Below, one piece after another: positions 1 through 64,000 of a stretch of 64,000 nt of DNA. Both the position numbers and the translations under genes were made by a program. The stretch comes from Fibrobacterales bacterium (GTDB lineage: Bacteria; Fibrobacterota; Fibrobacteria; Fibrobacterales; JAOPTW01). Position 1 is the first letter of the stretch, and the number at the start of each line of letters is the position of its first letter. The stretch covers positions 1 to 64,000 of the forward strand of contig JAOPTX010000057.1 in NCBI GenBank assembly GCA_051532055.1, given 5' to 3'. The notes beneath the pieces are model-generated. The model worked only from the letters and a program-made list of their open reading frames with translations, was not told the origin of the DNA and searched no databases.

Positions 1-269
1 GAGCTTTCTGAAGATGTTCCCGTTTCTGAAGAGCTGATTGGTTGCTCAGATGAATCAGTCTCACTGCTCGAACTCTCAGTTGGATTGTCGCTCGATGATA
101 CTCTGTCGTTTGAAGATTCAGTAATTGCTTCACTACTTGAGAATTCATTTGAACTCTCTTGTTGGATAGCACTTGATGACTCATTTTGAGATGTCTCTTC
201 TGGTGCGTTACTGATACATTGAGTAAGTACTAGTGGAATAACTAATAATGTGAGAATGTGCTTTTTCAT
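1..269 (-). CDS. Ser-rich lipoprotein, N-terminal part (runs off window edge)
   Basis: ATG at 269 (minus) reads MKKHILTLLVIPLVLTQCISNAPEETSQNESSS..., a signal peptide plus Cys followed by an S/E-rich linker; open to the window start. Confidence 0.7.
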   Translation of the reverse strand, partial: MKKHILTLLVIPLVLTQCISNAPEETSQNESSSAIQQESSNEFSSSEAITESSNDRVSSSDNPTESSSSETDSSEQPISSSETGTSSES

Positions 270-549
270 AAGAGTATCCTTAACGTTCAATAGGTATAAC
301 ATAGCATATTGCTCCTCTTTTTATATTGAAGTACGTACGAGCACTGTAATATAGTGTTCTCAAATTGAGAGCAGTTTGAAATGGGTTTGTATTATAAGAA
401 AAGTCATAAATGCTTATCAAAAACACCGTGATATCTCATTCTGAAATACCAAATCTAACAATGCAGAGACCAAGTAGGAGTGCTTTGCTTTGTGGATACT
501 CTCTAACTGTTCAGATGGGTGTTAGCAGGGGATGGCGTGCTCTTTTCAG

Positions 550-628
550 GATAATAGTAGGTGCTGGTATATAGGGGCTAGGATCTGTTGGTGAAATTGG
601 TATTTTGTACGGTATAGACTTACCCTTT
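550..628. repeat. Dispersed repeat B copy 1 (upstream of GNAT gene)
   Basis: gataatagtaggtgctggtatataggggctaggatctgttggtgaaattggtattttgtacggtatagac aligns ungapped with 1466-1544 (~85% by eye). Confidence 0.85.
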
Positions 629-678
629 AAATAATGAGAACTCTATTTGGCGAGCTATTTTCTCAGCCATAAAAGTTA

Positions 679-1143
679 TTGACTATGAAACCTGGAATTA
701 GAATCGCAACCATAGATGATGTAGATACGATTGTACCGTTGTTAACAGAACTCTTCGCTCAAGATATTGAATTTGTGCCAGATGTTTATGCACAGAAGAT
801 AGGTGTTTCAGAGATTATATCTAGCCCTGATTTTGGTACAATTTTTCTCGCTGAAATTGACAATCAAATAATTGGTATGCTCAACACTTTATACACCATT
901 AGTACAGCAAAAGGTGGTAAGGTCGCAATTTTCGAAGATATGATAATTACACGTGGCCATCAAGGCAATGGCTATGGTTCTCATTTGTTAAAATTTGGTA
1001 TAGACTATGTAAACAATTTGAGCATTTCTCGAATCACCCTATTGACTGATTTTGACAACTATAATGCGATTTCGTTTTATGAAAAACATGGTTTTTCTAA
1101 GTCAGCGATGATTCCATATAGACTTCAACTGGTAAATGGCTGA
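679..1143 (+). CDS. GNAT family N-acetyltransferase
   Basis: IRIATIDD N-terminus, acetyl-CoA motif HQGNGYGSHLL, C-terminal NYNAISFYEKHGF; real start possibly ATG 685. Confidence 0.92.
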   Translation: MTMKPGIRIATIDDVDTIVPLLTELFAQDIEFVPDVYAQKIGVSEIISSPDFGTIFLAEIDNQIIGMLNTLYTISTAKGGKVAIFEDMIITRGHQGNGYGSHLLKFGIDYVNNLSISRITLLTDFDNYNAISFYEKHGFSKSAMIPYRLQLVNG

Positions 1144-1206
1144 GTAAACTAATGTGAAGAAATTACAAGCGGCGTTCCGATCCTAATTCTTTCTACGCTA
1201 AACGTG

Positions 1207-1346
1207 GATCATAGGGTGGTTTCTTCTTTACTCTGTAGGTAAATACACTTCTGTACTCAGCAGCAGCTCAGTCTTTGTGTTGTGTCGGTTATTAAAAATC
1301 ACTACCCCAATCACCCCATTTCTCTCTACCTGAATTCAGTGGTTCT
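1207..1346. repeat. Dispersed repeat A copy 1
   Basis: Matches 2398-2537 (shared cacttctgtactca, cggttatt, cactaccccaatca, tacctgaattcagtggttct). Confidence 0.85.
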
Positions 1347-1465
1347 GGTGCATCTTTGAATACAAGCGGTGGAGTTCTGTCGATGAGGCATTCTCAGCTT
1401 CAGGGATGGGGAAGATGTAGTAGGGGTGTTATAGACGTTCCTTGGGGGTTGCATGGTGATTTTAT

Positions 1466-1544
1466 GATAATGGTAGGTGCTGGGATGTAGGGGCTGTGAT
1501 CTGTTGATTAAATTGGTATTTTGTATGGTATAAACTAACCTTTT
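1466..1544. repeat. Dispersed repeat B copy 2
   Basis: Matches 550-628. Confidence 0.85.
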
Positions 1545-1594
1545 GTATACTAAGAGTTATGTGTTCACACACCTAAATCTACTACTTCTACAAT

Positions 1595-1954
1595 ATGAAC
1601 GCATGGATACAGTACCCACACACTATTGATAAAGAATATTTTGAGATAGAGATATATCAGATTAAAGATTTTTTGACAAAAACTGACTGGTCCTCTTTAT
1701 TTTCACAATACTATCAAAAAGATGAAGATGTCAATCACCCAGGAATCGGTCTAGAATCAAAATCAGAAGCTTATATTTTAATCACTCCATTTGATTCGAA
1801 CCTATCAAGCTTTACCATACACGAACTTTACCTTTCGAAATACTTATTCTTTTTCACTAAAGAAGTTAACCATATACATGACGATTTGATTTTAGAAGAC
1901 GTTCTAAGCTTTATCGATGAGTTTTTTGATATAGATTGTAGAGTTAATACTTAG
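1595..1954 (+). CDS. Hypothetical protein
   Basis: 119-aa ATG-initiated ORF with protein-like acidic composition; no recognised motif. Confidence 0.6.
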   Translation: MNAWIQYPHTIDKEYFEIEIYQIKDFLTKTDWSSLFSQYYQKDEDVNHPGIGLESKSEAYILITPFDSNLSSFTIHELYLSKYLFFFTKEVNHIHDDLILEDVLSFIDEFFDIDCRVNT

Positions 1955-1978
1955 TCAGAAACATCGACATAACAAACT

Positions 1979-2302
1979 GTGTTAAAACCAAGAACTATGA
2001 TGCAAAATAAAGTGAAACAATTTCCTCAATCATTAAGAAGCCTCCAAAAGAGACTGTTAGTAGCTTGGGTTCTATTTCTTCCCGTATTTGTTGTTTTAAT
2101 GTTGATCCCTAAGTTTGTGGGAATTCAATTAGCTTTCTCACTCATTGGGATTTCATATTTTGCATATATGGTACACCAAATTTTTAGCATATGTGAGACC
2201 AAGTGTCCAAAATGTGAAAAACCCTTTGTTAGTATTTTCTTTCACTGGGACATTACTGAAAAGAAGTGTAATCACTGCCAATACGATTATAGTCAGGGAT
2301 AG
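1979..2302 (+). CDS. Small membrane protein with C-terminal CxxC...CxxC zinc-ribbon-like motif
   Basis: Two hydrophobic segments followed by KCPKCEK...KCNHC. Confidence 0.65.
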   Translation: MLKPRTMMQNKVKQFPQSLRSLQKRLLVAWVLFLPVFVVLMLIPKFVGIQLAFSLIGISYFAYMVHQIFSICETKCPKCEKPFVSIFFHWDITEKKCNHCQYDYSQG

Positions 2303-2397
2303 ATCCTCTAGCAAAAATAATATCTCTATGTCCCCTCAAGTCAAGAAAAAAATTGAGCACACAGTAGTAGAGCCAAGAATGCTATCAGCGGAACTTT

Positions 2398-2537
2398 GAT
2401 CATAACAATGGTCTCTTCTTTACCCTGAAACTAAACACACTTCTGTACTCAACTACAACTCAGTCTATGGGTTGTGCCGGTTATTGAAAACCACTACCCC
2501 AATCATCCATTTCTCTATACCTGAATTCAGTGGTTCT
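2398..2537. repeat. Dispersed repeat A copy 2
   Basis: Matches 1207-1346. Confidence 0.85.
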
Positions 2538-2828
2538 TCCGATACCTCTGTCGTTTCGGGTTTTTGTTACATGAAAGGTGGATTGATTGTGGTTGAGTGC
2601 TCGCTTAGGAGTAAAATGACTCGCAGTAATAGTTGGATTAGAAATATCATTTCTTGTAGGATGGCTATGGTATAACTCCAATGTATTGGTACAAAGTGGG
2701 CTGAGAGAGCCGGTGTTGATCTTGACCATGCTCATATTGAATGGCCTATAGTGATTACTCTCTTTAAATCAATAGCTGCAATTGCTAAATCTATATCATT
2801 AATCGCCTTTTATTTTTAATGAGCTCTT

Positions 2829-4373
2829 GTGGTATCAATGAAAAAAATAACCTTACGCAATACTATACTGGTACTGGGAATCATCTTTCAATGTGTCAGT
2901 GCATCAGAGGTGTCGGCCCCTTGCAGAGAGCATGATGCGCTCATTCTTATTCCCTCGGCATCAATCAACTGTGGTCTTAGTGTTACCATACAGACCTATA
3001 GTGGCTACTTACATGTTGCGTCCGTTGATTATGAGGGAAAGGTCTCATATCTACTAGGTACCCAAAAATTAAGCTTGAGTGATGATGCACTCACTTTTTT
3101 CGGAGTCAAAACATTAGTGTATCGATCAAAGGATAGTCGTACTTTAATTTCTCTACTTGGGACGTATAGCTTAGATGCTGGTAATGAGTATTATCGTAGA
3201 ACATCAGTGTTGAGTACTGAAGAGGCATACAATTGGGATTATGATAGATTTGGGGTTGGGGTACTCGGCTCTTTTATGATAACTCCTCAAGGAGTATTGA
3301 ATACTGATTTGAGTTACTCGTATCTTAAGTATGGATATGTATGGAATGGCGCTGTTGGGTTCAGTAAGAGAATGACTGATCACCTTTCGATGGTTATTGA
3401 ATTAAATGGTAGTTTTGGCGAGAGTGAATTGTATGAAGAGGAATTGGGTCATCTGACGACTCACGAAATTGACCAGGGTAGCGGCGTAAGTCCTGGAGGC
3501 CCAACACCTGGATATGAAAATAATACGAGTATTCCAGTTAAGGGTAGAAATGAGGCTCGATATCCCCGGCCTATGAGTGTGACACCAGTGCTTGGTTTGC
3601 AATACCAGAACTCTGGCTTTTTTGTAGATGGAGGGGTTCGGTTATTTTTAGGGACTCTTAATAAAGAGAACCACACGGTTGATTACCCAGTGTTTCCGTA
3701 TGTAGGAGTAGGGTATACCTTCTCATTGGTAGAACAGCTAAATGATGAAGGCTCAGTAAAAGAGGTAGAATCAGATATTTGTTTTGGAGTGAGTACTGAT
3801 ATTTCGATGGTATCAGAGTATAGTACTGAAAGAGAGCCTTCTGTATCTTTTGAGTCTGACTTTACTACAAGTATGGGGATTGGGATGTTTACTCGATATA
3901 CTATTGATGCTATTAGTTTTGAATTAGGTATTGAATACCGATATCGATCTATAATCAATAATCTCACCTTAGACAATGCATCGTCTTCTACACCGTTGTA
4001 CTATGAAGTGATTAACATTGATCAGCATTTACTTGGTATTCCCTTTACTGTAGAACATCCGGTATTCAGTACTGCTTTTGTGCAGGCAGGTGGGTTTATC
4101 TCAGTCCCTCTTCGTAGTGAGGTGTACTCAGGGGAGAAGCAGGCAAGCGAAGGGTTATTGGATTCAAAAGTGTCAATACAGTCATATAGTTATGGTCTGA
4201 TTATGGGGGCGGGTGTTGTGGTAATGCCTTCGGTGCAGCTTCTCTATAGATATAAACGGGGACTGCGTCCTTTGAGTGATGCTGTGGTGTTGAGGGGTGA
4301 TTATGTTGATAATGCAGAGCTTGGCAAATTGTTTGTTAAGGAGTACTCTCTTTCTGTTCGATATTTGTTTTAG
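2829..4373 (+). CDS. Secreted/outer-membrane beta-barrel protein (C-terminal porin/PorT-like barrel)
   Basis: Signal peptide, alternating beta-strand patterns (FELGIEYRYR, YGLIMGAG), terminal aromatic SLSVRYLF. Confidence 0.65.
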   Translation: MVSMKKITLRNTILVLGIIFQCVSASEVSAPCREHDALILIPSASINCGLSVTIQTYSGYLHVASVDYEGKVSYLLGTQKLSLSDDALTFFGVKTLVYRSKDSRTLISLLGTYSLDAGNEYYRRTSVLSTEEAYNWDYDRFGVGVLGSFMITPQGVLNTDLSYSYLKYGYVWNGAVGFSKRMTDHLSMVIELNGSFGESELYEEELGHLTTHEIDQGSGVSPGGPTPGYENNTSIPVKGRNEARYPRPMSVTPVLGLQYQNSGFFVDGGVRLFLGTLNKENHTVDYPVFPYVGVGYTFSLVEQLNDEGSVKEVESDICFGVSTDISMVSEYSTEREPSVSFESDFTTSMGIGMFTRYTIDAISFELGIEYRYRSIINNLTLDNASSSTPLYYEVINIDQHLLGIPFTVEHPVFSTAFVQAGGFISVPLRSEVYSGEKQASEGLLDSKVSIQSYSYGLIMGAGVVVMPSVQLLYRYKRGLRPLSDAVVLRGDYVDNAELGKLFVKEYSLSVRYLF

Positions 4374-4606
4374 GGGCGCTACAGCAAAACAAAAATTGTT
4401 GTAAAGTATGCCAAGAAGGCCAAGAACGTCATCAGCGAAACTTGGATCACAGTGGCCATTAGATTTTTCAGCATAACTGATCAAATTATTCATCTTCACA
4501 AGATTCATTGGTATTTTAGCCACTAAATTCTAAAGATACTGTTTTGAATTTTTCATTTAATAGTATTTTTGCGTCATTCAAATATCACGCAGTATCATGA
4601 GAGCAC

Positions 4607-5404
4607 ATGAAAAGAGCATTAGCGAGTATTATCATATTGGGAACGATTATCATTCAAGGCTGTTTATTTTCTTCTACTGAAATAAGTGAACCCACGACAG
4701 TTCTAGAAGACACTTTTGAAGGTTGTTCAGATGGGCTCGATAACGATTTAGATGGGTACACTGACTGTGACGATCAAGATTGCGCTATATTTGCTCGTTG
4801 CCTGAGTATTGAATCTTCCGCTGCATTTCAGAGTAGCGTTATTTCTGAACCCGAATATCCTGATCAAATCAATATAACAATACATGGCGTAGTCATTGCG
4901 CCCTCAAAATCTTCGGGTAACCCATGGGATGGAACAGAAATTGATGTAGCGACTATAAAAGCATTTCAGGACTTAATTGCAAAAGTAACGGGTAAGGATT
5001 ACATTGGTGGGGAGTCGGTAATAAAAGTCGTCTCTTATCTCAGTGACCAAGCTAATACGGTATTTGGTCCACCTGATGCTGAAATTAAGGCAGCAATTGA
5101 TATTGGTTGAGGGTTCCAAGATTTAAAAACTGTTTCTGGAATAAATGAAAATACGTATGTCCCTTCCTTTGAAGGGTGTTCTTATAACTTTATTTTTACT
5201 GCTGATAAACCGAGTATAAATATTGTTGCATCAGATGACGATTTGTTCGATCCAGATGAGATTGCTCAAGTTGTCATTACTTGGAAGGAGATTCAAGAGG
5301 TTCTTTCATTTGATGGAGAGATAGTTGATGTTTTTATGTGGCATAAATTAAGTGCGAATAAACAGTTAGTCGCCGTGCGGTTATCAGTGACCAAGGTTCG
5401 ATAG
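4607..5404 (+). pseudogene. Lipoprotein with Asp/Cys-rich motif and C2-like domain, interrupted by in-frame TGA at 5108-5110
   Basis: Lipobox IIQGC and CSDGLDNDLDGYTDCDDQDC; the same frame continues 97 codons past TGA (GFQDLKTV...ASDDDLFDPDEIA...SVTKVR) to TAG 5402-5404. Confidence 0.7.
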
Positions 5405-5557
5405 CGTTTGACTGGAGCCATGGTAGTGTATCTGGCCTGATATATGCAATAAGTATTTAACTTGATAGGTGCGCTGCTAGCAATCCTAGGCAAGGTGTCT
5501 CAAATAGTCGGCGCCACAATATATGTCAGTCTTAGGGTTGTAGTACTAACTCTTGTG

Positions 5558-6598
5558 TTATTGGCTTTTAATACAACGGATTGAGTTTTGGCACATCGCA
5601 TAAGAATTAGAGGTTTTTATTGAATGTGAAAAAAATAAAATTTCATCTCTCTGAGGCTCTGAATGATATGTTTCATCAGGTAATCGATCAGCGGTCCAAA
5701 AGGTGGTTCTCCAACCAATAGTTAAGTATTTATTAAATAAACTTCCCGAAGGTAAAATAGAGAACCCGTAATTATCTGTTATATACGGTGAGTTTCTCCA
5801 AATACCTGCCGCTAATAGTTTTTGGGTTACATGCCCGCTCCAATCACCATAACTATCTTTTAATGTGTAATCGTGGTCAATTTCATTTGCAACTGTTTCA
5901 AATAAAGTATCCCATTCTGAAATTGATGGTAGGTGCCAACCTTCTGGACAAATACCTTGTAATGGGTGAGTTATTGATGAATCTTCTAAACTAAGGCCAG
6001 TGGCTGTCGTCCAACTGTAAAGCCGGCCATAGTAATCACAATTTGTAGGAACGCCATCATAGCAAGAACTACCAAAGGTGCTTTCATAATTGAGGTTTTT
6101 AGCCATCCAACTTTGCTTTCCTATTTTGACATAGGGATATTTCTGGCTATCTCTATTGTCAACAAAAAATATTTTTTGAGAATCTTGAATAGTTACAGTG
6201 TCAATCCTTACGTTTTTGATGGATTCATTCGTAGAGTCTTTTAGAGTCGTTGTGATATATGCACTTGTACCGGCATAGGATTGCGGTATAATGAATGCCA
6301 ACGTGTCTTCAGCGTATCGTTCATAGGATGGCACTATTGTATCAAGTAACGGTTCAATAAGGCCATCTTCATAGGTGATTGTTAATGTGAGAACAATTGT
6401 AGTTTTGCTCATAAATTGAATCTTAAATATCGGACGGAGTAATACTTCTGTTGAAAAATTACTTGGTTCTAGATGTTCCCAGTCAATGATTGGAGTAGTT
6501 GTTTGATTTTCATTTTCAAAAAAAAGACCACAGTGAAATAGTGAAATCATACACAAAATTACGCTAAAATAACGGAAACAATATTTTGATAAACTCAT
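5558..6598 (-). CDS. FISUMP (Fibrobacter succinogenes major paralogous domain, TIGR02145-type) lipoprotein
   Basis: DNRDSQKYPYVKIGKQSWMAKNLNY, YGRLYSW, QGICPEGWHLPSISEW, SIRCIK. Confidence 0.92.
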   Translation of the reverse strand: MSLSKYCFRYFSVILCMISLFHCGLFFENENQTTTPIIDWEHLEPSNFSTEVLLRPIFKIQFMSKTTIVLTLTITYEDGLIEPLLDTIVPSYERYAEDTLAFIIPQSYAGTSAYITTTLKDSTNESIKNVRIDTVTIQDSQKIFFVDNRDSQKYPYVKIGKQSWMAKNLNYESTFGSSCYDGVPTNCDYYGRLYSWTTATGLSLEDSSITHPLQGICPEGWHLPSISEWDTLFETVANEIDHDYTLKDSYGDWSGHVTQKLLAAGIWRNSPYITDNYGFSILPSGSLFNKYLTIGWRTTFWTADRLPDETYHSEPQRDEILFFSHSIKTSNSYAMCQNSIRCIKSQ

Positions 6599-7179
6599 GA
6601 TTGTCCTGCACTTGGAGTGTATGATGTTTTTATGTCTAGAAAATTCATTGTTAGTGTATCAATCTACGATGTTTGCCGGTCAAAAAATAGCTTATAATCA
6701 TAGGTATCCTATTGGTTCTTCTGAAATTTCTTCTAAAGCTATCTACAATCTCACGCGCCCGCTCACCGGTGTTCTATTCCCGATAGGTTTCGTATACGTA
6801 TACAATTCTATTGTTCTGGCAGTTGGAACATAAGTGTTCTCAGTACTTACTTGTCAATGGGGTAGAATAGGGGAGGCTAATGGGGAGAGGACTAACTGAA
6901 TACAGGTAGTAGATAAATATATTACGTAACTAATACTTTTGGGCTATAGGGAGTTGGTCTAAGTCTTTCTAGTTTCTTTGGGGAATCAAGGGGGGAGATT
7001 TACCCGATATTGGGAGAAGTGAGTGAAAGAGAATAAAACTGCAGGGTATTATTGTCATAAAGCATCGTTAAACGGTATTCGGCTCCCAAGGTTGCACCGG
7101 TTGAGGCTGTTACCATTCAGGTGGATAGCTTGGAAAGTGGAGGTGCTGAGGTGGGTGCCGGGTATATAATAAATAGAGG

Positions 7180-8013
7180 TTGGAGTGTATGAGTATGCCA
7201 GAGATATCATCTAAACGGGAAATACTGACTTTTCTATTACCGCTTATTTCATTTTGGGTGATCGTTCATTATACGATCTCGTACCTATGGTATTCACAGA
7301 TATTCGCTCACTATGGTGTACCACTGTTTCCGACCCTCTCCATGTATGACTTTTCTTTTGGGTTCATTAGTGTAAATATTCATTTGCTCCCGATGATAGG
7401 TAATCTGTTGTTTCTCTATGGAGTAGCAGTCGTCTTCTCTAAGCTCGACGGAAGGATCAAGGAACCAGGTCTCAGTAGATTTGAAACGTTTGTAGGTGAC
7501 AAAATAAAAATCATTTTTCGAATGCTCCCTGACTCAGTACAACTGACTCTTAATAACAAATGGCGACGTGCGAAGATGTGGGTATTCGGTATCATATGGG
7601 CTGGCTTTGTAAGTTTAATAGCGTGGTATGCGTTACAGAAGATACTTGCCATCAGTACATTTACAGCGCAGATGGGTGTTTATCTGGGGCTGTGTGCCCT
7701 GGCAATAGCAGCTCGTTATGTACGCAAGTATAGCATTTCATTTGTTCTCTTCTGTATGCTGGTATTTGGCATATGGGTTCATCTATTAATTACAGAGGCG
7801 GTGGATGGGGTTATTTCGAAGTCTTCGGATAGATCTATGACTCATACTAGTGTTGTCTCTTTTCGGTATAAATCGAAGGTGATTACTACCTCTGATAGTT
7901 TACAGGTATTCTATTATAATGATCGGTATTTGTTGACGATTGGGGCGGATAATCGGGTTGAGCGGTTGGATATGGGGGATGTTGATTTGGTTGTGTATGG
8001 GGGTGAGAGATGA
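7180..8013 (+). CDS. Hypothetical multi-pass membrane protein
   Basis: About 5 hydrophobic segments plus a soluble C-terminus. Confidence 0.7.
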   Translation: MECMSMPEISSKREILTFLLPLISFWVIVHYTISYLWYSQIFAHYGVPLFPTLSMYDFSFGFISVNIHLLPMIGNLLFLYGVAVVFSKLDGRIKEPGLSRFETFVGDKIKIIFRMLPDSVQLTLNNKWRRAKMWVFGIIWAGFVSLIAWYALQKILAISTFTAQMGVYLGLCALAIAARYVRKYSISFVLFCMLVFGIWVHLLITEAVDGVISKSSDRSMTHTSVVSFRYKSKVITTSDSLQVFYYNDRYLLTIGADNRVERLDMGDVDLVVYGGER

Positions 8014-8143
8014 TTATCGAATTCCATACAGAGGACATCCACTCTTCAGGGGGGGATAACTTCTAGTGCAGAGAAATGGCGGTCAGATAACCGTCACACC
8101 AATCTTGAAGGTTGGTGAGTATATATTCACGCTCGTTGAAGTT
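8012..8143 (-). pseudogene. Possible degraded UPF0149/YecA-like gene fragment
   Basis: Minus frame reads ...LQDWCDGYLTAISLH*KLSPPEEWMSSVW, resembling the DGFLTA...PSEW..IW N-terminal pattern; internal TAG. Confidence 0.3.
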
Positions 8144-8223
8144 TTAGATTGATTCTTCGCCCTGATGTTTGTTTAGGGTGGAGGTTATTGTTTCTATATG
8201 GGTTTTGTTGAGTTGTTCTATGT

Positions 8224-9132
8224 TCATTTTTGACTCTCTTCTTCGTAATTCCACATTCTAAAGTCATCGAGGGTTGCTTGCGCTGCTCCGTATGGATCAG
8301 GGAATAGTGTTGATGCTGTTACCCCATAAAGTGCGCATAATTTCAATAGTTCAGCAGACTTTGTGACTGGTACTGTTATTTTAATTAAGGCTTGGGGATA
8401 GGTGTCTATAAGGTATTGATCAATGTTATGTCTAATTTTAAAGGGATCGGGTTGACCTTTTGGGATATCTTGACGAAGCAGGGTAAAGCACCCTGATTGG
8501 GCAGCGATATTTTTATTAGTACTACTTGGGACTTTGACAATCTCAAGGTCTTTAAAGAGTCCTTTGGATTCAGAATTAAATGCCCAGATTGCTAATCTTT
8601 CGTTCTCTTTCCAGTTAGATTTTCGTTTCAGTGCGCTGGATGCTGAAAAATATGCAGCTACGTGTGAGCGATATGACCAATCAAGCAATCGTGTTGGTAG
8701 GCCATGGTGTTGAGCGTAGGCAAGTAGGTCTCGTACTTCAATTGGCGGCCAAAGTTTCTTTTGGTGTAAATATTGGCCAAAAGCATCGGGATTATTCAGA
8801 GCTAAATGTTTTTCTCTAAATGTTGATGAGTCATTGGGGAGAGCTATACCACTTTTGTCGCAGTGTTCGACAAAGGCTTGGATCGACCGGAATTCGTCAT
8901 ATAAGGTAAACGTTGAATCGAGCCATCTTTTAGCAAGTTCTGGCCGTGATTGTGAAAGGAAGTTCCCTATTCTGAATAAAGAAGGTTCTAAGCACCAGTT
9001 TGCATTTGCTTGCCCTCTGTAGATTATATCATGAGGGTCTTTGAATAGTGCATTTTCTGGGGATAGTAGGTCCCATAATTCTTTTGCTGTAGCGACATCA
9101 ATTGTAGTAAATTGCTGATTTATATTTGTCAT
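8224..9132 (-). CDS. FRG domain-containing protein
   Basis: IIYRGQANANWCLEPSLFR and AQHHGLPTRLLDWS...AAYF signatures, N..AQSGCF, LFPD; 4-nt overlap with RT stop. Confidence 0.93.
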   Translation of the reverse strand: MTNINQQFTTIDVATAKELWDLLSPENALFKDPHDIIYRGQANANWCLEPSLFRIGNFLSQSRPELAKRWLDSTFTLYDEFRSIQAFVEHCDKSGIALPNDSSTFREKHLALNNPDAFGQYLHQKKLWPPIEVRDLLAYAQHHGLPTRLLDWSYRSHVAAYFSASSALKRKSNWKENERLAIWAFNSESKGLFKDLEIVKVPSSTNKNIAAQSGCFTLLRQDIPKGQPDPFKIRHNIDQYLIDTYPQALIKITVPVTKSAELLKLCALYGVTASTLFPDPYGAAQATLDDFRMWNYEEESQK

Positions 9133-12008
9133 CTTCGTAGAACCTTATTGCAGTCATACCCTGGTGGTAATGGTTTAAATGGAGGGTCTTGTCTTTGATG
9201 TGATAAATATTGAAAATCTCTTAATGGCTGTATGTTCAGTTGAGTAGTTAGGATACAATGGTTTTCACCACCTTTTACATATATTAAGAGTTTACTTTCT
9301 GTTTTGGTAGGTTGCAATACACAAGAACCGCCATATTGGGAAGTATTTGAGTGTACAACATAGCAATGAAGATCTCTTACGGCAGATTCTAAAATGTGTT
9401 TATAATAGTTAGTATCTGGATTCCAAACACAAGCAACAAGTAAATCTAGTTCAGATTTGAATAGGGATCTGTGTCTTATGTCAGATAATTCAAAGCAATT
9501 ATAAGTCGCGAATGACATTCCTCGCCATTTGACTTTGTGATACATTGATCTTTTAAATAAATCTGATGCAGGTTTTAACCGTAGAGATTGAATAGTGTCA
9601 AGTTCCATTGGAGCATAATGATTTTTGATTCTTGCTGTAACTGAACAAGACTTATACTTGTCATTAATTTTAAAAGGGAGTGCTTCAATAGTTAAATTAT
9701 ACGCATAACCTTTTGATACCCAATGTTCTAGTCCAAATATTATCCCTAGTTGGTGTCTCCGGGAATGCGCAATTATAAAGGGTAGCCAACTTACAGGTAT
9801 TGAAACTTCAGGTAGAATTAACAAATCTACTTCTTCTTTAGTTGCATCATTGAGTATGTTGAATATTTTTGTTTGGCGTTCAAATGAAGTATTGGCTTTT
9901 TTATCTGGTCGTAATGCTGCCTGTATATCTTCTTTGGGTACTTGAATATTTGCTATAGCTACTTTTTGAGTAGTAAAAGAATCGGTTGATATTGTTAACA
10001 GGTTTTTCTTGATTGATTTAGGGTCTTTTCTTAGGCTCGTGTACTTTATAGGCAGAGAACCTGGGAAATACACTTTATATTCCTCTAATGAATCAGAAAT
10101 CCATGATTGAAGGGGGTCTGTATGATTGACTTTGTCTGCTAATGAGTGTGTTTGCCATTCATCAAAATGGATAAAACGGGGGGACATGGATAATTTGTGA
10201 TTATCTAAACCTGCTGATTTACTATTCAAATATTCAATTTCGTTTGTGAGGTCTCCTTCATAGTTCGTGTAATTGGCAAGAGGCCATGCAACTAAATTCG
10301 ACCTTATAAGGTTTGAATATCGTATTTGATCTGTAAATGAAAAAATGTCATTAGGTAAGTCATGATTTTCATAATCTAATAGAGCAAGGTTTATACTCAC
10401 AGAAATTTTGTTATACTCAAGTAAATTTGTTATAAGTCGGTCAGTAATGTGATCTGACTCTTTCTCATTAAAATACCGGATTTTAAAAATTTCATTTTGA
10501 ATTGAATTGTAAAATTCTATTAAATTTGCTTGTTTGTCTGGGGCGCTGTGTATGACTAGGTATTGATAAACTTTTTCCCACAGGCGTGAAAATTGAATGG
10601 CATTTGAGCCTTGGAAGAACATTTTGAGTTGCGGAACGATACTTTTTTGATTATCTAATTTACATAATCGGTGGGCATTAATGTGATTTGATAAAAAGCC
10701 TGAAAGTTCAGATTCATTTTCAGCAATGCCTACGACACTCCTGAATTTATTTATGGATCCTTCGTATAGTATATCATATGCACACTTATCTAAATCTGAT
10801 TCAAATGAGTCATTTGCTAAAAATTTAAAGGCACTACTTCTTTCATCAATATTATTTTGGAAAACTTGAAGTCCGGCTTTGCTAAAATTATTGTCAAAAT
10901 ACTGCAAAATGAGTTTGCTTTTTTGTAAAGGTATTATAGTACTCTTCACAGATAGACCATATTCACTTTCGGAACCTGGTAATTGATGTATGTTTGGTAA
11001 ATACTGCTCGATAAATTTTTCTATTGGCGCATTATCATCAACGATTACATTTCTATAGACAATTAGGATGTCGTCTACATACCTGCCATATTTAATAGGG
11101 TTTATAGCATGTTTCACGGTTATATCAAACTCTCTAAGGTGCCAGTTTGCTAATATAGAGGATGAGGTTAAGCCAATAGGTAAGCCAATAGGTAAGCCAG
11201 TTGGCTCAAGGCAGTCAGGATGCGTGGTTTTCAGTGAACGGCGAATTTTCTGTGCATATTTTTCATGTATGATTTGTAGAGTCTTATGTAGCTTTAAGAC
11301 AAGTTTTAATTGGGAACTATCATCTCCGAAATACTGATATAAAATATTAGTTATTTCTTGATAATCTATATTGATGTGATAGAAGTAAGACTTTAAGTCA
11401 AGTGATAATAGCGCCACGGGTTCGTGCTTTGAAAGTTCTAGGGCTGACTTTACAGCTATATCCCGCCATTTTTTATATTGATCAATATACAGCTTAAAAA
11501 GATCTCTACTTTTACTTTTTTGGTCATTATTACTTGAAAATTTAAATGAATCAGGTCCGAGTCTGTTGCCATAACACTCATCGATTAAATTATTGTCGAG
11601 GATAGTACCTACACAAAGTGACCAAAGTACTTCAATAATATGCAGTTCTACAGGCATGGAAATTAGATAATTAACTTTGTCGATATTATAGTTTGAAGAT
11701 GTTGTTACATTGGTAATGAATAAACCCTGATTGCTACCATTGAGTTTTTTATTTTGTTTGTCTTCAGGGCGATACACTGACTTTGGAATTAATTTATAGT
11801 CAATATCACTAATAAAAGAATCTATTTCCGTTTCATATTGGATGTCTTCAGAGTTAAGTATATGCTCTAGATAATCTAATCTTTCTTGAAAGTCATTTGT
11901 TTCAAACTCAGCAACTCTCTGTTTTAAAAAGAAATTTAAGTTTTCATGATATGCGTAGTTTTTTAGAAATAAAAATGCTTCCGTTAATAATTCATGATTA
12001 ATTTGCAT
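9129..12008 (-). CDS. Reverse transcriptase fused to C-terminal nitrilase/carbon-nitrogen hydrolase (DRT1/UG1-like defence RT)
   Basis: RT motifs LSLDLKSYFY, GLPIGLTSSSILAN, YGRYVDDILIV; nitrilase triad LILPEVS (E), RIKNHYAP (K), YNCFELSD (C). Confidence 0.92.
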   Translation of the reverse strand: MQINHELLTEAFLFLKNYAYHENLNFFLKQRVAEFETNDFQERLDYLEHILNSEDIQYETEIDSFISDIDYKLIPKSVYRPEDKQNKKLNGSNQGLFITNVTTSSNYNIDKVNYLISMPVELHIIEVLWSLCVGTILDNNLIDECYGNRLGPDSFKFSSNNDQKSKSRDLFKLYIDQYKKWRDIAVKSALELSKHEPVALLSLDLKSYFYHINIDYQEITNILYQYFGDDSSQLKLVLKLHKTLQIIHEKYAQKIRRSLKTTHPDCLEPTGLPIGLPIGLTSSSILANWHLREFDITVKHAINPIKYGRYVDDILIVYRNVIVDDNAPIEKFIEQYLPNIHQLPGSESEYGLSVKSTIIPLQKSKLILQYFDNNFSKAGLQVFQNNIDERSSAFKFLANDSFESDLDKCAYDILYEGSINKFRSVVGIAENESELSGFLSNHINAHRLCKLDNQKSIVPQLKMFFQGSNAIQFSRLWEKVYQYLVIHSAPDKQANLIEFYNSIQNEIFKIRYFNEKESDHITDRLITNLLEYNKISVSINLALLDYENHDLPNDIFSFTDQIRYSNLIRSNLVAWPLANYTNYEGDLTNEIEYLNSKSAGLDNHKLSMSPRFIHFDEWQTHSLADKVNHTDPLQSWISDSLEEYKVYFPGSLPIKYTSLRKDPKSIKKNLLTISTDSFTTQKVAIANIQVPKEDIQAALRPDKKANTSFERQTKIFNILNDATKEEVDLLILPEVSIPVSWLPFIIAHSRRHQLGIIFGLEHWVSKGYAYNLTIEALPFKINDKYKSCSVTARIKNHYAPMELDTIQSLRLKPASDLFKRSMYHKVKWRGMSFATYNCFELSDIRHRSLFKSELDLLVACVWNPDTNYYKHILESAVRDLHCYVVHSNTSQYGGSCVLQPTKTESKLLIYVKGGENHCILTTQLNIQPLRDFQYLSHQRQDPPFKPLPPGYDCNKVLRR

Positions 12009-12016
12009 GTTGACTC

Positions 12017-12175
12017 TTATGTTGAAACGGTGAATATGCTAAATAATAAAACAGGCAACGCCGCTAACGCTCCCACTCTACCAATGAAATCTTGAGGTCC
12101 GGAGCTGAGGTGTTTTAATAGTCCCGCTATCATTGTAATAATGGTAAAGAAAAGAATGATTTTCGTTGCAGGCAT
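12017..12175 (-). CDS. Small 52-aa two-helix membrane protein (not in ORF track)
   Basis: MPATKIILFFTIITMIAGLLKHLSSGPQDFIGRVGALAALPVLLFSIFTVST*; starts 3 nt after KAP stop, ends 8 nt before RT ATG. Confidence 0.6.
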   Translation of the reverse strand: MPATKIILFFTIITMIAGLLKHLSSGPQDFIGRVGALAALPVLLFSIFTVST

Positions 12176-12178
12176 ATC

Positions 12179-14158
12179 TCATTTACTCTCTTCAGTTTTT
12201 TGGGATGTGTATTGTTTAAGTACGTCTGAAATTGTGTTACTTAATCGAGAAAGTCCATCAATTGAAGGCGTAATATATTCTACTTGCTCTATTCTAATAC
12301 TTGCTTCTTCAATTAAGGTCTCTAAGAAAGGAATATCTAATTGTTTATGGTGTACTTCAATTAGTTCTCTGTATCTATGTTGCATGTGAGAATTTAACTC
12401 ATCTTTTAGGTGGTTGGGTATTTCTAGGTATTGATCAATAAACTGTTGTGGTGTAACGTTTTCGAACTTTGCTACTCCAAGTGTTTCGGATGTACTATGT
12501 TTTAACCACTCAACAAACCCTTCTAATGAAGTACACGTTTCTGTAAAAAGAGAATCTTTTTCTAATACTAGTTTCTCTCTATAGTGGTCTGATAGCATCG
12601 TGCTTAGCTTGGAATGGGACTCTTTAAGGCTCTTATAATCTTCTATATCTTGGAATGTTTTAAATTGATATTCGCCTTCTTTATGTTCACTTAATGCAAT
12701 TTTATCATCACTTATGATTTGCCTGATGTAATCTTCAAAGTAAATTTCCAAAGGTTCTGTAAATACAGGTAGGAGGCCTTTAAGTCTAATTTTATATAAG
12801 TATTCAAATGTGGTTAATATTGTGTCTGGACTTGTCACATTGTGTGAGGTGTACTCTTCTTTAATTTCCTGAAGTATTTCAATAAAGTCTTGATCTTTCA
12901 GATTCCACCATTGATAAATTCTACCTAAGAGTTTGCCAATACTAGTTGCGAAACTGTTATGAATATTAATTTCTTCTAACAGACTTTCTCTACTTAATGT
13001 TCCTTCTTCAAACCACTCTTTCCAAGTCTCAATACTTAATGACTCGGCAAAAGCTCCATCATACTTTTTTCTAAACTCATAATATGTATTGTTGAGTGGA
13101 TCTTCATTTGGGGATAATTTTTCTTTTTTGTTGGCAGCTCCCATTACTTGTGCATATTTTTCCCGTGGTAATCCTCCAAGTGTATTACTGTACAGTATGT
13201 CTTTTACTTTAAGGTCTCCAATATAAAGTGCATATTGATATGCAAAAAACTCCATAACTAAAAATGGCATATAGGTTTCATTGGCAAAAACATCATCTGC
13301 AGTAATCGGAGAGGGTTTGTCTGAGTCGGTGAGAATATGTTTAAATCTTTGGAATTCTAGTAGGGCATGTTTTAAAGACCGAAAGTTATTTTTTTTTGAG
13401 TTATCAAAAATTTGTAGTATACCTTTCTTGTGGGGCTTGAGTATCTCTATACATTTATCACCTAAAGGGCTCTCTTTATTTTCAAGATCTAACCAGCTAT
13501 CTAAGACTTCATGTGGGGTTGTTCTTATTTTAAATTCTTTACCAATGACTTTTTCTTTAACTGAGCTTAATTTAAATGGGGTAGAGTGGTCTTTCTGTTT
13601 TTCACAAGCCTCTTCCCACTTTTCATGTTCGGCTAGTAGAATGCAGTGTAAATGTTCATGTTCTACATATTGATTTATATATCCAAGTAGTTGGGGCATG
13701 GGGATATCAGCGCGTTCAACATCATCAAAAACAAGGACGCATAACTTGTTTTTAGTCAATTGTTCTTTTAAACCGTCGACAAAGGCGAAAGTTTCATCTA
13801 TAAGCGGATTAATCACTTGAACACCCTTGTAGGTTGCAGCAATTTTGCTGACAAGTTTTGTTCCACTTAGTGTCAATTTTAATTTTTCACTGGTCAGGAT
13901 TGGATGTAATGTTTCTTTTATTCGATCATCAACTTCATTCTTTGATTGAACTCCAAAAAGGCTAACATAAATTACGACTGGACCTTTTTCTCCCGTGAGA
14001 TTGTCTATACGTTGTTTATTGAATTCAAGACATTTTTTGATGAAATAAGTTTTACCTCTCCCCCAGTCACCAGTGATTAGAACAGCAAAGTCTGGATTAG
14101 GTCTTTCAAGGTAATGGTTATTCAAATAATCTTCTATATGTTTGTTAGAATTACTCAT
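12179..14158 (-). CDS. KAP family P-loop NTPase
   Basis: FAVLITGDWGRGKT Walker A, YVSLFG, VLVFDDVER Walker B, KEKVIG; GGAGAA-like RBS upstream. Confidence 0.9.
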   Translation of the reverse strand: MSNSNKHIEDYLNNHYLERPNPDFAVLITGDWGRGKTYFIKKCLEFNKQRIDNLTGEKGPVVIYVSLFGVQSKNEVDDRIKETLHPILTSEKLKLTLSGTKLVSKIAATYKGVQVINPLIDETFAFVDGLKEQLTKNKLCVLVFDDVERADIPMPQLLGYINQYVEHEHLHCILLAEHEKWEEACEKQKDHSTPFKLSSVKEKVIGKEFKIRTTPHEVLDSWLDLENKESPLGDKCIEILKPHKKGILQIFDNSKKNNFRSLKHALLEFQRFKHILTDSDKPSPITADDVFANETYMPFLVMEFFAYQYALYIGDLKVKDILYSNTLGGLPREKYAQVMGAANKKEKLSPNEDPLNNTYYEFRKKYDGAFAESLSIETWKEWFEEGTLSRESLLEEINIHNSFATSIGKLLGRIYQWWNLKDQDFIEILQEIKEEYTSHNVTSPDTILTTFEYLYKIRLKGLLPVFTEPLEIYFEDYIRQIISDDKIALSEHKEGEYQFKTFQDIEDYKSLKESHSKLSTMLSDHYREKLVLEKDSLFTETCTSLEGFVEWLKHSTSETLGVAKFENVTPQQFIDQYLEIPNHLKDELNSHMQHRYRELIEVHHKQLDIPFLETLIEEASIRIEQVEYITPSIDGLSRLSNTISDVLKQYTSQKTEESK

Positions 14159-14182
14159 GATTGTTCTCCCAAAATATGTATT

Positions 14183-15670
14183 TTAAGTTTGATCTAGTGT
14201 TGTGTACTCAGGATCACCGAAGTTTTTAACTACCAGTTCACTCTCTGTAGTAGTCGCTCCAGTTTCTATAGCAATTTGAGTATCCTCCTCAGCGGAAGCA
14301 TTTTCACTTTCCATGTTACTAACCTTTGTCACCTCCTCAACAATCCTCGGCGCAGAAGGCTCCCACTTAACAAGATGCTGAACCACATTCTTATAATACT
14401 CAACAATCATCGAGTCAAGGGTAACCACAAACTTAGACACCGCCGCAAAGTTCTTCCCAAAGTCCTTAATACGGATAATCCTAAACTCCTTAATCTCTAA
14501 GTCTTTAATCTGGCTGTAGATGGCATCGATATCCTGAAGCGCAATCCTATCTATCTGCCGTTTGTTTCTATACACAATATCTAACTTAAGCTCACCAGCG
14601 ACTTTGTCAAAGCTCTCTAAGCCCCTCTTCTGACAAGTATCAAACTGACGCTTAATCCACCCAAGCTGACCTTTCAGCTTCTTGTCTTTGGGAGCGGTAA
14701 GAGTAACACACGCCTCAATAATCCGTTTTTCAAACATCGCATTAATATCAATATTCGACACAGCACCTTTTACCCGCAAGACAGAATAGAGATGTTTGGT
14801 ACTCAAGAGCTTCTTCTTGTCATCATCAATTCTATTCTTCAGCTTCCCTTTGTATTTATTCTCACCAGAGCCAACAAAGAGCCCAAGCTTGCGACTGAGC
14901 AATAGCGCTAAATCCTTCTCTTCCTGATGCCAACTGATAACCGCTTGCTCAACGTCCGGATCTGACTGTTTAAGGCTGGTTCCTGAGTTTATCTTCTCTA
15001 CGACATGCTTCCAGCCAGGTTTCATCTCATTGAAGCCACAGACACCTGATTTCTTGTTTTCTAGATAGAGTACAATCTCTCGCATTATCTCTATCTGATC
15101 GTCATCGGCAATGTTTGTGTCATTATCAAATAAGAGGATATGCGCTATGGTCAGGAGGTATGACCATGAAAAGTGGTAGGGAGTGAAGTTTTTGGTCGAC
15201 CGGATGGTGAGAGGGGACTGAGTAGGGTCGGTGACATACTCATTCGAAACCGTAATTAAGTTTGGTATAGAAAGCGCCTTCGAAAGCGCCGCATACCGGT
15301 CTATCTGCTCCTGCTCAAGCTTAGCGGTGCCGTTTTTCATCTCAAAAAGCGCCGCGTCTCTGATGGTGCCACCCTTTACGACCAACAGCAGCCCATCAAT
15401 ACGAGACTCCGGAAACTCCTTAAATGCCACTTCGGTATAGACAAAGATGGTGCCCCCGGTCTGCATCTTTACCGCAGAGAGGATATGCTTCCGAAACTCT
15501 TTAATGAGCCTGATGCCCGATAAGATTACAGAGGTCAGTGCCATCTCATCGCCCAGCTTTTGAATAGGGATAAGGGTAGCCTGCCTGAGAATGATCTCAC
15601 CACATTCAACGTATGCCTCAAATTCAGTCTTCTTGAGCCCAATAAGTTTTGTCAGTTTCTTATCCATCAA
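14183..15670 (-). CDS. Putative PD-(D/E)XK-fold protein
   Basis: YTEV...RIDGLLLV...ALFEMKNG...QIDRY pattern resembling E..(P)D..ExK nuclease cores. Confidence 0.6.
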   Translation of the reverse strand: MMDKKLTKLIGLKKTEFEAYVECGEIILRQATLIPIQKLGDEMALTSVILSGIRLIKEFRKHILSAVKMQTGGTIFVYTEVAFKEFPESRIDGLLLVVKGGTIRDAALFEMKNGTAKLEQEQIDRYAALSKALSIPNLITVSNEYVTDPTQSPLTIRSTKNFTPYHFSWSYLLTIAHILLFDNDTNIADDDQIEIMREIVLYLENKKSGVCGFNEMKPGWKHVVEKINSGTSLKQSDPDVEQAVISWHQEEKDLALLLSRKLGLFVGSGENKYKGKLKNRIDDDKKKLLSTKHLYSVLRVKGAVSNIDINAMFEKRIIEACVTLTAPKDKKLKGQLGWIKRQFDTCQKRGLESFDKVAGELKLDIVYRNKRQIDRIALQDIDAIYSQIKDLEIKEFRIIRIKDFGKNFAAVSKFVVTLDSMIVEYYKNVVQHLVKWEPSAPRIVEEVTKVSNMESENASAEEDTQIAIETGATTTESELVVKNFGDPEYTTLDQT

Positions 15671-15791
15671 TTCCTCAGTGTGTAATAGTGTAGTGATTAT
15701 TTAGAATATAATAATGTTTGTAAGCTGGAGCGTTGTAGAGAATGGGTTAGAGTGCCCCATTGTTCTATGCGCTCCAAAGAAGACAACATAA

Positions 15792-15835
15792 CACTAATTG
15801 GGATTTGTGTAAATAGCCCAAACGTACTAGTCTCT
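15792..15835. repeat. 44-bp direct repeat C copy 1
   Basis: cactaattgggatttgtgtaaatagcccaaacgtactagtctct, 40/44 identical to 22498-22541. Confidence 0.85.
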
Positions 15836-16073
15836 GGTGGGTTATTAATCCCCCCCAAAAAATACGCGGTAATATCAGCAGAATAATTTTCCAAATTACC
15901 AAAAAAATGGACACAACTTGCAGAAGTATAACGAACGCTTACTGCACGTAAGCTGAATGTGTCATTAAGGTTATGTTTTTAAGTAATGTAGAATAGTATC
16001 TATAAATCTTTATCTATGTTTAGATGTGGGTACACGACAGTTTATGTGAGTACGGTATTGAGTAAGGGCTATA

Positions 16074-18992
16074 ATGAATTCCAGAAAATCGATTTTTTAT
16101 ATGTGCGTTCTATTAATGTTTCATTCGCATGTGTTTGCCGTGTGTTCTTTAAACAAAAATTCTGATTCGGAATATGAAATTGGTACCTATGAAGATTTAA
16201 AATTAATCGGTATTGGTGATTGCTCATTGAGAGATACGTTTCGCATTATTGCAGATATTGACGCCAGCCCTTCTCAGACAGAGAATTGCGTGAATAACCT
16301 TGATTGCAAGGGATTTATCCCTATTGGTGCGAGTTCAAATAAATTTTATGGTACGGTATGGGGGGATAAACACATTATCTGGAATCTCTATATTAATCGA
16401 CCCGCTGAAGATAACGTAGGTCTCTTTGGATTTGTTGGAAGAGGAGGACGCGTTCTTAGTCTAGGGGTGACTGGTACTGTGACTGGAAACAAAAATGTGG
16501 GAACTATTGCAGGTCTTAATGATGGTTGGATATCAATGACTTTTAGCAGTTCTACAGTGCATGGAAACGATAGCTATGTGGGTGGACTCATTGGAGATAA
16601 TTCGAGTTGGGTTATATCAAGCTACTCTACAGGAGCAGTTACTGGAAGTGCCAGCTATATTGGTGGACTCGTTGGCAGTAATACTGGTGCATTATATAAA
16701 ACCTATTCAAGCGCTAGTGTTGCAAGAGTTGGAACAAATACCGGGTCTTATTATGTAGGAGGTCTGGCAGGAATTACAGATTTCACCACCGTCGATGGGT
16801 ATAGTGTGGGACGTGTCGGCGGGAATACTGCTTATTATGGTGGGTCAATAGGGCAATTAGGGCCTAATGCTGATGTAATTAGAATATTTTGGAGTAGTGA
16901 ACTCTCTGGACAAAATATCGGTAATTATGGTAGTCCAGATCCCGATGTAATCAAAACCGATGAACATCGCTTAACACTATCTGCAACGTATGATTATTGG
17001 GATTTTGGAAAAAACTGGGATATCAGTGAAACTAAAAGTTATCCCTTGCTCAGGGAAGTTTACAATGCTCCAATAGCTTTTACTGAAACAATGATTTCTG
17101 GCGATCTGTTTAGCGTAAACCAACTGTTAATAAATGATTATAGCAGTACACCAAGCCGAGAGATGGTCGTTAAGATTGAGGATCAGCTCGGATGTAGTCA
17201 AGGCGCTACTGGTACTATTGATTTGTCTGGCCTTAGTCAAGGAGATACCTGCGCTGTAACGTATCGTATTGGAGAAAAGTTTTCGGTAACTGATACTCTT
17301 TGGGGGAACAGCGTTAATTCATATGTCATTTTCTCACAATTGTTATTTAATCAAATTCCAGACCAGATGTATGGAACAGCAAATACTCTTTCATTAAATG
17401 CTTCAAATGCAGCTGATGCCGTAACACCCATTGTTTTTACATCTTCGGATATCGGTGTAGCGAGTATTTCCGGAAATGAAGTTCAAGTTAAGGGAGCTGG
17501 AACTACTATAATTACTGCTACACAAGGAGCGCTATCTGTCACACAACAACTGGTAGTGTACCCCAAATTGATAACGGTTAATGCAGTAGCCCAAGACAGG
17601 GAGTATGATGGCACAAAATTTGTTACTGTAACTGGTGTTCCCGTAGGGGTACTTCCTGGTGATGATGTAAGCTGGGAATTGGACACGTGTTGGTTATACG
17701 ATAAAAATGCTGAACGAGACAAAAATGTTGCAATACGTGGTTCGGGACTTGTTGGCGTTGACACAGCTAACTATATAATCAATCAGATCCACTCTCTTAC
17801 CGTCAATATTTATCCCAAACCTATAACTATTGATACCATTGAAATACCCGAGAAAGAATACGACGGGACAACTGAAGCATTTTTTACTCTCTGGGATCCT
17901 GCTTTTGATTTGATGACCGGTATAAAAATGAATACACTTCTTAGAGATAATATTTTACCTGAACTAGACTCGGCATTGTATCATGATAAAAATGTAGGAG
18001 CGGACAAGGATATTGATTTATATATTCACTTTGGTGGTGTTGATGTAGATAATTATTCGTTTCCCTATCCCTTGAGTGTAAAAGGAACCATTGTCCCGCG
18101 CGAAATCACAGCAGTGAAACTTCACTTCGAAAAAAAGGTGTATGATGGAACTCGTAATGTGGTTTATGAATCAGCAGAATTTCAAAATATCATTCCTGGC
18201 GATATCCTTACCCTTGACCTTGATACTGCATATATGGTAACTAAGGAAATTCATAGCATGACTCCAGGTATATGCATTATGGAAAAACTTATTTTGGGTA
18301 CGCTTAAGTTATCGAGTGTTGATTTTCAAAACTATTCAATAGGGGAGACACCACTTACATACGGTGTCTGTGTATTTCCCGCTCCACTAACAATAACAGC
18401 AAATGATTCAGTGGTATATGGGGATGAGACAATTACTGAGTACTCTTATAGTTATGATGGCATTGTTGCAGGTGAAGATGAGTCAATAGTCAAAAACCTT
18501 GTAACCGAAATAGTATCTGAAAATGATTCACAAACTGTGGTGATAGGTTCTGGAGCGCTTGCATTTAATTATGTCATTAGTTATGAACCCGGTGTAATTA
18601 CTCGGCTTGCAGGAGAACGCCCTTATGACAACCCAATTATAAATAATCCCACAGATACCAATCAAGGAATAAGTCACTCTGGCTCAAGTGAGCAATCAGG
18701 TAAATCTTCCGATACATTTGAATTGGGCAATAGTTTTGATAGTGGTTTGGGGCAGGGGCTGTCAAGTAATGATGTCTCTCCAATTAATATTCCGGGTAAT
18801 ACTCATGACATATCCATAACTCATGCAGGTATCGTTACACATGACGTGAAAGGTGTTGTAGAAATTTATACAGTTGTTGGGACAAAAGTGTCCTCTTTTA
18901 ATGTAACCCAAAATGGGTTGTATCACCATACATTACAGCCCGGTGTATATATTGTAAAAAGTAGTAAAGGTTATCAGTTGTTTAATTTTTAG
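16074..18992 (+). CDS. Secreted GLUG-repeat protein with YDG-type repeats and T9SS-like C-terminal tail
   Basis: Signal peptide; VGLFG/VGGLIG/IGGLVG repeats; DREYDGT, EKEYDGT, KKVYDGT; tail EIYTVVGTKV...LQPGVYIVK. Confidence 0.85.
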   Translation: MNSRKSIFYMCVLLMFHSHVFAVCSLNKNSDSEYEIGTYEDLKLIGIGDCSLRDTFRIIADIDASPSQTENCVNNLDCKGFIPIGASSNKFYGTVWGDKHIIWNLYINRPAEDNVGLFGFVGRGGRVLSLGVTGTVTGNKNVGTIAGLNDGWISMTFSSSTVHGNDSYVGGLIGDNSSWVISSYSTGAVTGSASYIGGLVGSNTGALYKTYSSASVARVGTNTGSYYVGGLAGITDFTTVDGYSVGRVGGNTAYYGGSIGQLGPNADVIRIFWSSELSGQNIGNYGSPDPDVIKTDEHRLTLSATYDYWDFGKNWDISETKSYPLLREVYNAPIAFTETMISGDLFSVNQLLINDYSSTPSREMVVKIEDQLGCSQGATGTIDLSGLSQGDTCAVTYRIGEKFSVTDTLWGNSVNSYVIFSQLLFNQIPDQMYGTANTLSLNASNAADAVTPIVFTSSDIGVASISGNEVQVKGAGTTIITATQGALSVTQQLVVYPKLITVNAVAQDREYDGTKFVTVTGVPVGVLPGDDVSWELDTCWLYDKNAERDKNVAIRGSGLVGVDTANYIINQIHSLTVNIYPKPITIDTIEIPEKEYDGTTEAFFTLWDPAFDLMTGIKMNTLLRDNILPELDSALYHDKNVGADKDIDLYIHFGGVDVDNYSFPYPLSVKGTIVPREITAVKLHFEKKVYDGTRNVVYESAEFQNIIPGDILTLDLDTAYMVTKEIHSMTPGICIMEKLILGTLKLSSVDFQNYSIGETPLTYGVCVFPAPLTITANDSVVYGDETITEYSYSYDGIVAGEDESIVKNLVTEIVSENDSQTVVIGSGALAFNYVISYEPGVITRLAGERPYDNPIINNPTDTNQGISHSGSSEQSGKSSDTFELGNSFDSGLGQGLSSNDVSPINIPGNTHDISITHAGIVTHDVKGVVEIYTVVGTKVSSFNVTQNGLYHHTLQPGVYIVKSSKGYQLFNF

Positions 18993-19071
18993 AGGGGGCT
19001 GTGGAATGGGTGTTCGGGACAATTCAAGGTGTTAAAAATAAAGGATAGGTAATTCTAATTGTCGTTGACGT

Positions 19072-19293
19072 TCAAAAATCATTGTCGCTGATCACTTTCA
19101 GACAATAGTTTTCCATAAGTATATGAAAGCCACTGCAAACTCCCGAGATGTTGGTGCCCCCATTCTGGATCTTTACTGCAGAGAGGGTAGGCTTCCGAAA
19201 CTCTTTAATGAGACTAATCTCACCACATTCAACGTATGCATCAAATTCAGTCTTCTTGAGCCCAATAAGTTTTGTCAGTTTCTTATCCATCAA
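19072..19293 (-). pseudogene. Truncated, internally deleted copy of the 5' end of the 14183-15670 gene
   Basis: MMDKKLTKLIGLKKTEFDAYVECGEI...LIKEFRK.LSAVK.Q.GGT; nucleotide near-identity to 15595-15671 and 15449-15507. Confidence 0.88.
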
Positions 19294-19551
19294 TTATACT
19301 GGCGGACATTTTGACCTGAGACAAGGGGAGGGGAAGCCCTTGATACGTTGTTGGAGAATATGGGGGAGGGGTGTAGGAGTGACTTTTGGTCTGGAAAGTA
19401 TTCTGTTGGTGTTTTCAGCCTTAATGCTGAATGAGGCACATAATTATTTTACTCCTCTACCCATTTTGCCATAATTATATTGCCAATGTAGTGTAATGCT
19501 CCAAACGATTAATGTATTTTTTACATCACTCTATTTACTGCTTGGGCAAAT

Positions 19552-22380
19552 ATGATTTTTAATGTAATGATTTTATTGTGTTTTCTAGTATTACCTGCGT
19601 TTGCGCTAAACGGTACTCTCAATGGAGACGGTACTGTTGATTCCCCCTGGCTTGTAGATGATTATTCTGACCTTAAAATGGTTGGAGACGATAAATCAGG
19701 ATACCTATACTCTGATCATTATCGATTAACAGCCAACATTAACGCATCACTTTCAAAATCTGAGAACAATGGAGAAGGATTTGTACCTATTCCACGTATT
19801 TCGGTTTTCACTGGTAGTTTACATGGGGCAGGTCATGTTATATATGGCCTGTATATTAATCGACCCCTAATAGATGGCGGCGCTCTCATTCGTCGATCAC
19901 GTGGGGCTGTGATCGATAGTTTAGGGGTGATAGGTGACGTTACAGGCATGTCAGACATTGGGATGATCGTAGGTTTTGCAGAAGAAACAACGATCACTCA
20001 CAGCTACAGTTCTGGTGTTGTTACTGGAAGAAATAAGGTTGGAGGTATGGTTGGAAAATCAGATAGCTTAACGTTAATAGATAGTTATTCTACTGCAATG
20101 GTTTGGGGAGGTACAAGAGTAGGCGGACTTGTAGGGGATTTTCCCCATGGTACTATGAGACAGTGTTATTATAGTGGGATTATTTCTTATGGAACCCACG
20201 GTGGCCCGGCAGTGGCCAGTATGGGGGCACTTGTGGGGTATCAATTCTCTTCAGAAGTGACAGCAAGTCATTGGTATGGAGATATTGTAGGGGTGCGGCC
20301 TTTTTCTAATACATTTGAGGAAATGTGTAGCCTCACTACATATGTGGGTTGGGATTTTGATACTATATGGGAATTACAACCAGAAAGTTTTCCGACATTA
20401 AGAGGAGTAACTACGGCACCAATGGGGGCTCCTGATACAGTGTCAATGCTCTCTGAACCAATTACTCTCACACCATTTTTGGATAATGACCTTTATTTAC
20501 AAGGGGGCTCTATTGTCGCAAAACAAACAGGGTACTCTCATATGAATCGTCTGCGCGATTCTCTATACGTCCACTATAAACCTGGAATAGTAATTCAGCC
20601 AAATGATACGCTTTGGGGTGGGATAACGTATGTAGTAGCCCCTTACAGTGATACTATCTCTATAGACTCATATGATGATCTAAAATTAATCGGGAACAAT
20701 TGGCAGTATCCTTTGGGGGGAGTCTATCGTTTAACTACTCATATTGACGCATCTCCTTCAAAGAATGAAAATGATGGAAAGGGCTTCACACCTATAGGGA
20801 GCCTTGCTCAAAGATTTACGGGTGATTTTAATGGCGCTGGTTATACTATAAGTGGATTATTTATACATTCTAATGAATTTGAAATTGGCCTTTTTGGGAG
20901 CACCTTAGATGCAATAATCGATAGTGTAACCATAAGTGGTGATATTACTGGATATTCGCATGTAGGGTCACTGGTAGGTATGGCTGAATTTACTCAAATA
21001 TTTCAATGCCATAGCAGAGGTTCAGTCACGGGTGAAAGCAGAACTGGCGGGCTTATTGGCGAATTAAGGGATGCCAATTTAAAATATAGTTCTCATAGTG
21101 GTACAGTATCCGGAAAAGATAATGTCGGAGGTTTGGTTGGCTATAACGTCGATTGGTCTCAAGTTGCACCCATTATAGAATATTGCTACAGTAGTGGTTC
21201 TGTATCGGGCGAAAATTATGTGGGTGGTCTTGTGGGAAGGGGCTCAAATATTGAAAAAAGCTATAGTAGCTGTGCTGTAAGTGGAGAAATATCGGTTGGT
21301 GGTCTTGTTGGAGAGGGTTCAAATATTGATTATACTTATAGTGTCGGACCTGTTTCGGGTAAAGAAAATGTAGGCGGACTTGTAGGGTATTCACCTCATT
21401 CAATTACTCACAGTTACAGTAGCAGTATTGTCAAAGGCGATTCGAACGTAGGGGGAGTCGTTGGCAGGGGAGCATTTCAAGGTGTTGGTGGTTCTTACTG
21501 GAATAAGGGTGCGGTAAAAAATCCAACGAATGATTTTGGTATAGGGTTAACATCCGATGAAATGAAATTAATGAGTTCATTTGAACCAAACTTTCAGTTT
21601 GGGTTTAGAGAGTGGGTAATACATGATAGTGTGAGTTACCCAGGAATAAGAGGGATAAATAATACACCTGTGGTGTCGAAGATACAGCCTCAGCAAATAA
21701 AAGAGGGCGGGAGCCTTACGGTGTTAGTATCAATGACAGACGCAAGTGATGCTGATAATAATGCGAACATGAATTCTATGGATTCTCTTATTGCTAACAA
21801 TTATGATGGTGGCAATCGGCAACAACTTTCAATAGTTGTTGGTGCAGGTAATAATTATACGAGTCAAGGCTCAACAATTCACTCTGATGCAGGTTTTATT
21901 GGTGAATTATTGGTTCCAATACAGGTGTTTGATGGGGGTATTACTAGCCACGTCGTAATAATGACTGTTACAGTGGTAGATAAAGCTCCAGAAAGCGTAT
22001 CGAGTGGTGAAGAGGGGTCAAGTAGTGCCTATTCAGCAATACAATACTCGAGTGATATACATTCTTTTCAATCAAGTTCCTCTCACTCAAATATAAATGA
22101 CACTACTCCAGATGTTTTGAACTACTCAAGTAGTTTCTTGACTACCGATTCATTGGAAATTGCCGGGATAAATGGTTATACATCAGAAAAAAGAGATCGT
22201 ATATTTCTAATAAATAACAAAAGCCGTGCGACTGACTTTATTAGTGGACCAGTAGGTGAAAGTAGGTTTACGTTATATTCTGTACATGGATCAGTAGTTA
22301 AAGAAGGGTGGATTACACAAGATTATTTGGTTGATTTTAGTAGCCTTAAAGAAGGAGTGTATGTTATTCGCTTTTGGTAA
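19552..22380 (+). CDS. Secreted GLUG-repeat protein with T9SS-like C-terminal tail
   Basis: GDGTVDSPW start, many VGGLVG repeats in two blocks, Ser-rich linker, tail FTLYSVHGSVV...SLKEGVYVIRF. Confidence 0.85.
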   Translation: MIFNVMILLCFLVLPAFALNGTLNGDGTVDSPWLVDDYSDLKMVGDDKSGYLYSDHYRLTANINASLSKSENNGEGFVPIPRISVFTGSLHGAGHVIYGLYINRPLIDGGALIRRSRGAVIDSLGVIGDVTGMSDIGMIVGFAEETTITHSYSSGVVTGRNKVGGMVGKSDSLTLIDSYSTAMVWGGTRVGGLVGDFPHGTMRQCYYSGIISYGTHGGPAVASMGALVGYQFSSEVTASHWYGDIVGVRPFSNTFEEMCSLTTYVGWDFDTIWELQPESFPTLRGVTTAPMGAPDTVSMLSEPITLTPFLDNDLYLQGGSIVAKQTGYSHMNRLRDSLYVHYKPGIVIQPNDTLWGGITYVVAPYSDTISIDSYDDLKLIGNNWQYPLGGVYRLTTHIDASPSKNENDGKGFTPIGSLAQRFTGDFNGAGYTISGLFIHSNEFEIGLFGSTLDAIIDSVTISGDITGYSHVGSLVGMAEFTQIFQCHSRGSVTGESRTGGLIGELRDANLKYSSHSGTVSGKDNVGGLVGYNVDWSQVAPIIEYCYSSGSVSGENYVGGLVGRGSNIEKSYSSCAVSGEISVGGLVGEGSNIDYTYSVGPVSGKENVGGLVGYSPHSITHSYSSSIVKGDSNVGGVVGRGAFQGVGGSYWNKGAVKNPTNDFGIGLTSDEMKLMSSFEPNFQFGFREWVIHDSVSYPGIRGINNTPVVSKIQPQQIKEGGSLTVLVSMTDASDADNNANMNSMDSLIANNYDGGNRQQLSIVVGAGNNYTSQGSTIHSDAGFIGELLVPIQVFDGGITSHVVIMTVTVVDKAPESVSSGEEGSSSAYSAIQYSSDIHSFQSSSSHSNINDTTPDVLNYSSSFLTTDSLEIAGINGYTSEKRDRIFLINNKSRATDFISGPVGESRFTLYSVHGSVVKEGWITQDYLVDFSSLKEGVYVIRFW

Positions 22381-22497
22381 TATCATAGTAAATCAATACA
22401 CATAATTAAAAAGATAAGTGCACTTGTAACCCTCCCGACAACCTGTAGCTGCTATTATAGTTAGCTATCAATCATGCCAGCCAGATGGTAAATGTAG

Positions 22498-22541
22498 CAC
22501 TTATTGAGATGTGTGTAAATAGCCCCAACGTACTAGTCTCT
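22498..22541. repeat. 44-bp direct repeat C copy 2
   Basis: cacttattgagatgtgtgtaaatagccccaacgtactagtctct. Confidence 0.85.
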
Positions 22542-22796
22542 AGCCAGTGTCGCACTCAATGCAACTAGCTGAATTCAGGGAGTTACTCTCTTTAACATCC
22601 CTAAAAAAATTAACCCTGTAACGCTCCCCCATAATACAGTAGGCTGAACCGGGCATACATCAAAGGAGAGGGAGCGATGCATGGAATTGAAATTGCTATA
22701 CCCTCACAAAGTGTGAGGACTAAATAGCTTCAATTCGTTTTACACAATAACAAAGTTTGATTAAATAATATATTCAAGACACGCAAATACTATATA

Positions 22797-24038
22797 ATGA
22801 GATACCCTATGAATAGTACCTGTATTACATTGATTTTATCACTACTTGTGCTCCTTCTTTCTGGCTGTGACCTTGGTATCGTCGACAAAAAACAAAGTAG
22901 ATCTGAACTCATTGATGAGGCTGCCTCTTCAGAAAAGAGTACCCTCTCTTCCTATTCATCCTCTGTCAACACCAGCTCTGAAACAATCTCTACCCATCTA
23001 TCTTCGGATCAAAAGAATCACACTACTCCTGTGACGAGCTCATATTCTCTGCATACGTCATCATACACCACCGCCAGAGTAAATCACCAGGGCATATCAT
23101 CATCCAACAGTCATCAAGCTCCCACAAGTGATCCGTATATAAATCCTAATAGTGATACTATTATTGAAATTTGTAATGATGGAATTGATAATGATATGGA
23201 TAGAAAAATAGACTGTGAGGACCCCGATTGTTGGCCCATAGAAGGCGCTCAATGTGGTGAGTTCACTGAAGCCCTCAGCGAAGCCTTATGCAGGGATGGA
23301 CTCGATAATGACGAAGACGGTAAAATTGATTGTTATGATCCCGATTGTTTACTCTATGATGAACTCTGTCCAAGCCGCCTACGAACAGACATTGATGTTG
23401 TTGCAGAATGCGATGATACAACCTTTACATTTATGCGATTTGAAAAATTTACTATGACCGTCTACGATCACAACGCTAATACTGATTTTGGTGTTGGTGG
23501 TGGCAAAGACTCCCTGAGACAAGGAATGGTTACAGATAGACTTGTTGATGGTAGGCCGGTATTTAAAGAGAACCTCTTTAATAATACGCATATAGCCGAA
23601 TGGTGGTCAGAGAGCTATGCGATATCTTCAACGGATGTAGTGCTCCCTTTTGCTAAGATGGGACCTTCAACCTTTTTGTATAATGACCCTGACTTCTTTC
23701 CTTTAGATGGGTATGATGCTCAGGAAGGTGATGATGGACTCAACTACTACTTTGCCGGTCACTTACAATGGAAGTTTGTCTATGATGGCCATCTCGACCA
23801 ATTCTTTAGCTTTAGTGGAAATGATGATATTTTTGTCTATCTAAATGGTAACCTTGTTCTTGATATTGGTGGTGTCCACACTCCAATAGAAGGCAATTTC
23901 ACCTTTGATGTAGAACTCGATAGACTTGGTATCGGTGTCGGTGAAGCCGTTACTCTTGACCTTTTTATGGCCAATAGACAGAAATCAGGATCACAGCAGG
24001 CAATTGAAATTACTAAACCCTGTTTTTTTAGAGATTAA
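22797..24038 (+). CDS. Fibro-slime (PA14-type) domain lipoprotein
   Basis: Lipobox LLSGC, Ser-rich linker, two CxDGxDND.D..IDC.DPDC motifs, [30 protein letters not shown]. Confidence 0.88.
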
Positions 24039-24083
24039 TTTTTGATGCATTCTTTTAAAATCATCTAAAACACACCAGTAAAC

Positions 24084-24115
24084 AAAAAAGTGGCCCACCT
24101 ATAAGGTGAGCCACT
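24084..24115 (-). terminator. Intrinsic terminator between convergent genes
   Basis: Minus strand agtggctcacct-tat-aggtgggccact followed by T6. Confidence 0.75.
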
Positions 24116-24148
24116 CTCTGTGATTTCAATTGAATAGTGCGAATAAGA

Positions 24149-24847
24149 CTATTCAGAAACACCTGAAGCAATGTTGATCCACTCATAGTGCATAGCTGTC
24201 ACTGGAGTCGATGCACCAAGACACACTACTACATAGTCTTGGTGTGAATAGTGACCAGTACGTGCAGCCATCATTTGACCAACGCGCTCTTCATTACACT
24301 CAGGAAGTGGACGTCCACCGTTAGTGTTGTCATAGCTTTCAAAGCGTATTGACTCTGCAGAAATGTGTGGTGCTCCGATTTCTTTGTATACTTCTACTTC
24401 GAAAAGTGAGAAACCGTAGGCTGTTGCTCTGTCAATAAGTACAATTTTCATGTAACTGTAATAACCGAAATCACTAACGATTTCATCAACGCCACCATTA
24501 GCATTCGCATCAACATATGCAGATGGAGTGCTCCAGTCATAGCCGTTGTATGAAAATTGAAGTTCGTAGTTGCTTGCGTGTGCAGCTTCCCATTTGAGTA
24601 CTACTTTTTGAATATCAACAGTTCCGCCAAAATCAATAACGAGCTCTTGATTGTTAAAAAATTCTGATGCCCAACGAGTACCTTGATCGCCATCAAGAAC
24701 GTTTGATGCTTCATAGAGGTATGATTCAGTTGATGATGCTGTTGCTGTAGCGTTGCCCGATACGAGTTCGTAGTATTGTGCTGATGCAAGTGAAGATACT
24801 ACTGTGGTAAGAAGCGCAACGCGCTTTAAGATATTTAATAATGTCAT
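24149..24847 (-). CDS. Secreted F5/8 type C (discoidin/CBM32) domain protein
   Basis: ATASSTE...ASNVLDGDQGTRWAS...IDFG...LKWEAAHASNYELQFS...YGFSLFEVEVY; start likely ATG 24847 (MTLLNILKR signal peptide). Confidence 0.85.
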   Translation of the reverse strand: MTLLNILKRVALLTTVVSSLASAQYYELVSGNATATASSTESYLYEASNVLDGDQGTRWASEFFNNQELVIDFGGTVDIQKVVLKWEAAHASNYELQFSYNGYDWSTPSAYVDANANGGVDEIVSDFGYYSYMKIVLIDRATAYGFSLFEVEVYKEIGAPHISAESIRFESYDNTNGGRPLPECNEERVGQMMAARTGHYSHQDYVVVCLGASTPVTAMHYEWINIASGVSE

Positions 24848-25304
24848 GTGTGTCCCTTTAAGATTATATTCAAAACGGTGTCCCAGTAACGTTTGTTTTG
24901 AACGAGGCAAAGGTATAAAAGAAATATTATCAGTCTACAGAAAATGACGAATGCTTGAGGTGTTTTAGAAAAAATAATTGTGCCTTTGTTGTTGGTTTTT
25001 AGAGTATGTGTTTTGTTGACACCCCATTGATAGTGATAGCGTCGTTGTGGTATCTCTTATTACATAGTGTCTAAATGGTTGTATTATTTGGCTGTGAATT
25101 ATTATCAGATAATTTGTTGAACTCAGAGATTTATAAAAGGTATTGAAGCATATACGAGCCGTGAAACTAATTATTTATTTGAAGTAGATGTTGGAGGATC
25201 GAGCAGAGTTGATATTATATTACAGAATTGATGACGAATCTGGACATTCAGTCTGATAGCAACTATTTTATTGGTATGGAACAGTTATATACCTCAGAGT
25301 AACA

Positions 25305-26333
25305 ATGAAATCAACCGCAGAAAAGTATTATGCATCGACCTTATTGACAGGGATTGTTTTAGAATATCTTAAGGGATGTGGGGTAATGGATGAAGCTATT
25401 GTAGAGGCCACCGGAAAACCATGTGCCTATTTTAGAGCTTCTGATGAGTACTTAACGGTTTATGAAGAAATGGGCTTGTGGGAAAAAGCATGTATTTTAA
25501 CAAATAATATTCATGCAGGTATTGATATTGGTTTGATGACTACCCCTGAAGGTCTTGGAGTAGTTGGATACTTGTGTCTTCAACGACCAACGGTTAAGGA
25601 TGCATTAGAAACGTATGCTCAGTATCATAAAATTCTACAAGAAGGGGTACGGCTCGATATTGTGACTGGTGGAATTGATGCCTTTTATCATAGTATCGAG
25701 ATTCCCCATTTTGAACCGCCACAATCAATAAACGAAATGGTGGTGGCAGCAACCTGGTCTATTATTGCGTCAGTAACATCGATACCAACGCAACTATTGG
25801 AAGTACATTTTATTAACGATCAACCTCATTCTACCGACAAGTTATTGAGTGTATTTGGCAAAAGTATTGTACTTAAATTTAATCAAAAGAGAAATGGTCT
25901 TTTGTACCAAGGAGGGTCTTTTAGTACCGCTTTGAAGAACCCGAATACTTCATTGGCGGATATTCTTCAACAGCATGCCCAAGTAACGTTACAGACTCGT
26001 TCACCAAAAGAGTTGTCGCTTACAGAAAAAATTGAGCAGTATATTATGGAAGAAATACACCAGAGTGATATAACCATAAGTTCGGTGGCTGGTAACCTAG
26101 GGATTGGCGTGCGTACATTACAGAGAGAACTTAAAGAAGAAGGGGTTGTTTTTAAACAGATTGTTGAAGACTCTCGAAAATCATTGGCTGAGGGGTATTT
26201 AAAAAAAGGTGATCTCTCTATTGCAGAGATTGCTTTCCTCCTGGGATTCAGTGAACCGGGCGTATTTACCCGGGCCTTTAAGCGATGGTTTCACTGTGCC
26301 CCAAAAGAGTATCGAAAAGAGTACTTACCTTAA
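25305..26333 (+). CDS. AraC family transcriptional regulator (OruR-type N-terminus)
   Basis: RTLQRELKEEG, SIAEIAFLLGFSEPGVFTRAFKRW. Confidence 0.93.
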   Translation: MKSTAEKYYASTLLTGIVLEYLKGCGVMDEAIVEATGKPCAYFRASDEYLTVYEEMGLWEKACILTNNIHAGIDIGLMTTPEGLGVVGYLCLQRPTVKDALETYAQYHKILQEGVRLDIVTGGIDAFYHSIEIPHFEPPQSINEMVVAATWSIIASVTSIPTQLLEVHFINDQPHSTDKLLSVFGKSIVLKFNQKRNGLLYQGGSFSTALKNPNTSLADILQQHAQVTLQTRSPKELSLTEKIEQYIMEEIHQSDITISSVAGNLGIGVRTLQRELKEEGVVFKQIVEDSRKSLAEGYLKKGDLSIAEIAFLLGFSEPGVFTRAFKRWFHCAPKEYRKEYLP

Positions 26334-26860
26334 AAGTGATACCCTAAGTGTATGGTAGGGAAGAGCGAAATAGAGGTGTAGTCATATTTGTTTTGTTGAA
26401 TGACCACCTCAGATCCCCAATTGTGATTATAATCAACACTGACCCATGGGGTGACAAAGAAGTGCCCCCATGACCAACGGTAGCCAACTCTCACTCCGCT
26501 CGATGTAATGATACGGTTTTTATTTTGAGACGCGTAACTAAATTCAACAGTGGCAATGGACCCTTGAATACCAGTAAAGAACCCGTCGAGTGCATTGCCA
26601 TACCAATCATATTTAAAACCGGCCCCTTTAAAATAGACGGTAAAATTTTTGTTATCAGAATCTTCAGGAAGTTCAAGACCAAATACACCAACATCAATTT
26701 TTGTCTCATCAAGGAGGTAGATTCCATGAAGAGAGTACCCTTTTAAAATGTATGCAAGGGGGTCAACTTCTATTTCGAATTGAGCGTGGCACGGTGATAG
26801 TAATACAAAAAATATGATTAATGTTGTTATCAGTGTAGTAGTGGTTCTTGATTGTTGCAT
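26330..26860 (-). CDS. Small outer-membrane beta-barrel-like protein
   Basis: Signal peptide, EVDPLAY, beta-strand pattern, C-terminal PTIHLGYHF. Confidence 0.7.
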   Translation of the reverse strand: MQQSRTTTTLITTLIIFFVLLSPCHAQFEIEVDPLAYILKGYSLHGIYLLDETKIDVGVFGLELPEDSDNKNFTVYFKGAGFKYDWYGNALDGFFTGIQGSIATVEFSYASQNKNRIITSSGVRVGYRWSWGHFFVTPWVSVDYNHNWGSEVVIQQNKYDYTSISLFPTIHLGYHF

Positions 26861-27115
26861 GGTCGTATCCTCATTAGGATTATAGTATGGTCTAAAGGTA
26901 TCTAATGGAGTATCAAGAATGAATGACGCTGGGTGTCAAAAAATTGACATTTGATGACAGGATTGCATATTATTTCTTTTCCACGTTTGTTCATTTTGAT
27001 AAGAGAATAATCTGATAGCAGAATAGTGTAAAAATTCAGCAGAGATCTGAAAGACCGATTCCCATACATTAGATATGTTGATCCTCATACAAAACAACAT
27101 TGAGGGATACGTTCC

Positions 27116-28066
27116 ATGAGTAATAAAAAGAGTACTAATCTTAAAGCCTACCGTGCGGCACCACTTTTGACAGCACTGGGGTTTACACTGGCATCACTCA
27201 TATTTGTATTTGTACTTGATATGCCAAAACCAGTTCCGGTGTTCATTATTTTTGCAGTTATTCAAATTATCGGTATGACACTTTTTGGTGTGCTTCCGGG
27301 CAGAGGAAAAAAAGTGGCGCGCCTCATCTCTATGTTTCTAGTTGGTCTCTTTATTATGGTACTCGCAGGGGTACTGGGTAAAAATAATTTTCAACTTGAA
27401 GGGTTTCTGTTTTACCTATTCTCAGGGACTATGGGAGGTGCGGTAGTGCATACCCTTATGGCTAAAATAATTGGTCCAATCTTTTTTAGTCGGAGCTGGT
27501 GTAGCTGGGGGTGTTGGACCGCAATGATTCTTGATCTGTTTCCGTACCAGAATGATACGAGTTGGAAAAAGGGCGCTGCTCCCAAAATGCGCTATTTACA
27601 TTTTGGAGCATCAGTGCTATTAGTAGCGATACTCTATTTTGGATTAAAATTTACCATACTGCATACTGACCCTGAGGCTCTTAAACAAGGGATGGGGACA
27701 TCCACTGAGTTACTCTGGTTTGTTGTGGGCAATGCACTCTATTTTCTTATTGGTATTTCTATGGCTATTGTAATGAAAGATAATCGAGCATTCTGTAAGT
27801 ACGTTTGCCCCTTAACGGTGTTTTTAAAAACAACAAATCGTATTACGCTATTGAGAATAAAAGGTGATCAGGGGACGTGTACCTCGTGTGATGACTGTAT
27901 TTCAACCTGCCCTATGAGTATTGATATTCCAAAATATATAACTGCCGGAGATCGGGTTACTTCTACCGAGTGTATTATGTGTATGCACTGTATTGATACC
28001 TGCTCTGAGTCAACACTCAAGGCATCGGTCGGTGTTGATTTTGCGCGGAAGGATTATCTACGCTGA
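27116..28066 (+). CDS. Membrane 4Fe-4S binding protein (NapH/MauN/YccM-like)
   Basis: TM helices, RSWCSWGC, FCKYVCP, CTSCDDCISTCP, CIMCMHCIDTC. Confidence 0.88.
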   Translation: MSNKKSTNLKAYRAAPLLTALGFTLASLIFVFVLDMPKPVPVFIIFAVIQIIGMTLFGVLPGRGKKVARLISMFLVGLFIMVLAGVLGKNNFQLEGFLFYLFSGTMGGAVVHTLMAKIIGPIFFSRSWCSWGCWTAMILDLFPYQNDTSWKKGAAPKMRYLHFGASVLLVAILYFGLKFTILHTDPEALKQGMGTSTELLWFVVGNALYFLIGISMAIVMKDNRAFCKYVCPLTVFLKTTNRITLLRIKGDQGTCTSCDDCISTCPMSIDIPKYITAGDRVTSTECIMCMHCIDTCSESTLKASVGVDFARKDYLR

Positions 28067-29023
28067 TTCATATTTTTTACGGAATTGAGACGGGGTAGCA
28101 CCTGCTCGTTCGGTAAAGCAGGTGGTGAAATAGGCAGATGACGAAAATCCACAATTATAGGCAACGTCAGTAATAGTGCAATCATGATGGAGCAGATATT
28201 TTTTAGCCTTCTGCACCCTGAGGTTGATCAAAAAATCTGCAGGAGTCTCACCAGTTTCATCTTTAAAGGTTCGTGAAAAATGAGAAGGCGAGAGGTTAAT
28301 GAATCGAGCCATTTCATTGACACTTATTTTATCTGCGAAATGTTCATTGAGGTGGTTGATCAAGCGATTAATCTCGATCTTACCACTTATCTTCTCATCG
28401 CTACTCGTGATTGTATGACAGTGCCGAATAAAAAGGTGGGTGATTTCGAGGGCGATGGATTGTAGAAGCGGTTCTTTGCCCGGGAGGTTTTCTTCATGCT
28501 CAACAATAAATCTTTTTAAGCCATTGAGCACCAGTTCATTATCACGAAAAAAATCACCTTCAAATTGTTGTGGCTCAATTTCGCTATAGAGCGCCAACTG
28601 CTTTTCGAAAAATTTTTTTGATATACAGACAGCCATGTAGCTGTGAAACTGGTCTTCAATAATTTCTTCATGGGGGATGTCGGGGGAGAAGGCACAAATG
28701 TTTGCTTTGTTACCAAACGGGGACCGTTTAAGAGTTTCAAAAACGCGAACATCACCCGAAGTACTGAAGTTATATATAAATGAGTAGCCAGGATGAGTGT
28801 GCTGCGGAGTGATAGCATAATCACAGTAATCAAGGTAGGGGATAAAAATCGCAAGATCATTGCTGAGGTACATCTCAACATTATTGCCAATTTTCTCGAT
28901 TGTACTATCGAGCATTGGGCCGACAAGGTTCCGGATTATTGCTCTGTTGTGTTCTGGTATCATTGGGGGTGCGTTGGAGTTACTATCGTTTATAAAAATA
29001 GAAAATGGATGGGATAGATGCAC
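28058..29023 (-). CDS. AraC family transcriptional regulator
   Basis: LSPSHFSRTFK, ITDVAYNCGFSSSAYFTTCF; start may be internal (MIPEHN). Confidence 0.92.
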   Translation of the reverse strand: MHLSHPFSIFINDSNSNAPPMIPEHNRAIIRNLVGPMLDSTIEKIGNNVEMYLSNDLAIFIPYLDYCDYAITPQHTHPGYSFIYNFSTSGDVRVFETLKRSPFGNKANICAFSPDIPHEEIIEDQFHSYMAVCISKKFFEKQLALYSEIEPQQFEGDFFRDNELVLNGLKRFIVEHEENLPGKEPLLQSIALEITHLFIRHCHTITSSDEKISGKIEINRLINHLNEHFADKISVNEMARFINLSPSHFSRTFKDETGETPADFLINLRVQKAKKYLLHHDCTITDVAYNCGFSSSAYFTTCFTERAGATPSQFRKKYESA

Positions 29024-29336
29024 CTAAATAGTGGTTCAAGAAATGCATTCCTGAGTTATGAACTGAAAGAGTGTTAGAGAGTCGCTCCTGAGGTTTGCAT
29101 TAATCATTCAGTGTTTTCCAATTGAAAACAGTTTAGAACCCTCCTTATAAGAATGTACCGGTATGGGAGTACGTTCTTTCCTATTCTTTATAGAGTGTAA
29201 CACTATAAGAACAATAAATCAGAATCCTGCTTCGTTAATTACTCATCAAAAGGGCAGCTTCAACTCTTATTAGTTATTATATAGTATGATTATATTTTAA
29301 ACAAATCTTAAGCAAATCTTAAACGAGGGGTTATTT

Positions 29337-30266
29337 ATGAAACAGAGCATTCTTTGTCTGTACCTTGCTTCAATCTTTTTTACAATGAGCTGTAATTTAA
29401 TTATAGAAAGTGAGCCGAGCGAAAGTTCTAATCACTCGAGCTCATTTGCCCATACATCATCGGTAGTATCGGTATCGTCATCATCAGTATTGGTACCGAA
29501 TTCATCTGCTCAGCGTTCTTCTTCGTCCCTCTCTGTGTCTTCATCGATCTTTTCATCATCATCGTTCATCTCTTCTTCCTCTATACATACAAGCTCTTCA
29601 TCTTCATGGTCATCCTCATCCTGGGTTTCTTCATCATCTTTAAAATATGAAAAACCTCCATATATTCCTTTTATCGATGAACGTGATGGACAGTCATATC
29701 TCTCAATAGCAATTGGTGAGCAGATATGGATGGCAGAAAATCTTAATTATTCCGCAAATAATACGGTGGGCTTCTGTAGTGGTGAGACCACAACGGCACA
29801 TGCGCCAAATTGCGATTCCTACGGGAGGCTCTATGACTGGTACATTGCAATGGATAATGCACCGGAGAGTATAAAGAATCCGAGTATGGTTCAAGGCATC
29901 TGTCCGACGGGTTGGCATGTACCGAGTGATAGTGAATGGGATCAGCTTATGGAATATGTCGATGCGCACAATGGTTCAGAAGGAGTCGGTCAAAGTTTAA
30001 AAGCAACAACGCTCTGGTCATCACACTCAGCGGGTGGTGTCGGCACTGACCTCTTTGGTTTCTCAGCATTGCCCGGGGGATTTGGCGGTACCTATTCTAA
30101 AGGTGGGTACTATGATAGCCTTACCAACTATGGCATTCACTGGTCAACCAGTGTATCGGGGAGAAAGGTGTTACGCAGAGACTTCAGATATAGTGATCAT
30201 GCGCTTTCAATCGATTATAGTGAAAAATTGTGGATGGGATCGGTGAGGTGCGTTAAAGATCTTTGA
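29337..30266 (+). CDS. FISUMP domain lipoprotein with poly-Ser linker
   Basis: Lipobox TMSC, Ser tract, DERDGQSY..IGEQIWMAENLNY, YGRLYDW, QGICPTGWHVPS, SVRCVKD. Confidence 0.93.
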   Translation: MKQSILCLYLASIFFTMSCNLIIESEPSESSNHSSSFAHTSSVVSVSSSSVLVPNSSAQRSSSSLSVSSSIFSSSSFISSSSIHTSSSSSWSSSSWVSSSSLKYEKPPYIPFIDERDGQSYLSIAIGEQIWMAENLNYSANNTVGFCSGETTTAHAPNCDSYGRLYDWYIAMDNAPESIKNPSMVQGICPTGWHVPSDSEWDQLMEYVDAHNGSEGVGQSLKATTLWSSHSAGGVGTDLFGFSALPGGFGGTYSKGGYYDSLTNYGIHWSTSVSGRKVLRRDFRYSDHALSIDYSEKLWMGSVRCVKDL

Positions 30267-30401
30267 TTGAGTAACGAACACTTATAATGATTCAGGTACT
30301 GTTTTCACACAGAAAACAGTTGTCTGCTCGTAGGTACTATTACTCATTGATATAATTGCTGGATGAGCTATACTTAGTGCACACTTTTACAAAGGGACAC
30401 T

Positions 30402-31193
30402 ATGAAAACTCACTATTCTTTTTACCGAGTATTAACCGTTATTTTCTTGATCATTATAGGATGTGGAGAAGAAGAAACTCTCGCTCCCATTGCTGATGAT
30501 GTAGATGTAGGCTCAGCAGCTCATATTTTAAACAACAGCTCTTGGAACCTTGATATCATTGGGCAAAAGCCTCTTTATGCAACAACTGATTATGACACTC
30601 TGGTTAGTCAATATACTCAAGCTATTTTTAAAGCAGAAGAAGAGAATAGCTGCCAGATGTCTTGTCATAACTATGACACACTGTTATATGATACTAAAGC
30701 AATTAAAGAATGCAGTGGTGATCCAAAATGTGAAAGGACTGTATCATCGGAGTTATTCATCGCGGTGAAAAAAAGTATTTTTAACGACTCCAATCTTCGT
30801 TCTTTGTATAGTGATACTCTCAATTATGAATACTTAGATATTGAAAAAGGTTCTCTACTCAATACAATTAAAGGATCATATATGAATCCTCTTTTAACAT
30901 CTGATAATATCTCCGAAGAATGTGAAGAGAATGATCCCGGTAATCTATACTTCCCGGCCTGCGCAACATATTACAATATGTGTAACGGCAATGAGATTAA
31001 AAGCCTGAATATTGTAATCCTTAGATTCAATTCATCACCTGAGCGTTGCCTGATTTTTGATGAATCACTGTCAGAAGAGTTGTCGGATATTCGTTTTAAT
31101 GGGGATTATTCTATTGAAGACTATGATGGTAAGAGTATCTCTGTTTTCAATATTACTGACGCGCATTATGATGCCGCCACAGAGTGTGATTAG
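30402..31193 (+). CDS. Hypothetical Cys-rich lipoprotein
   Basis: Lipobox IIIGC; AAGGGA RBS; multiple paired Cys. Confidence 0.7.
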   Translation: MKTHYSFYRVLTVIFLIIIGCGEEETLAPIADDVDVGSAAHILNNSSWNLDIIGQKPLYATTDYDTLVSQYTQAIFKAEEENSCQMSCHNYDTLLYDTKAIKECSGDPKCERTVSSELFIAVKKSIFNDSNLRSLYSDTLNYEYLDIEKGSLLNTIKGSYMNPLLTSDNISEECEENDPGNLYFPACATYYNMCNGNEIKSLNIVILRFNSSPERCLIFDESLSEELSDIRFNGDYSIEDYDGKSISVFNITDAHYDAATECD

Positions 31194-31359
31194 ACACGCT
31201 TCTAATAGTACTCATTCCAAGTAGGGGAGTGTCGTAGGGTTCACTGTGAACGTTCAATACTCCCTTTTAAAATGAATGAGAATGTACTGGTGCCATCAGA
31301 AATCTTAGAATATCCCATTAGTCATTGCCAGTTCCAAACTAATTAGTTACTTTTATCCC

Positions 31360-31457
31360 GTTCTAGGCCCTACGCAATGACTATGAGGGTGGACTCCGCC
31401 AGGGCGAAAGCAGCAACGGGCGCGCTTATTTTTTATGTGCCGTAGCCAGCCTAGAAC
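31360..31457 (+). ncRNA. ffs: Small bacterial SRP RNA (4.5S)
   Basis: Terminal stem GTTCTAGGC/GCCTAGAAC, CGCAA, core CCGCCAGG-GC-GAAA-GC-AGCAACGG, TGTGCCG. Confidence 0.85.
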
Positions 31458-31522
31458 ACTTTTTTCTTTTGAATATCCCCATTACATCTTTAAGATCTAC
31501 TCAGTACTGCTATCACTGTATC

Positions 31523-32410
31523 TTATTTCGGATGCTTATGAGTGTTAGATTTACGTATTCTTGAAAGAGTATACCCAGCCTTTTTAAGCTGCTCTATAAT
31601 ACCCCTATAACCCAATAAATGACCAGCACCAACCACAACAAACCCAACTTGGTTTGTTTCGGCGACTTTGATAATGTTTTTACTCATAGAGTCATTTCGG
31701 CCATAAAAAAGAAGATCATACATTTTCTTATATGCAGGTATTTCGGCATCCATAAAGAGAAAATTTGAAAGGCCCAGTGAGTCACCGCTTTTCCAAGAGG
31801 TCATCAGCTGATTAACCAAGGCGAGGGCATTTCCACTACTTTTGAGTGTATAATCTATAAATGAGCTATCACTCCCAATGTCATCAAAGAGCTCTATCTG
31901 AAATTCCATAGATTCAAGTGGCAGTACCTTCCGCTTCTCTCGGTTTGATAAAAAGTGCATATCAATGCCCAAATTTGAATCAAACCCCATTTTTTGCATC
32001 ATGGCCATCATAACAACCTGACAGACATACCACGGTTTAAAAGGTTCAAACATTTGCATCTGTAACCCAACAGAATCCACCACATACTTCTCCAAAATGG
32101 AGTAATTCTCTACAGAAAGCGTATTTTTAAGCGTGGTACCCGCAGGATATTGAGCGTATTTTAACATAAGCGCTTGCGCTTCCATTGGCTTAATGGATGC
32201 CATATCAACCTCAACCACCAGAAGCTCCGACTTATTCCAAGCGTCAGTTACATAATCCGCCATAGGATAAAAACTAGTATCGGCAACATGAATCGACCCA
32301 AACAAATAGATCTCTTGAGAACCCTTAGTAGCCTTCCAGAGAAGAGGTGAGTTTGTACTACTAAAAACAGTTATGATGGTCAGTAGGAGTGTTATAATAA
32401 AAAGCTTCAT
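31523..32410 (-). CDS. TraB/GumN family protein
   Basis: LLWKA...YLFGSIH, GIDMHF, LESMEFQ, RN..M, FVVVGAGHLLG. Confidence 0.92.
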   Translation of the reverse strand: MKLFIITLLLTIITVFSSTNSPLLWKATKGSQEIYLFGSIHVADTSFYPMADYVTDAWNKSELLVVEVDMASIKPMEAQALMLKYAQYPAGTTLKNTLSVENYSILEKYVVDSVGLQMQMFEPFKPWYVCQVVMMAMMQKMGFDSNLGIDMHFLSNREKRKVLPLESMEFQIELFDDIGSDSSFIDYTLKSSGNALALVNQLMTSWKSGDSLGLSNFLFMDAEIPAYKKMYDLLFYGRNDSMSKNIIKVAETNQVGFVVVGAGHLLGYRGIIEQLKKAGYTLSRIRKSNTHKHPK

Positions 32411-32871
32411 TGTTCTCTAGCCGGTAATGAAATACTTATAGAATATACTAATCCCCACCAAATTTGAGGTTATGTTGTGTATCTCCTTCATTAGATAAAA
32501 AGGAAAAGAAGAGATACATTTGAAGAATCCACCGCCCGAACCATACGTGCGAAGCACACTATACATTACAACCGCGCCCTCCCCAAAAGTTAAAGATATT
32601 GGATGTACAGCCGCTCCTAAATAATAGAGCAAGGCTAAACGCCACCGAGGTGCATGATGACCATTAGGTTCTCAGCCATTGTGGAGCCAATACCCAAGCA
32701 ATGTGTACGGAGCAGTGCAGCCTGAACCAGATCTACAAAGCATTTGTAATGAGGCTTTCTGCAAGAATGCTTTTTGTCCAGTCTTTTGGGCACCCAAAAG
32801 GTCTGGCCTCGTTCGGGGGAGGACCCCCGAGAACTCTATCTAAAAAGAAAAGAGGAGAAAGGAGAACAAAA

Positions 32872-32903
32872 CAAAAAAAGCCAGTGTCAACAGACACTGG
32901 CTT
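32872..32903 (-). terminator. Intrinsic terminator of DUF1015 gene
   Basis: agccagtgtc-N4-gacactggct perfect stem, followed by T7 on the minus strand. Confidence 0.85.
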
Positions 32904-32931
32904 AAAAAACAAAAGAAAAAAGAGAGAAAAC

Positions 32932-34269
32932 TTATCTCACAATCTTCCGCGACTCAACATAAAACCTCTTCTCAGAAGCCTCACCAAGAGAAAATGATTT
33001 CCGAGGAAAAACACCTTCTTTAATAACGGTAGGGAAGAGCGAAGACTTCTCAACTTCAGGAAGAAGAATCCCCATGTTACCCTCTTTGTTACCAAGCTCA
33101 ACAGTCGTATCAATTCCATGAATATAATCAACAGTCGTCTTAGGGTTTTGGGCGAGAAATTCGTCCATAAAAAGTTGTACTGATCCAACATCAAGAGTGT
33201 GTTTTGGATTAAGGATGCTCACATATGCTTTTTTACTTGCAGTATTAAAAGCAAATTTATGATAGCCATTTTTTGCATTAATCGCAGAAACCATTGTTTC
33301 GGTATCGTTCACTTCAACAATCTCTACGTTGTAGAATTTTTTGAGTTGCGCAACAAATTTCTCTGGGTCAACATTAAAGAGGGTACGGTGAATCGCTTCA
33401 CAGGTAAGTCCTTCATCATAGACATTGTTGATTTCAACAAGTGCATAACGAGCAGGATGATTCATGAGCTCAGCGTCATTAGGGTTTTCAGCTTTAAGCT
33501 CTTCCCAAATAGTTTTTGCAGTAGCAAGTGAGTGGTTACCATCACCAACAGCAAAAAGGAGTGGATTATCACTTCCATATTTTAACTTATACTGTGCAGG
33601 GTCCGCAATTGCTTCAATGGCATCAGTAATTTGGTTAAGAGAATCTTCGTCAGATACCATCCATCCAGAGATATGACCAGCACCTTGCATAAGCTCAAAA
33701 TCATAGATCTTGTCAAATGAATCACGTTTTTCAAAGAGTGGCTCAACAATTGATCTCTTCGGGTCATCAATAAGAAAGAGGATATGAGGAAGTTCGATTG
33801 ATGCGTCTTGACGAACCATTTTTCGAGGAGGAATTCTGTCGAGGATAGTGCCTTCAGATGCACGAATCAGACTCGTAGAACCAACTGAAAAGTCATAATG
33901 TTCAAGATCAACATTAAAAAGGAGGCCTTTTTTACTCTCAACAAACTCAGTTTTGCGGTCAATAAGAATCGCACCAGGCTGTTTTTCTTCAAGAATATCA
34001 TCAGCAACATACTGTTTCATGTTTTTATTGATTGAATCAATAATCTCTTGAGTGCGGCCATCTTCGAGATACGCTTCAGGAAAAGTGATATTAAGTGTAG
34101 AAGGCGCATCGGCCACGACTTTCTCAACCCCAGTCCAATATTCACGTTGTGATGTGTATTGATCACAGGCAATAACAGCCCATTTTTGCATATCAACATC
34201 TGATTTAGGAAGTAAAATTTGAGGGACCTGGAGTCCAAGTTTTGCGAGTTTTTCCGCTCTATCTGCCAT
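32932..34269 (-). CDS. DUF1015 family protein
   Basis: KWAVIACDQYTS, LIRASEGTI..RIPPR, FAVGDGNHSLATAK, PRKSFSLGEA.EKRFY.E. Confidence 0.9.
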   Translation of the reverse strand: MADRAEKLAKLGLQVPQILLPKSDVDMQKWAVIACDQYTSQREYWTGVEKVVADAPSTLNITFPEAYLEDGRTQEIIDSINKNMKQYVADDILEEKQPGAILIDRKTEFVESKKGLLFNVDLEHYDFSVGSTSLIRASEGTILDRIPPRKMVRQDASIELPHILFLIDDPKRSIVEPLFEKRDSFDKIYDFELMQGAGHISGWMVSDEDSLNQITDAIEAIADPAQYKLKYGSDNPLLFAVGDGNHSLATAKTIWEELKAENPNDAELMNHPARYALVEINNVYDEGLTCEAIHRTLFNVDPEKFVAQLKKFYNVEIVEVNDTETMVSAINAKNGYHKFAFNTASKKAYVSILNPKHTLDVGSVQLFMDEFLAQNPKTTVDYIHGIDTTVELGNKEGNMGILLPEVEKSSLFPTVIKEGVFPRKSFSLGEASEKRFYVESRKIVR

Positions 34270-34403
34270 TATCTCTCCGGCTGAGTTGTTGGTTCGTTTG
34301 TGAAGAAAAGTAGAAAATTTGAAAGAGAATAATGAATCTAGTATTGATAAATAACTATTCTCAATCGGGTAGTGTTAAAAGGCTCCCATAATGAGGGCCT
34401 TGA

Positions 34404-35042
34404 CTATAGTTCTTGTCCAATAAATCCATAATCAACATGTTCACCAGGGAACTTCATTTGAAGCTTTGCAACGGTTTCGTAAAATTGTTGGAGTTCTTGA
34501 AATACCTCGGTACCCACCATCTCTTCAGCATCTTGTTCATTCTCCATATTGTAACTGAGAAAACTACCATCAGGAAAAATATACAGATAACAGTCCCAGT
34601 TAACTTCTTCGGAGGGTTCTAAATTGTCGAGGAGTAAGAGAGGTTTTGGAGAATAAATAGGAGGGTAATGACCATCAACCCAGATAAACCGGTTTCGATC
34701 GAGTAAGAAATACTCAAGAGCCATACAGTATTTGTCTTCGTGCATGGTTTCTATAAGTTCAATATTTTCAAGATCTTCTACAATAGGGTTGCGGAGGTCG
34801 TATGGGAGGACTATCTGATGATACTCAAATTTATGTGCATTTGAACCAACACGATCGAGCCATGATTTTGGTGGTGTTGGCTGTTTTTTAAGGAAGGTAC
34901 CCATGTTTTCTAAAATTTGGGGCATGAGAGAAGTGTACTTTTTTGACTCCTCTTTTGCGGTATTAATAGTATGGATAAGATTGTCAAGCACCTCTTCAGA
35001 TGAGTACTTGAGAGTATTTTCTTCTTGTTTTTCTTTGGTCAT
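34404..35042 (-). CDS. Hypothetical protein
   Basis: 212-aa ORF overlapping the stop of the upstream aspartoacylase. Confidence 0.75.
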   Translation of the reverse strand: MTKEKQEENTLKYSSEEVLDNLIHTINTAKEESKKYTSLMPQILENMGTFLKKQPTPPKSWLDRVGSNAHKFEYHQIVLPYDLRNPIVEDLENIELIETMHEDKYCMALEYFLLDRNRFIWVDGHYPPIYSPKPLLLLDNLEPSEEVNWDCYLYIFPDGSFLSYNMENEQDAEEMVGTEVFQELQQFYETVAKLQMKFPGEHVDYGFIGQEL

Positions 35043-35929
35043 TAAAAGATCTCTTGGGATTTTTGTGTTACGCTAAAGGCAATGCCTTTCTCATAGTATG
35101 CAAGTTCATTAATAAATACAGGATACACCGTTTCGGTTCCTTCATAGAGAAGTTCTTCTCCATCGAATGTAAGGAAAATAGGGTCACCTGGATGTAATGG
35201 TTGATAGTCCTTGCCTTGTAAATTGGGATGAATCATTGCGTTTGGTTCGTTCTGTTCATCTCTAGGAAAGTCTACATTGTATTGTTGGGTGTATATATCA
35301 ACACTCTGGGGTGTGTGTGACTCATTGTTATTAAGACTTTCAATGGCATCAAGTGCAGCATATACTACCTGTTCCGTCTCAAAATAGAGGTCGGCAATCA
35401 ATGAACCATGGGCTTGAGGGCCTGATTCAACACAAATATCACGTTGTGCTATGCTCGGGAGGTAGGGGCTATTTTCACTACCTTCGGCCATATAGTAAAT
35501 ATACACCAGTGGATTTGAAGAGAGTTTTGAAAGGATCTGTAAGAGTGCGGGATCTTTTTGACCAATAATCAGGGAGATTCCCATGTTAGCTGTTGTATTA
35601 TGAAGGTCAAGAATTATATCAGATGCGTGAGGAGAGCCTTTGGGCCCAAGTTCTGTGTTGATCTCTTTTGCTCTATGCTCTTCGGTGGTGATGAGGGAAG
35701 GGTCATTAAGGTCCGACTGTTTAAAACACCTGTTGAGATCTTTCTCTATGTATCTTCTGCAAGCCTTTATTGCGTCATGGTTTGCGAGGGTTGTTGTGGT
35801 GCAGAAGCTATCGCGTTCAATGAGTGTTGGGTTACGGTCCCATTTCTTAATAAGGTTGACACCGGTAAGTTCATTACCGTGTGTGCCGCCAACAATAGCG
35901 ATCTTAGTGAGAGGGGATAAATGGTCCAT
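35042..35929 (-). CDS. Aspartoacylase (AstE/AspA family)
   Basis: GGTHGNELTG, DLNRCF, DLHNTTANMG, E.GPQAHG, PVFINELAYYEK. Confidence 0.93.
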   Translation of the reverse strand: MDHLSPLTKIAIVGGTHGNELTGVNLIKKWDRNPTLIERDSFCTTTTLANHDAIKACRRYIEKDLNRCFKQSDLNDPSLITTEEHRAKEINTELGPKGSPHASDIILDLHNTTANMGISLIIGQKDPALLQILSKLSSNPLVYIYYMAEGSENSPYLPSIAQRDICVESGPQAHGSLIADLYFETEQVVYAALDAIESLNNNESHTPQSVDIYTQQYNVDFPRDEQNEPNAMIHPNLQGKDYQPLHPGDPIFLTFDGEELLYEGTETVYPVFINELAYYEKGIAFSVTQKSQEIF

Positions 35930-35997
35930 AGTCCAAAAAGTTCTATCTTATAAGGTAAATATATTATAATTTAAAATAAAACTGACCCCTACTCATA

Positions 35998-37011
35998 ATG
36001 AAGCCAAAAGATACCAACTTAAAAAAGAAGCATATTGACTTTTTTGCCAAAATGGCAATTGAAGCTTTTGAGGGTATGTTTGGAGTTGCTTTTCGTAAAA
36101 AAGGTCCTGTAGAGCACAAAGAAACCATAGAAATTCAATTCCCTATGATTTGTACGGTTGATTCCGTAGGGAGTATGGTACTCTCGTTCTTTATCTCTTT
36201 TGAAGAGAGAACAGCCCTTGGACTCCTTGGACTTCCAGGAGACTCATTTGAAGCCTTATCGTTAAATGATAAAAAACGAGTAATTGGCATGATTACCGAA
36301 ATGGGAAATGTTGTTATCGGTTCTACGCAAGGTTCACTTGAAAAAGAACATGGCACTCTGACTTTGGGACTTCCCACTTATTGGCGTGTCCATTCTCCAG
36401 AGGATTATTCCTTACCCTCCATTAGTAATTATTCACAACTCTTACATTCTAAAGCGGGCGATGTTGAAATTACTCTTGCCTTTGATTTTAGAGAACTTCA
36501 AATTGCAACCCAAAACAGACGATTGACCGAAGAGGCAACGGTTGATGAATTAACGAGCCTTTTAAATGTGCGTCAGTATAATTATGACATTAAAATGTTT
36601 ATTGAGAAGGGGAACGATGGATTTGGATTTTCTCTATTAATCTTAGATGTTGATAATTTTAAACAGCTCAATGACACCCATGGGCATAAGTATGGTGATA
36701 AAATACTCACTATGGTGGCCACTACCATTCAAAATTCAATCCGTTCCAATGATAAGTGTTATCGTTTTGGTGGTGATGAGTTTATTGTGCTCCTTTCTGG
36801 GGCTCAGCCTGAGCATGCATCGATGACGGCGCGCCGTATTTGCAGGAATTACCAACATCATATGAATAAAATGAATACTTCATCCCTCTCAATTGGGGCG
36901 GCTACTTTTGAAAAAGAGATGACTGCTGAAACCCTCTTTAAACGGGCTGATGATGCCATGTATGTTGCAAAGACTACTGATGGGAATACCTACGAAGCGT
37001 ACGATTCATAG
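35998..37011 (+). CDS. Diguanylate cyclase with N-terminal CheX/CheC-like domain
   Basis: EMGNVVIG...LGLP (CheX-type ExxN); DELTSLLN, DVDNFKQLNDTHGH..GD, RSND I-site, YRFGGDEF. Confidence 0.88.
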   Translation: MKPKDTNLKKKHIDFFAKMAIEAFEGMFGVAFRKKGPVEHKETIEIQFPMICTVDSVGSMVLSFFISFEERTALGLLGLPGDSFEALSLNDKKRVIGMITEMGNVVIGSTQGSLEKEHGTLTLGLPTYWRVHSPEDYSLPSISNYSQLLHSKAGDVEITLAFDFRELQIATQNRRLTEEATVDELTSLLNVRQYNYDIKMFIEKGNDGFGFSLLILDVDNFKQLNDTHGHKYGDKILTMVATTIQNSIRSNDKCYRFGGDEFIVLLSGAQPEHASMTARRICRNYQHHMNKMNTSSLSIGAATFEKEMTAETLFKRADDAMYVAKTTDGNTYEAYDS

Positions 37012-37101
37012 AGTTAATTCTCTGGTAACCGGCATTGTAACCTTGTTAAATCAATAAAATTTCGATAGTTTAACCCCTTTTTATCCCCCTCCTCGCATTA
37101 T

Positions 37102-38553
37102 ATGAGCTATTTTCTACCTTTTAGGGCTCTCAAAGGATTATGCGTGACTATTAAACAATTACAACAAAAGTACTCTCAAGTTTTTGTAGCGGGGCTTAAG
37201 GGCGATAGTGCTGTTGAAGCGTTTCGCGATCGTCGAAAAAGACAGTTAAAAGAGCTCAAGGGAGTTTCTTTTTTCTTTAGTGCCTCTCATGAGCCACACC
37301 ACGATACGGTGCACCTGATGAATGCGACACGTCTATTCCAGGAACCTTCAATCCTCTATCTTACAGGCATAAATCAACAAGGTATTGTGTTGATGCTCGA
37401 TCCGCAAGGGCGTTCTGAGAGTGAAATACTCTTTGTCGCACCGAAAGACCCAACAAAAGAGTTTTGGGATGGTGTACGTATTGGTATCATTGATAAGGTT
37501 TCCCCTAAAAAGTCCATTCAAGATATTGTCGATCTCGTTGGTATCACAAAGGTGAAGCCCCTATCGGATCTCGATAGCTGGATTAAAGAAAAAGCACGAA
37601 AAACAGATGTTTTTTATGCATTTCACCATACGTATCTTAATAAAAAGCGTATTACACGAAGAGAAGATCAAAATAGTGGGCAGGTGAAAGCATTAAAGAA
37701 AGCCATAAGAAGTGTTAATAAGGGTGCAGTGATTGAGTCATGTGCTGCAGAGCATTTTGCAGTGCGTAATGTCCATGATCAGTGGCAAGTTAAAGAGAGC
37801 AAGCGGGCACAAAAATTGACTCGTGATGCCTATCTCGCTTTTTTACCTCGGCTCCCTGCATTAAAAAGTGAGCATGAAGTTCGATTAGGGCTTGAGGGTT
37901 TACTGCAAGAAAAGTCTATTTATGGACTCTCATTCCCAACTATTGTTGCAAGCGGACAAAACGCCTGTGTACTCCATTACCAAAAATGTGACGCGCCTCT
38001 CGATAAAAAAGGGATGTTACTCCTTGATTTTGGAGTTCGATTTGGTACGCTCCATTCTGATATTTCTCGAACGATTCCTGCAAATGGGAAATTTAATCCC
38101 TTACAGAAGCTACTCTATGAAATAGTACTTGAGGCTCAATCGGTAAATGAAGCACTTATCAAGCCCGGTGCAATTATTCAAGATAATGACTGGAAAGTAT
38201 GGAGTTTTATCGAAAAAGAGCTTAATAGCCAGTTTTTTGCCAAGGGTGGCATTGCAAAACGAGAGTATACAACCAAACCTCATGGGGTGAGTCACCTCAT
38301 CGGTGAACAGTGTCATGAAGGTGACCCGTTCCGCCTCTATCAGGTAGAGCCACTTCGAGAGGGAATGTTGCTCTCAAATGAGCCCGGTTTGTACGGCTAT
38401 TTTGAGATGAAAATTGACGGACGCCTCTATAAAGAGTATATTGGCATACGAATTGAAGATGACATCTATGTAACAAAAAATGGATGTGATAATTTGTCAA
38501 AATCTATCCCAAAAACGGTAGATGAGATTGAATCACTAATGAAAAAGGTGTGA
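37102..38553 (+). CDS. pepP: Xaa-Pro aminopeptidase (M24B)
   Basis: YLTG, EFWDG.R.G, IVASGQNACVLHY, LDFG...SDISRT, HGVSHLIG...H, NEPGLY, GIRIEDD; start may be GTG 37144. Confidence 0.88.
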   Translation: MSYFLPFRALKGLCVTIKQLQQKYSQVFVAGLKGDSAVEAFRDRRKRQLKELKGVSFFFSASHEPHHDTVHLMNATRLFQEPSILYLTGINQQGIVLMLDPQGRSESEILFVAPKDPTKEFWDGVRIGIIDKVSPKKSIQDIVDLVGITKVKPLSDLDSWIKEKARKTDVFYAFHHTYLNKKRITRREDQNSGQVKALKKAIRSVNKGAVIESCAAEHFAVRNVHDQWQVKESKRAQKLTRDAYLAFLPRLPALKSEHEVRLGLEGLLQEKSIYGLSFPTIVASGQNACVLHYQKCDAPLDKKGMLLLDFGVRFGTLHSDISRTIPANGKFNPLQKLLYEIVLEAQSVNEALIKPGAIIQDNDWKVWSFIEKELNSQFFAKGGIAKREYTTKPHGVSHLIGEQCHEGDPFRLYQVEPLREGMLLSNEPGLYGYFEMKIDGRLYKEYIGIRIEDDIYVTKNGCDNLSKSIPKTVDEIESLMKKV

Positions 38554-38557
38554 AATA

Positions 38558-39025
38558 ATGAGTGATAAAGAAGAAATAGACGATATAGAAGAAATTGACG
38601 GAATAGACGAACTCGATGCTGCTGCAGAGAGTGAGGCAGTCGAAGAAGTTGTTGTAGTTGAACCTGCAGAACGAGACTATAGTCAACGGAAATTGCTCGC
38701 AATCGAACCAGATGATCAAAAAATTGCAAAACTCGAAACAGTTCTTGGTGAAATTCTTCCTGGCGCCGCAGTCACTCTTGTCGATGATTGTGACGAAGCG
38801 ATGGAAATCTCTGATGATAATAATTTCGATACCGTAGTTATTGATCTTCAATATGAAGAGTTTAGCTCTCATGAATTTGTAAAAATGGTCAATAATGATG
38901 CTGAGATTCTTCTCGTATCATTTAAAGTCGATAATGTTGATATGGTAGATTTTCAAAATAGATTTAAATTGGAACCTCTCCGTAAAATATTCGACAACGC
39001 CAAAAACGCTAAAATAAAGATTTAA
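38558..39025 (+). CDS. Acidic protein with degenerate receiver-like domain
   Basis: Acidic N-terminus, then LLAIEPDD...FDTVVIDL; lies between pepP and trpB. Confidence 0.6.
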   Translation: MSDKEEIDDIEEIDGIDELDAAAESEAVEEVVVVEPAERDYSQRKLLAIEPDDQKIAKLETVLGEILPGAAVTLVDDCDEAMEISDDNNFDTVVIDLQYEEFSSHEFVKMVNNDAEILLVSFKVDNVDMVDFQNRFKLEPLRKIFDNAKNAKIKI

Positions 39026-39029
39026 TGCT

Positions 39030-40271
39030 ATGAACCTGTTTGAGTTTGAAAAAGAAGGGTACTACGGTGAATTTGGAGGGACCTTCCTTCCTGAGATATT
39101 AAAAACTACCGTGGATGAATTGAATATAGCCTATCATAACGCTATAGACGACCCTTCCTTTTGGCCAGAGTATGTGAGCTTGATGGAGGAGTATTGTGGA
39201 AGACCAACTCCTATTACTCATCTAAAAAACCTCTCTGAAAAACTCGGTGGCGCTCAAATATATGTGAAGCGCGAAGACTTAAATCATACCGGTGCTCATA
39301 AAGCAAATAATGTCATGGGCCAAGGGCTTCTGGTAAAACGCATGGGTAAAACTCGTGTTATTGCCGAAACAGGAGCAGGACAGCACGGTGTTGCCACGGC
39401 AACAATGGCTGCAAAATTTGGTTTTGAATGTACCATATATATGGGTGCTGTTGATGTTGCACGACAACGGCCCAATGTGTTCTGGATGGAACAGATGGGT
39501 GCCGAAGTTATTGCAGTAGAGTCGGGGCAAAAAACATTGAAAGATGCTATCAACGAATCTCTCAGAGATTGGGTATCTTCAATGGATAACACACACTACG
39601 TACTCGGTACGGCATGTGGATTTCACCCCTTTCCTGAAATGGTCTCCTATTTTCAATCAATCATTGGCGCAGAAGCATATCATCAGATTCAAAAATGTGC
39701 AGGTAAATTACCTGATAAAGTTTTTGCTTGTGTTGGCGGTGGTTCTAATGCAATGGGTATTTTTCAAGGCTTTCTCAATGAAAAGAATGTAGAACTTATT
39801 GCGGTTGAAGCTGGTGGAGAAGGGATGACTCCTGGAAACCATGCGGCACGTCTTGCAAAAGGTTCAAATGCTACTGTAGGAGTTGCTGGGTATAAGACTA
39901 TGTTTCTTCAAGATGACGATGGTCAGATGCAGCATACAAAATCTTGTGCTGCAGGTCTTGACTATGTTGGTGTTTCACCAATACTTGCACACCTCCATAA
40001 AGAGGGACGTGTACGTTTTGAGGCCGCACTCGATACCGAAGTAATCGAAGCCCTTAAGACTGTTATGAAAAATGAAGGAATAATTCCAGCGCTTGAGAGC
40101 TCACACGCATTTGCTCAAGCTCTTAAAGAAGCACCTCATATGGATACTGATCAAGTGATATTGATCAATCAATCAGGCCGTGGGGATAAAGATATCTTTA
40201 CCGTTGCTGATGCAATCCATGATCCAAAATGGGATGAGTTTCTCAGATTTAAAGTTTCTAACCTGAAGTAA
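39030..40271 (+). CDS. trpB: Tryptophan synthase beta chain
   Basis: KREDLNHTGAHK, IAETGAGQHGVATA, CVGGGSNAMG, AGLDY, EGIIPALESSHA, SGRGDKD. Confidence 0.97.
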   Translation: MNLFEFEKEGYYGEFGGTFLPEILKTTVDELNIAYHNAIDDPSFWPEYVSLMEEYCGRPTPITHLKNLSEKLGGAQIYVKREDLNHTGAHKANNVMGQGLLVKRMGKTRVIAETGAGQHGVATATMAAKFGFECTIYMGAVDVARQRPNVFWMEQMGAEVIAVESGQKTLKDAINESLRDWVSSMDNTHYVLGTACGFHPFPEMVSYFQSIIGAEAYHQIQKCAGKLPDKVFACVGGGSNAMGIFQGFLNEKNVELIAVEAGGEGMTPGNHAARLAKGSNATVGVAGYKTMFLQDDDGQMQHTKSCAAGLDYVGVSPILAHLHKEGRVRFEAALDTEVIEALKTVMKNEGIIPALESSHAFAQALKEAPHMDTDQVILINQSGRGDKDIFTVADAIHDPKWDEFLRFKVSNLK

Positions 40272-40274
40272 TAT

Positions 40275-41051
40275 ATGAGTTTATCTAAAGTAATTCAAGA
40301 TGCGGCAGCCGAAAAAGGTATTGCCCTTATGACCCACATCATATGTGGGTATCCATCATTTGATGACAATCGAATCATTCTCGATGAGATGGAAAAAGCC
40401 GGTGTTGAAGTTGTAGAAATGCAGTTTCCGTTCTCTGAGCCTATTGCTGATGGACCGGTATTTGCCCAAGCAAATCAAGTCTCAATAGAAAATGGCACAA
40501 CCATTGATCAGTGTTTTGCTTTTGTTAAAGAGTGTAGCGAGAAGTACTCCTTTCAAATTTTGATGATGGGCTATTATAATACGGTTTTCAAACGTGGTGA
40601 AGAAAAATTCTGTAAAGACCTCGTAGCTGCTGGTGGTGTTGGAATGATCGTTCCTGATGTTCCATTAGAAGAAGCCACTGATCTTCGTAAGTATGCGAAA
40701 GAGTCAAAGCTCTCTTTAGTGCAACTCGTTGCTCCAACAAATACAGAAGAGCGTATTGCTCATATTTGTACTCTTGCAAATGAACTCAATAGTATCGTCT
40801 ATGCTGTCGCTCGTAAGGGAGTTACTGGTAAAAAGACTGAACTTGATAGAGGTCTTGAAGGCTACTTGTCAACCATCAAAAGAACGCTCAATGAGCCTCT
40901 TGCTGTTGGGTTTGGCATTAAGTCAAAGGCTGATGTTGATTACCTCAGAGGTAAAGCTGAGTGTGCTGTTATTGGCACTGCAATGCTTACTGCCTATGAG
41001 AGTGGTGGTGCTGAAGGGGTTCGATCTCTTTTAACAGAATTACGACCCTAG
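40275..41051 (+). CDS. trpA: Tryptophan synthase alpha chain
   Basis: E..FPFSEPIADGPV, LMMGYYN, IVPDVP, GVTG, AVGFGI. Confidence 0.96.
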   Translation: MSLSKVIQDAAAEKGIALMTHIICGYPSFDDNRIILDEMEKAGVEVVEMQFPFSEPIADGPVFAQANQVSIENGTTIDQCFAFVKECSEKYSFQILMMGYYNTVFKRGEEKFCKDLVAAGGVGMIVPDVPLEEATDLRKYAKESKLSLVQLVAPTNTEERIAHICTLANELNSIVYAVARKGVTGKKTELDRGLEGYLSTIKRTLNEPLAVGFGIKSKADVDYLRGKAECAVIGTAMLTAYESGGAEGVRSLLTELRP

Positions 41052-41257
41052 TAATGAATACTGAGTACTTGCTCAAAGCATAAAAACACAAATAAAGTAA
41101 TTATCTATATACCCGCCTTTATTTTTTTGAGTAATTTGACCTATCGTATGTTCTATAAGGTGTAATGGGTACCAAAGTTTACAGAGTTGCGTGTTGTTAT
41201 CTTTTGCATATTAACTATCTTTGTCTTCAAATTGACCAGACATCAATGAGAGAGACA

Positions 41258-43255
41258 ATGAATACTTTTATAAAAAGAGTAACCGTCCCATTTTCAATAG
41301 CAATTCTTAGCTTATTTAATGGGTGTGATACCAGTACTCCAATTACTGGAAATGAAAATAATACAGACGAACCTACCCTAACCTTTTCAGATATTAGCGC
41401 ACCCAAGGGTTTTGCTTTTTCAGTGTACAACGAAAAAGGTCTGACCGTACGACTCAGTGTAGATAGTGAAGAAGGGATACTCCCTTATGAAGGTGCAACG
41501 ATTAGAGTTGTTGATGGATCGACAAATGATTTATTGGCTTCATTTATTACCGATGTAAATGGAGAAGTATTGTATGACGGCGCTAATCTTTCATCAGATG
41601 TAAATAAAGTAGGGATTTCAGTATACGCTGCTGGTATTCCAGAAGATACGTTATGGTATACCAAAGAGCAATTGACTACGCTCGATAGAATTGTAATTGT
41701 TAACCCTACAACGTATGATACTAATGAAGAACAGAGTACGGTTGCTGCAAAGGCTTCTGTTATTTCCCGCATCGAAGAAGTTGATGGAGTAGTGTATGGT
41801 AAAGAGAAACATCCAAGAAAAGATTTCCGATTAGTTTCTGGAGCACTCTTTGTTGAACGTTCTAAATTAGACCCAATACCTGCAGTATGGCAGGGGACTA
41901 AAGAGATTCATATTAATGCTCTTACCAATCCAAATGATAAAGATAAGATTTGGGCGCACTTTATGCATACTGGTGCTGGGTATCAAAATGCTTTTGGATA
42001 CTACTGGTATAAAAAATCTGAAAACCCTACAGGTGCACTGAGTGGTATCAATCGTGTCACACTCTTTGGTTTGGTTGATGGTTTTTATAGCATACGTAAA
42101 AGAGCCCCAAAAGCTCTCGTGGGTACGGTTACTGAATTTAAATCGAGACTTGCTGATGCAAATGATGAAATTGTAATCGGATTTTGGTTACATGCTGATT
42201 ATGAACAAGGTAACAAACCAACTAACCCGATTTGGTATTCTAATACTGCGTATAACGTTCAGGCACATGGTGCAGCAGAGGAGTTTCACCATGTAAGCTT
42301 TCCATCGCGATCAGATGAAACAGAATTTGTATTTGCTATCGAAGACCTTCGTACCTCAAATTCAGATGAAGACTACAATGACTTAATACTGATCATTGAT
42401 GATGTTGCTCCTTCAGAACCATGTGACATTCAAAACGATCCTAGTTGTATTACGTGTAGTGATTTACCATATAACAAAAAATCACGATTTGCCTTCGAAG
42501 ATCAATACCCTAACTATGGTGATTTCGACTATAACGATGTAGTTGTTGATGTTGATTATTCTTTTGTTTCACGCAAATGTAATCTTATGGGTAGTGCGAT
42601 ACTAGACAATACATACGGGGCAAAATATGCACCGCAACTCGTCAGTGGATCAGTGGCAGTAACGCCCGTTGCTAATGGTGCGCTCTATTCTCTTGGGTTT
42701 GCAGTGTCATTGGGTAACTCTTTCCCTGGAGCGACGGTAGTCGTTGATAATAGTGCTTCTGATGTTGTAGAAGTAGCAGATGAAGTGATCATTGAGTTCT
42801 TCGATTTTATGAGAGCACAGTTTGATCGTACTCCATCAACCATATTAGTGAATACCGATCCATTAGAGGGGAGCAATAGTGCACCAGCTTATTCAGCTAA
42901 CGCAACGTTTACCGCTACTATTACTTTTGCTCAGGGAACAGCAATTCCTGCAAATATGAAATCGGTACTTAAACCATTTATTTATTTTAATGATGATGTG
43001 AGCAAAGAGATTCATTTAAAAAATGGAATACTGACTGCGCGAGGTGTTGCACAAAACCTTGTAGGAACACCAGCCGAAGGTCATTCATACGAAGACGGTA
43101 ATGGAATTCCATGGGCAATTGAGCTTAATCAAAATACTTTGTATCCTGTAGAGTTCCAAGATTTTGCTGATGCGTATCCGTTCTATGCTTCATGGGTACA
43201 AACCGGTGAGCCACAAGATTGGGCTACACAGGGGAATGATTCAGTTCTATACTAA
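41258..43255 (+). CDS. LruC/DUF4842-like domain lipoprotein
   Basis: Lipobox LFNGC, GAGYQNAFGYY, FAIEDLR..SDEDYNDL, AFEDQYPNYGDFDYNDVV, EIHL, PWAI, YPVE...AYP. Confidence 0.85.
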   Translation: MNTFIKRVTVPFSIAILSLFNGCDTSTPITGNENNTDEPTLTFSDISAPKGFAFSVYNEKGLTVRLSVDSEEGILPYEGATIRVVDGSTNDLLASFITDVNGEVLYDGANLSSDVNKVGISVYAAGIPEDTLWYTKEQLTTLDRIVIVNPTTYDTNEEQSTVAAKASVISRIEEVDGVVYGKEKHPRKDFRLVSGALFVERSKLDPIPAVWQGTKEIHINALTNPNDKDKIWAHFMHTGAGYQNAFGYYWYKKSENPTGALSGINRVTLFGLVDGFYSIRKRAPKALVGTVTEFKSRLADANDEIVIGFWLHADYEQGNKPTNPIWYSNTAYNVQAHGAAEEFHHVSFPSRSDETEFVFAIEDLRTSNSDEDYNDLILIIDDVAPSEPCDIQNDPSCITCSDLPYNKKSRFAFEDQYPNYGDFDYNDVVVDVDYSFVSRKCNLMGSAILDNTYGAKYAPQLVSGSVAVTPVANGALYSLGFAVSLGNSFPGATVVVDNSASDVVEVADEVIIEFFDFMRAQFDRTPSTILVNTDPLEGSNSAPAYSANATFTATITFAQGTAIPANMKSVLKPFIYFNDDVSKEIHLKNGILTARGVAQNLVGTPAEGHSYEDGNGIPWAIELNQNTLYPVEFQDFADAYPFYASWVQTGEPQDWATQGNDSVLY

Positions 43256-43288
43256 TATATTCAAGAGAAAAGCTTAATAGAAAGTGTT

Positions 43289-43320
43289 TGAGCAGATAGA
43301 GATATCTGCTCATTTTTTTT
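43289..43320 (+). terminator. Intrinsic terminator
   Basis: tgagcagata-gaga-tatctgctca plus T8. Confidence 0.88.
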
Positions 43321-43362
43321 ACCCTTTGACTTATTCAAACTAATCTGTAAATGAATATTTCA

Positions 43363-44568
43363 TTACTCTTTAAGCAATCGAACCTTCCCAAAATACACCA
43401 CGCCAACAATACTCACGGCCACAAGTGTATAGATACAAATCTGAATCACGCTAAATCCGTTATCCAAGAACAGACTAAATATTACCGGGCTAATGGCTGT
43501 AGAAAATGCCGTGAGCATCGCTACAACACTCCGTATGGCGCCGATATTGGCACGGCCGTACTCTTCTACCCATAGAGTTGATTTGAGGTTGCTCCCAAAG
43601 CCGAGTGCAATACCACACATTCCGTAGTAGATTGCAGCAGACACTTGATGGTCGATAAAAATAAGCGCACTCAGTGCAATAATGGTGGGGATCAGCTGAA
43701 TGAGAAAAGAGTTCTTTGCTCCAAAGCGGTCAATAATAAACCCAATGATAAATCCTGATGTGATTCTAAGAATAGGAAAAAGTGAGAAAGCAGCGAGTCG
43801 CCAACCATCACTCCAGCCTTTGGCCTCCATTAAGGATTGTTGATGAATAAAGAAGCCGGTGAGTAAGAAAGGGGCGGCGAGTGTTACGGGGACTGCACAA
43901 TAAAAGAACGAATTTTTAAGGACATCACCTCGGGTCCAGCTGCGCGCATTGGGGGCATTGTCTTTTTGAAGGGCAAGAGGAAGGTTGAAGGTATCACTCT
44001 TCTTAAAGAGCATAAGGAGTGCTGGTGCAATAAATATCAGTGCATAGGCAAACCACGAGAGCGTATCACGCCAGCCAATCGTTGCGATGAGGTAAACGCC
44101 AACAGCACTAAAGAAGAACTCTCCGAGAGGGTGACCGAGGGTTGAGATACTGAGTGCTTTACCAGTGTCTTTTGTAAAAAATCGGGATGTGGCCGTCGCA
44201 CCAATGTGAGTCATGAGTGACTGACCAAAAAGTCTGAGCCCCATGAGTCCAAAAAAGAGCGCAATTATATGGGTCCCCTGCGAGAGGGTATAGGTCATTA
44301 CGCCAAGGCCCAGAAGAGAGATACCGCTAAAGAGTTTAAGGTTAACTCGATCAATATAAACCCCCGCTTGTGCCATGATAACGGCACTACTTATTGTTGC
44401 CAAAAAATAGTAGAAGGTCATTTCAGTTGAGCTAATATTAAATGCAATAATAAAAAAAGGAGTAAAAAGACCCAGAAAGAATGACTGGCCATACCCTGAT
44501 AAAAAGGCATGACTCATTGAAAAGGTAAATTGCTTTGGGTACGAGGCAAAAAGACGGAATATGTTCAT
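43363..44568 (-). CDS. MFS transporter
   Basis: About 12 hydrophobic segments, GQSFF, GVYIDR, GFIIDRFG, YGRANIGAIRS. Confidence 0.9.
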   Translation of the reverse strand: MNIFRLFASYPKQFTFSMSHAFLSGYGQSFFLGLFTPFFIIAFNISSTEMTFYYFLATISSAVIMAQAGVYIDRVNLKLFSGISLLGLGVMTYTLSQGTHIIALFFGLMGLRLFGQSLMTHIGATATSRFFTKDTGKALSISTLGHPLGEFFFSAVGVYLIATIGWRDTLSWFAYALIFIAPALLMLFKKSDTFNLPLALQKDNAPNARSWTRGDVLKNSFFYCAVPVTLAAPFLLTGFFIHQQSLMEAKGWSDGWRLAAFSLFPILRITSGFIIGFIIDRFGAKNSFLIQLIPTIIALSALIFIDHQVSAAIYYGMCGIALGFGSNLKSTLWVEEYGRANIGAIRSVVAMLTAFSTAISPVIFSLFLDNGFSVIQICIYTLVAVSIVGVVYFGKVRLLKE

Positions 44569-44638
44569 GGCGGCAAATGTAGAAAATTACCCAGCCATAC
44601 CTCTTATGATTGCTTTACTGATAGAGAATAGTAGCACT

Positions 44639-45898
44639 CTAATCGACAAAGGTTCTCATGAGGTAAAAAATACCAACCTGTATGTAGTAATCATAGGCGG
44701 CAATGAAGGTCTCATTGGTGAGTCTATCGGTGGGGGTTGATTTAAGGTCTTCACTCTTATGTCCGCGATAGGAAATACCGGTATCAAATTGGATGCCCAT
44801 TTTTTCTTTAATGAGAAAATGGGTTGCAACTCCAATGTGCGCTCCTTTCATGGTAGAGAGTTCAAAAGGAGGTGACTTTTGAGGAGAGTTCCGCTTAAAC
44901 TCAGAGTCCCAAAAAGTGTAGCGGAGGCCGAAAACGAGTTTTGGTGCGATTTCTATGATACCCCAAGGACGGAAGTATTTAGAGAGGTTAATATTAATAC
45001 CGAGTTCGTAGCGACGAAACGTCCAGTCACTAATATCTTGATGCCATGCAGCATTGTTATCGCTATAGCGTATAGAGTAATCACTATAATTTAACGAAAG
45101 GGATCCGCCAATAAATTCAGCATATTGAACACCAAATTGAATATTGTGAAGGGGGCGGCCAATGATACTTTTTAGAACGGGGGCATCAGCAAGAGGTTTA
45201 CCTCTATCAAGCCAGTTCCACACATACCAAGGGTCTCCAGAGTTGTCTGCAGTAGTAATTGCACCACCTTCAGGGGGGCTAAATAATCCTGATGTGTAGC
45301 CAATTCCATACAAGAAATAGAGGTCATAGGCAATGCGCTCGTTGTAAAAGCTATTAGGTGTCTCTTTTGCTATACGTTTTTGTGCATCGGTGAGTTTTGT
45401 CTCTTGTTGTGCCATAAAAAGAGTTTGAGCAATTTCGGTGTAGATATCTCGAGGGTCGATACTTGCAATAGAAATTAGGGCTTTTGGCTCATGATATCCC
45501 CCGTGAAAGAGTACTGCCCATGTTGTATTCTCTTCTTGGTAGAGGTAGATGAGGTAATTGTTTTCATTTTCTCTGAGGATTGTACGAACGCTATCATTTC
45601 TTGCACCAAGGTGTTTCGGTGAGATAACAGGGTAAATATTTTTAGAAATCCATTCCATATAGGTCATGAATGGGACTGATCGTTCAAAATTACCGGCCCG
45701 TCGACACTCAATACGAGATATAAAGGTGTTTTGGCGAGCCATCTCTCTACAGAGTTCTTTAGCTTTGAGCCCAGTCACTTTTGTTTCCACCGTAAAAATG
45801 TCGGCACCTTTATAAAAAGGGTAGGGGTCTTTAAATATCACCGTCGCAGATTGAACAGAGGTTATAAGGACTAAAAAAATAAGCAGAAATGTTTTCAT
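44639..45898 (-). CDS. Hypothetical exported protein with probable C-terminal beta-barrel
   Basis: Signal peptide; aromatic alternating strands in the C-terminal half. Confidence 0.7.
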   Translation of the reverse strand: MKTFLLIFLVLITSVQSATVIFKDPYPFYKGADIFTVETKVTGLKAKELCREMARQNTFISRIECRRAGNFERSVPFMTYMEWISKNIYPVISPKHLGARNDSVRTILRENENNYLIYLYQEENTTWAVLFHGGYHEPKALISIASIDPRDIYTEIAQTLFMAQQETKLTDAQKRIAKETPNSFYNERIAYDLYFLYGIGYTSGLFSPPEGGAITTADNSGDPWYVWNWLDRGKPLADAPVLKSIIGRPLHNIQFGVQYAEFIGGSLSLNYSDYSIRYSDNNAAWHQDISDWTFRRYELGININLSKYFRPWGIIEIAPKLVFGLRYTFWDSEFKRNSPQKSPPFELSTMKGAHIGVATHFLIKEKMGIQFDTGISYRGHKSEDLKSTPTDRLTNETFIAAYDYYIQVGIFYLMRTFVD

Positions 45899-46599
45899 TG
45901 CTTACCCCCTGTTAAAAGAGGGGTTTGAGAAAAGGCGCTCGTTAATGCTTTAAAAATAAGTTGATTAATAGCACGCCTGGTGACGGGTGATTGAGAGGGC
46001 GCTTGCGCGTCAGCATATCCATAACTTATATAGTGTTGTCGGTTATTATCCCAGAGGGACCAACTCATTACGATGGAGAGGTGGTCTGCGTTTGAGTTCC
46101 CTTCTTTATTCGAGAGGGTATAGTCAAAAAGTTCTTCACCACTGAGGTCATAGCCAAGAGTACATTCATACACAAAGAATATAAGGTCAGGCGTAGTACT
46201 CGAGTCAATAGCAATAGCGGTTCCTTGAGCGGGCCATGCCGCTTTAACATAGGTGTTATTGTGAATCTTCATAGATTCGGGGCGGTCTAAGAGTTTGGTA
46301 ATAGAATCCGGTAGTGTAATGATAGGGTGAGCAAGAGCAGCAATAGTGCTTTTTTGAATAGTGTTGTTTATGATAGGGGCTAGAGAGTCGTGAAGAAATT
46401 TTTCAGGAATATTGAGCTTTCTTGCAATAATCTTATAATCTTGAATAATCAAATTGTATTTGAGCGGAACGATACCAATGGTAGTATTCTTCGGTATCGT
46501 AGAATATCCTGGATGAGATATTGATGACTGTGATGCACATGAAGAAACAATGAGTGATAGAGTCAAATATAAAGTGAATGTTATTAATAGAGTACGCAT
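45895..46599 (-). CDS. Hypothetical lipoprotein
   Basis: Lipobox IVSSC; 4-nt overlap with next gene. Confidence 0.75.
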   Translation of the reverse strand: MRTLLITFTLYLTLSLIVSSCASQSSISHPGYSTIPKNTTIGIVPLKYNLIIQDYKIIARKLNIPEKFLHDSLAPIINNTIQKSTIAALAHPIITLPDSITKLLDRPESMKIHNNTYVKAAWPAQGTAIAIDSSTTPDLIFFVYECTLGYDLSGEELFDYTLSNKEGNSNADHLSIVMSWSLWDNNRQHYISYGYADAQAPSQSPVTRRAINQLIFKALTSAFSQTPLLTGGKQ

Positions 46600-46616
46600 T
46601 CTTTAAGTATACGAAA

Positions 46617-47183
46617 TTACTCCTTAAAATCAATGAAAGAACGTGAAGGTTGTGGAGTTTGCTGAGCAGAATACTTACCTGAATAGAATTCCACCTCTCC
46701 CTTGGGTTCAACAAAGTAGACTTGCCCTATACGTACATTAGGGTAAACTTTTACAGGATGCACAACACAAATCTCAAGAGTCCAAGTAGGGTAGTGGCAG
46801 GTTAATTCACTTCCTGTCTTCTCAAAGCCCCAGCCGATATCGCCAAAACCAGCTGTAATATGAGTATTTATTCCCAGTCGTCCGATAGAGCTTCGGCCTT
46901 CAAACATAGGTATATAGCTGTGGGAGGTTGCTGTTTCATTGGTCATGCCAATGTAGAGAATATTGGGCTGTAATATAAATCCCTCTTCAGGGATTTTGAT
47001 CGTTTTGGTTGGATTTTCTTTTTTCATGTCAAGATAGTCGCATCCAGAGAGGTCATATATCAATAACGTTTCATTGAGAGTTACATCAATAGAGTTTGGT
47101 GATATATGCTTTTCTATGAAAGGGCGAATAGTGACATCACCCTTCTCTTGTGCTTTTTTTATCTCGTCACGAGTCAGAAACAT
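46617..47183 (-). CDS. dcd: dCTP deaminase
   Basis: ISPNSIDVTL, EGRSSIGRLG..TH.TAGFGDIG, TLEI, IGQ, GKY..Q. Confidence 0.93.
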   Translation of the reverse strand: MFLTRDEIKKAQEKGDVTIRPFIEKHISPNSIDVTLNETLLIYDLSGCDYLDMKKENPTKTIKIPEEGFILQPNILYIGMTNETATSHSYIPMFEGRSSIGRLGINTHITAGFGDIGWGFEKTGSELTCHYPTWTLEICVVHPVKVYPNVRIGQVYFVEPKGEVEFYSGKYSAQQTPQPSRSFIDFKE

Positions 47184-47864
47184 CTAGGCTCCATATTGTT
47201 TACGATATTCGAGAATATTCTCGAGGCTCTCCTCTTTAATAGTAAACTTTTCACGGTTAGTTGTGTCTGAAATAAATGCAATGATGTCTAAAATAGTTAC
47301 AATTGAAGCTGTTTTAATGCCAAAATCAGATTCAATTTTAGTGAGAGCTGATACACCACCCTCAACTTTTTCCATACGGTCGACTGAAATCAAGAGGCCT
47401 ACAACAGAGAAATTTTCAATTTCTTTAACAATTTCGAAGGTCTCACGAATTGAGGTTCCCGCAGTCGTTACATCTTCTACGATAAGAGACTTCGCTGGTT
47501 CTGTATATTTATACCCCACAAGGCTACCGCCTTCCCCGTGATCTTTGGCTTCTTTACGGTTAAAGGTGTACGTAACATCAGTATCATATTCGCTGCTCAG
47601 TGCCATTGCAGTGGCAACACTCAGTGGGATACCTTTGTAGGCAGGGCCAAAGAGGTTATCAAATGACGTTCCAAATGATTCTGTTGCTGCTTTGGCATAA
47701 TAACGTGCAAGAGTGTTCATTTGTGAGCCGGTTTTATATTCACCAGTATTAATGAAAAATGGTGTTTTGCGACCACTCTTCGTAGTAAAATCACCAAATT
47801 TAAGAACAGAACACTGTAAAAGAAATTCAATAAATTCTTGTTTGTAAGGGGCTAGGGCTGTCAT
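47184..47864 (-). CDS. pyrE: Orotate phosphoribosyltransferase
   Basis: LKFGDFTTKSGRKTPFF, FGPAYKGIPL, NRKEAKDHGEGG, IVEDVTTAGTS; start likely ATG 47864. Confidence 0.96.
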   Translation of the reverse strand: MTALAPYKQEFIEFLLQCSVLKFGDFTTKSGRKTPFFINTGEYKTGSQMNTLARYYAKAATESFGTSFDNLFGPAYKGIPLSVATAMALSSEYDTDVTYTFNRKEAKDHGEGGSLVGYKYTEPAKSLIVEDVTTAGTSIRETFEIVKEIENFSVVGLLISVDRMEKVEGGVSALTKIESDFGIKTASIVTILDIIAFISDTTNREKFTIKEESLENILEYRKQYGA

Positions 47865-48056
47865 TTTACTCTCTATCAAAATTATGCAGATTAAACGTAA
47901 AAATTTACCCATGAATTTGTAAGTGGGCCAGAGGATTGTTGGGGCATAATTGAGCAAAAAATGACTCGTTTTACGCTGTTTTTATCAAAAACCCTTACAA
48001 TGCCGGTTCTAAAGTGAATTAATAATTACATTTATTAAAACTTTGAAATTGATACT

Positions 48057-49247
48057 ATGAGCACCATAAAAATTCATACTGAAGAGGTGATTAATCACGA
48101 TTACGAAAGAACCATGGGTGACTTCTTTCTCGATTTGGTTAAAAAAGTTGTCTCAGATCCCGAGATTCGTCATGATTGGCTCCCTCGTTACGCTCAATAC
48201 TCAAAATTTATAAGTTCAGCTAAATATAAACCCGTTGTACCCATTAAAACGGTGGTTAATTTCCCTGATAAAAGTATCCCCCTTTATATGAACAGTCCAG
48301 TTATTTTGGCTGCGGGTTCTAACAAATATGGGGAAAATCTACCTGATTTCTCAAATCTTGGATTTGGTGGTGTTGCTGTGGGAACTGTTACCCGTAGTGA
48401 ACGTGATGGCAATTTGTTTCGCCCACGTGTAGCAATGATCACCGCAGATAGAGCCATAAATAATAGTATGGGTCTCAATAATCCTGGCGTAGATGTTATA
48501 TCAAAAATTGTTGATCGTGACCTTATTAAAGCTCACAAGCGTGGTCTTGCTATTGGAATCTCTATGGCTGAATCTCCAGAGGTTACCAATGAGGAAGAGC
48601 AACTTGAACAAATGCTTTATACGTTTAGAAAAGCGTATAATGTCGCCGATTATATCGAAATTAATGTCTCATGTCCTAATACTGGAGTTCGCAGAACTGA
48701 TGAAAACACACAGTTTCTTTCTAAAGTATTGAGTGAGATTATGGAGATTCGTAAAAACCTCCCCATTCGTAAAGCGGTCTATTGTAAACTTTCACCGGAC
48801 ATGAATGAACAACAGTTTATTCAAACACTCAAAGTAATTCGAGATAACGGTATTAATGGATTGATTCTCTTTAATACTTTTCCGGGTGCAAAATCAAAAT
48901 TTCTTAATCTGAATACTCCTCAAGAAAAATTTACCCCCGTTACAGCGTCTGGTGGATTTGGAGGCCTTTCGGGGCGACCACTCTATATAAATACTTATCG
49001 AGCAGTAGAGTATATTAAGAAAGAGTATCCAGAAATGTCGGTTATCGCTTCAGGTGGTATCGATCATGGAAGAAAAGTATTTGACCTTCTTGAATTAGGA
49101 GTTGATGCGGTTCAGTGCTACTCAGTATTGGGCTACCGTATGGACCCAATAAGCAAAATTAATCATGAACTCTCTCTTGCACTCAAAGAGAACGGCTACT
49201 GCTCTCTCGATGAGTACTACGAAAAGAAGAATAACCCAGAATATTAA
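48057..49247 (+). CDS. pyrD: Dihydroorotate dehydrogenase
   Basis: PVILAAG, GTVT...GN..PR, INNSMGLNNPG, EINVSCPNT, KLSPD, GGLSGRPL, IASGGI. Confidence 0.9.
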   Translation: MSTIKIHTEEVINHDYERTMGDFFLDLVKKVVSDPEIRHDWLPRYAQYSKFISSAKYKPVVPIKTVVNFPDKSIPLYMNSPVILAAGSNKYGENLPDFSNLGFGGVAVGTVTRSERDGNLFRPRVAMITADRAINNSMGLNNPGVDVISKIVDRDLIKAHKRGLAIGISMAESPEVTNEEEQLEQMLYTFRKAYNVADYIEINVSCPNTGVRRTDENTQFLSKVLSEIMEIRKNLPIRKAVYCKLSPDMNEQQFIQTLKVIRDNGINGLILFNTFPGAKSKFLNLNTPQEKFTPVTASGGFGGLSGRPLYINTYRAVEYIKKEYPEMSVIASGGIDHGRKVFDLLELGVDAVQCYSVLGYRMDPISKINHELSLALKENGYCSLDEYYEKKNNPEY

Positions 49248-49249
49248 CA

Positions 49250-50032
49250 TTGGTGAGTATTTCTATGAGTAAGGCCCTACTATTAATCGTATTTCTTGTT
49301 TCATTGAGTTTCTCTAAATCTCTATGGGTTGGAGTGACTTTTAAAACGTCTCGTCATCTTATTGAAGGTAAGAGAGTCGACGCTCTCAAAGTTGATAAGT
49401 TACTTCCGCAGTCTGATGCCATTAATTCGGGTATTGAGCCGGGTGACTTACTCATCAGAGTAAATGGTACGATTATTAATGGTGTTCGTTCTGTTGCGAA
49501 GGCAATCAAAGGAAAAAAAGAGGGGAGCGTACTTACGTTCACTCTTATTCGTGAAAACAACGAGTTGACCAAAAAATTAGCTCTGACACCACGACCCGAT
49601 AATGTCTCTCAGTGGGTCGGGTCACCCATAGGATCAAAGTCTAAAAAGATTTCGGGCAATTTTTACGCTCATAAGACTCAGAAGCAGAAACAGCCAAAAC
49701 TGACCCTCCTCGATTTCTGGGCAACCTGGTGTGGGCCTTGTAGACAGACTTTGCCCATTGTGGCTGAGCTTTACAAAAAGTACGAACCAAAAGGTTTCGA
49801 GACTATTGGTATTAGTACGGAGTCTTTAAAAACCTTGCAGACTTTTCAATCAAAGCATAGTGCCCCTTATCCACTTCTCAATGATGCAAGTGGGCAAGTC
49901 AGCGCATTCTACGGAGTGAAAGCACTTCCGACTTTGGCGTTTATTGACGCTGATGGGTATATTGTAAAAGTGTTTACCGGTGCGCCATCAAAGAGTGTCC
50001 TTGAGTCAGTTATAAAAAAATACTTGGACTAA
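49250..50032 (+). CDS. PDZ + TlpA-type thiol-disulfide oxidoreductase
   Basis: SGIEPGDLLIRVNG (PDZ), LDFWATWCGPC, YGVKALPT. Confidence 0.9.
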   Translation: MVSISMSKALLLIVFLVSLSFSKSLWVGVTFKTSRHLIEGKRVDALKVDKLLPQSDAINSGIEPGDLLIRVNGTIINGVRSVAKAIKGKKEGSVLTFTLIRENNELTKKLALTPRPDNVSQWVGSPIGSKSKKISGNFYAHKTQKQKQPKLTLLDFWATWCGPCRQTLPIVAELYKKYEPKGFETIGISTESLKTLQTFQSKHSAPYPLLNDASGQVSAFYGVKALPTLAFIDADGYIVKVFTGAPSKSVLESVIKKYLD

Positions 50033-50035
50033 CTT

Positions 50036-51001
50036 GTGTTTTTACGTGTAATACTATTTACCATACTTACTTACACTTTAAGTACGGGAGCACTGTTGAA
50101 AAGCTCACCGAAAGCGCTTTCGGTTCTCTTTACTAAAAAAGGAAACTCAGTATGGGAGTATCAATCTGAGCCTAAAATATTATTAAAAGGTTTTTATAAT
50201 GGTGATAGTGCAACTGCTCTTGAGTGGGCAAAACGCACTTTGTTTAGTGATGAAGAGCTCTGGGGATTATTCGACGCCTTATTGCCCGGTAGTGATATAA
50301 TTCTAGTAGAACCATCCTTAGATAGTCCTCCAATAACAAATACTTTTTCAAAAAGACATGCACTTAAAGAGTGGGCCCTGCGTACACATTTGGGGATTAG
50401 TGCGTGGATTATTCTTTCGAAACAGGGGTCGGGGTACTATGTAACAGTCCATAGAATTACCCCGTATCTTTCTTCTTTTAAACCTTTAAAATATACTTAC
50501 AATGGCGGCCTCAATCAATTCACTCAATTTAAGAATAGAGGGGATGATTTGTGTGTTCTTAAGAAAGAGGAAAGTTGCTCATTAGTGAGTACTGAGCTCT
50601 CAGCACTGCGAGCATCCATCTATTCAAAGGGGAATATATCCTTTACTTTTTCGGAACCTGCAGAAAATCCCTTGATTGGAATACAACAGTATAAAGCCCT
50701 ATCAAAACTAGAACAAAAAGAATTTAGAGCAATAGCCCGGACCTACTTACATTATGAGTATAATCTGTTGGTCAAAGCAGCAATTGGAAGTGCCACAACT
50801 CTTTTTAATTGGCAATTGTGGGAGTGGCTTGATCATTTTAATATTGGCGCGACCAGTGATGATGCACTTCATGCATGGCTTTCAATTGGGGAGAGTAGCA
50901 ATTCCATAGAGATGTTTAAGTTTGTTGGAACAGACTTTGTGGTGATCTTTTTTTGTAATTTAGATGGTGAACGCTCAATCAGTATCGAGAAAATGAAATG
51001 A
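50036..51001 (+). CDS. Hypothetical exported protein
   Basis: 321-aa ORF in operon context with N-terminal hydrophobic signal. Confidence 0.65.
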   Translation: MFLRVILFTILTYTLSTGALLKSSPKALSVLFTKKGNSVWEYQSEPKILLKGFYNGDSATALEWAKRTLFSDEELWGLFDALLPGSDIILVEPSLDSPPITNTFSKRHALKEWALRTHLGISAWIILSKQGSGYYVTVHRITPYLSSFKPLKYTYNGGLNQFTQFKNRGDDLCVLKKEESCSLVSTELSALRASIYSKGNISFTFSEPAENPLIGIQQYKALSKLEQKEFRAIARTYLHYEYNLLVKAAIGSATTLFNWQLWEWLDHFNIGATSDDALHAWLSIGESSNSIEMFKFVGTDFVVIFFCNLDGERSISIEKMK

Positions 51002-51450
51002 TTTTTTTTATACACCGTCGCAGAATACCCGCATATTTAGCTATGATAATTGCTATTGGTCTTTCGACCTTACCCCCTGATTTTGTTGAGATGATTATGC
51101 ACATGGTTTTTGGGCCCGCAAAAAGCCAATCAAGTGGATTAATTCCTATTGACAAAGTTATACATATGTCACTGTATACTCTCGTTGGTTTCTCATTTGC
51201 TGCTGCAATAAGTTCTTCAAAATGGGCGCGTAATAAGGTAAGATATGCATTGTATGCTGCAATACTTGCCTCTGTATTTGGGGTATGTGATGAAGGGTAC
51301 CAGCTCCTTTCGGATAGAGGAAGGCAGTTTGATCTTTTTGATATAGTGGCTGATATTCTTGGGTCGTTTATTGGGGTGGTATTATTCTATTGGAAAGGAA
51401 GTGGCCTGAAAAATAGAATCTCAGAATATCTCGCATCAGAATCCGGCTAA
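50998..51450 (+). CDS. VanZ family membrane protein
   Basis: DKVIH...Y, DEGYQ....R..DLFDIVAD.LG. Confidence 0.88.
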   Translation: MIFFIHRRRIPAYLAMIIAIGLSTLPPDFVEMIMHMVFGPAKSQSSGLIPIDKVIHMSLYTLVGFSFAAAISSSKWARNKVRYALYAAILASVFGVCDEGYQLLSDRGRQFDLFDIVADILGSFIGVVLFYWKGSGLKNRISEYLASESG

Positions 51451-51507
51451 TCACCTGAAGAAATTTAAATAATACTTTGGCATTACCCATGAGAGTGTAG
51501 TATACTG

Positions 51508-52692
51508 GTGCTAAGACTTTATTCAAAAAGTACTATGGCTCAGACAAAATCTCATATATTGGTCGTTGATGATGACTTAATTAATCGTGATGTACTTCGT
51601 GATACTCTTGAAGATTGTGATTACAAAATTACTACTGCAATAAATGGGACTGAGGCTATCAAGATTGTATCAGAAACAGATATTGATTTGATATTACTTG
51701 ATGTTATGATGCCTGGATTGAATGGTTTTGATACCTGTAAAGAAATAAAAAAGGTGTTATCGAATAAAAATATTCCTATCATCTTTTTAACAGCGCGTAC
51801 CTCTAATGACGATATTATTAATGGCTTTGAATGTGGTGCTGTTGACTACGTTGCCAAACCAATTAATAATTATGTTCTTCTTTCACGAGTAAAAGCACAT
51901 CTTGGCTTAAAAATCGACCATGACTCCCTTGAAAAAATAATTCAAGACCGAACAGCAGCCTTGCATGAAGCAGTATTAAAGGCTGAGGCCGCCGAAGAAG
52001 CTAAGAGAGCCTTTACAGCTAATATGTGCCACGAACTCAGGACTCCATTAAATGGTATATTAGGAACCCATGAGATTCTTCTCACGGAGGAACTTGATTC
52101 GGAAATAATGGAGATGCTTGAATTATCTCGTAAATCTACTGTTTCATTAACGGCTATAATAAATGACATTTTACATTTCACGGAAATTGAATCAGAAGGT
52201 GTCAAAATAAGAAGTCAAGTTTTTGATTGTACAGATATTATTGAAACAGTGAAAGGCATTTTTGAAATTGAGGCAAAAGAGAAAGGCCTTGAACTTCTTA
52301 TTGCTATAGATGAATCATTTCCAAGTAAAGTTCTTGGTGATGCTGCACGTATACGTCAACTGATTCTTAATATTCTCGGTAATGCTATTAAATTTACCAG
52401 TGAAGGCTCAGTGACCGCAATAATAAAGAGTACATTAATAAATAGTATGCAAATAGAATGCACCATTGAAGTTTCCGATACTGGTATTGGAATGTCAGAA
52501 AATGAACAAGAAATTTTATTTAAGGAATTTAAGCAAGGTGATGATTCTTATACCAAAAAGTATGCTGGTATTGGCATTGGTCTTACTAATGTAAAAAAGT
52601 TTCTTGATATGGTTGATGGAAGAATCTCTATCGTTAGTAGTAAAGACGAAGGAAGCACCGTTAGCGTCGCTTTTCCTCTTCTTACTGTTTGA
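51508..52692 (+). CDS. Hybrid response regulator/histidine kinase (REC-HisKA-HATPase)
   Basis: ILVVDDD, LILLDVMMP, HELRTPLNG, NILGNAIKFT, DTGIGM, GIGIGL; start likely ATG 51535. Confidence 0.94.
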   Translation: MLRLYSKSTMAQTKSHILVVDDDLINRDVLRDTLEDCDYKITTAINGTEAIKIVSETDIDLILLDVMMPGLNGFDTCKEIKKVLSNKNIPIIFLTARTSNDDIINGFECGAVDYVAKPINNYVLLSRVKAHLGLKIDHDSLEKIIQDRTAALHEAVLKAEAAEEAKRAFTANMCHELRTPLNGILGTHEILLTEELDSEIMEMLELSRKSTVSLTAIINDILHFTEIESEGVKIRSQVFDCTDIIETVKGIFEIEAKEKGLELLIAIDESFPSKVLGDAARIRQLILNILGNAIKFTSEGSVTAIIKSTLINSMQIECTIEVSDTGIGMSENEQEILFKEFKQGDDSYTKKYAGIGIGLTNVKKFLDMVDGRISIVSSKDEGSTVSVAFPLLTV

Positions 52693-52967
52693 CTCAAAGA
52701 ACTCAATATAGCATTTTGATGCCCAATTCTCGTTTAATATCTTAGACATTCCACATATAGTGTTGCCATAAAAATATAATACAGTATAGTGTATTTTGTT
52801 GTAGTAAACAGTAGTGCTACATCAAGTATTAATGTAAAACCTATAAGACATTGAAATGAAATACTTTAACCAATGTTAACAAATGGTTTACATTTGGTTT
52901 AAAAAGTGTTTAAATTAAATAAGATGAAAAAAAGTAAACGGATTACGTTTCTTGTAGGAAAAAAGTC

Positions 52968-53096
52968 ATGTTTAAAAATGTTATTATCAGTATAATTATT
53001 GCAGGTGCAGTTTCATATTTACTCTTTAGTACAGCTGAAGCTGATGCATCGGAGTCGAGACAAGTAATAATTAATAATATCGTCCAAAGTGATTGA
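52968..53096 (+). CDS. Possible 42-aa small exported peptide (not in ORF track)
   Basis: AGGA RBS-like; MFKNVIISIIIAGAVSYLLFSTAEADASESRQVIINNIVQSD*. Confidence 0.4.
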   Translation: MFKNVIISIIIAGAVSYLLFSTAEADASESRQVIINNIVQSD

Positions 53097-53112
53097 TGTT
53101 GAAGAATAGCTG

Positions 53113-53913
53113 TTATCGGTTGAGGGAAGACTGACTGACTCGTGATCTTCTATTACCAACAAATGCACTTTCCAATTTATGTTTCTTTAATACTGAATAG
53201 AGTTTACTCGAAAAAGCTGGTGAATCAATAACTGCATTAAAGGCTTTTACAAAACCAACACTTACCAGTTTCTTGTTAAATCCGACATAGTAGTATATTT
53301 CCTTATAGTCACTATTGTACACAACATTGTGAAGTTGTAATTCATGAACCAGATACTCTCCTACACTTTTATTTGAAAATACTGCATCAACACGTGCACG
53401 ATTAAGTTTTTTAAATCCAGAGACACTGTCATATCGTAAATCTATTTTCATGCTTGGCACATTGTCTTTTATTGAGAGTAGGGTTGAATGGGTGTTTGAT
53501 GGGCCATAGACGCCTATCGTCTTACCGTGAACATTTTGCATTGAATTGATTTTGAAATCATGATTCTTGTGAGTAAAAAAACCATATTCAGTTTTTAAAA
53601 GAGGTCGACTAAAGTGGAGCCATTTTTCTCGATCTTTATTTTTACCAATGACAAAAAGTGCGTCGGCTACTTCGGTATAGACCTCTTCTTGTGCTCGTGG
53701 CCACGGGAGGCTTTTAACTTTACAGGGGATAGAAAGTTCTTTACAGATCAAATAAATAATTTTTGTTACTGGACCAGCGATGGTGTTATTTTCTGAATAA
53801 TGAAACGGGGGAAATTCTTGAGTATTAAATACTAAGGTATCATTGACGGTACTTTGAGCATTTAATGGAATAATAAAAAAGATGAGGAGGTATTTGCTTA
53901 ATGTGTATAACAT
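53113..53913 (-). CDS. Periplasmic substrate-binding protein (family 3/PBPb-like)
   Basis: QEFPPF, LPWPRAQ, REKWLHFS.P, L...RVDA. Confidence 0.85.
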   Translation of the reverse strand: MLYTLSKYLLIFFIIPLNAQSTVNDTLVFNTQEFPPFHYSENNTIAGPVTKIIYLICKELSIPCKVKSLPWPRAQEEVYTEVADALFVIGKNKDREKWLHFSRPLLKTEYGFFTHKNHDFKINSMQNVHGKTIGVYGPSNTHSTLLSIKDNVPSMKIDLRYDSVSGFKKLNRARVDAVFSNKSVGEYLVHELQLHNVVYNSDYKEIYYYVGFNKKLVSVGFVKAFNAVIDSPAFSSKLYSVLKKHKLESAFVGNRRSRVSQSSLNR

Positions 53914-54111
53914 ACATAGCTTGAATTATAGGCTCTTTATACAACATACATTATGGAGAGAATTTTGTATATACAGAAATATTATTCCCTGAATTCAACG
54001 ATGAATGTATCTGAATCTTTGACAAAGATGGTGAACAAAGTGAACATATTTTGCTCCCTTGGTTAAAATCTAAAATAAATCTATACGTTTACTGAACGAT
54101 TATGGTGTTGC

Positions 54112-54657
54112 TTACATTGAAAGTCTATCAAACGAGGCACATGGTGTAGGAATTACTTTGTTGGGAAGTACAGATCTTTTAGCACGGTGAGTCACCTTTA
54201 TAGGGATGGTAAAACAAAAAGACTGATAAGAGCCTGTGTTCAGTGGAATACCAAGTTTAAACATTTTGATCCGTCCATTCGGTTGGAATTTTTCAATATA
54301 GTCATATTTGTTTTTAAGGAGGAGTGTTCTGGCGGAAGAAGAAAAGTCAATACTTGTTGTAAGAGATGAATCAAGAATTACTGGTGATGTTTTAGGGAGG
54401 CGTAATTCAACTTTTCCATCAGCTTCAACTAAATAGCTGTTCTTTGGTTTGAGTAAAAACCGTTGATTAGGGAGGTTCTTATAGCTTTGAAAACGCATTT
54501 TACGAACACCACAGATTTCTCTAAAAGAGGGTTCGAAATCAAGATCGATCTCTTTACACATTTCGATCTGTTGTTGAGTTAATTGCTGTTGTGGAGCGCT
54601 ACAGTTAATGGTTAAGAGCAGCAATAGGGTAATGAAAATGGGAGAGAGCGTATGCAT
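54112..54657 (-). CDS. Hypothetical lipoprotein
   Basis: Hydrophobic signal ending TINC. Confidence 0.65.
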   Translation of the reverse strand: MHTLSPIFITLLLLLTINCSAPQQQLTQQQIEMCKEIDLDFEPSFREICGVRKMRFQSYKNLPNQRFLLKPKNSYLVEADGKVELRLPKTSPVILDSSLTTSIDFSSSARTLLLKNKYDYIEKFQPNGRIKMFKLGIPLNTGSYQSFCFTIPIKVTHRAKRSVLPNKVIPTPCASFDRLSM

Positions 54658-54668
54658 AGATTTAATAT

Positions 54669-55619
54669 TTGTTACATTTGTTGATAAATATATATAAACG
54701 GGTAGAAACTATCTCTTTCATTTTAGGAACATGGTCTTTTTCAAAGGTAGATTGGGGGAGTCAGTTGGGTTTTTCTCGAAATACTCTCGAAGGTATTCTT
54801 GAAAAAGGACTTGAAAGTGGTATTTCGCAAATGGATACTGCGCCCATATATGGGCTGAATCAGGTTGAACAGGATATTGGATCATTGAAAGTATCTCAAC
54901 GGTATCAAGTAGGGTCTAAATTTGGTTTATCTTGGGGTTCGCCCTATTCCCATAAAAATATCAAGATAGAGTTTACTTCTGATTCAATTATTTCTGAATG
55001 CGAAGCAAGTTTACGCCGTCTTAATCGCGAGCAACTATCTCATTATTTTCTTCATTACGGCCCATTTGGTGGATTGTCAACTGAACATGTTGAGAGTATA
55101 GCCAATGCGATCTTACAGCTAAAAGAGAGTGGAAAAATTGCTGCCTTCGGGATTGCAAATTGTAGCCTTGAAGATGTTCATGCTATACAATCACTGTGTT
55201 CTGTTGATGCTATTCAATTCGAATGTAGTGCCTACAAAAAATGGGCACTGAGTAAATTTGAAACACTTCTTGCACAGAGTGATAGAGAACATTGGGTATA
55301 TTCGCCCCTTGCTCGTGGACTTCTCAGTGGTAAATATCACTCAAAAGATCAATTAGATGCAGAGGATCATAGGCTTAGGCTTAAATGGTTCAAAGATCAA
55401 GAGCTCAATTCGGTTCAGCAGAAGTTACAAACGATAGCGGGGCTCAAAATCAAATATAACTGCAGTTATAGTAGTCTTTTTATCAGTTGGCTACAGCAAA
55501 GGCTTCCTTCTGCTCAAGTGCTTTTGGGGGTACGTTCGATTGACCAGCTTCTGAGTAACTGTATTCTTGTTCCTTTAGATAAAGCTGATTATCATAGAAT
55601 TGATCAACTCTTTGATTAA
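54669..55619 (+). CDS. Aldo/keto reductase
   Basis: LGTW, DTAPIYG, SKFG, CEASLRRL, LH, GKI..FG, YSPLARGLLSGKY. Confidence 0.9.
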   Translation: MLHLLINIYKRVETISFILGTWSFSKVDWGSQLGFSRNTLEGILEKGLESGISQMDTAPIYGLNQVEQDIGSLKVSQRYQVGSKFGLSWGSPYSHKNIKIEFTSDSIISECEASLRRLNREQLSHYFLHYGPFGGLSTEHVESIANAILQLKESGKIAAFGIANCSLEDVHAIQSLCSVDAIQFECSAYKKWALSKFETLLAQSDREHWVYSPLARGLLSGKYHSKDQLDAEDHRLRLKWFKDQELNSVQQKLQTIAGLKIKYNCSYSSLFISWLQQRLPSAQVLLGVRSIDQLLSNCILVPLDKADYHRIDQLFD

Positions 55620-56251
55620 AAATTGAGATGTTGAAAAAACTCAGGTCTATGAAAATCAGGTTTTGAACATTCGATCGGAAAATAACTTACCCAATGAGGC
55701 TGAGTTAGTTTGTCACCACATTTATAAACATTGCCATTGACTGGGTACTCTTTTAAAGATCTATCAGGAGGGAGTCCAAAAAGCACTCCAGGTATTTCCA
55801 ATAAAAGTTGCCACTTATTGTCACGATTAATACTCGCTGGTAGTGTAGTAGGGTCAGATGAAATAATAGAACCACTTCGCTGTATTTTTTTTAAGAGTGT
55901 GGTTGGTTTGTAGAGTCGTTGATATCGGTTAGGCCCTGTTTGAGAAAGGAGTGTACCTGCAGCATTGGATTCAAAATTGTGATAGACCTCTGGTTGTGAA
56001 AGGTCTTGCAAAAAAAGTTCTACACAGGAATCTTCAAATACCGGTTCATTATCACATGAATAGGTTATACGCGTTTCTTTTTCTTGAACAGTAAATAGGA
56101 TTGAGAGCGCGCTATCACTGATAGCAATTTGAAATTGAACGACTACCGGAGCAATTCCCCCTTGAACATGGGAAAGTATCGATGGAGTCATTTGAGTTAT
56201 TGCTGAATAGTTTGGATCTAGAGTATCTAACGGAGTTTTATAGTATATCAT
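55616..56251 (-). CDS. Carbohydrate-binding family 9-like protein
   Basis: PVFEDSCVELF, Y.NFE.N..G, GNVYKCGD...PHW, PDFHRPEFF. Confidence 0.85.
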   Translation of the reverse strand: MIYYKTPLDTLDPNYSAITQMTPSILSHVQGGIAPVVVQFQIAISDSALSILFTVQEKETRITYSCDNEPVFEDSCVELFLQDLSQPEVYHNFESNAAGTLLSQTGPNRYQRLYKPTTLLKKIQRSGSIISSDPTTLPASINRDNKWQLLLEIPGVLFGLPPDRSLKEYPVNGNVYKCGDKLTQPHWVSYFPIECSKPDFHRPEFFQHLNF

Positions 56252-56405
56252 CGTATTTCAACTGTTACAAAAGGCTCAAGGAGAATGATAGATATTTATT
56301 GTTCCTTTTTAGGTTGAATACTTTGGGTGGTGGTTAAAAAAGAGTGTAAATACCTTGTCTTGTGGGTTGAGAGACCGTATAATAATACAAATTACAAAGG
56401 TCACC

Positions 56406-56789
56406 ATGGCTCAATATACCGTCAAAGCAGACACTACTAAAAACATCCTCTACCTGAGTATGGATGGTTTTTTTGAGCATTCTGGAATTCAAGAAATTTC
56501 GGATGCAATTGTAAGAGAGTTGTCTAAATTGGAACCTGGATATGGTTTTATAAATGACGTTTCTCAATTTAAACCTACTACAGAAGAGGGAGTTGAAGAG
56601 ATTAAGCAATTACAACTCCGAATGTATAATAATGGTCTTGGAAAAGTCGTTCGGGTGGTGGGTGAATCGCTTATGAGTAAACTACAGTTTGAACGAAAGT
56701 CAAAAGAAGTTGGATATAGTGCTGATCATGTACAATCAATCTCAGAAGCAGAAGAGATTATAAAAGCCCATATGCAGCAAGAACAATAA
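56406..56789 (+). CDS. Hypothetical protein (STAS/SEC14-like)
   Basis: MAQYTVKAD..KNILY...GF, LEPGY..INDVSQF.P, VVRVVG; AAGG RBS. Confidence 0.65.
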   Translation: MAQYTVKADTTKNILYLSMDGFFEHSGIQEISDAIVRELSKLEPGYGFINDVSQFKPTTEEGVEEIKQLQLRMYNNGLGKVVRVVGESLMSKLQFERKSKEVGYSADHVQSISEAEEIIKAHMQQEQ

Positions 56790-56828
56790 TTACTATCTAT
56801 AATACAATCCCTTTTTAATGAGTATCTC

Positions 56829-58022
56829 ATGAAAAAAATCGTCATCATTGGTGGTGGTATTAGTGGTTTAAGTTTTGCACATTACTGTGCTGAAGCGGGA
56901 ATGTATGTCACGCTTCTTGAAAAAACTCAAAGGGTCGGCGGGGCAATAGAGACGGTTGAACAGCGCGATTCAATTCTAGAAATGGGCGCCCATACCTGCT
57001 ATAACTCTTATGGAAATTTTATTCATCTTGGTGAACTCATTGGTTCGATGCAATCTGTTGTGCAGCGATCAAAGCATCCTTATAAAGTATGGAGTGGTGG
57101 AGTACTGAAATCCATTATGTCTCAGTTTAATTTTTTAGAGCTGATACTTTCGGTTAAAAATATGCTCATGGTAAAGCGTGATAATCGAACGGTGTCCGAG
57201 TATTTTTCAAAACTCCTCGGTAAAAAAAATTATGCGAATCTATTCCATTATTTTATGCAGGCGGTTGTTTGTCAGGACGCTGATGACTTTCCTGCTAAAA
57301 TGGTATTTCGTAAAAAGCCTCGAAATAAAAAATATCCCAAGAGTTATTTCTTTAAAGGGGGGCTTCAAAAAGTAATAGAGAAGCTATCACAGCAAGAGAG
57401 TGTTGCCATTGAATATGGGGTGGAGATTACATCGGTTAATTCGAACGATTCGAGCGTTCGAATTGTGACAGGGGCCCATGGTGAATATCAGGCAGATTTT
57501 GTTGTTGTGGCAACACCTGCAGAGGATGCGGGTCGGGTCCTGAATGATTGGAATGCTCAACTTGCTACAATGCTCATATCAATTAAGTCTGCGTTAGTTG
57601 AGTCTGTGGGAGTAACGATACTGAGAGATAAACTTGCTATTCCAATGGTTTCAGGAGTTGTGGGATTAGAGGCTCCTTTCTATTCAATGGTAAGTGGTGA
57701 TGCAATATCTGAACCCGACTCCAAGATGCGTTCATTTGTATTTCATTTCAAACCCAATAATCTCGGTGAGAATGAAAAGAAAAGAGAGATTGCACATGTG
57801 CTTGGTGTTGAGGAGTCAGAGCTTGGTTCTTTGATTGTAAAACAGAATAGGTTGCCTACGTTGGGATCCAATCACATGGACACAATGAATAAGGTGGCTG
57901 AGGTGATTCCAGATCGACTTTTTTTGATTGGTAATTACTTTCTTGGTTCATCACTTGAAGACTGTATGCAGCGTTCTCGTGATGAATTTAGACGATTGAT
58001 TGGTGAAATCCTCCCCAAGTAG
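56829..58022 (+). CDS. FAD-dependent oxidoreductase (protoporphyrinogen oxidase-like)
   Basis: IVIIGGGISGLS, LEK..RVGG, EMGAHT, KGGLQ, GNYF.G.S.EDC. Confidence 0.8.
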   Translation: MKKIVIIGGGISGLSFAHYCAEAGMYVTLLEKTQRVGGAIETVEQRDSILEMGAHTCYNSYGNFIHLGELIGSMQSVVQRSKHPYKVWSGGVLKSIMSQFNFLELILSVKNMLMVKRDNRTVSEYFSKLLGKKNYANLFHYFMQAVVCQDADDFPAKMVFRKKPRNKKYPKSYFFKGGLQKVIEKLSQQESVAIEYGVEITSVNSNDSSVRIVTGAHGEYQADFVVVATPAEDAGRVLNDWNAQLATMLISIKSALVESVGVTILRDKLAIPMVSGVVGLEAPFYSMVSGDAISEPDSKMRSFVFHFKPNNLGENEKKREIAHVLGVEESELGSLIVKQNRLPTLGSNHMDTMNKVAEVIPDRLFLIGNYFLGSSLEDCMQRSRDEFRRLIGEILPK

Positions 58023-58031
58023 GGGAGGGTA

Positions 58032-59339
58032 TTATTTCTGACCAGTGTAATCGAGTATCGCTTGTTTCATTGTCGAAAAGATGTGTTGAAGGCGCTCTTC
58101 ATTTTCTTCAAGAATAGTGACTCGGAAGCCAAGTAACTCAGAGCAAAATGATGAAATAGGAACAACAACAATACCTGTAGCTCCTAAGAGATAGTATACA
58201 AATCGTTTATCAAGTTCAATGCCTGGTTTACTAACCCACTGTTCAACGAGATTTTTGATGGCATCATTTTCTATAGGGAGAGTTTGAGTGGCCGTTAATA
58301 GTTCTTTTTCAAATACAATAGTGTTGTAAAAAGCACCTTTAGTTTCGTTTACTAATAACCCAGGAATACCACTGAGATGCGCATTAATTTGTTTAGATCG
58401 TTTACCGATCTCTTCATTCTTTTTCTGACGATAAGGGAGATATCGAGGATCCCCCATAATTTTTGGAATAGCCATTTGAGGAAGTGTCGTTGAGCACACT
58501 TCAATCATTTTAGCATCATCAAGTACTCGACACATTTTATTGAATTGTACATCTTGTTCGCGATTATAAAATTCAAGCCAACCGCAACGAGAGCCAGGCC
58601 ATGGAAACTCTTTAGATATTCCCCTCAGAGACATTCCCGGAACGTCTTCAATGATTTCAGCAAGACGAATTGCTTTTTCACCATTGTAGTAGATATTTGA
58701 ATAGACCTCATCTGAAAGAAGAAATAAGTTGTATTTCTGGGCGAGGCGTACAAATTTCTTTAGAATTTCACGTGGATATACCATTCCTGTGGGATTATCA
58801 GGATTAATAATCAAAATACCCACAATGTTTGGGTTGTACTTTACTTGATTCTCTAAGTTTTCAAAATCGGGATACCAACTGTTTTTAGGGTCGAGCTTGT
58901 AGGTCAGTGGGTGACTTTGGGATTTTGCTGCCTCGGCAGAAGAGTGGGTGCTGTATGCAGGAGAAGGTCCAATTACTCGAGATGAAGGGATGAGATACTG
59001 ATAAATTTTGGCAATGGCATCACCGAGACCGTTAAAAAAGAGAATATCCTCAGCAGTTATCTGTACGCCGTTGAGCGAGTTGGTGAGTGCTGCTAAAAAT
59101 TCACGGGTCTCAAGGATTCCTTTTGAGTGGCAGTATCCATAGCTTTGATCGTCTTGTACAAGGTTAGATACAATCTCTTTCATCCAGGCAGGGAGCGTTG
59201 CATGCTTTTGAATTGGGTCACCGATATTTTCCCAAAATATCTCTTGACCGCAATCTCTAACGAAATAAGCTTTTTTAACAATCTCTCTAATCTCGTAAGA
59301 GAGTTCTTTGGTGCCTTCCTGCAGTAGTTTCTGTCTCAT
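58032..59339 (-). CDS. PLP-dependent class I aminotransferase (AlaA-like)
   Basis: LSYEIR, NIGDP, INPDNPTG, SDEVY, GISKEFPWPGSRCGW; start likely ATG 59339. Confidence 0.9.
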   Translation of the reverse strand: MRQKLLQEGTKELSYEIREIVKKAYFVRDCGQEIFWENIGDPIQKHATLPAWMKEIVSNLVQDDQSYGYCHSKGILETREFLAALTNSLNGVQITAEDILFFNGLGDAIAKIYQYLIPSSRVIGPSPAYSTHSSAEAAKSQSHPLTYKLDPKNSWYPDFENLENQVKYNPNIVGILIINPDNPTGMVYPREILKKFVRLAQKYNLFLLSDEVYSNIYYNGEKAIRLAEIIEDVPGMSLRGISKEFPWPGSRCGWLEFYNREQDVQFNKMCRVLDDAKMIEVCSTTLPQMAIPKIMGDPRYLPYRQKKNEEIGKRSKQINAHLSGIPGLLVNETKGAFYNTIVFEKELLTATQTLPIENDAIKNLVEQWVSKPGIELDKRFVYYLLGATGIVVVPISSFCSELLGFRVTILEENEERLQHIFSTMKQAILDYTGQK

Positions 59340-59541
59340 AAGTTCCTCTGTTTCGCCTAAAATTAAAAAAAACGCATAATTAACGGGAGTAATTATCGCG
59401 AAGCCCTTTAAATAGTCGACTATGTGACAAAATAACACTAAGTGAGTGTAAATTAAAGTTTACAATATGGGAGGGGGGGATAAAGGATTTGCTATTGTAG
59501 ACAAATAATCTTAATTTAATCGGGTATGCTACACGAGGGGT

Positions 59542-61044
59542 GTGAATAGAATGAAATATTTATTGATAACGGCTATGGTTATTGTATTTGGGTGCTCAGA
59601 TGAAAAGGCCCTGTTTTCTGGTGAATTGACAAGTGATTGTAATGATATAGAAGGGCAGAAGTATGATGAATGTCTTGATGTTGTGGAAAATGACAGTGTA
59701 GACAATGATAAAAGTAATGCGCCTCATAGTAGTGTTTCTTCTTCAGACGAAAATGATAATCCCGATGAGCTAAGTTCTTCTTCTAATGAAAATAGTCAGG
59801 TGAGTAGTGATATAAATGACAATAAGTCAGATGTTATTCTCCCACCGGTAACTAATGATAAGTCTTCTTCGTCTACTACTAAAAACTCTTCAAGCGACAA
59901 ACAATCAGACAATCCACGATATATTGATCCCGATATTGACGTTACGCCGACGGGCACTCCAAACTGGCTTTCAAGAAAGGGAGCCTCTTTGTATGATTCA
60001 AAAGGGAATAAAGTTCGTTTAACGGGAGTGAATTGGTTTGGCTTTGAAACATCTGCTAAGGTAATGCATGGGTTATGGACGGCAGACTATAAGGATATGT
60101 TACAGTTGATGGTTGATTTGGGTTTTAATTCAATTAGGATTCCTTGGTCAAATGTTATTATTGGTGATGATAGCCCGGTTGAAGTAAATGCAAATAATAT
60201 TAATGCTGAATTAGTTGGCAAAAACCCTATTGAGGCATTAGTTATCATTGCCAATGAGGCACAGCGACTCGGGTTGAAAATTATATTAGATAACCATTCT
60301 CGAGTAAATGATGCATACATGACTGAAGATCTTTGGTACACAGAATCTTTTTCTGAAAAGCAGTGGATAGATGATTGGAAATACATTGCTGATGTGTTTA
60401 AAGATAATGATGCGGTAATAGCGATGGACCTCAATAATGAGCCCCATGATCGGGCAACGTGGGGGAGTGGAGATCCTGAGCTTGACTGGGCAATGGCTTC
60501 AGAGAAATGTGGTAACGCGATATTAGAGGTTAATCCCAATGTGTTAATAATGATAGAAGGGGTTGAAGGCTGGGATGGCATGGATACTCCAGAAGGTGAA
60601 GGATACTGGTGGGGTGGAAGTCTTGTTGGTGTCAAGGATCGCCCGATTGAGCTTACCAATTCTGAAAAACTTGTGTATTCACCTCATGAGTATGGGCCAA
60701 CTGTTTTTGAGCAAGAGTGGTTCAAGGCTGATGATTTCCCTGATAATATGGCTGGTATTTGGGATACTCAGTTTGGGTTTATTGCTAAGGAGGGTGAGGG
60801 TCACTTGTTTATAGGTGAGCTCGGTATCAAAGGAAAAGGTGGTAAGGATGAGGTGTGGTTTGATACCTTTCTAAAGTATATGGATGAGTCAAAAGAGGCT
60901 TACTCGTGGACGTTTTGGGCGTGGAACCCAAATTCGGGTGATACTGGTGGCATTCTTGAGTATGACTGGAAGACTGTTGTAGAGTGGAAGGTAGATTACC
61001 TCAAACCTTATTTGGCTCCCCTCATAGGTAATGGAAACGGTTAA
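59542..61044 (+). CDS. GH5 endoglucanase lipoprotein
   Basis: Lipobox VFGC, S/N/D linker, GVNWFGFET, IRIPWS, LDNH, DLNNEPH (acid/base), YSPHEYG, IGELG (nucleophile), FWAWNPNSGDTGG. Confidence 0.94.
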   Translation: MNRMKYLLITAMVIVFGCSDEKALFSGELTSDCNDIEGQKYDECLDVVENDSVDNDKSNAPHSSVSSSDENDNPDELSSSSNENSQVSSDINDNKSDVILPPVTNDKSSSSTTKNSSSDKQSDNPRYIDPDIDVTPTGTPNWLSRKGASLYDSKGNKVRLTGVNWFGFETSAKVMHGLWTADYKDMLQLMVDLGFNSIRIPWSNVIIGDDSPVEVNANNINAELVGKNPIEALVIIANEAQRLGLKIILDNHSRVNDAYMTEDLWYTESFSEKQWIDDWKYIADVFKDNDAVIAMDLNNEPHDRATWGSGDPELDWAMASEKCGNAILEVNPNVLIMIEGVEGWDGMDTPEGEGYWWGGSLVGVKDRPIELTNSEKLVYSPHEYGPTVFEQEWFKADDFPDNMAGIWDTQFGFIAKEGEGHLFIGELGIKGKGGKDEVWFDTFLKYMDESKEAYSWTFWAWNPNSGDTGGILEYDWKTVVEWKVDYLKPYLAPLIGNGNG

Positions 61045-61174
61045 TGCAAATAACCGAATGTGGTAATACTGATCCGATCGAGAATATAGTGTTTACGTAA
61101 AATTAACAGTAAGTGTGGGTGTATTCACTCACTAAAATAAGATTAAAATTGAGATTAGTTCATACTATTTTAAT

Positions 61175-61206
61175 AAAAAGGAGCGGGGTAAACCCGTTCC
61201 TTTTTT
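61175..61206 (+). terminator. Intrinsic (possibly bidirectional) terminator
   Basis: aaaaaggagcggg-gtaaa-cccgttcctttttt. Confidence 0.8.
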
Positions 61207-61528
61207 GATTATATTTGAATGGATAGTTGGGCTCTGAGGTAAGTATGCTGAGAGGGCTTGTAGACACTAAATCATCTAGTAGCAAGTGTGATTTCGAGGC
61301 TGGCTTTGTGAAGTGGCTCCATAGGATGGGGGATGGTAGATTGTTGATTGGTTGTTGTATTTTTGATATTTATAGCTAATTGAGTCCATATGGAGTGTAA
61401 AGTACGAATTTACATTGGGGTTTCGTTGAGGGCGTTGCTGAATCACTAAAAAGCCTCAAATTAAGATAATTTGCGTGCACTGTAGACTATTTTATATTAT
61501 ATTACAGGGGGTTCAACGGTTGATCAGT

Positions 61529-62383
61529 ATGGCAGATATTTATAATTACCTCGACTATCGGAAGTATCTCAATGACCGATATGAAGAGTTAAAAGACGCT
61601 GAAGGTGTTTCTCACCGGATTCTAGGAAAACGCGGCGGTTTTGACCCCGGCCTTTTTTCAAAAGTAGTAACGGGGCAACGAGACATATCCATGAAAATGG
61701 TGGGTAAGTTTATTGATGCGTTCAATATGAGTGAGAAGGAAGAGGACTACTTTGAAGTTCTTGTGCTTTTTAATCAAGCAAATACACACTCTGAGAAAAA
61801 ATATCACCTCGAAAGACTCCTCTCTTTCAGTAAATGTAAAGTTAAAAAACTGGTAGAGAATCAGTATGAGTACTATGATAAATGGTACTACTCAGCAGTG
61901 AGAGAATTGTTGCATTACTATCCTTTTGCAGGTGATTTTGAGGATCTCGCAGATACCCTTATCCCTAAAATTAAGGTACGTGAAGCCAAAAAAGCAATTG
62001 AACTTCTTGTGGGCCTTGATATGGTTACTCAGAACGAAGAAGGGCAATATGTCCTAACCGATGCTCTTATCACAAGTGGATATGAGACTCATTCAACAGC
62101 TATAAATAACTATGTGCTTTCAGGGATTTCTATGGCTCAAGATGCTCTTGATCTCTTTAAGCCTCATGAACGGAATTTATCTTCTATAACATTCAATTAT
62201 ACCGAAGAAGAACTCCCTGAACTCATCGAAAAATTTAGATCTTTCAGAAAAGACCTCATGCAAATGATTACACGGACGCCAAAAGCAAATCGTGTATTTC
62301 AGTTTAATATGCAGCTCTTTCCTCTTTCTATGCCTTATCCAAAGCCGGTCCGTCCGGGACCCAAAAAAGGGGGTAAAAAATGA
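61529..62383 (+). CDS. TIGR02147 family protein
   Basis: IYNYLDYRKYL...S.R...GF, EEDYFEVLV.FNQA, YYDKWYYSAVREL, ERNLSS, VFQFNMQLFPLS. Confidence 0.9.
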   Translation: MADIYNYLDYRKYLNDRYEELKDAEGVSHRILGKRGGFDPGLFSKVVTGQRDISMKMVGKFIDAFNMSEKEEDYFEVLVLFNQANTHSEKKYHLERLLSFSKCKVKKLVENQYEYYDKWYYSAVRELLHYYPFAGDFEDLADTLIPKIKVREAKKAIELLVGLDMVTQNEEGQYVLTDALITSGYETHSTAINNYVLSGISMAQDALDLFKPHERNLSSITFNYTEEELPELIEKFRSFRKDLMQMITRTPKANRVFQFNMQLFPLSMPYPKPVRPGPKKGGKK

Positions 62384-63669
62384 GAAATGCAATTCGTTTT
62401 TTACTGTTAACACTCCTCTCAGTAATTGCTGCGTGTAGCTTGGGTGACCAGACTCTCGCAGATGGTGGTGGTACTGCTACCGAAACTGAGGCAACTATTG
62501 TTGCTAAAATTGTGACTCCAGATGGGGAGCCTGCCGCAGGCGCTCACGTAATAATACATAAACAAGCAGCACTTTCTGGAAGAGACACTGCAATTGCTCA
62601 GACTACCACTGATGATCAAGGGTCATTTTCTGTTATCGTTGATAGAGAGGAGACCTACATTGTTGAGGCTAACTATGTGGGGGCTTCTGGTGTCAAAAAG
62701 GGAGTTGTGTTTTCTGTAGATGTTGGTGATTTTCCAGCATATGATTTAGGTAATACAACGCTCAAGGCATTAGGGTCTATTGAAGGGATTGTACATTCGC
62801 CTTTTGATTCTGTTGTTGTTTCATTACTTGGTACACAATATACGGCACCTGTTGAAGAAGGGGGAGCCTTTACTATACATTCCGTTCCTCATGGACGATA
62901 TCATGTAAAAGCATATCCTTATGGTAATCCTGATCATTCGATGAATACCACATCAGAAGTGCCTGGTATTGTAATGCTCACATTCCCTGAATATAGAGAT
63001 ACATCAGTAATTGATACTCCAATTGTGATTGATACAAATGAAGTTGATACCCCTATTGTGGTTGTTCCTGAAGATACGGTAGTTGTTCCTGTAGATACGG
63101 TTCCAGAGTTTATTCAAAAGACTCTAATGATTGATAATTTTGATAATAAGAGTCAAAAGAGTCTCTTTGGCATAGAAGACTCATCAGGATCTTGGTCTAC
63201 TTACTCAAATGCTTCATATCAACTAGGCGGTATGCCATTCGACATATATTTTGATTCAACAGATATTATGGGTGATTCCGGATATAGTTTCTCTATGCGC
63301 CTACCCGGTGAGGAGAATAATGGCGTGGCATTTAGCCTTCAGATGGGTAAAAACTCTGAGGAGTTTGATCTGAGTGCAGTTAAAACTATAGACTTTTGGG
63401 CTAAAGGCTCAGGTGTGATCACTGTAGAGTTTAAGAATGAGGGTGGGGCTGAGGCTGGAATTCTTCCGGTTTCTATGAAAGTACCGCTCATGGAGGAATG
63501 GACATTACATTCACTTGATGTCACCCAGTTTTTGGGTCCCAAAGAGACAACGTGGCAGACGATAAAGAGTGCAATTACTCATATTCACTTTATATCCTAC
63601 GAGATGACGACTATCACCATTGATGAAATTAGTTTAACGGGCGTCGATCAGTTCGATTTGGAAAAGTAA
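62380..63669 (+). CDS. Lipoprotein with carboxypeptidase-regulatory-like domain and C-terminal CBM11-like domain
   Basis: Lipobox IAAC, GGGTATET, TTTDDQGSF, IDNFDN...W, FDLS...I.FWAKGSG, IDEI. Confidence 0.75.
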   Translation: MRNAIRFLLLTLLSVIAACSLGDQTLADGGGTATETEATIVAKIVTPDGEPAAGAHVIIHKQAALSGRDTAIAQTTTDDQGSFSVIVDREETYIVEANYVGASGVKKGVVFSVDVGDFPAYDLGNTTLKALGSIEGIVHSPFDSVVVSLLGTQYTAPVEEGGAFTIHSVPHGRYHVKAYPYGNPDHSMNTTSEVPGIVMLTFPEYRDTSVIDTPIVIDTNEVDTPIVVVPEDTVVVPVDTVPEFIQKTLMIDNFDNKSQKSLFGIEDSSGSWSTYSNASYQLGGMPFDIYFDSTDIMGDSGYSFSMRLPGEENNGVAFSLQMGKNSEEFDLSAVKTIDFWAKGSGVITVEFKNEGGAEAGILPVSMKVPLMEEWTLHSLDVTQFLGPKETTWQTIKSAITHIHFISYEMTTITIDEISLTGVDQFDLEK

Positions 63670-63677
63670 ATTTCACT

Positions 63678-63710
63678 AGGCTGTCTCAATGAATGAGACA
63701 GCCTTTTTTT
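63678..63710 (+). terminator. Intrinsic terminator
   Basis: aggctgtctca-atgaa-tgagacagcct plus T run. Confidence 0.9.
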
Positions 63711-63800
63711 ATCATGGCTCAATCTCCATTCTCGTGTTTTTTAGTGGCGGAATGACCACTTCACTCTCCGCAAGAGACGATCATTTTCTAAATTTTGGAC

Positions 63801-64000
63801 ATGAAATATTTTGATGCCGTGATCCTCGAAGAATTGAAAGGCCAAGCTGACATTGCGTCAGTTATCCAGGCCTACCTCCCAGTAAAACGTACCGGAAACA
63901 GCTATAAGTGCGTGTGCCCTTTTCATAACGACCATAGCCCAAGCATGCACATAACCCCTTCAATGGGGATCTATAAGTGTTTTGCGTGCGGTGCAGGAGG
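63801..64000 (+). CDS. dnaG: DNA primase, N-terminal CHC2 zinc finger (truncated by window)
   Basis: MKYFDAVILEELKGQADI...YKCVCPFHNDHSPSM...YKCFACGAG. Confidence 0.9.
   Translation, partial: MKYFDAVILEELKGQADIASVIQAYLPVKRTGNSYKCVCPFHNDHSPSMHITPSMGIYKCFACGAG

Follow-up and report, generated by a model that had tools for sequence, protein, structure and literature searches.

Do the five genes gathered around a reverse transcriptase (RT)-nitrilase at positions 8224-15670 of the window, by which we mean the entire 64,000-nucleotide stretch of Fibrobacterales DNA analysed, form one new composite anti-phage system or several systems stacked into a single operon? The initial annotation had left the choice between the two. 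We consider it likely that separate anti-phage modules are stacked here, packed head-to-tail and probably carried on one transcript; the stacked form of the earlier proposal is thus favoured, whereas for a single five-part system no conserved linkage was found. The features concerned are as follows.

14183-15670, minus strand: gene 1 ("P1"), 495 aa, TTG start
12179-14158, minus strand: KAP-family P-loop NTPase, 659 aa (Pfam, PADLOC and PHROG)
12017-12175, minus strand: 52-aa ORF with two hydrophobic segments (ORF call and hydropathy), here TM
9129-12008, minus strand: UG5-large RT with C-terminal CN-hydrolase (nitrilase), 959 aa (PADLOC RT_UG5-nitrilase)
8224-9132, minus strand: FRG-domain protein, 302 aa (Pfam, PADLOC and PHROG)
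19072-19293, minus strand: truncated copy of the gene-1 5' end, 73-aa ORF (DNA repeats and BLASTP)

The compactness of the block is its most obvious property. Our ORF calls exactly reproduced the earlier description of five co-oriented minus-strand ORFs in succession, with spacings of 24, 3, 8 and -4 nt. The 52-aa ORF fills the 167-nt spacer between KAP and RT, leaving 3 nt to KAP and 8 nt to the RT, Shine-Dalgarno-like purine runs lie upstream of both the KAP and TM start codons, and the FRG and RT genes share 4 nt (ATGA) where the one starts and the other stops. A Rfam gathering scan found no RNA families at positions 7000-17000, and a promoter and terminator scan found no minus-strand promoter-like site at any junction, the promoter-like part of that scan being uninformative overall (28 sites, against 29.0 +/- 5.5 in shuffles). 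RNA-library contigs from the same sample fall within the block only at 12108-12258 and 15308-15617, at a depth of ~3; they are too sparse to show transcript, strand or operon, and the uncovered remainder of the block should not be equated with silence. The five genes are probably co-transcribed as one unit.

The tight junctions would fit a single functional system, too. All five genes could be imagined as one new system composed of a nuclease, an NTPase, a membrane protein, an RT-nitrilase and an FRG protein, a reading encouraged by their single orientation, the four tight junctions and the finding that no strong minus-strand terminator-like site lies within the block. We regard it as extremely unlikely: the surveys from the side of each of the four families showed no two of them linked, the GC3 of gene 1 (0.51) is sharply different from that of the others, and a truncated second copy of gene 1 lies 3.6 kb away without the other block genes.

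The identity of the RT is of particular importance for the comparison with known systems. The earlier reading as a defence RT of the UG/Abi class is borne out by a full-length match to the UG5-large profile, in which residues 4-959 align with positions 3-955 of the 958 in RT_UG5-nitrilase (PDLC02995; 1.1e-260, 865.6 bits). A second profile, RTasNitrilase, matches residues 581-952 (6.6e-33). The YVDD (residues 310-313) and the nitrilase E-K-C triad (E734, K795 and C838), both earlier read as intact, could be located and are invariant in an alignment of 23 RT-homologue sequences. The proposed placement with UG1 and DRT type 1 did not hold, since PADLOC gives UG5-large, and Drt1a, the next other group (5.3e-25), finds its best stretch at residues 721-935, in the nitrilase part only. 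DRT type 1 (Gao 2020) consists of a UG1 RT-nitrilase and a small membrane protein, UG1 proteins being given as 1200-1300 aa in the text consulted of PMC9226505. The layout of an RT fused to a CN-hydrolase and accompanied by a small membrane protein is common to that system and the window, but the RT clade is another one; the Drt1a score of 85.5 bits, against 865.6 for UG5, and the length of 959 aa rule out DRT type 1 membership.

With UG5-large systems, the window RT has in common the profile match, a length of ~1000 aa, the YVDD, the E-K-C triad and, as in part of the family according to the relevant passages of PMC9226505, an adjoining ORF, here one that may encode a small membrane protein. 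Those passages record a TM gene in 31/299 UG5-large members (clusters 85/1858), "sometimes encoded downstream", and state that the E. coli UG5-large system needs it. The "RT-nitrilase + 1TM" system of E. coli P4-like satellites was likewise validated, with activity confined to room temperature (Rousset 2022, PMC9122126), and in the account of S. meliloti DRT11 the RT-nitrilase alone suffices (PMC13436386); activity without any NTPase is reported in the portions used of both papers. The pairing of a UG5-large RT with a small TM gene has thus been described and validated in these accounts. Module C would be expected to work as reported for its relatives, by an abortive-infection-like protection needing the RT and nitrilase active sites.

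In a collection of 5.8 billion proteins, identity to the window RT reaches 51% at the most, and truly close relatives are therefore absent from that collection; the UG5 RT family occurs in 4/208 genomes of the host's class, the window's own included. We thus have a very divergent UG5-large member (<=51% identity) from a lineage in which the family is rare. Viral contigs scanned with the RT, KAP and FRG proteins contained no relatives, nor did a phage collection searched by tblastn with the RT, and tblastn against plasmids yielded distant matches only, to DRT11 of S. meliloti and to an E. coli plasmid RT, to which the window RT is merely 25% and 30% identical.

The 52-aa ORF had been presented as a micro-membrane protein. 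Two hydrophobic stretches, with 12 windows of 19 residues at a mean hydropathy >= 1.6, agree with this, but it is an ORF and only a putative gene, with no family match in Pfam, PADLOC, NCBIfam or PHROG and just three matches in an exhaustive phmmer search, each inside proteins of 416-1659 aa and none of them a homologue. It possibly represents the small membrane partner of the RT-nitrilase. Compared with the UG5-large TM gene, which is "sometimes encoded downstream" in the cited passages of PMC9226505, it lies upstream of the RT, has two hydrophobic segments and lacks a homologue. No small membrane ORF consistently flanks the RT at 14 homologous loci, and the 156-aa product of the gene following the E. 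coli plasmid RT shows no visible sign of being a membrane protein.

If the five genes acted together, their relatives might be expected to travel together. From the RT side, the set comprised RT homologues at 14 genome loci (41-50% identity) and three weaker relatives from the same order (28%). At the 14 loci, tblastn with gene 1, KAP, TM and FRG found no match, and Pfam applied to the 122 ORFs within 5 kb of the RT found FRG genes at 0/14 and a KAP NTPase at one (L013). The latter is a different protein of 458 aa, two genes downstream of the RT after an Mrr-like gene and within 2 kb, and was missed by tblastn with the window KAP. Five of the 14 RTs are housed in type I restriction-modification (R-M) operons, and all three same-order RT-nitrilases directly follow hsdR-hsdM-hsdS without other block genes; over the 17 RT loci together, eight are in type I R-M operons, FRG or gene-1 relatives are found at none, and an unrelated KAP at one.

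The reverse tests, from the gene-1, KAP and FRG sides, used tblastn with the window proteins and Pfam on selected neighbours only. Eighty gene-1 loci from metagenomes, often short (53/80 are <=6 kb), had no match to KAP, TM, RT or FRG and no recurrent neighbour. None of 10 loci with the KAP family (PADLOC PDC-S49) had an RT, a gene-1 relative or a small membrane ORF downstream, and 20 loci with the FRG family (PDC-S15) had no match to RT, KAP or gene 1. Among 401 sampled genomes, PDC-S49 KAP proteins occur in 11 and PDC-S15 FRG proteins in 32, while the RT family occurs in just one, the genome at the search centre, which itself has neither PDC-S49 nor PDC-S15; no FRG- or KAP-bearing genome therefore carries the RT family. 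At the RT loci examined, the homologues thus have essentially no KAP, FRG or nuclease gene at their side, which argues against the composite initially put forward, with the caveat that the nearest RT relative is only 51% identical. A lineage-specific partnership would be invisible in these RT relatives, because the closest are only 41-51% identical. The exact five-gene order was found nowhere else among the loci examined, in keeping with the earlier remark that the arrangement is not a recognised one. Two encounters between families run counter to strict separation, namely the KAP near the RT at L013 and, at one of the 10 KAP loci (L108), a distant FRG gene on the opposite strand, separated from the KAP gene by 1.8 kb.

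A narrower composite has to be weighed against these counts, in which KAP, the 52-aa ORF and the RT-nitrilase would form a three-gene system, the NTPase controlling the RT-nitrilase as its sensor or switch and the small membrane protein serving as effector, with gene 1 and FRG as separate neighbours. The gaps of 3 and 8 nt, the alike and low GC3 of KAP (0.26) and RT (0.23-0.27) beside the 0.51 of gene 1, and the KAP NTPase within 2 kb of the RT at L013 would all fit such a system, as would a 151-nt RNA-library contig spanning the KAP/TM junction, a weak indication given its depth of ~3 and possible DNA carry-over. We nevertheless consider it unlikely, since KAP is missing from 13/14 RT loci and from 3/3 same-order RT loci, the L013 KAP is unmatched by the window KAP and sits downstream behind the Mrr-like gene, 0/10 PDC-S49 loci have an RT or a downstream small membrane ORF, 0/11 KAP-bearing genomes have the RT family, and RT-nitrilases are active without an NTPase in the accounts cited above (PMC13436386; PMC9122126). 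The low GC3 common to KAP and RT would fit a joint arrival of the two genes; that of FRG is 0.32.

In the stack that we favour, module A would be gene 1, a stand-alone member of an undescribed, horizontally spread family combining a PD-(D/E)XK nuclease-like with a YbjN/chaperone-like part; module B a soluble KAP NTPase, again stand-alone, of the candidate family PDC-S49; module C the UG5-large RT-nitrilase, of the "RT-nitrilase + 1TM" or DRT11 kind, to which the 52-aa two-helix membrane ORF upstream of it may belong as a partner; and module D an FRG protein, likewise stand-alone, of the candidate family PDC-S15. On genomic grounds, each module would act independently. Their tight spacing would probably reflect single-gene cassettes inserting into existing defence operons, as relatives of the RT-nitrilase and FRG do elsewhere. 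By our own ORF calls, 8/18 FRG genes abut or overlap (<=4 nt) an unrelated neighbour on the same strand, including an integrase, HsdS, a metallo-beta-lactamase fold protein and GmrSD_N. Given the RTs housed in type I R-M operons (8/17) and the FRG genes that run into unrelated neighbours, operon-like spacing by itself says little in favour of a composite: defence-locus genes that are tightly packed and apparently translationally coupled can still be independent cassettes.

The defence association claimed for KAP and FRG was substantiated by full-length matches to PADLOC candidate families. The KAP protein contains a Walker A motif (GDWGRGKT) and matches PF07693 (60.6 bits, cut-off 20; 2e-16), PDC-S49 (PDLC05031; 1.5e-87, residues 1-624 on profile positions 1-590 of 624) and phrog_4740 (1.2e-46). 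In many KAP members, transmembrane helices interrupt or follow the NTPase domain; the protein here has no 19-residue window with mean hydropathy >= 1.6, and is a soluble form without such helices. The FRG protein matches PF08867 (71.4 bits, cut-off 25; 1.2e-19), PDC-S15 (PDLC04937; 1.9e-36, residues 3-287 on profile positions 7-244 of 254) and phrog_4962 (2.9e-60). The "S" in both family names presumably stands for a single-gene candidate. Elsewhere, the contexts of these families are variable and often defence-like or mobile; the two together in one RT-nitrilase operon are found here only (0/10 KAP loci, 0/20 FRG loci).

Such mobile contexts raise the thought that the block is cargo within a region that is mobile or variable, some of it (gene 1, KAP and FRG) serving element maintenance or other conflicts and not phage defence. 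Indeed, the block sits in a ~22-kb stretch without a syntenic match in a genome of the same genus (G001), integrases and NikA/MobC genes are frequent neighbours of gene-1 relatives, a 7-kb contig carries a MobA/MobL relaxase with a KAP relative behind it, and PDC-S49 and PDC-S15 are candidate families for which our literature search, among the papers listed, brought up only passing mentions of PDC-S15 and no report of a test of either. Against this, the Pfam hits for ORFs between positions 679 and 32410 of the window include no integrase, transposase or tRNA-type marker, and the RT-nitrilase kind has experimental anti-phage support in the cited accounts (PMC9122126, PMC13436386). We judge this reading very unlikely.

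Gene 1 is the most useful by-product of the analysis, a possible new defence or conflict protein of the single-gene type. Its true start is probably the ATG at 15667, giving 494 aa, because the second codon is ATG, GAGGA precedes it and homologues begin MDKKL. The protein has no match in Pfam, PADLOC, NCBIfam or PHROG and belongs to no curated sequence family, the sole sequence-family lead being an Atlas cluster scoring 0.91, with PDDEXK_4 on 18% of its members. A total of 535 homologues was found; among the matches listed, identities are 49-64%, the source names come from several phyla and all are without annotation. The layout comprises a PD-(D/E)XK nuclease-like domain (~11-200), a YbjN/T3SS-chaperone-like domain (~213-438) and a predicted disordered end (445-495). 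D92, E110 and K112 are invariant in alignments of 25 and 23 sequences and fall on predicted strands E86-99 and E102-111, so that a D...(D/E)xK motif is present.

The AF2 models (pLDDT 83 and 86) agree with this layout. Most of the 50 VIA matches listed for the N-domain are nucleases of the restriction-endonuclease-like fold, many of them restriction enzymes, at middling Z scores (1y88 at 8.2, with rmsd 3.2 over 114 aligned residues; Card1 at 7.6; Can2 at 7.4), and Foldseek gives a probability of 0.8-0.93 for EcoT38I, McrC, 1y88 and PaqCI; the whole model has no Foldseek match at E <= 0.001. The C-domain finds 2a8e (Z 8.6) and YbjN 5fr7 (Z 7.2). The invariant D...ExK motif and these fold matches support the earlier label of the first gene as PD-(D/E)XK-like, and it may cleave nucleic acid. 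Gene 1 shares this fold and the D...ExK with the nuclease domains of Can2 and Card1, Shedu SduA, McrC and type IIS enzymes, but it differs from these defence nucleases in having no family membership at the sequence level and in carrying a YbjN/T3SS-chaperone-like C-terminal end in place of CARF or other known sensor domains.

Where a gene-1 locus exceeds 6 kb (27 loci), the neighbours include integrase, NikA/MobC, R-M, TA, SMODS and AbiEi genes. Because it combines a nuclease-like domain with a lack of annotation and with surroundings of the mobile or defence type, gene 1 is a reasonable candidate defence or conflict protein. A bolder proposal, which we hold to be quite unlikely, pairs a lineage-specific system of KAP, two-helix peptide and UG5 RT, with the NTPase gating the RT-nitrilase, with gene 1 as founder of a new, widely transferred single-gene defence family that joins a PD-(D/E)XK nuclease to a YbjN/chaperone-like sensor domain. 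An hhalign comparison of the gene-1 family with the genes that precede the PDC-S49 KAP at two other loci, which encode a MobA/MobL relaxase and HsdS, showed no relation. The truncated copy, a 73-aa ORF at 19072-19293, matches gene-1 residues 1-25 and 53-74 (BLASTP 3e-20) with an internal deletion of 27 residues, and the corresponding DNA repeats pair 15586-15672 with 19209-19295 (97%) and 15448-15514 with 19152-19218 (88%).

We consider it likely that the block is a stack of independent modules, since its five-gene arrangement was found nowhere else in the loci compared, no pair of its families was linked elsewhere in the loci surveyed from all four sides, and RT-nitrilase and FRG genes are regularly found inserted in other operons. 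The initial annotation had left a choice between a new composite and several stacked systems; the lack of any linked pair favors stacking over a five-gene composite. The genes are:

14183-15670, minus strand: gene 1, 495 aa
12179-14158, minus strand: KAP NTPase, 659 aa
12017-12175, minus strand: small hydrophobic ORF, 52 aa
9129-12008, minus strand: RT-nitrilase, 959 aa
8224-9132, minus strand: FRG protein, 302 aa

These coordinates bear out the five minus-strand ORFs and spacings first described: gaps of 24, 3 and 8 nt in order, then a 4-nt overlap. The true start of gene 1 is probably one codon further in, at the ATG at 15667, because GAGGA precedes this ATG and homologues begin MDKKL. Purine-rich runs resembling ribosome-binding sites lie 5' of the KAP and small-ORF starts. 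A consensus scan, overall no better than on shuffled sequence, found nothing promoter-like on the minus strand within the junctions, and one weak terminator-like site within the block. The sequencing data comprised one DNA run that may be the source and one small RNA library from the same sample. The RNA library yielded contigs at a depth of ~3, one spanning the KAP/small-ORF junction (12108-12258) and one within gene 1 (15308-15617). They hint only weakly at RNA from the region, as the contigs carry no strand, end or single-transcript information and could stem from DNA carry-over. The highest RNA signal in the stretch compared (contigs 7423-8052, depth up to ~21) falls on a 277-aa ORF just downstream of the block, at 7180-8013 on the plus strand, which has a TTG start and no family match.

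The RT-nitrilase matches the PADLOC RT_UG5-nitrilase profile over its whole length (1.1e-260), while the Drt1a (UG1) profile covers the nitrilase part only (5.3e-25). Its assignment to the UG/Abi class thus stands, but the comparison with UG1/DRT1 does not: by PADLOC profile the RT is UG5-large. The motifs originally reported as intact are indeed so, YVDD (310-313) and the nitrilase triad E734/K795/C838 being invariant in 23 RT homologues. UG5-large is a kind of system already described and validated, whether or not a small membrane protein accompanies the RT. In the relevant passages of Mestre et al. 2022 (PMC9226505) it is an RT fused to a CN-hydrolase. In 31 of 299 members it is accompanied by a TM protein of clusters 85 and 1858, which the authors describe as "sometimes encoded downstream" and as needed in the E. 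coli system. Passages of Rousset et al. 2022 (PMC9122126) report validation of an "RT-nitrilase + 1TM" UG5 system of a P4-like satellite, and those of Sanchez-Nieto et al. 2026 (PMC13436386) give the name DRT11 to a UG5-large system in which the RT with its fused nitrilase sufficed alone, the phenotype was abortive-infection-like and no ncRNA was reported. KAP or FRG partners of UG5-large go unmentioned in these portions of the three papers; the string "FRG" occurs nowhere in PMC9226505 or PMC9122126, and "KAP" at word starts there belongs to unrelated words.

The partners proposed for the RT were not conserved beside its homologues. The closest relative in a set of 5.8 billion clustered proteins shares 51% identity with the RT, so no close relatives were available for comparison, and we used 14 genome loci with RTs 41-50% identical and 10-kb flanks. 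None gave a tblastn match to the window's gene 1, KAP, small ORF or FRG. Pfam searches of 122 neighbor ORFs within 5 kb found no FRG and a KAP NTPase in one locus (L013), a 458-aa protein not matched by the window's KAP, two genes 3' of the RT, with an Mrr-like gene in between. The surroundings were of another kind: five RTs (L001, L002, L005, L006, L013) are flanked by hsdS and hsdR within a type I R-M operon, two of them with additional defense genes (SIR2-HerA and McrBC in L006, Mrr and KAP in L013), and in L014 a YhcG PDDEXK gene lies directly upstream. In the window's own class, 4 of 208 genomes have the RT family, including that of the window; the other three (L134, L135, L136) are 28% identical, directly follow hsdR-hsdM-hsdS and lack the other block genes. 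UG5-type RT-nitrilases were thus within type I R-M operons, or immediately behind them, at 8 of 17 loci examined. Two RT-nitrilase matches came in two pieces, at L013:10001-12867 (joining at 11905, apparently in different frames) and L014:10001-13171 (~240-nt gap between), which may represent frameshifts or insertions.

The KAP NTPase passed Pfam KAP_NTPase, matches the PADLOC candidate family PDC-S49 end to end (1.5e-87) as well as phrog_4740, and contains no hydrophobic segment. The FRG protein passed Pfam FRG, with further matches to PDC-S15 (1.9e-36) and phrog_4962. We surveyed 401 genomes drawn evenly from the phylum of one comparison locus, L003, and found PDC-S49 in 11 and PDC-S15 in 32; the UG5 profile was present in one, the search center, which lacks both, and the RT family was in none of the 11 KAP-bearing or 32 FRG-bearing genomes. 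Ten KAP loci, a partial match at a contig end being excluded, contained no RT or gene-1 relative. The only site seen with two of the window's families together is L108, a small plasmid-like contig of 7172 nt. It encodes a MobA/MobL relaxase, an HTH protein and a PDC-S49-type KAP NTPase, and its FRG gene lies on the opposite strand, 1.8 kb from the KAP. Another KAP context comprised hsdS and Schlafen/AlbA_2 genes. In two genomes (L106:8575-10356, L107:1532-3286) a PDC-S49-type KAP lies mid-operon between ABC-transporter solute-binding and permease genes, syntenically adjoining Mob_synth_C (molybdenum-cofactor) and molybdopterin-oxidoreductase genes.

KAP, the 52-aa ORF and the RT could instead form a lineage-specific composite, which we regard as improbable. 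The small ORF has two hydrophobic stretches, and had no family match and no real homologue when 1.84 billion representatives were searched exhaustively; no small membrane ORF lay 3' of PDC-S49-type KAPs in the fetched loci, and none recurred beside the RT in the 14 RT loci.

Stacking is what the FRG side also resembles. Twenty fetched FRG loci gave no tblastn match to RT, KAP or gene 1, and in 8 of 18 cases the FRG gene abuts a neighbor on its own strand or overlaps it by <=4 nt (our longest-ORF calls). These neighbors are mutually unrelated: integrase, HsdS, a metallo-beta-lactamase fold, GmrSD_N (three loci), Eco29kI and unknowns. FRG followed by an abutting or overlapping GmrSD_N gene (DUF262-type, 353-358 aa; L125:5146-6976, L127:1361-3171, L133:6157-7979) may be a conserved two-gene pair.

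Gene 1 appears to belong to an undescribed, widely transferred nuclease-like family, and is the most interesting loose end of the locus. It has no match in Pfam, PADLOC, NCBIfam, PHROGs or PDB sequences, and 535 homologues; among the matches listed, these are 49-64% identical, all "hypothetical", with source names of Actinomycetia, Nitrospirota, WOR-3, a spirochaete, gammaproteobacteria and a Heimdallarchaeota MAG. AF2 modelling gave confident structures, with pLDDT 83 over the full length and 86 in the model of residues 1-200. Structural matches of the N-domain are almost all PD-(D/E)XK nucleases (1y88, Z 8.2; Card1, 7.6; Can2, 7.4; also PaqCI, FokI, EcoT38I, MspJI, McrC, SduA and others; Foldseek probabilities 0.8-0.93), and the C-domain resembles YbjN and type III secretion chaperone-like folds (2a8e, Z 8.6; 2xga, 7.3; 5fr7, 7.2). 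The Z scores are middling, and the fold call therefore rests on the consistency of the matches and the motif, D92, E110 and K112 being invariant in homologue alignments. Eighty metagenome loci kept from 151 confirmed, only 27 exceeding 6 kb, gave no tblastn match to KAP, small ORF, RT or FRG and, apart from near-identical contigs and an integrase cluster, no recurrent neighbor family. The 118 nearest ORFs of the 27 longer loci include Phage_integrase in six loci, along with NikA/MobC, type ISP and Eco57I-type R-M, ParE/PIN, SMODS, AbiEi and a 299-aa RVT_1 protein.

The block was not found in the same-genus genome G001, whose syntenic matches to the window cover only ~2315-4395 (94%) and from ~27000 onwards (87%); the block therefore lies within a ~22-kb variable stretch, although its two flanks fall on different G001 contigs. 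Its immediate neighbors are adhesin-like genes (YDG, GLUG and Fib_succ_major domains), not defense genes. GC3 is 0.51 in gene 1, 0.26 in KAP, 0.23-0.27 in the RT and 0.32 in FRG, with 0.27-0.42 in eight surrounding genes. A truncated, internally deleted copy of the gene 1 5' end (19072-19293, minus strand; repeat pairs 15448-15514/19152-19218 and 15586-15672/19209-19295) is flanked by two paralogous adhesin-like genes (16074-18992 and 19552-22380), which suggests past duplication or recombination there. The absence from G001, the adhesin neighbors, GC3 and the truncated copy fit, without proving, different origins of gene 1 and the KAP-RT stretch. Two copies of a 47-nt direct repeat, 89% identical, occur at 15789-15835, upstream of gene 1, and at 22495-22541, downstream of the second adhesin-like gene. 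Short stretches at ~19289-19333 and ~23165-23221 match many G001 contigs (80-100% identity over 25-57 nt) and are probably dispersed repeat elements.
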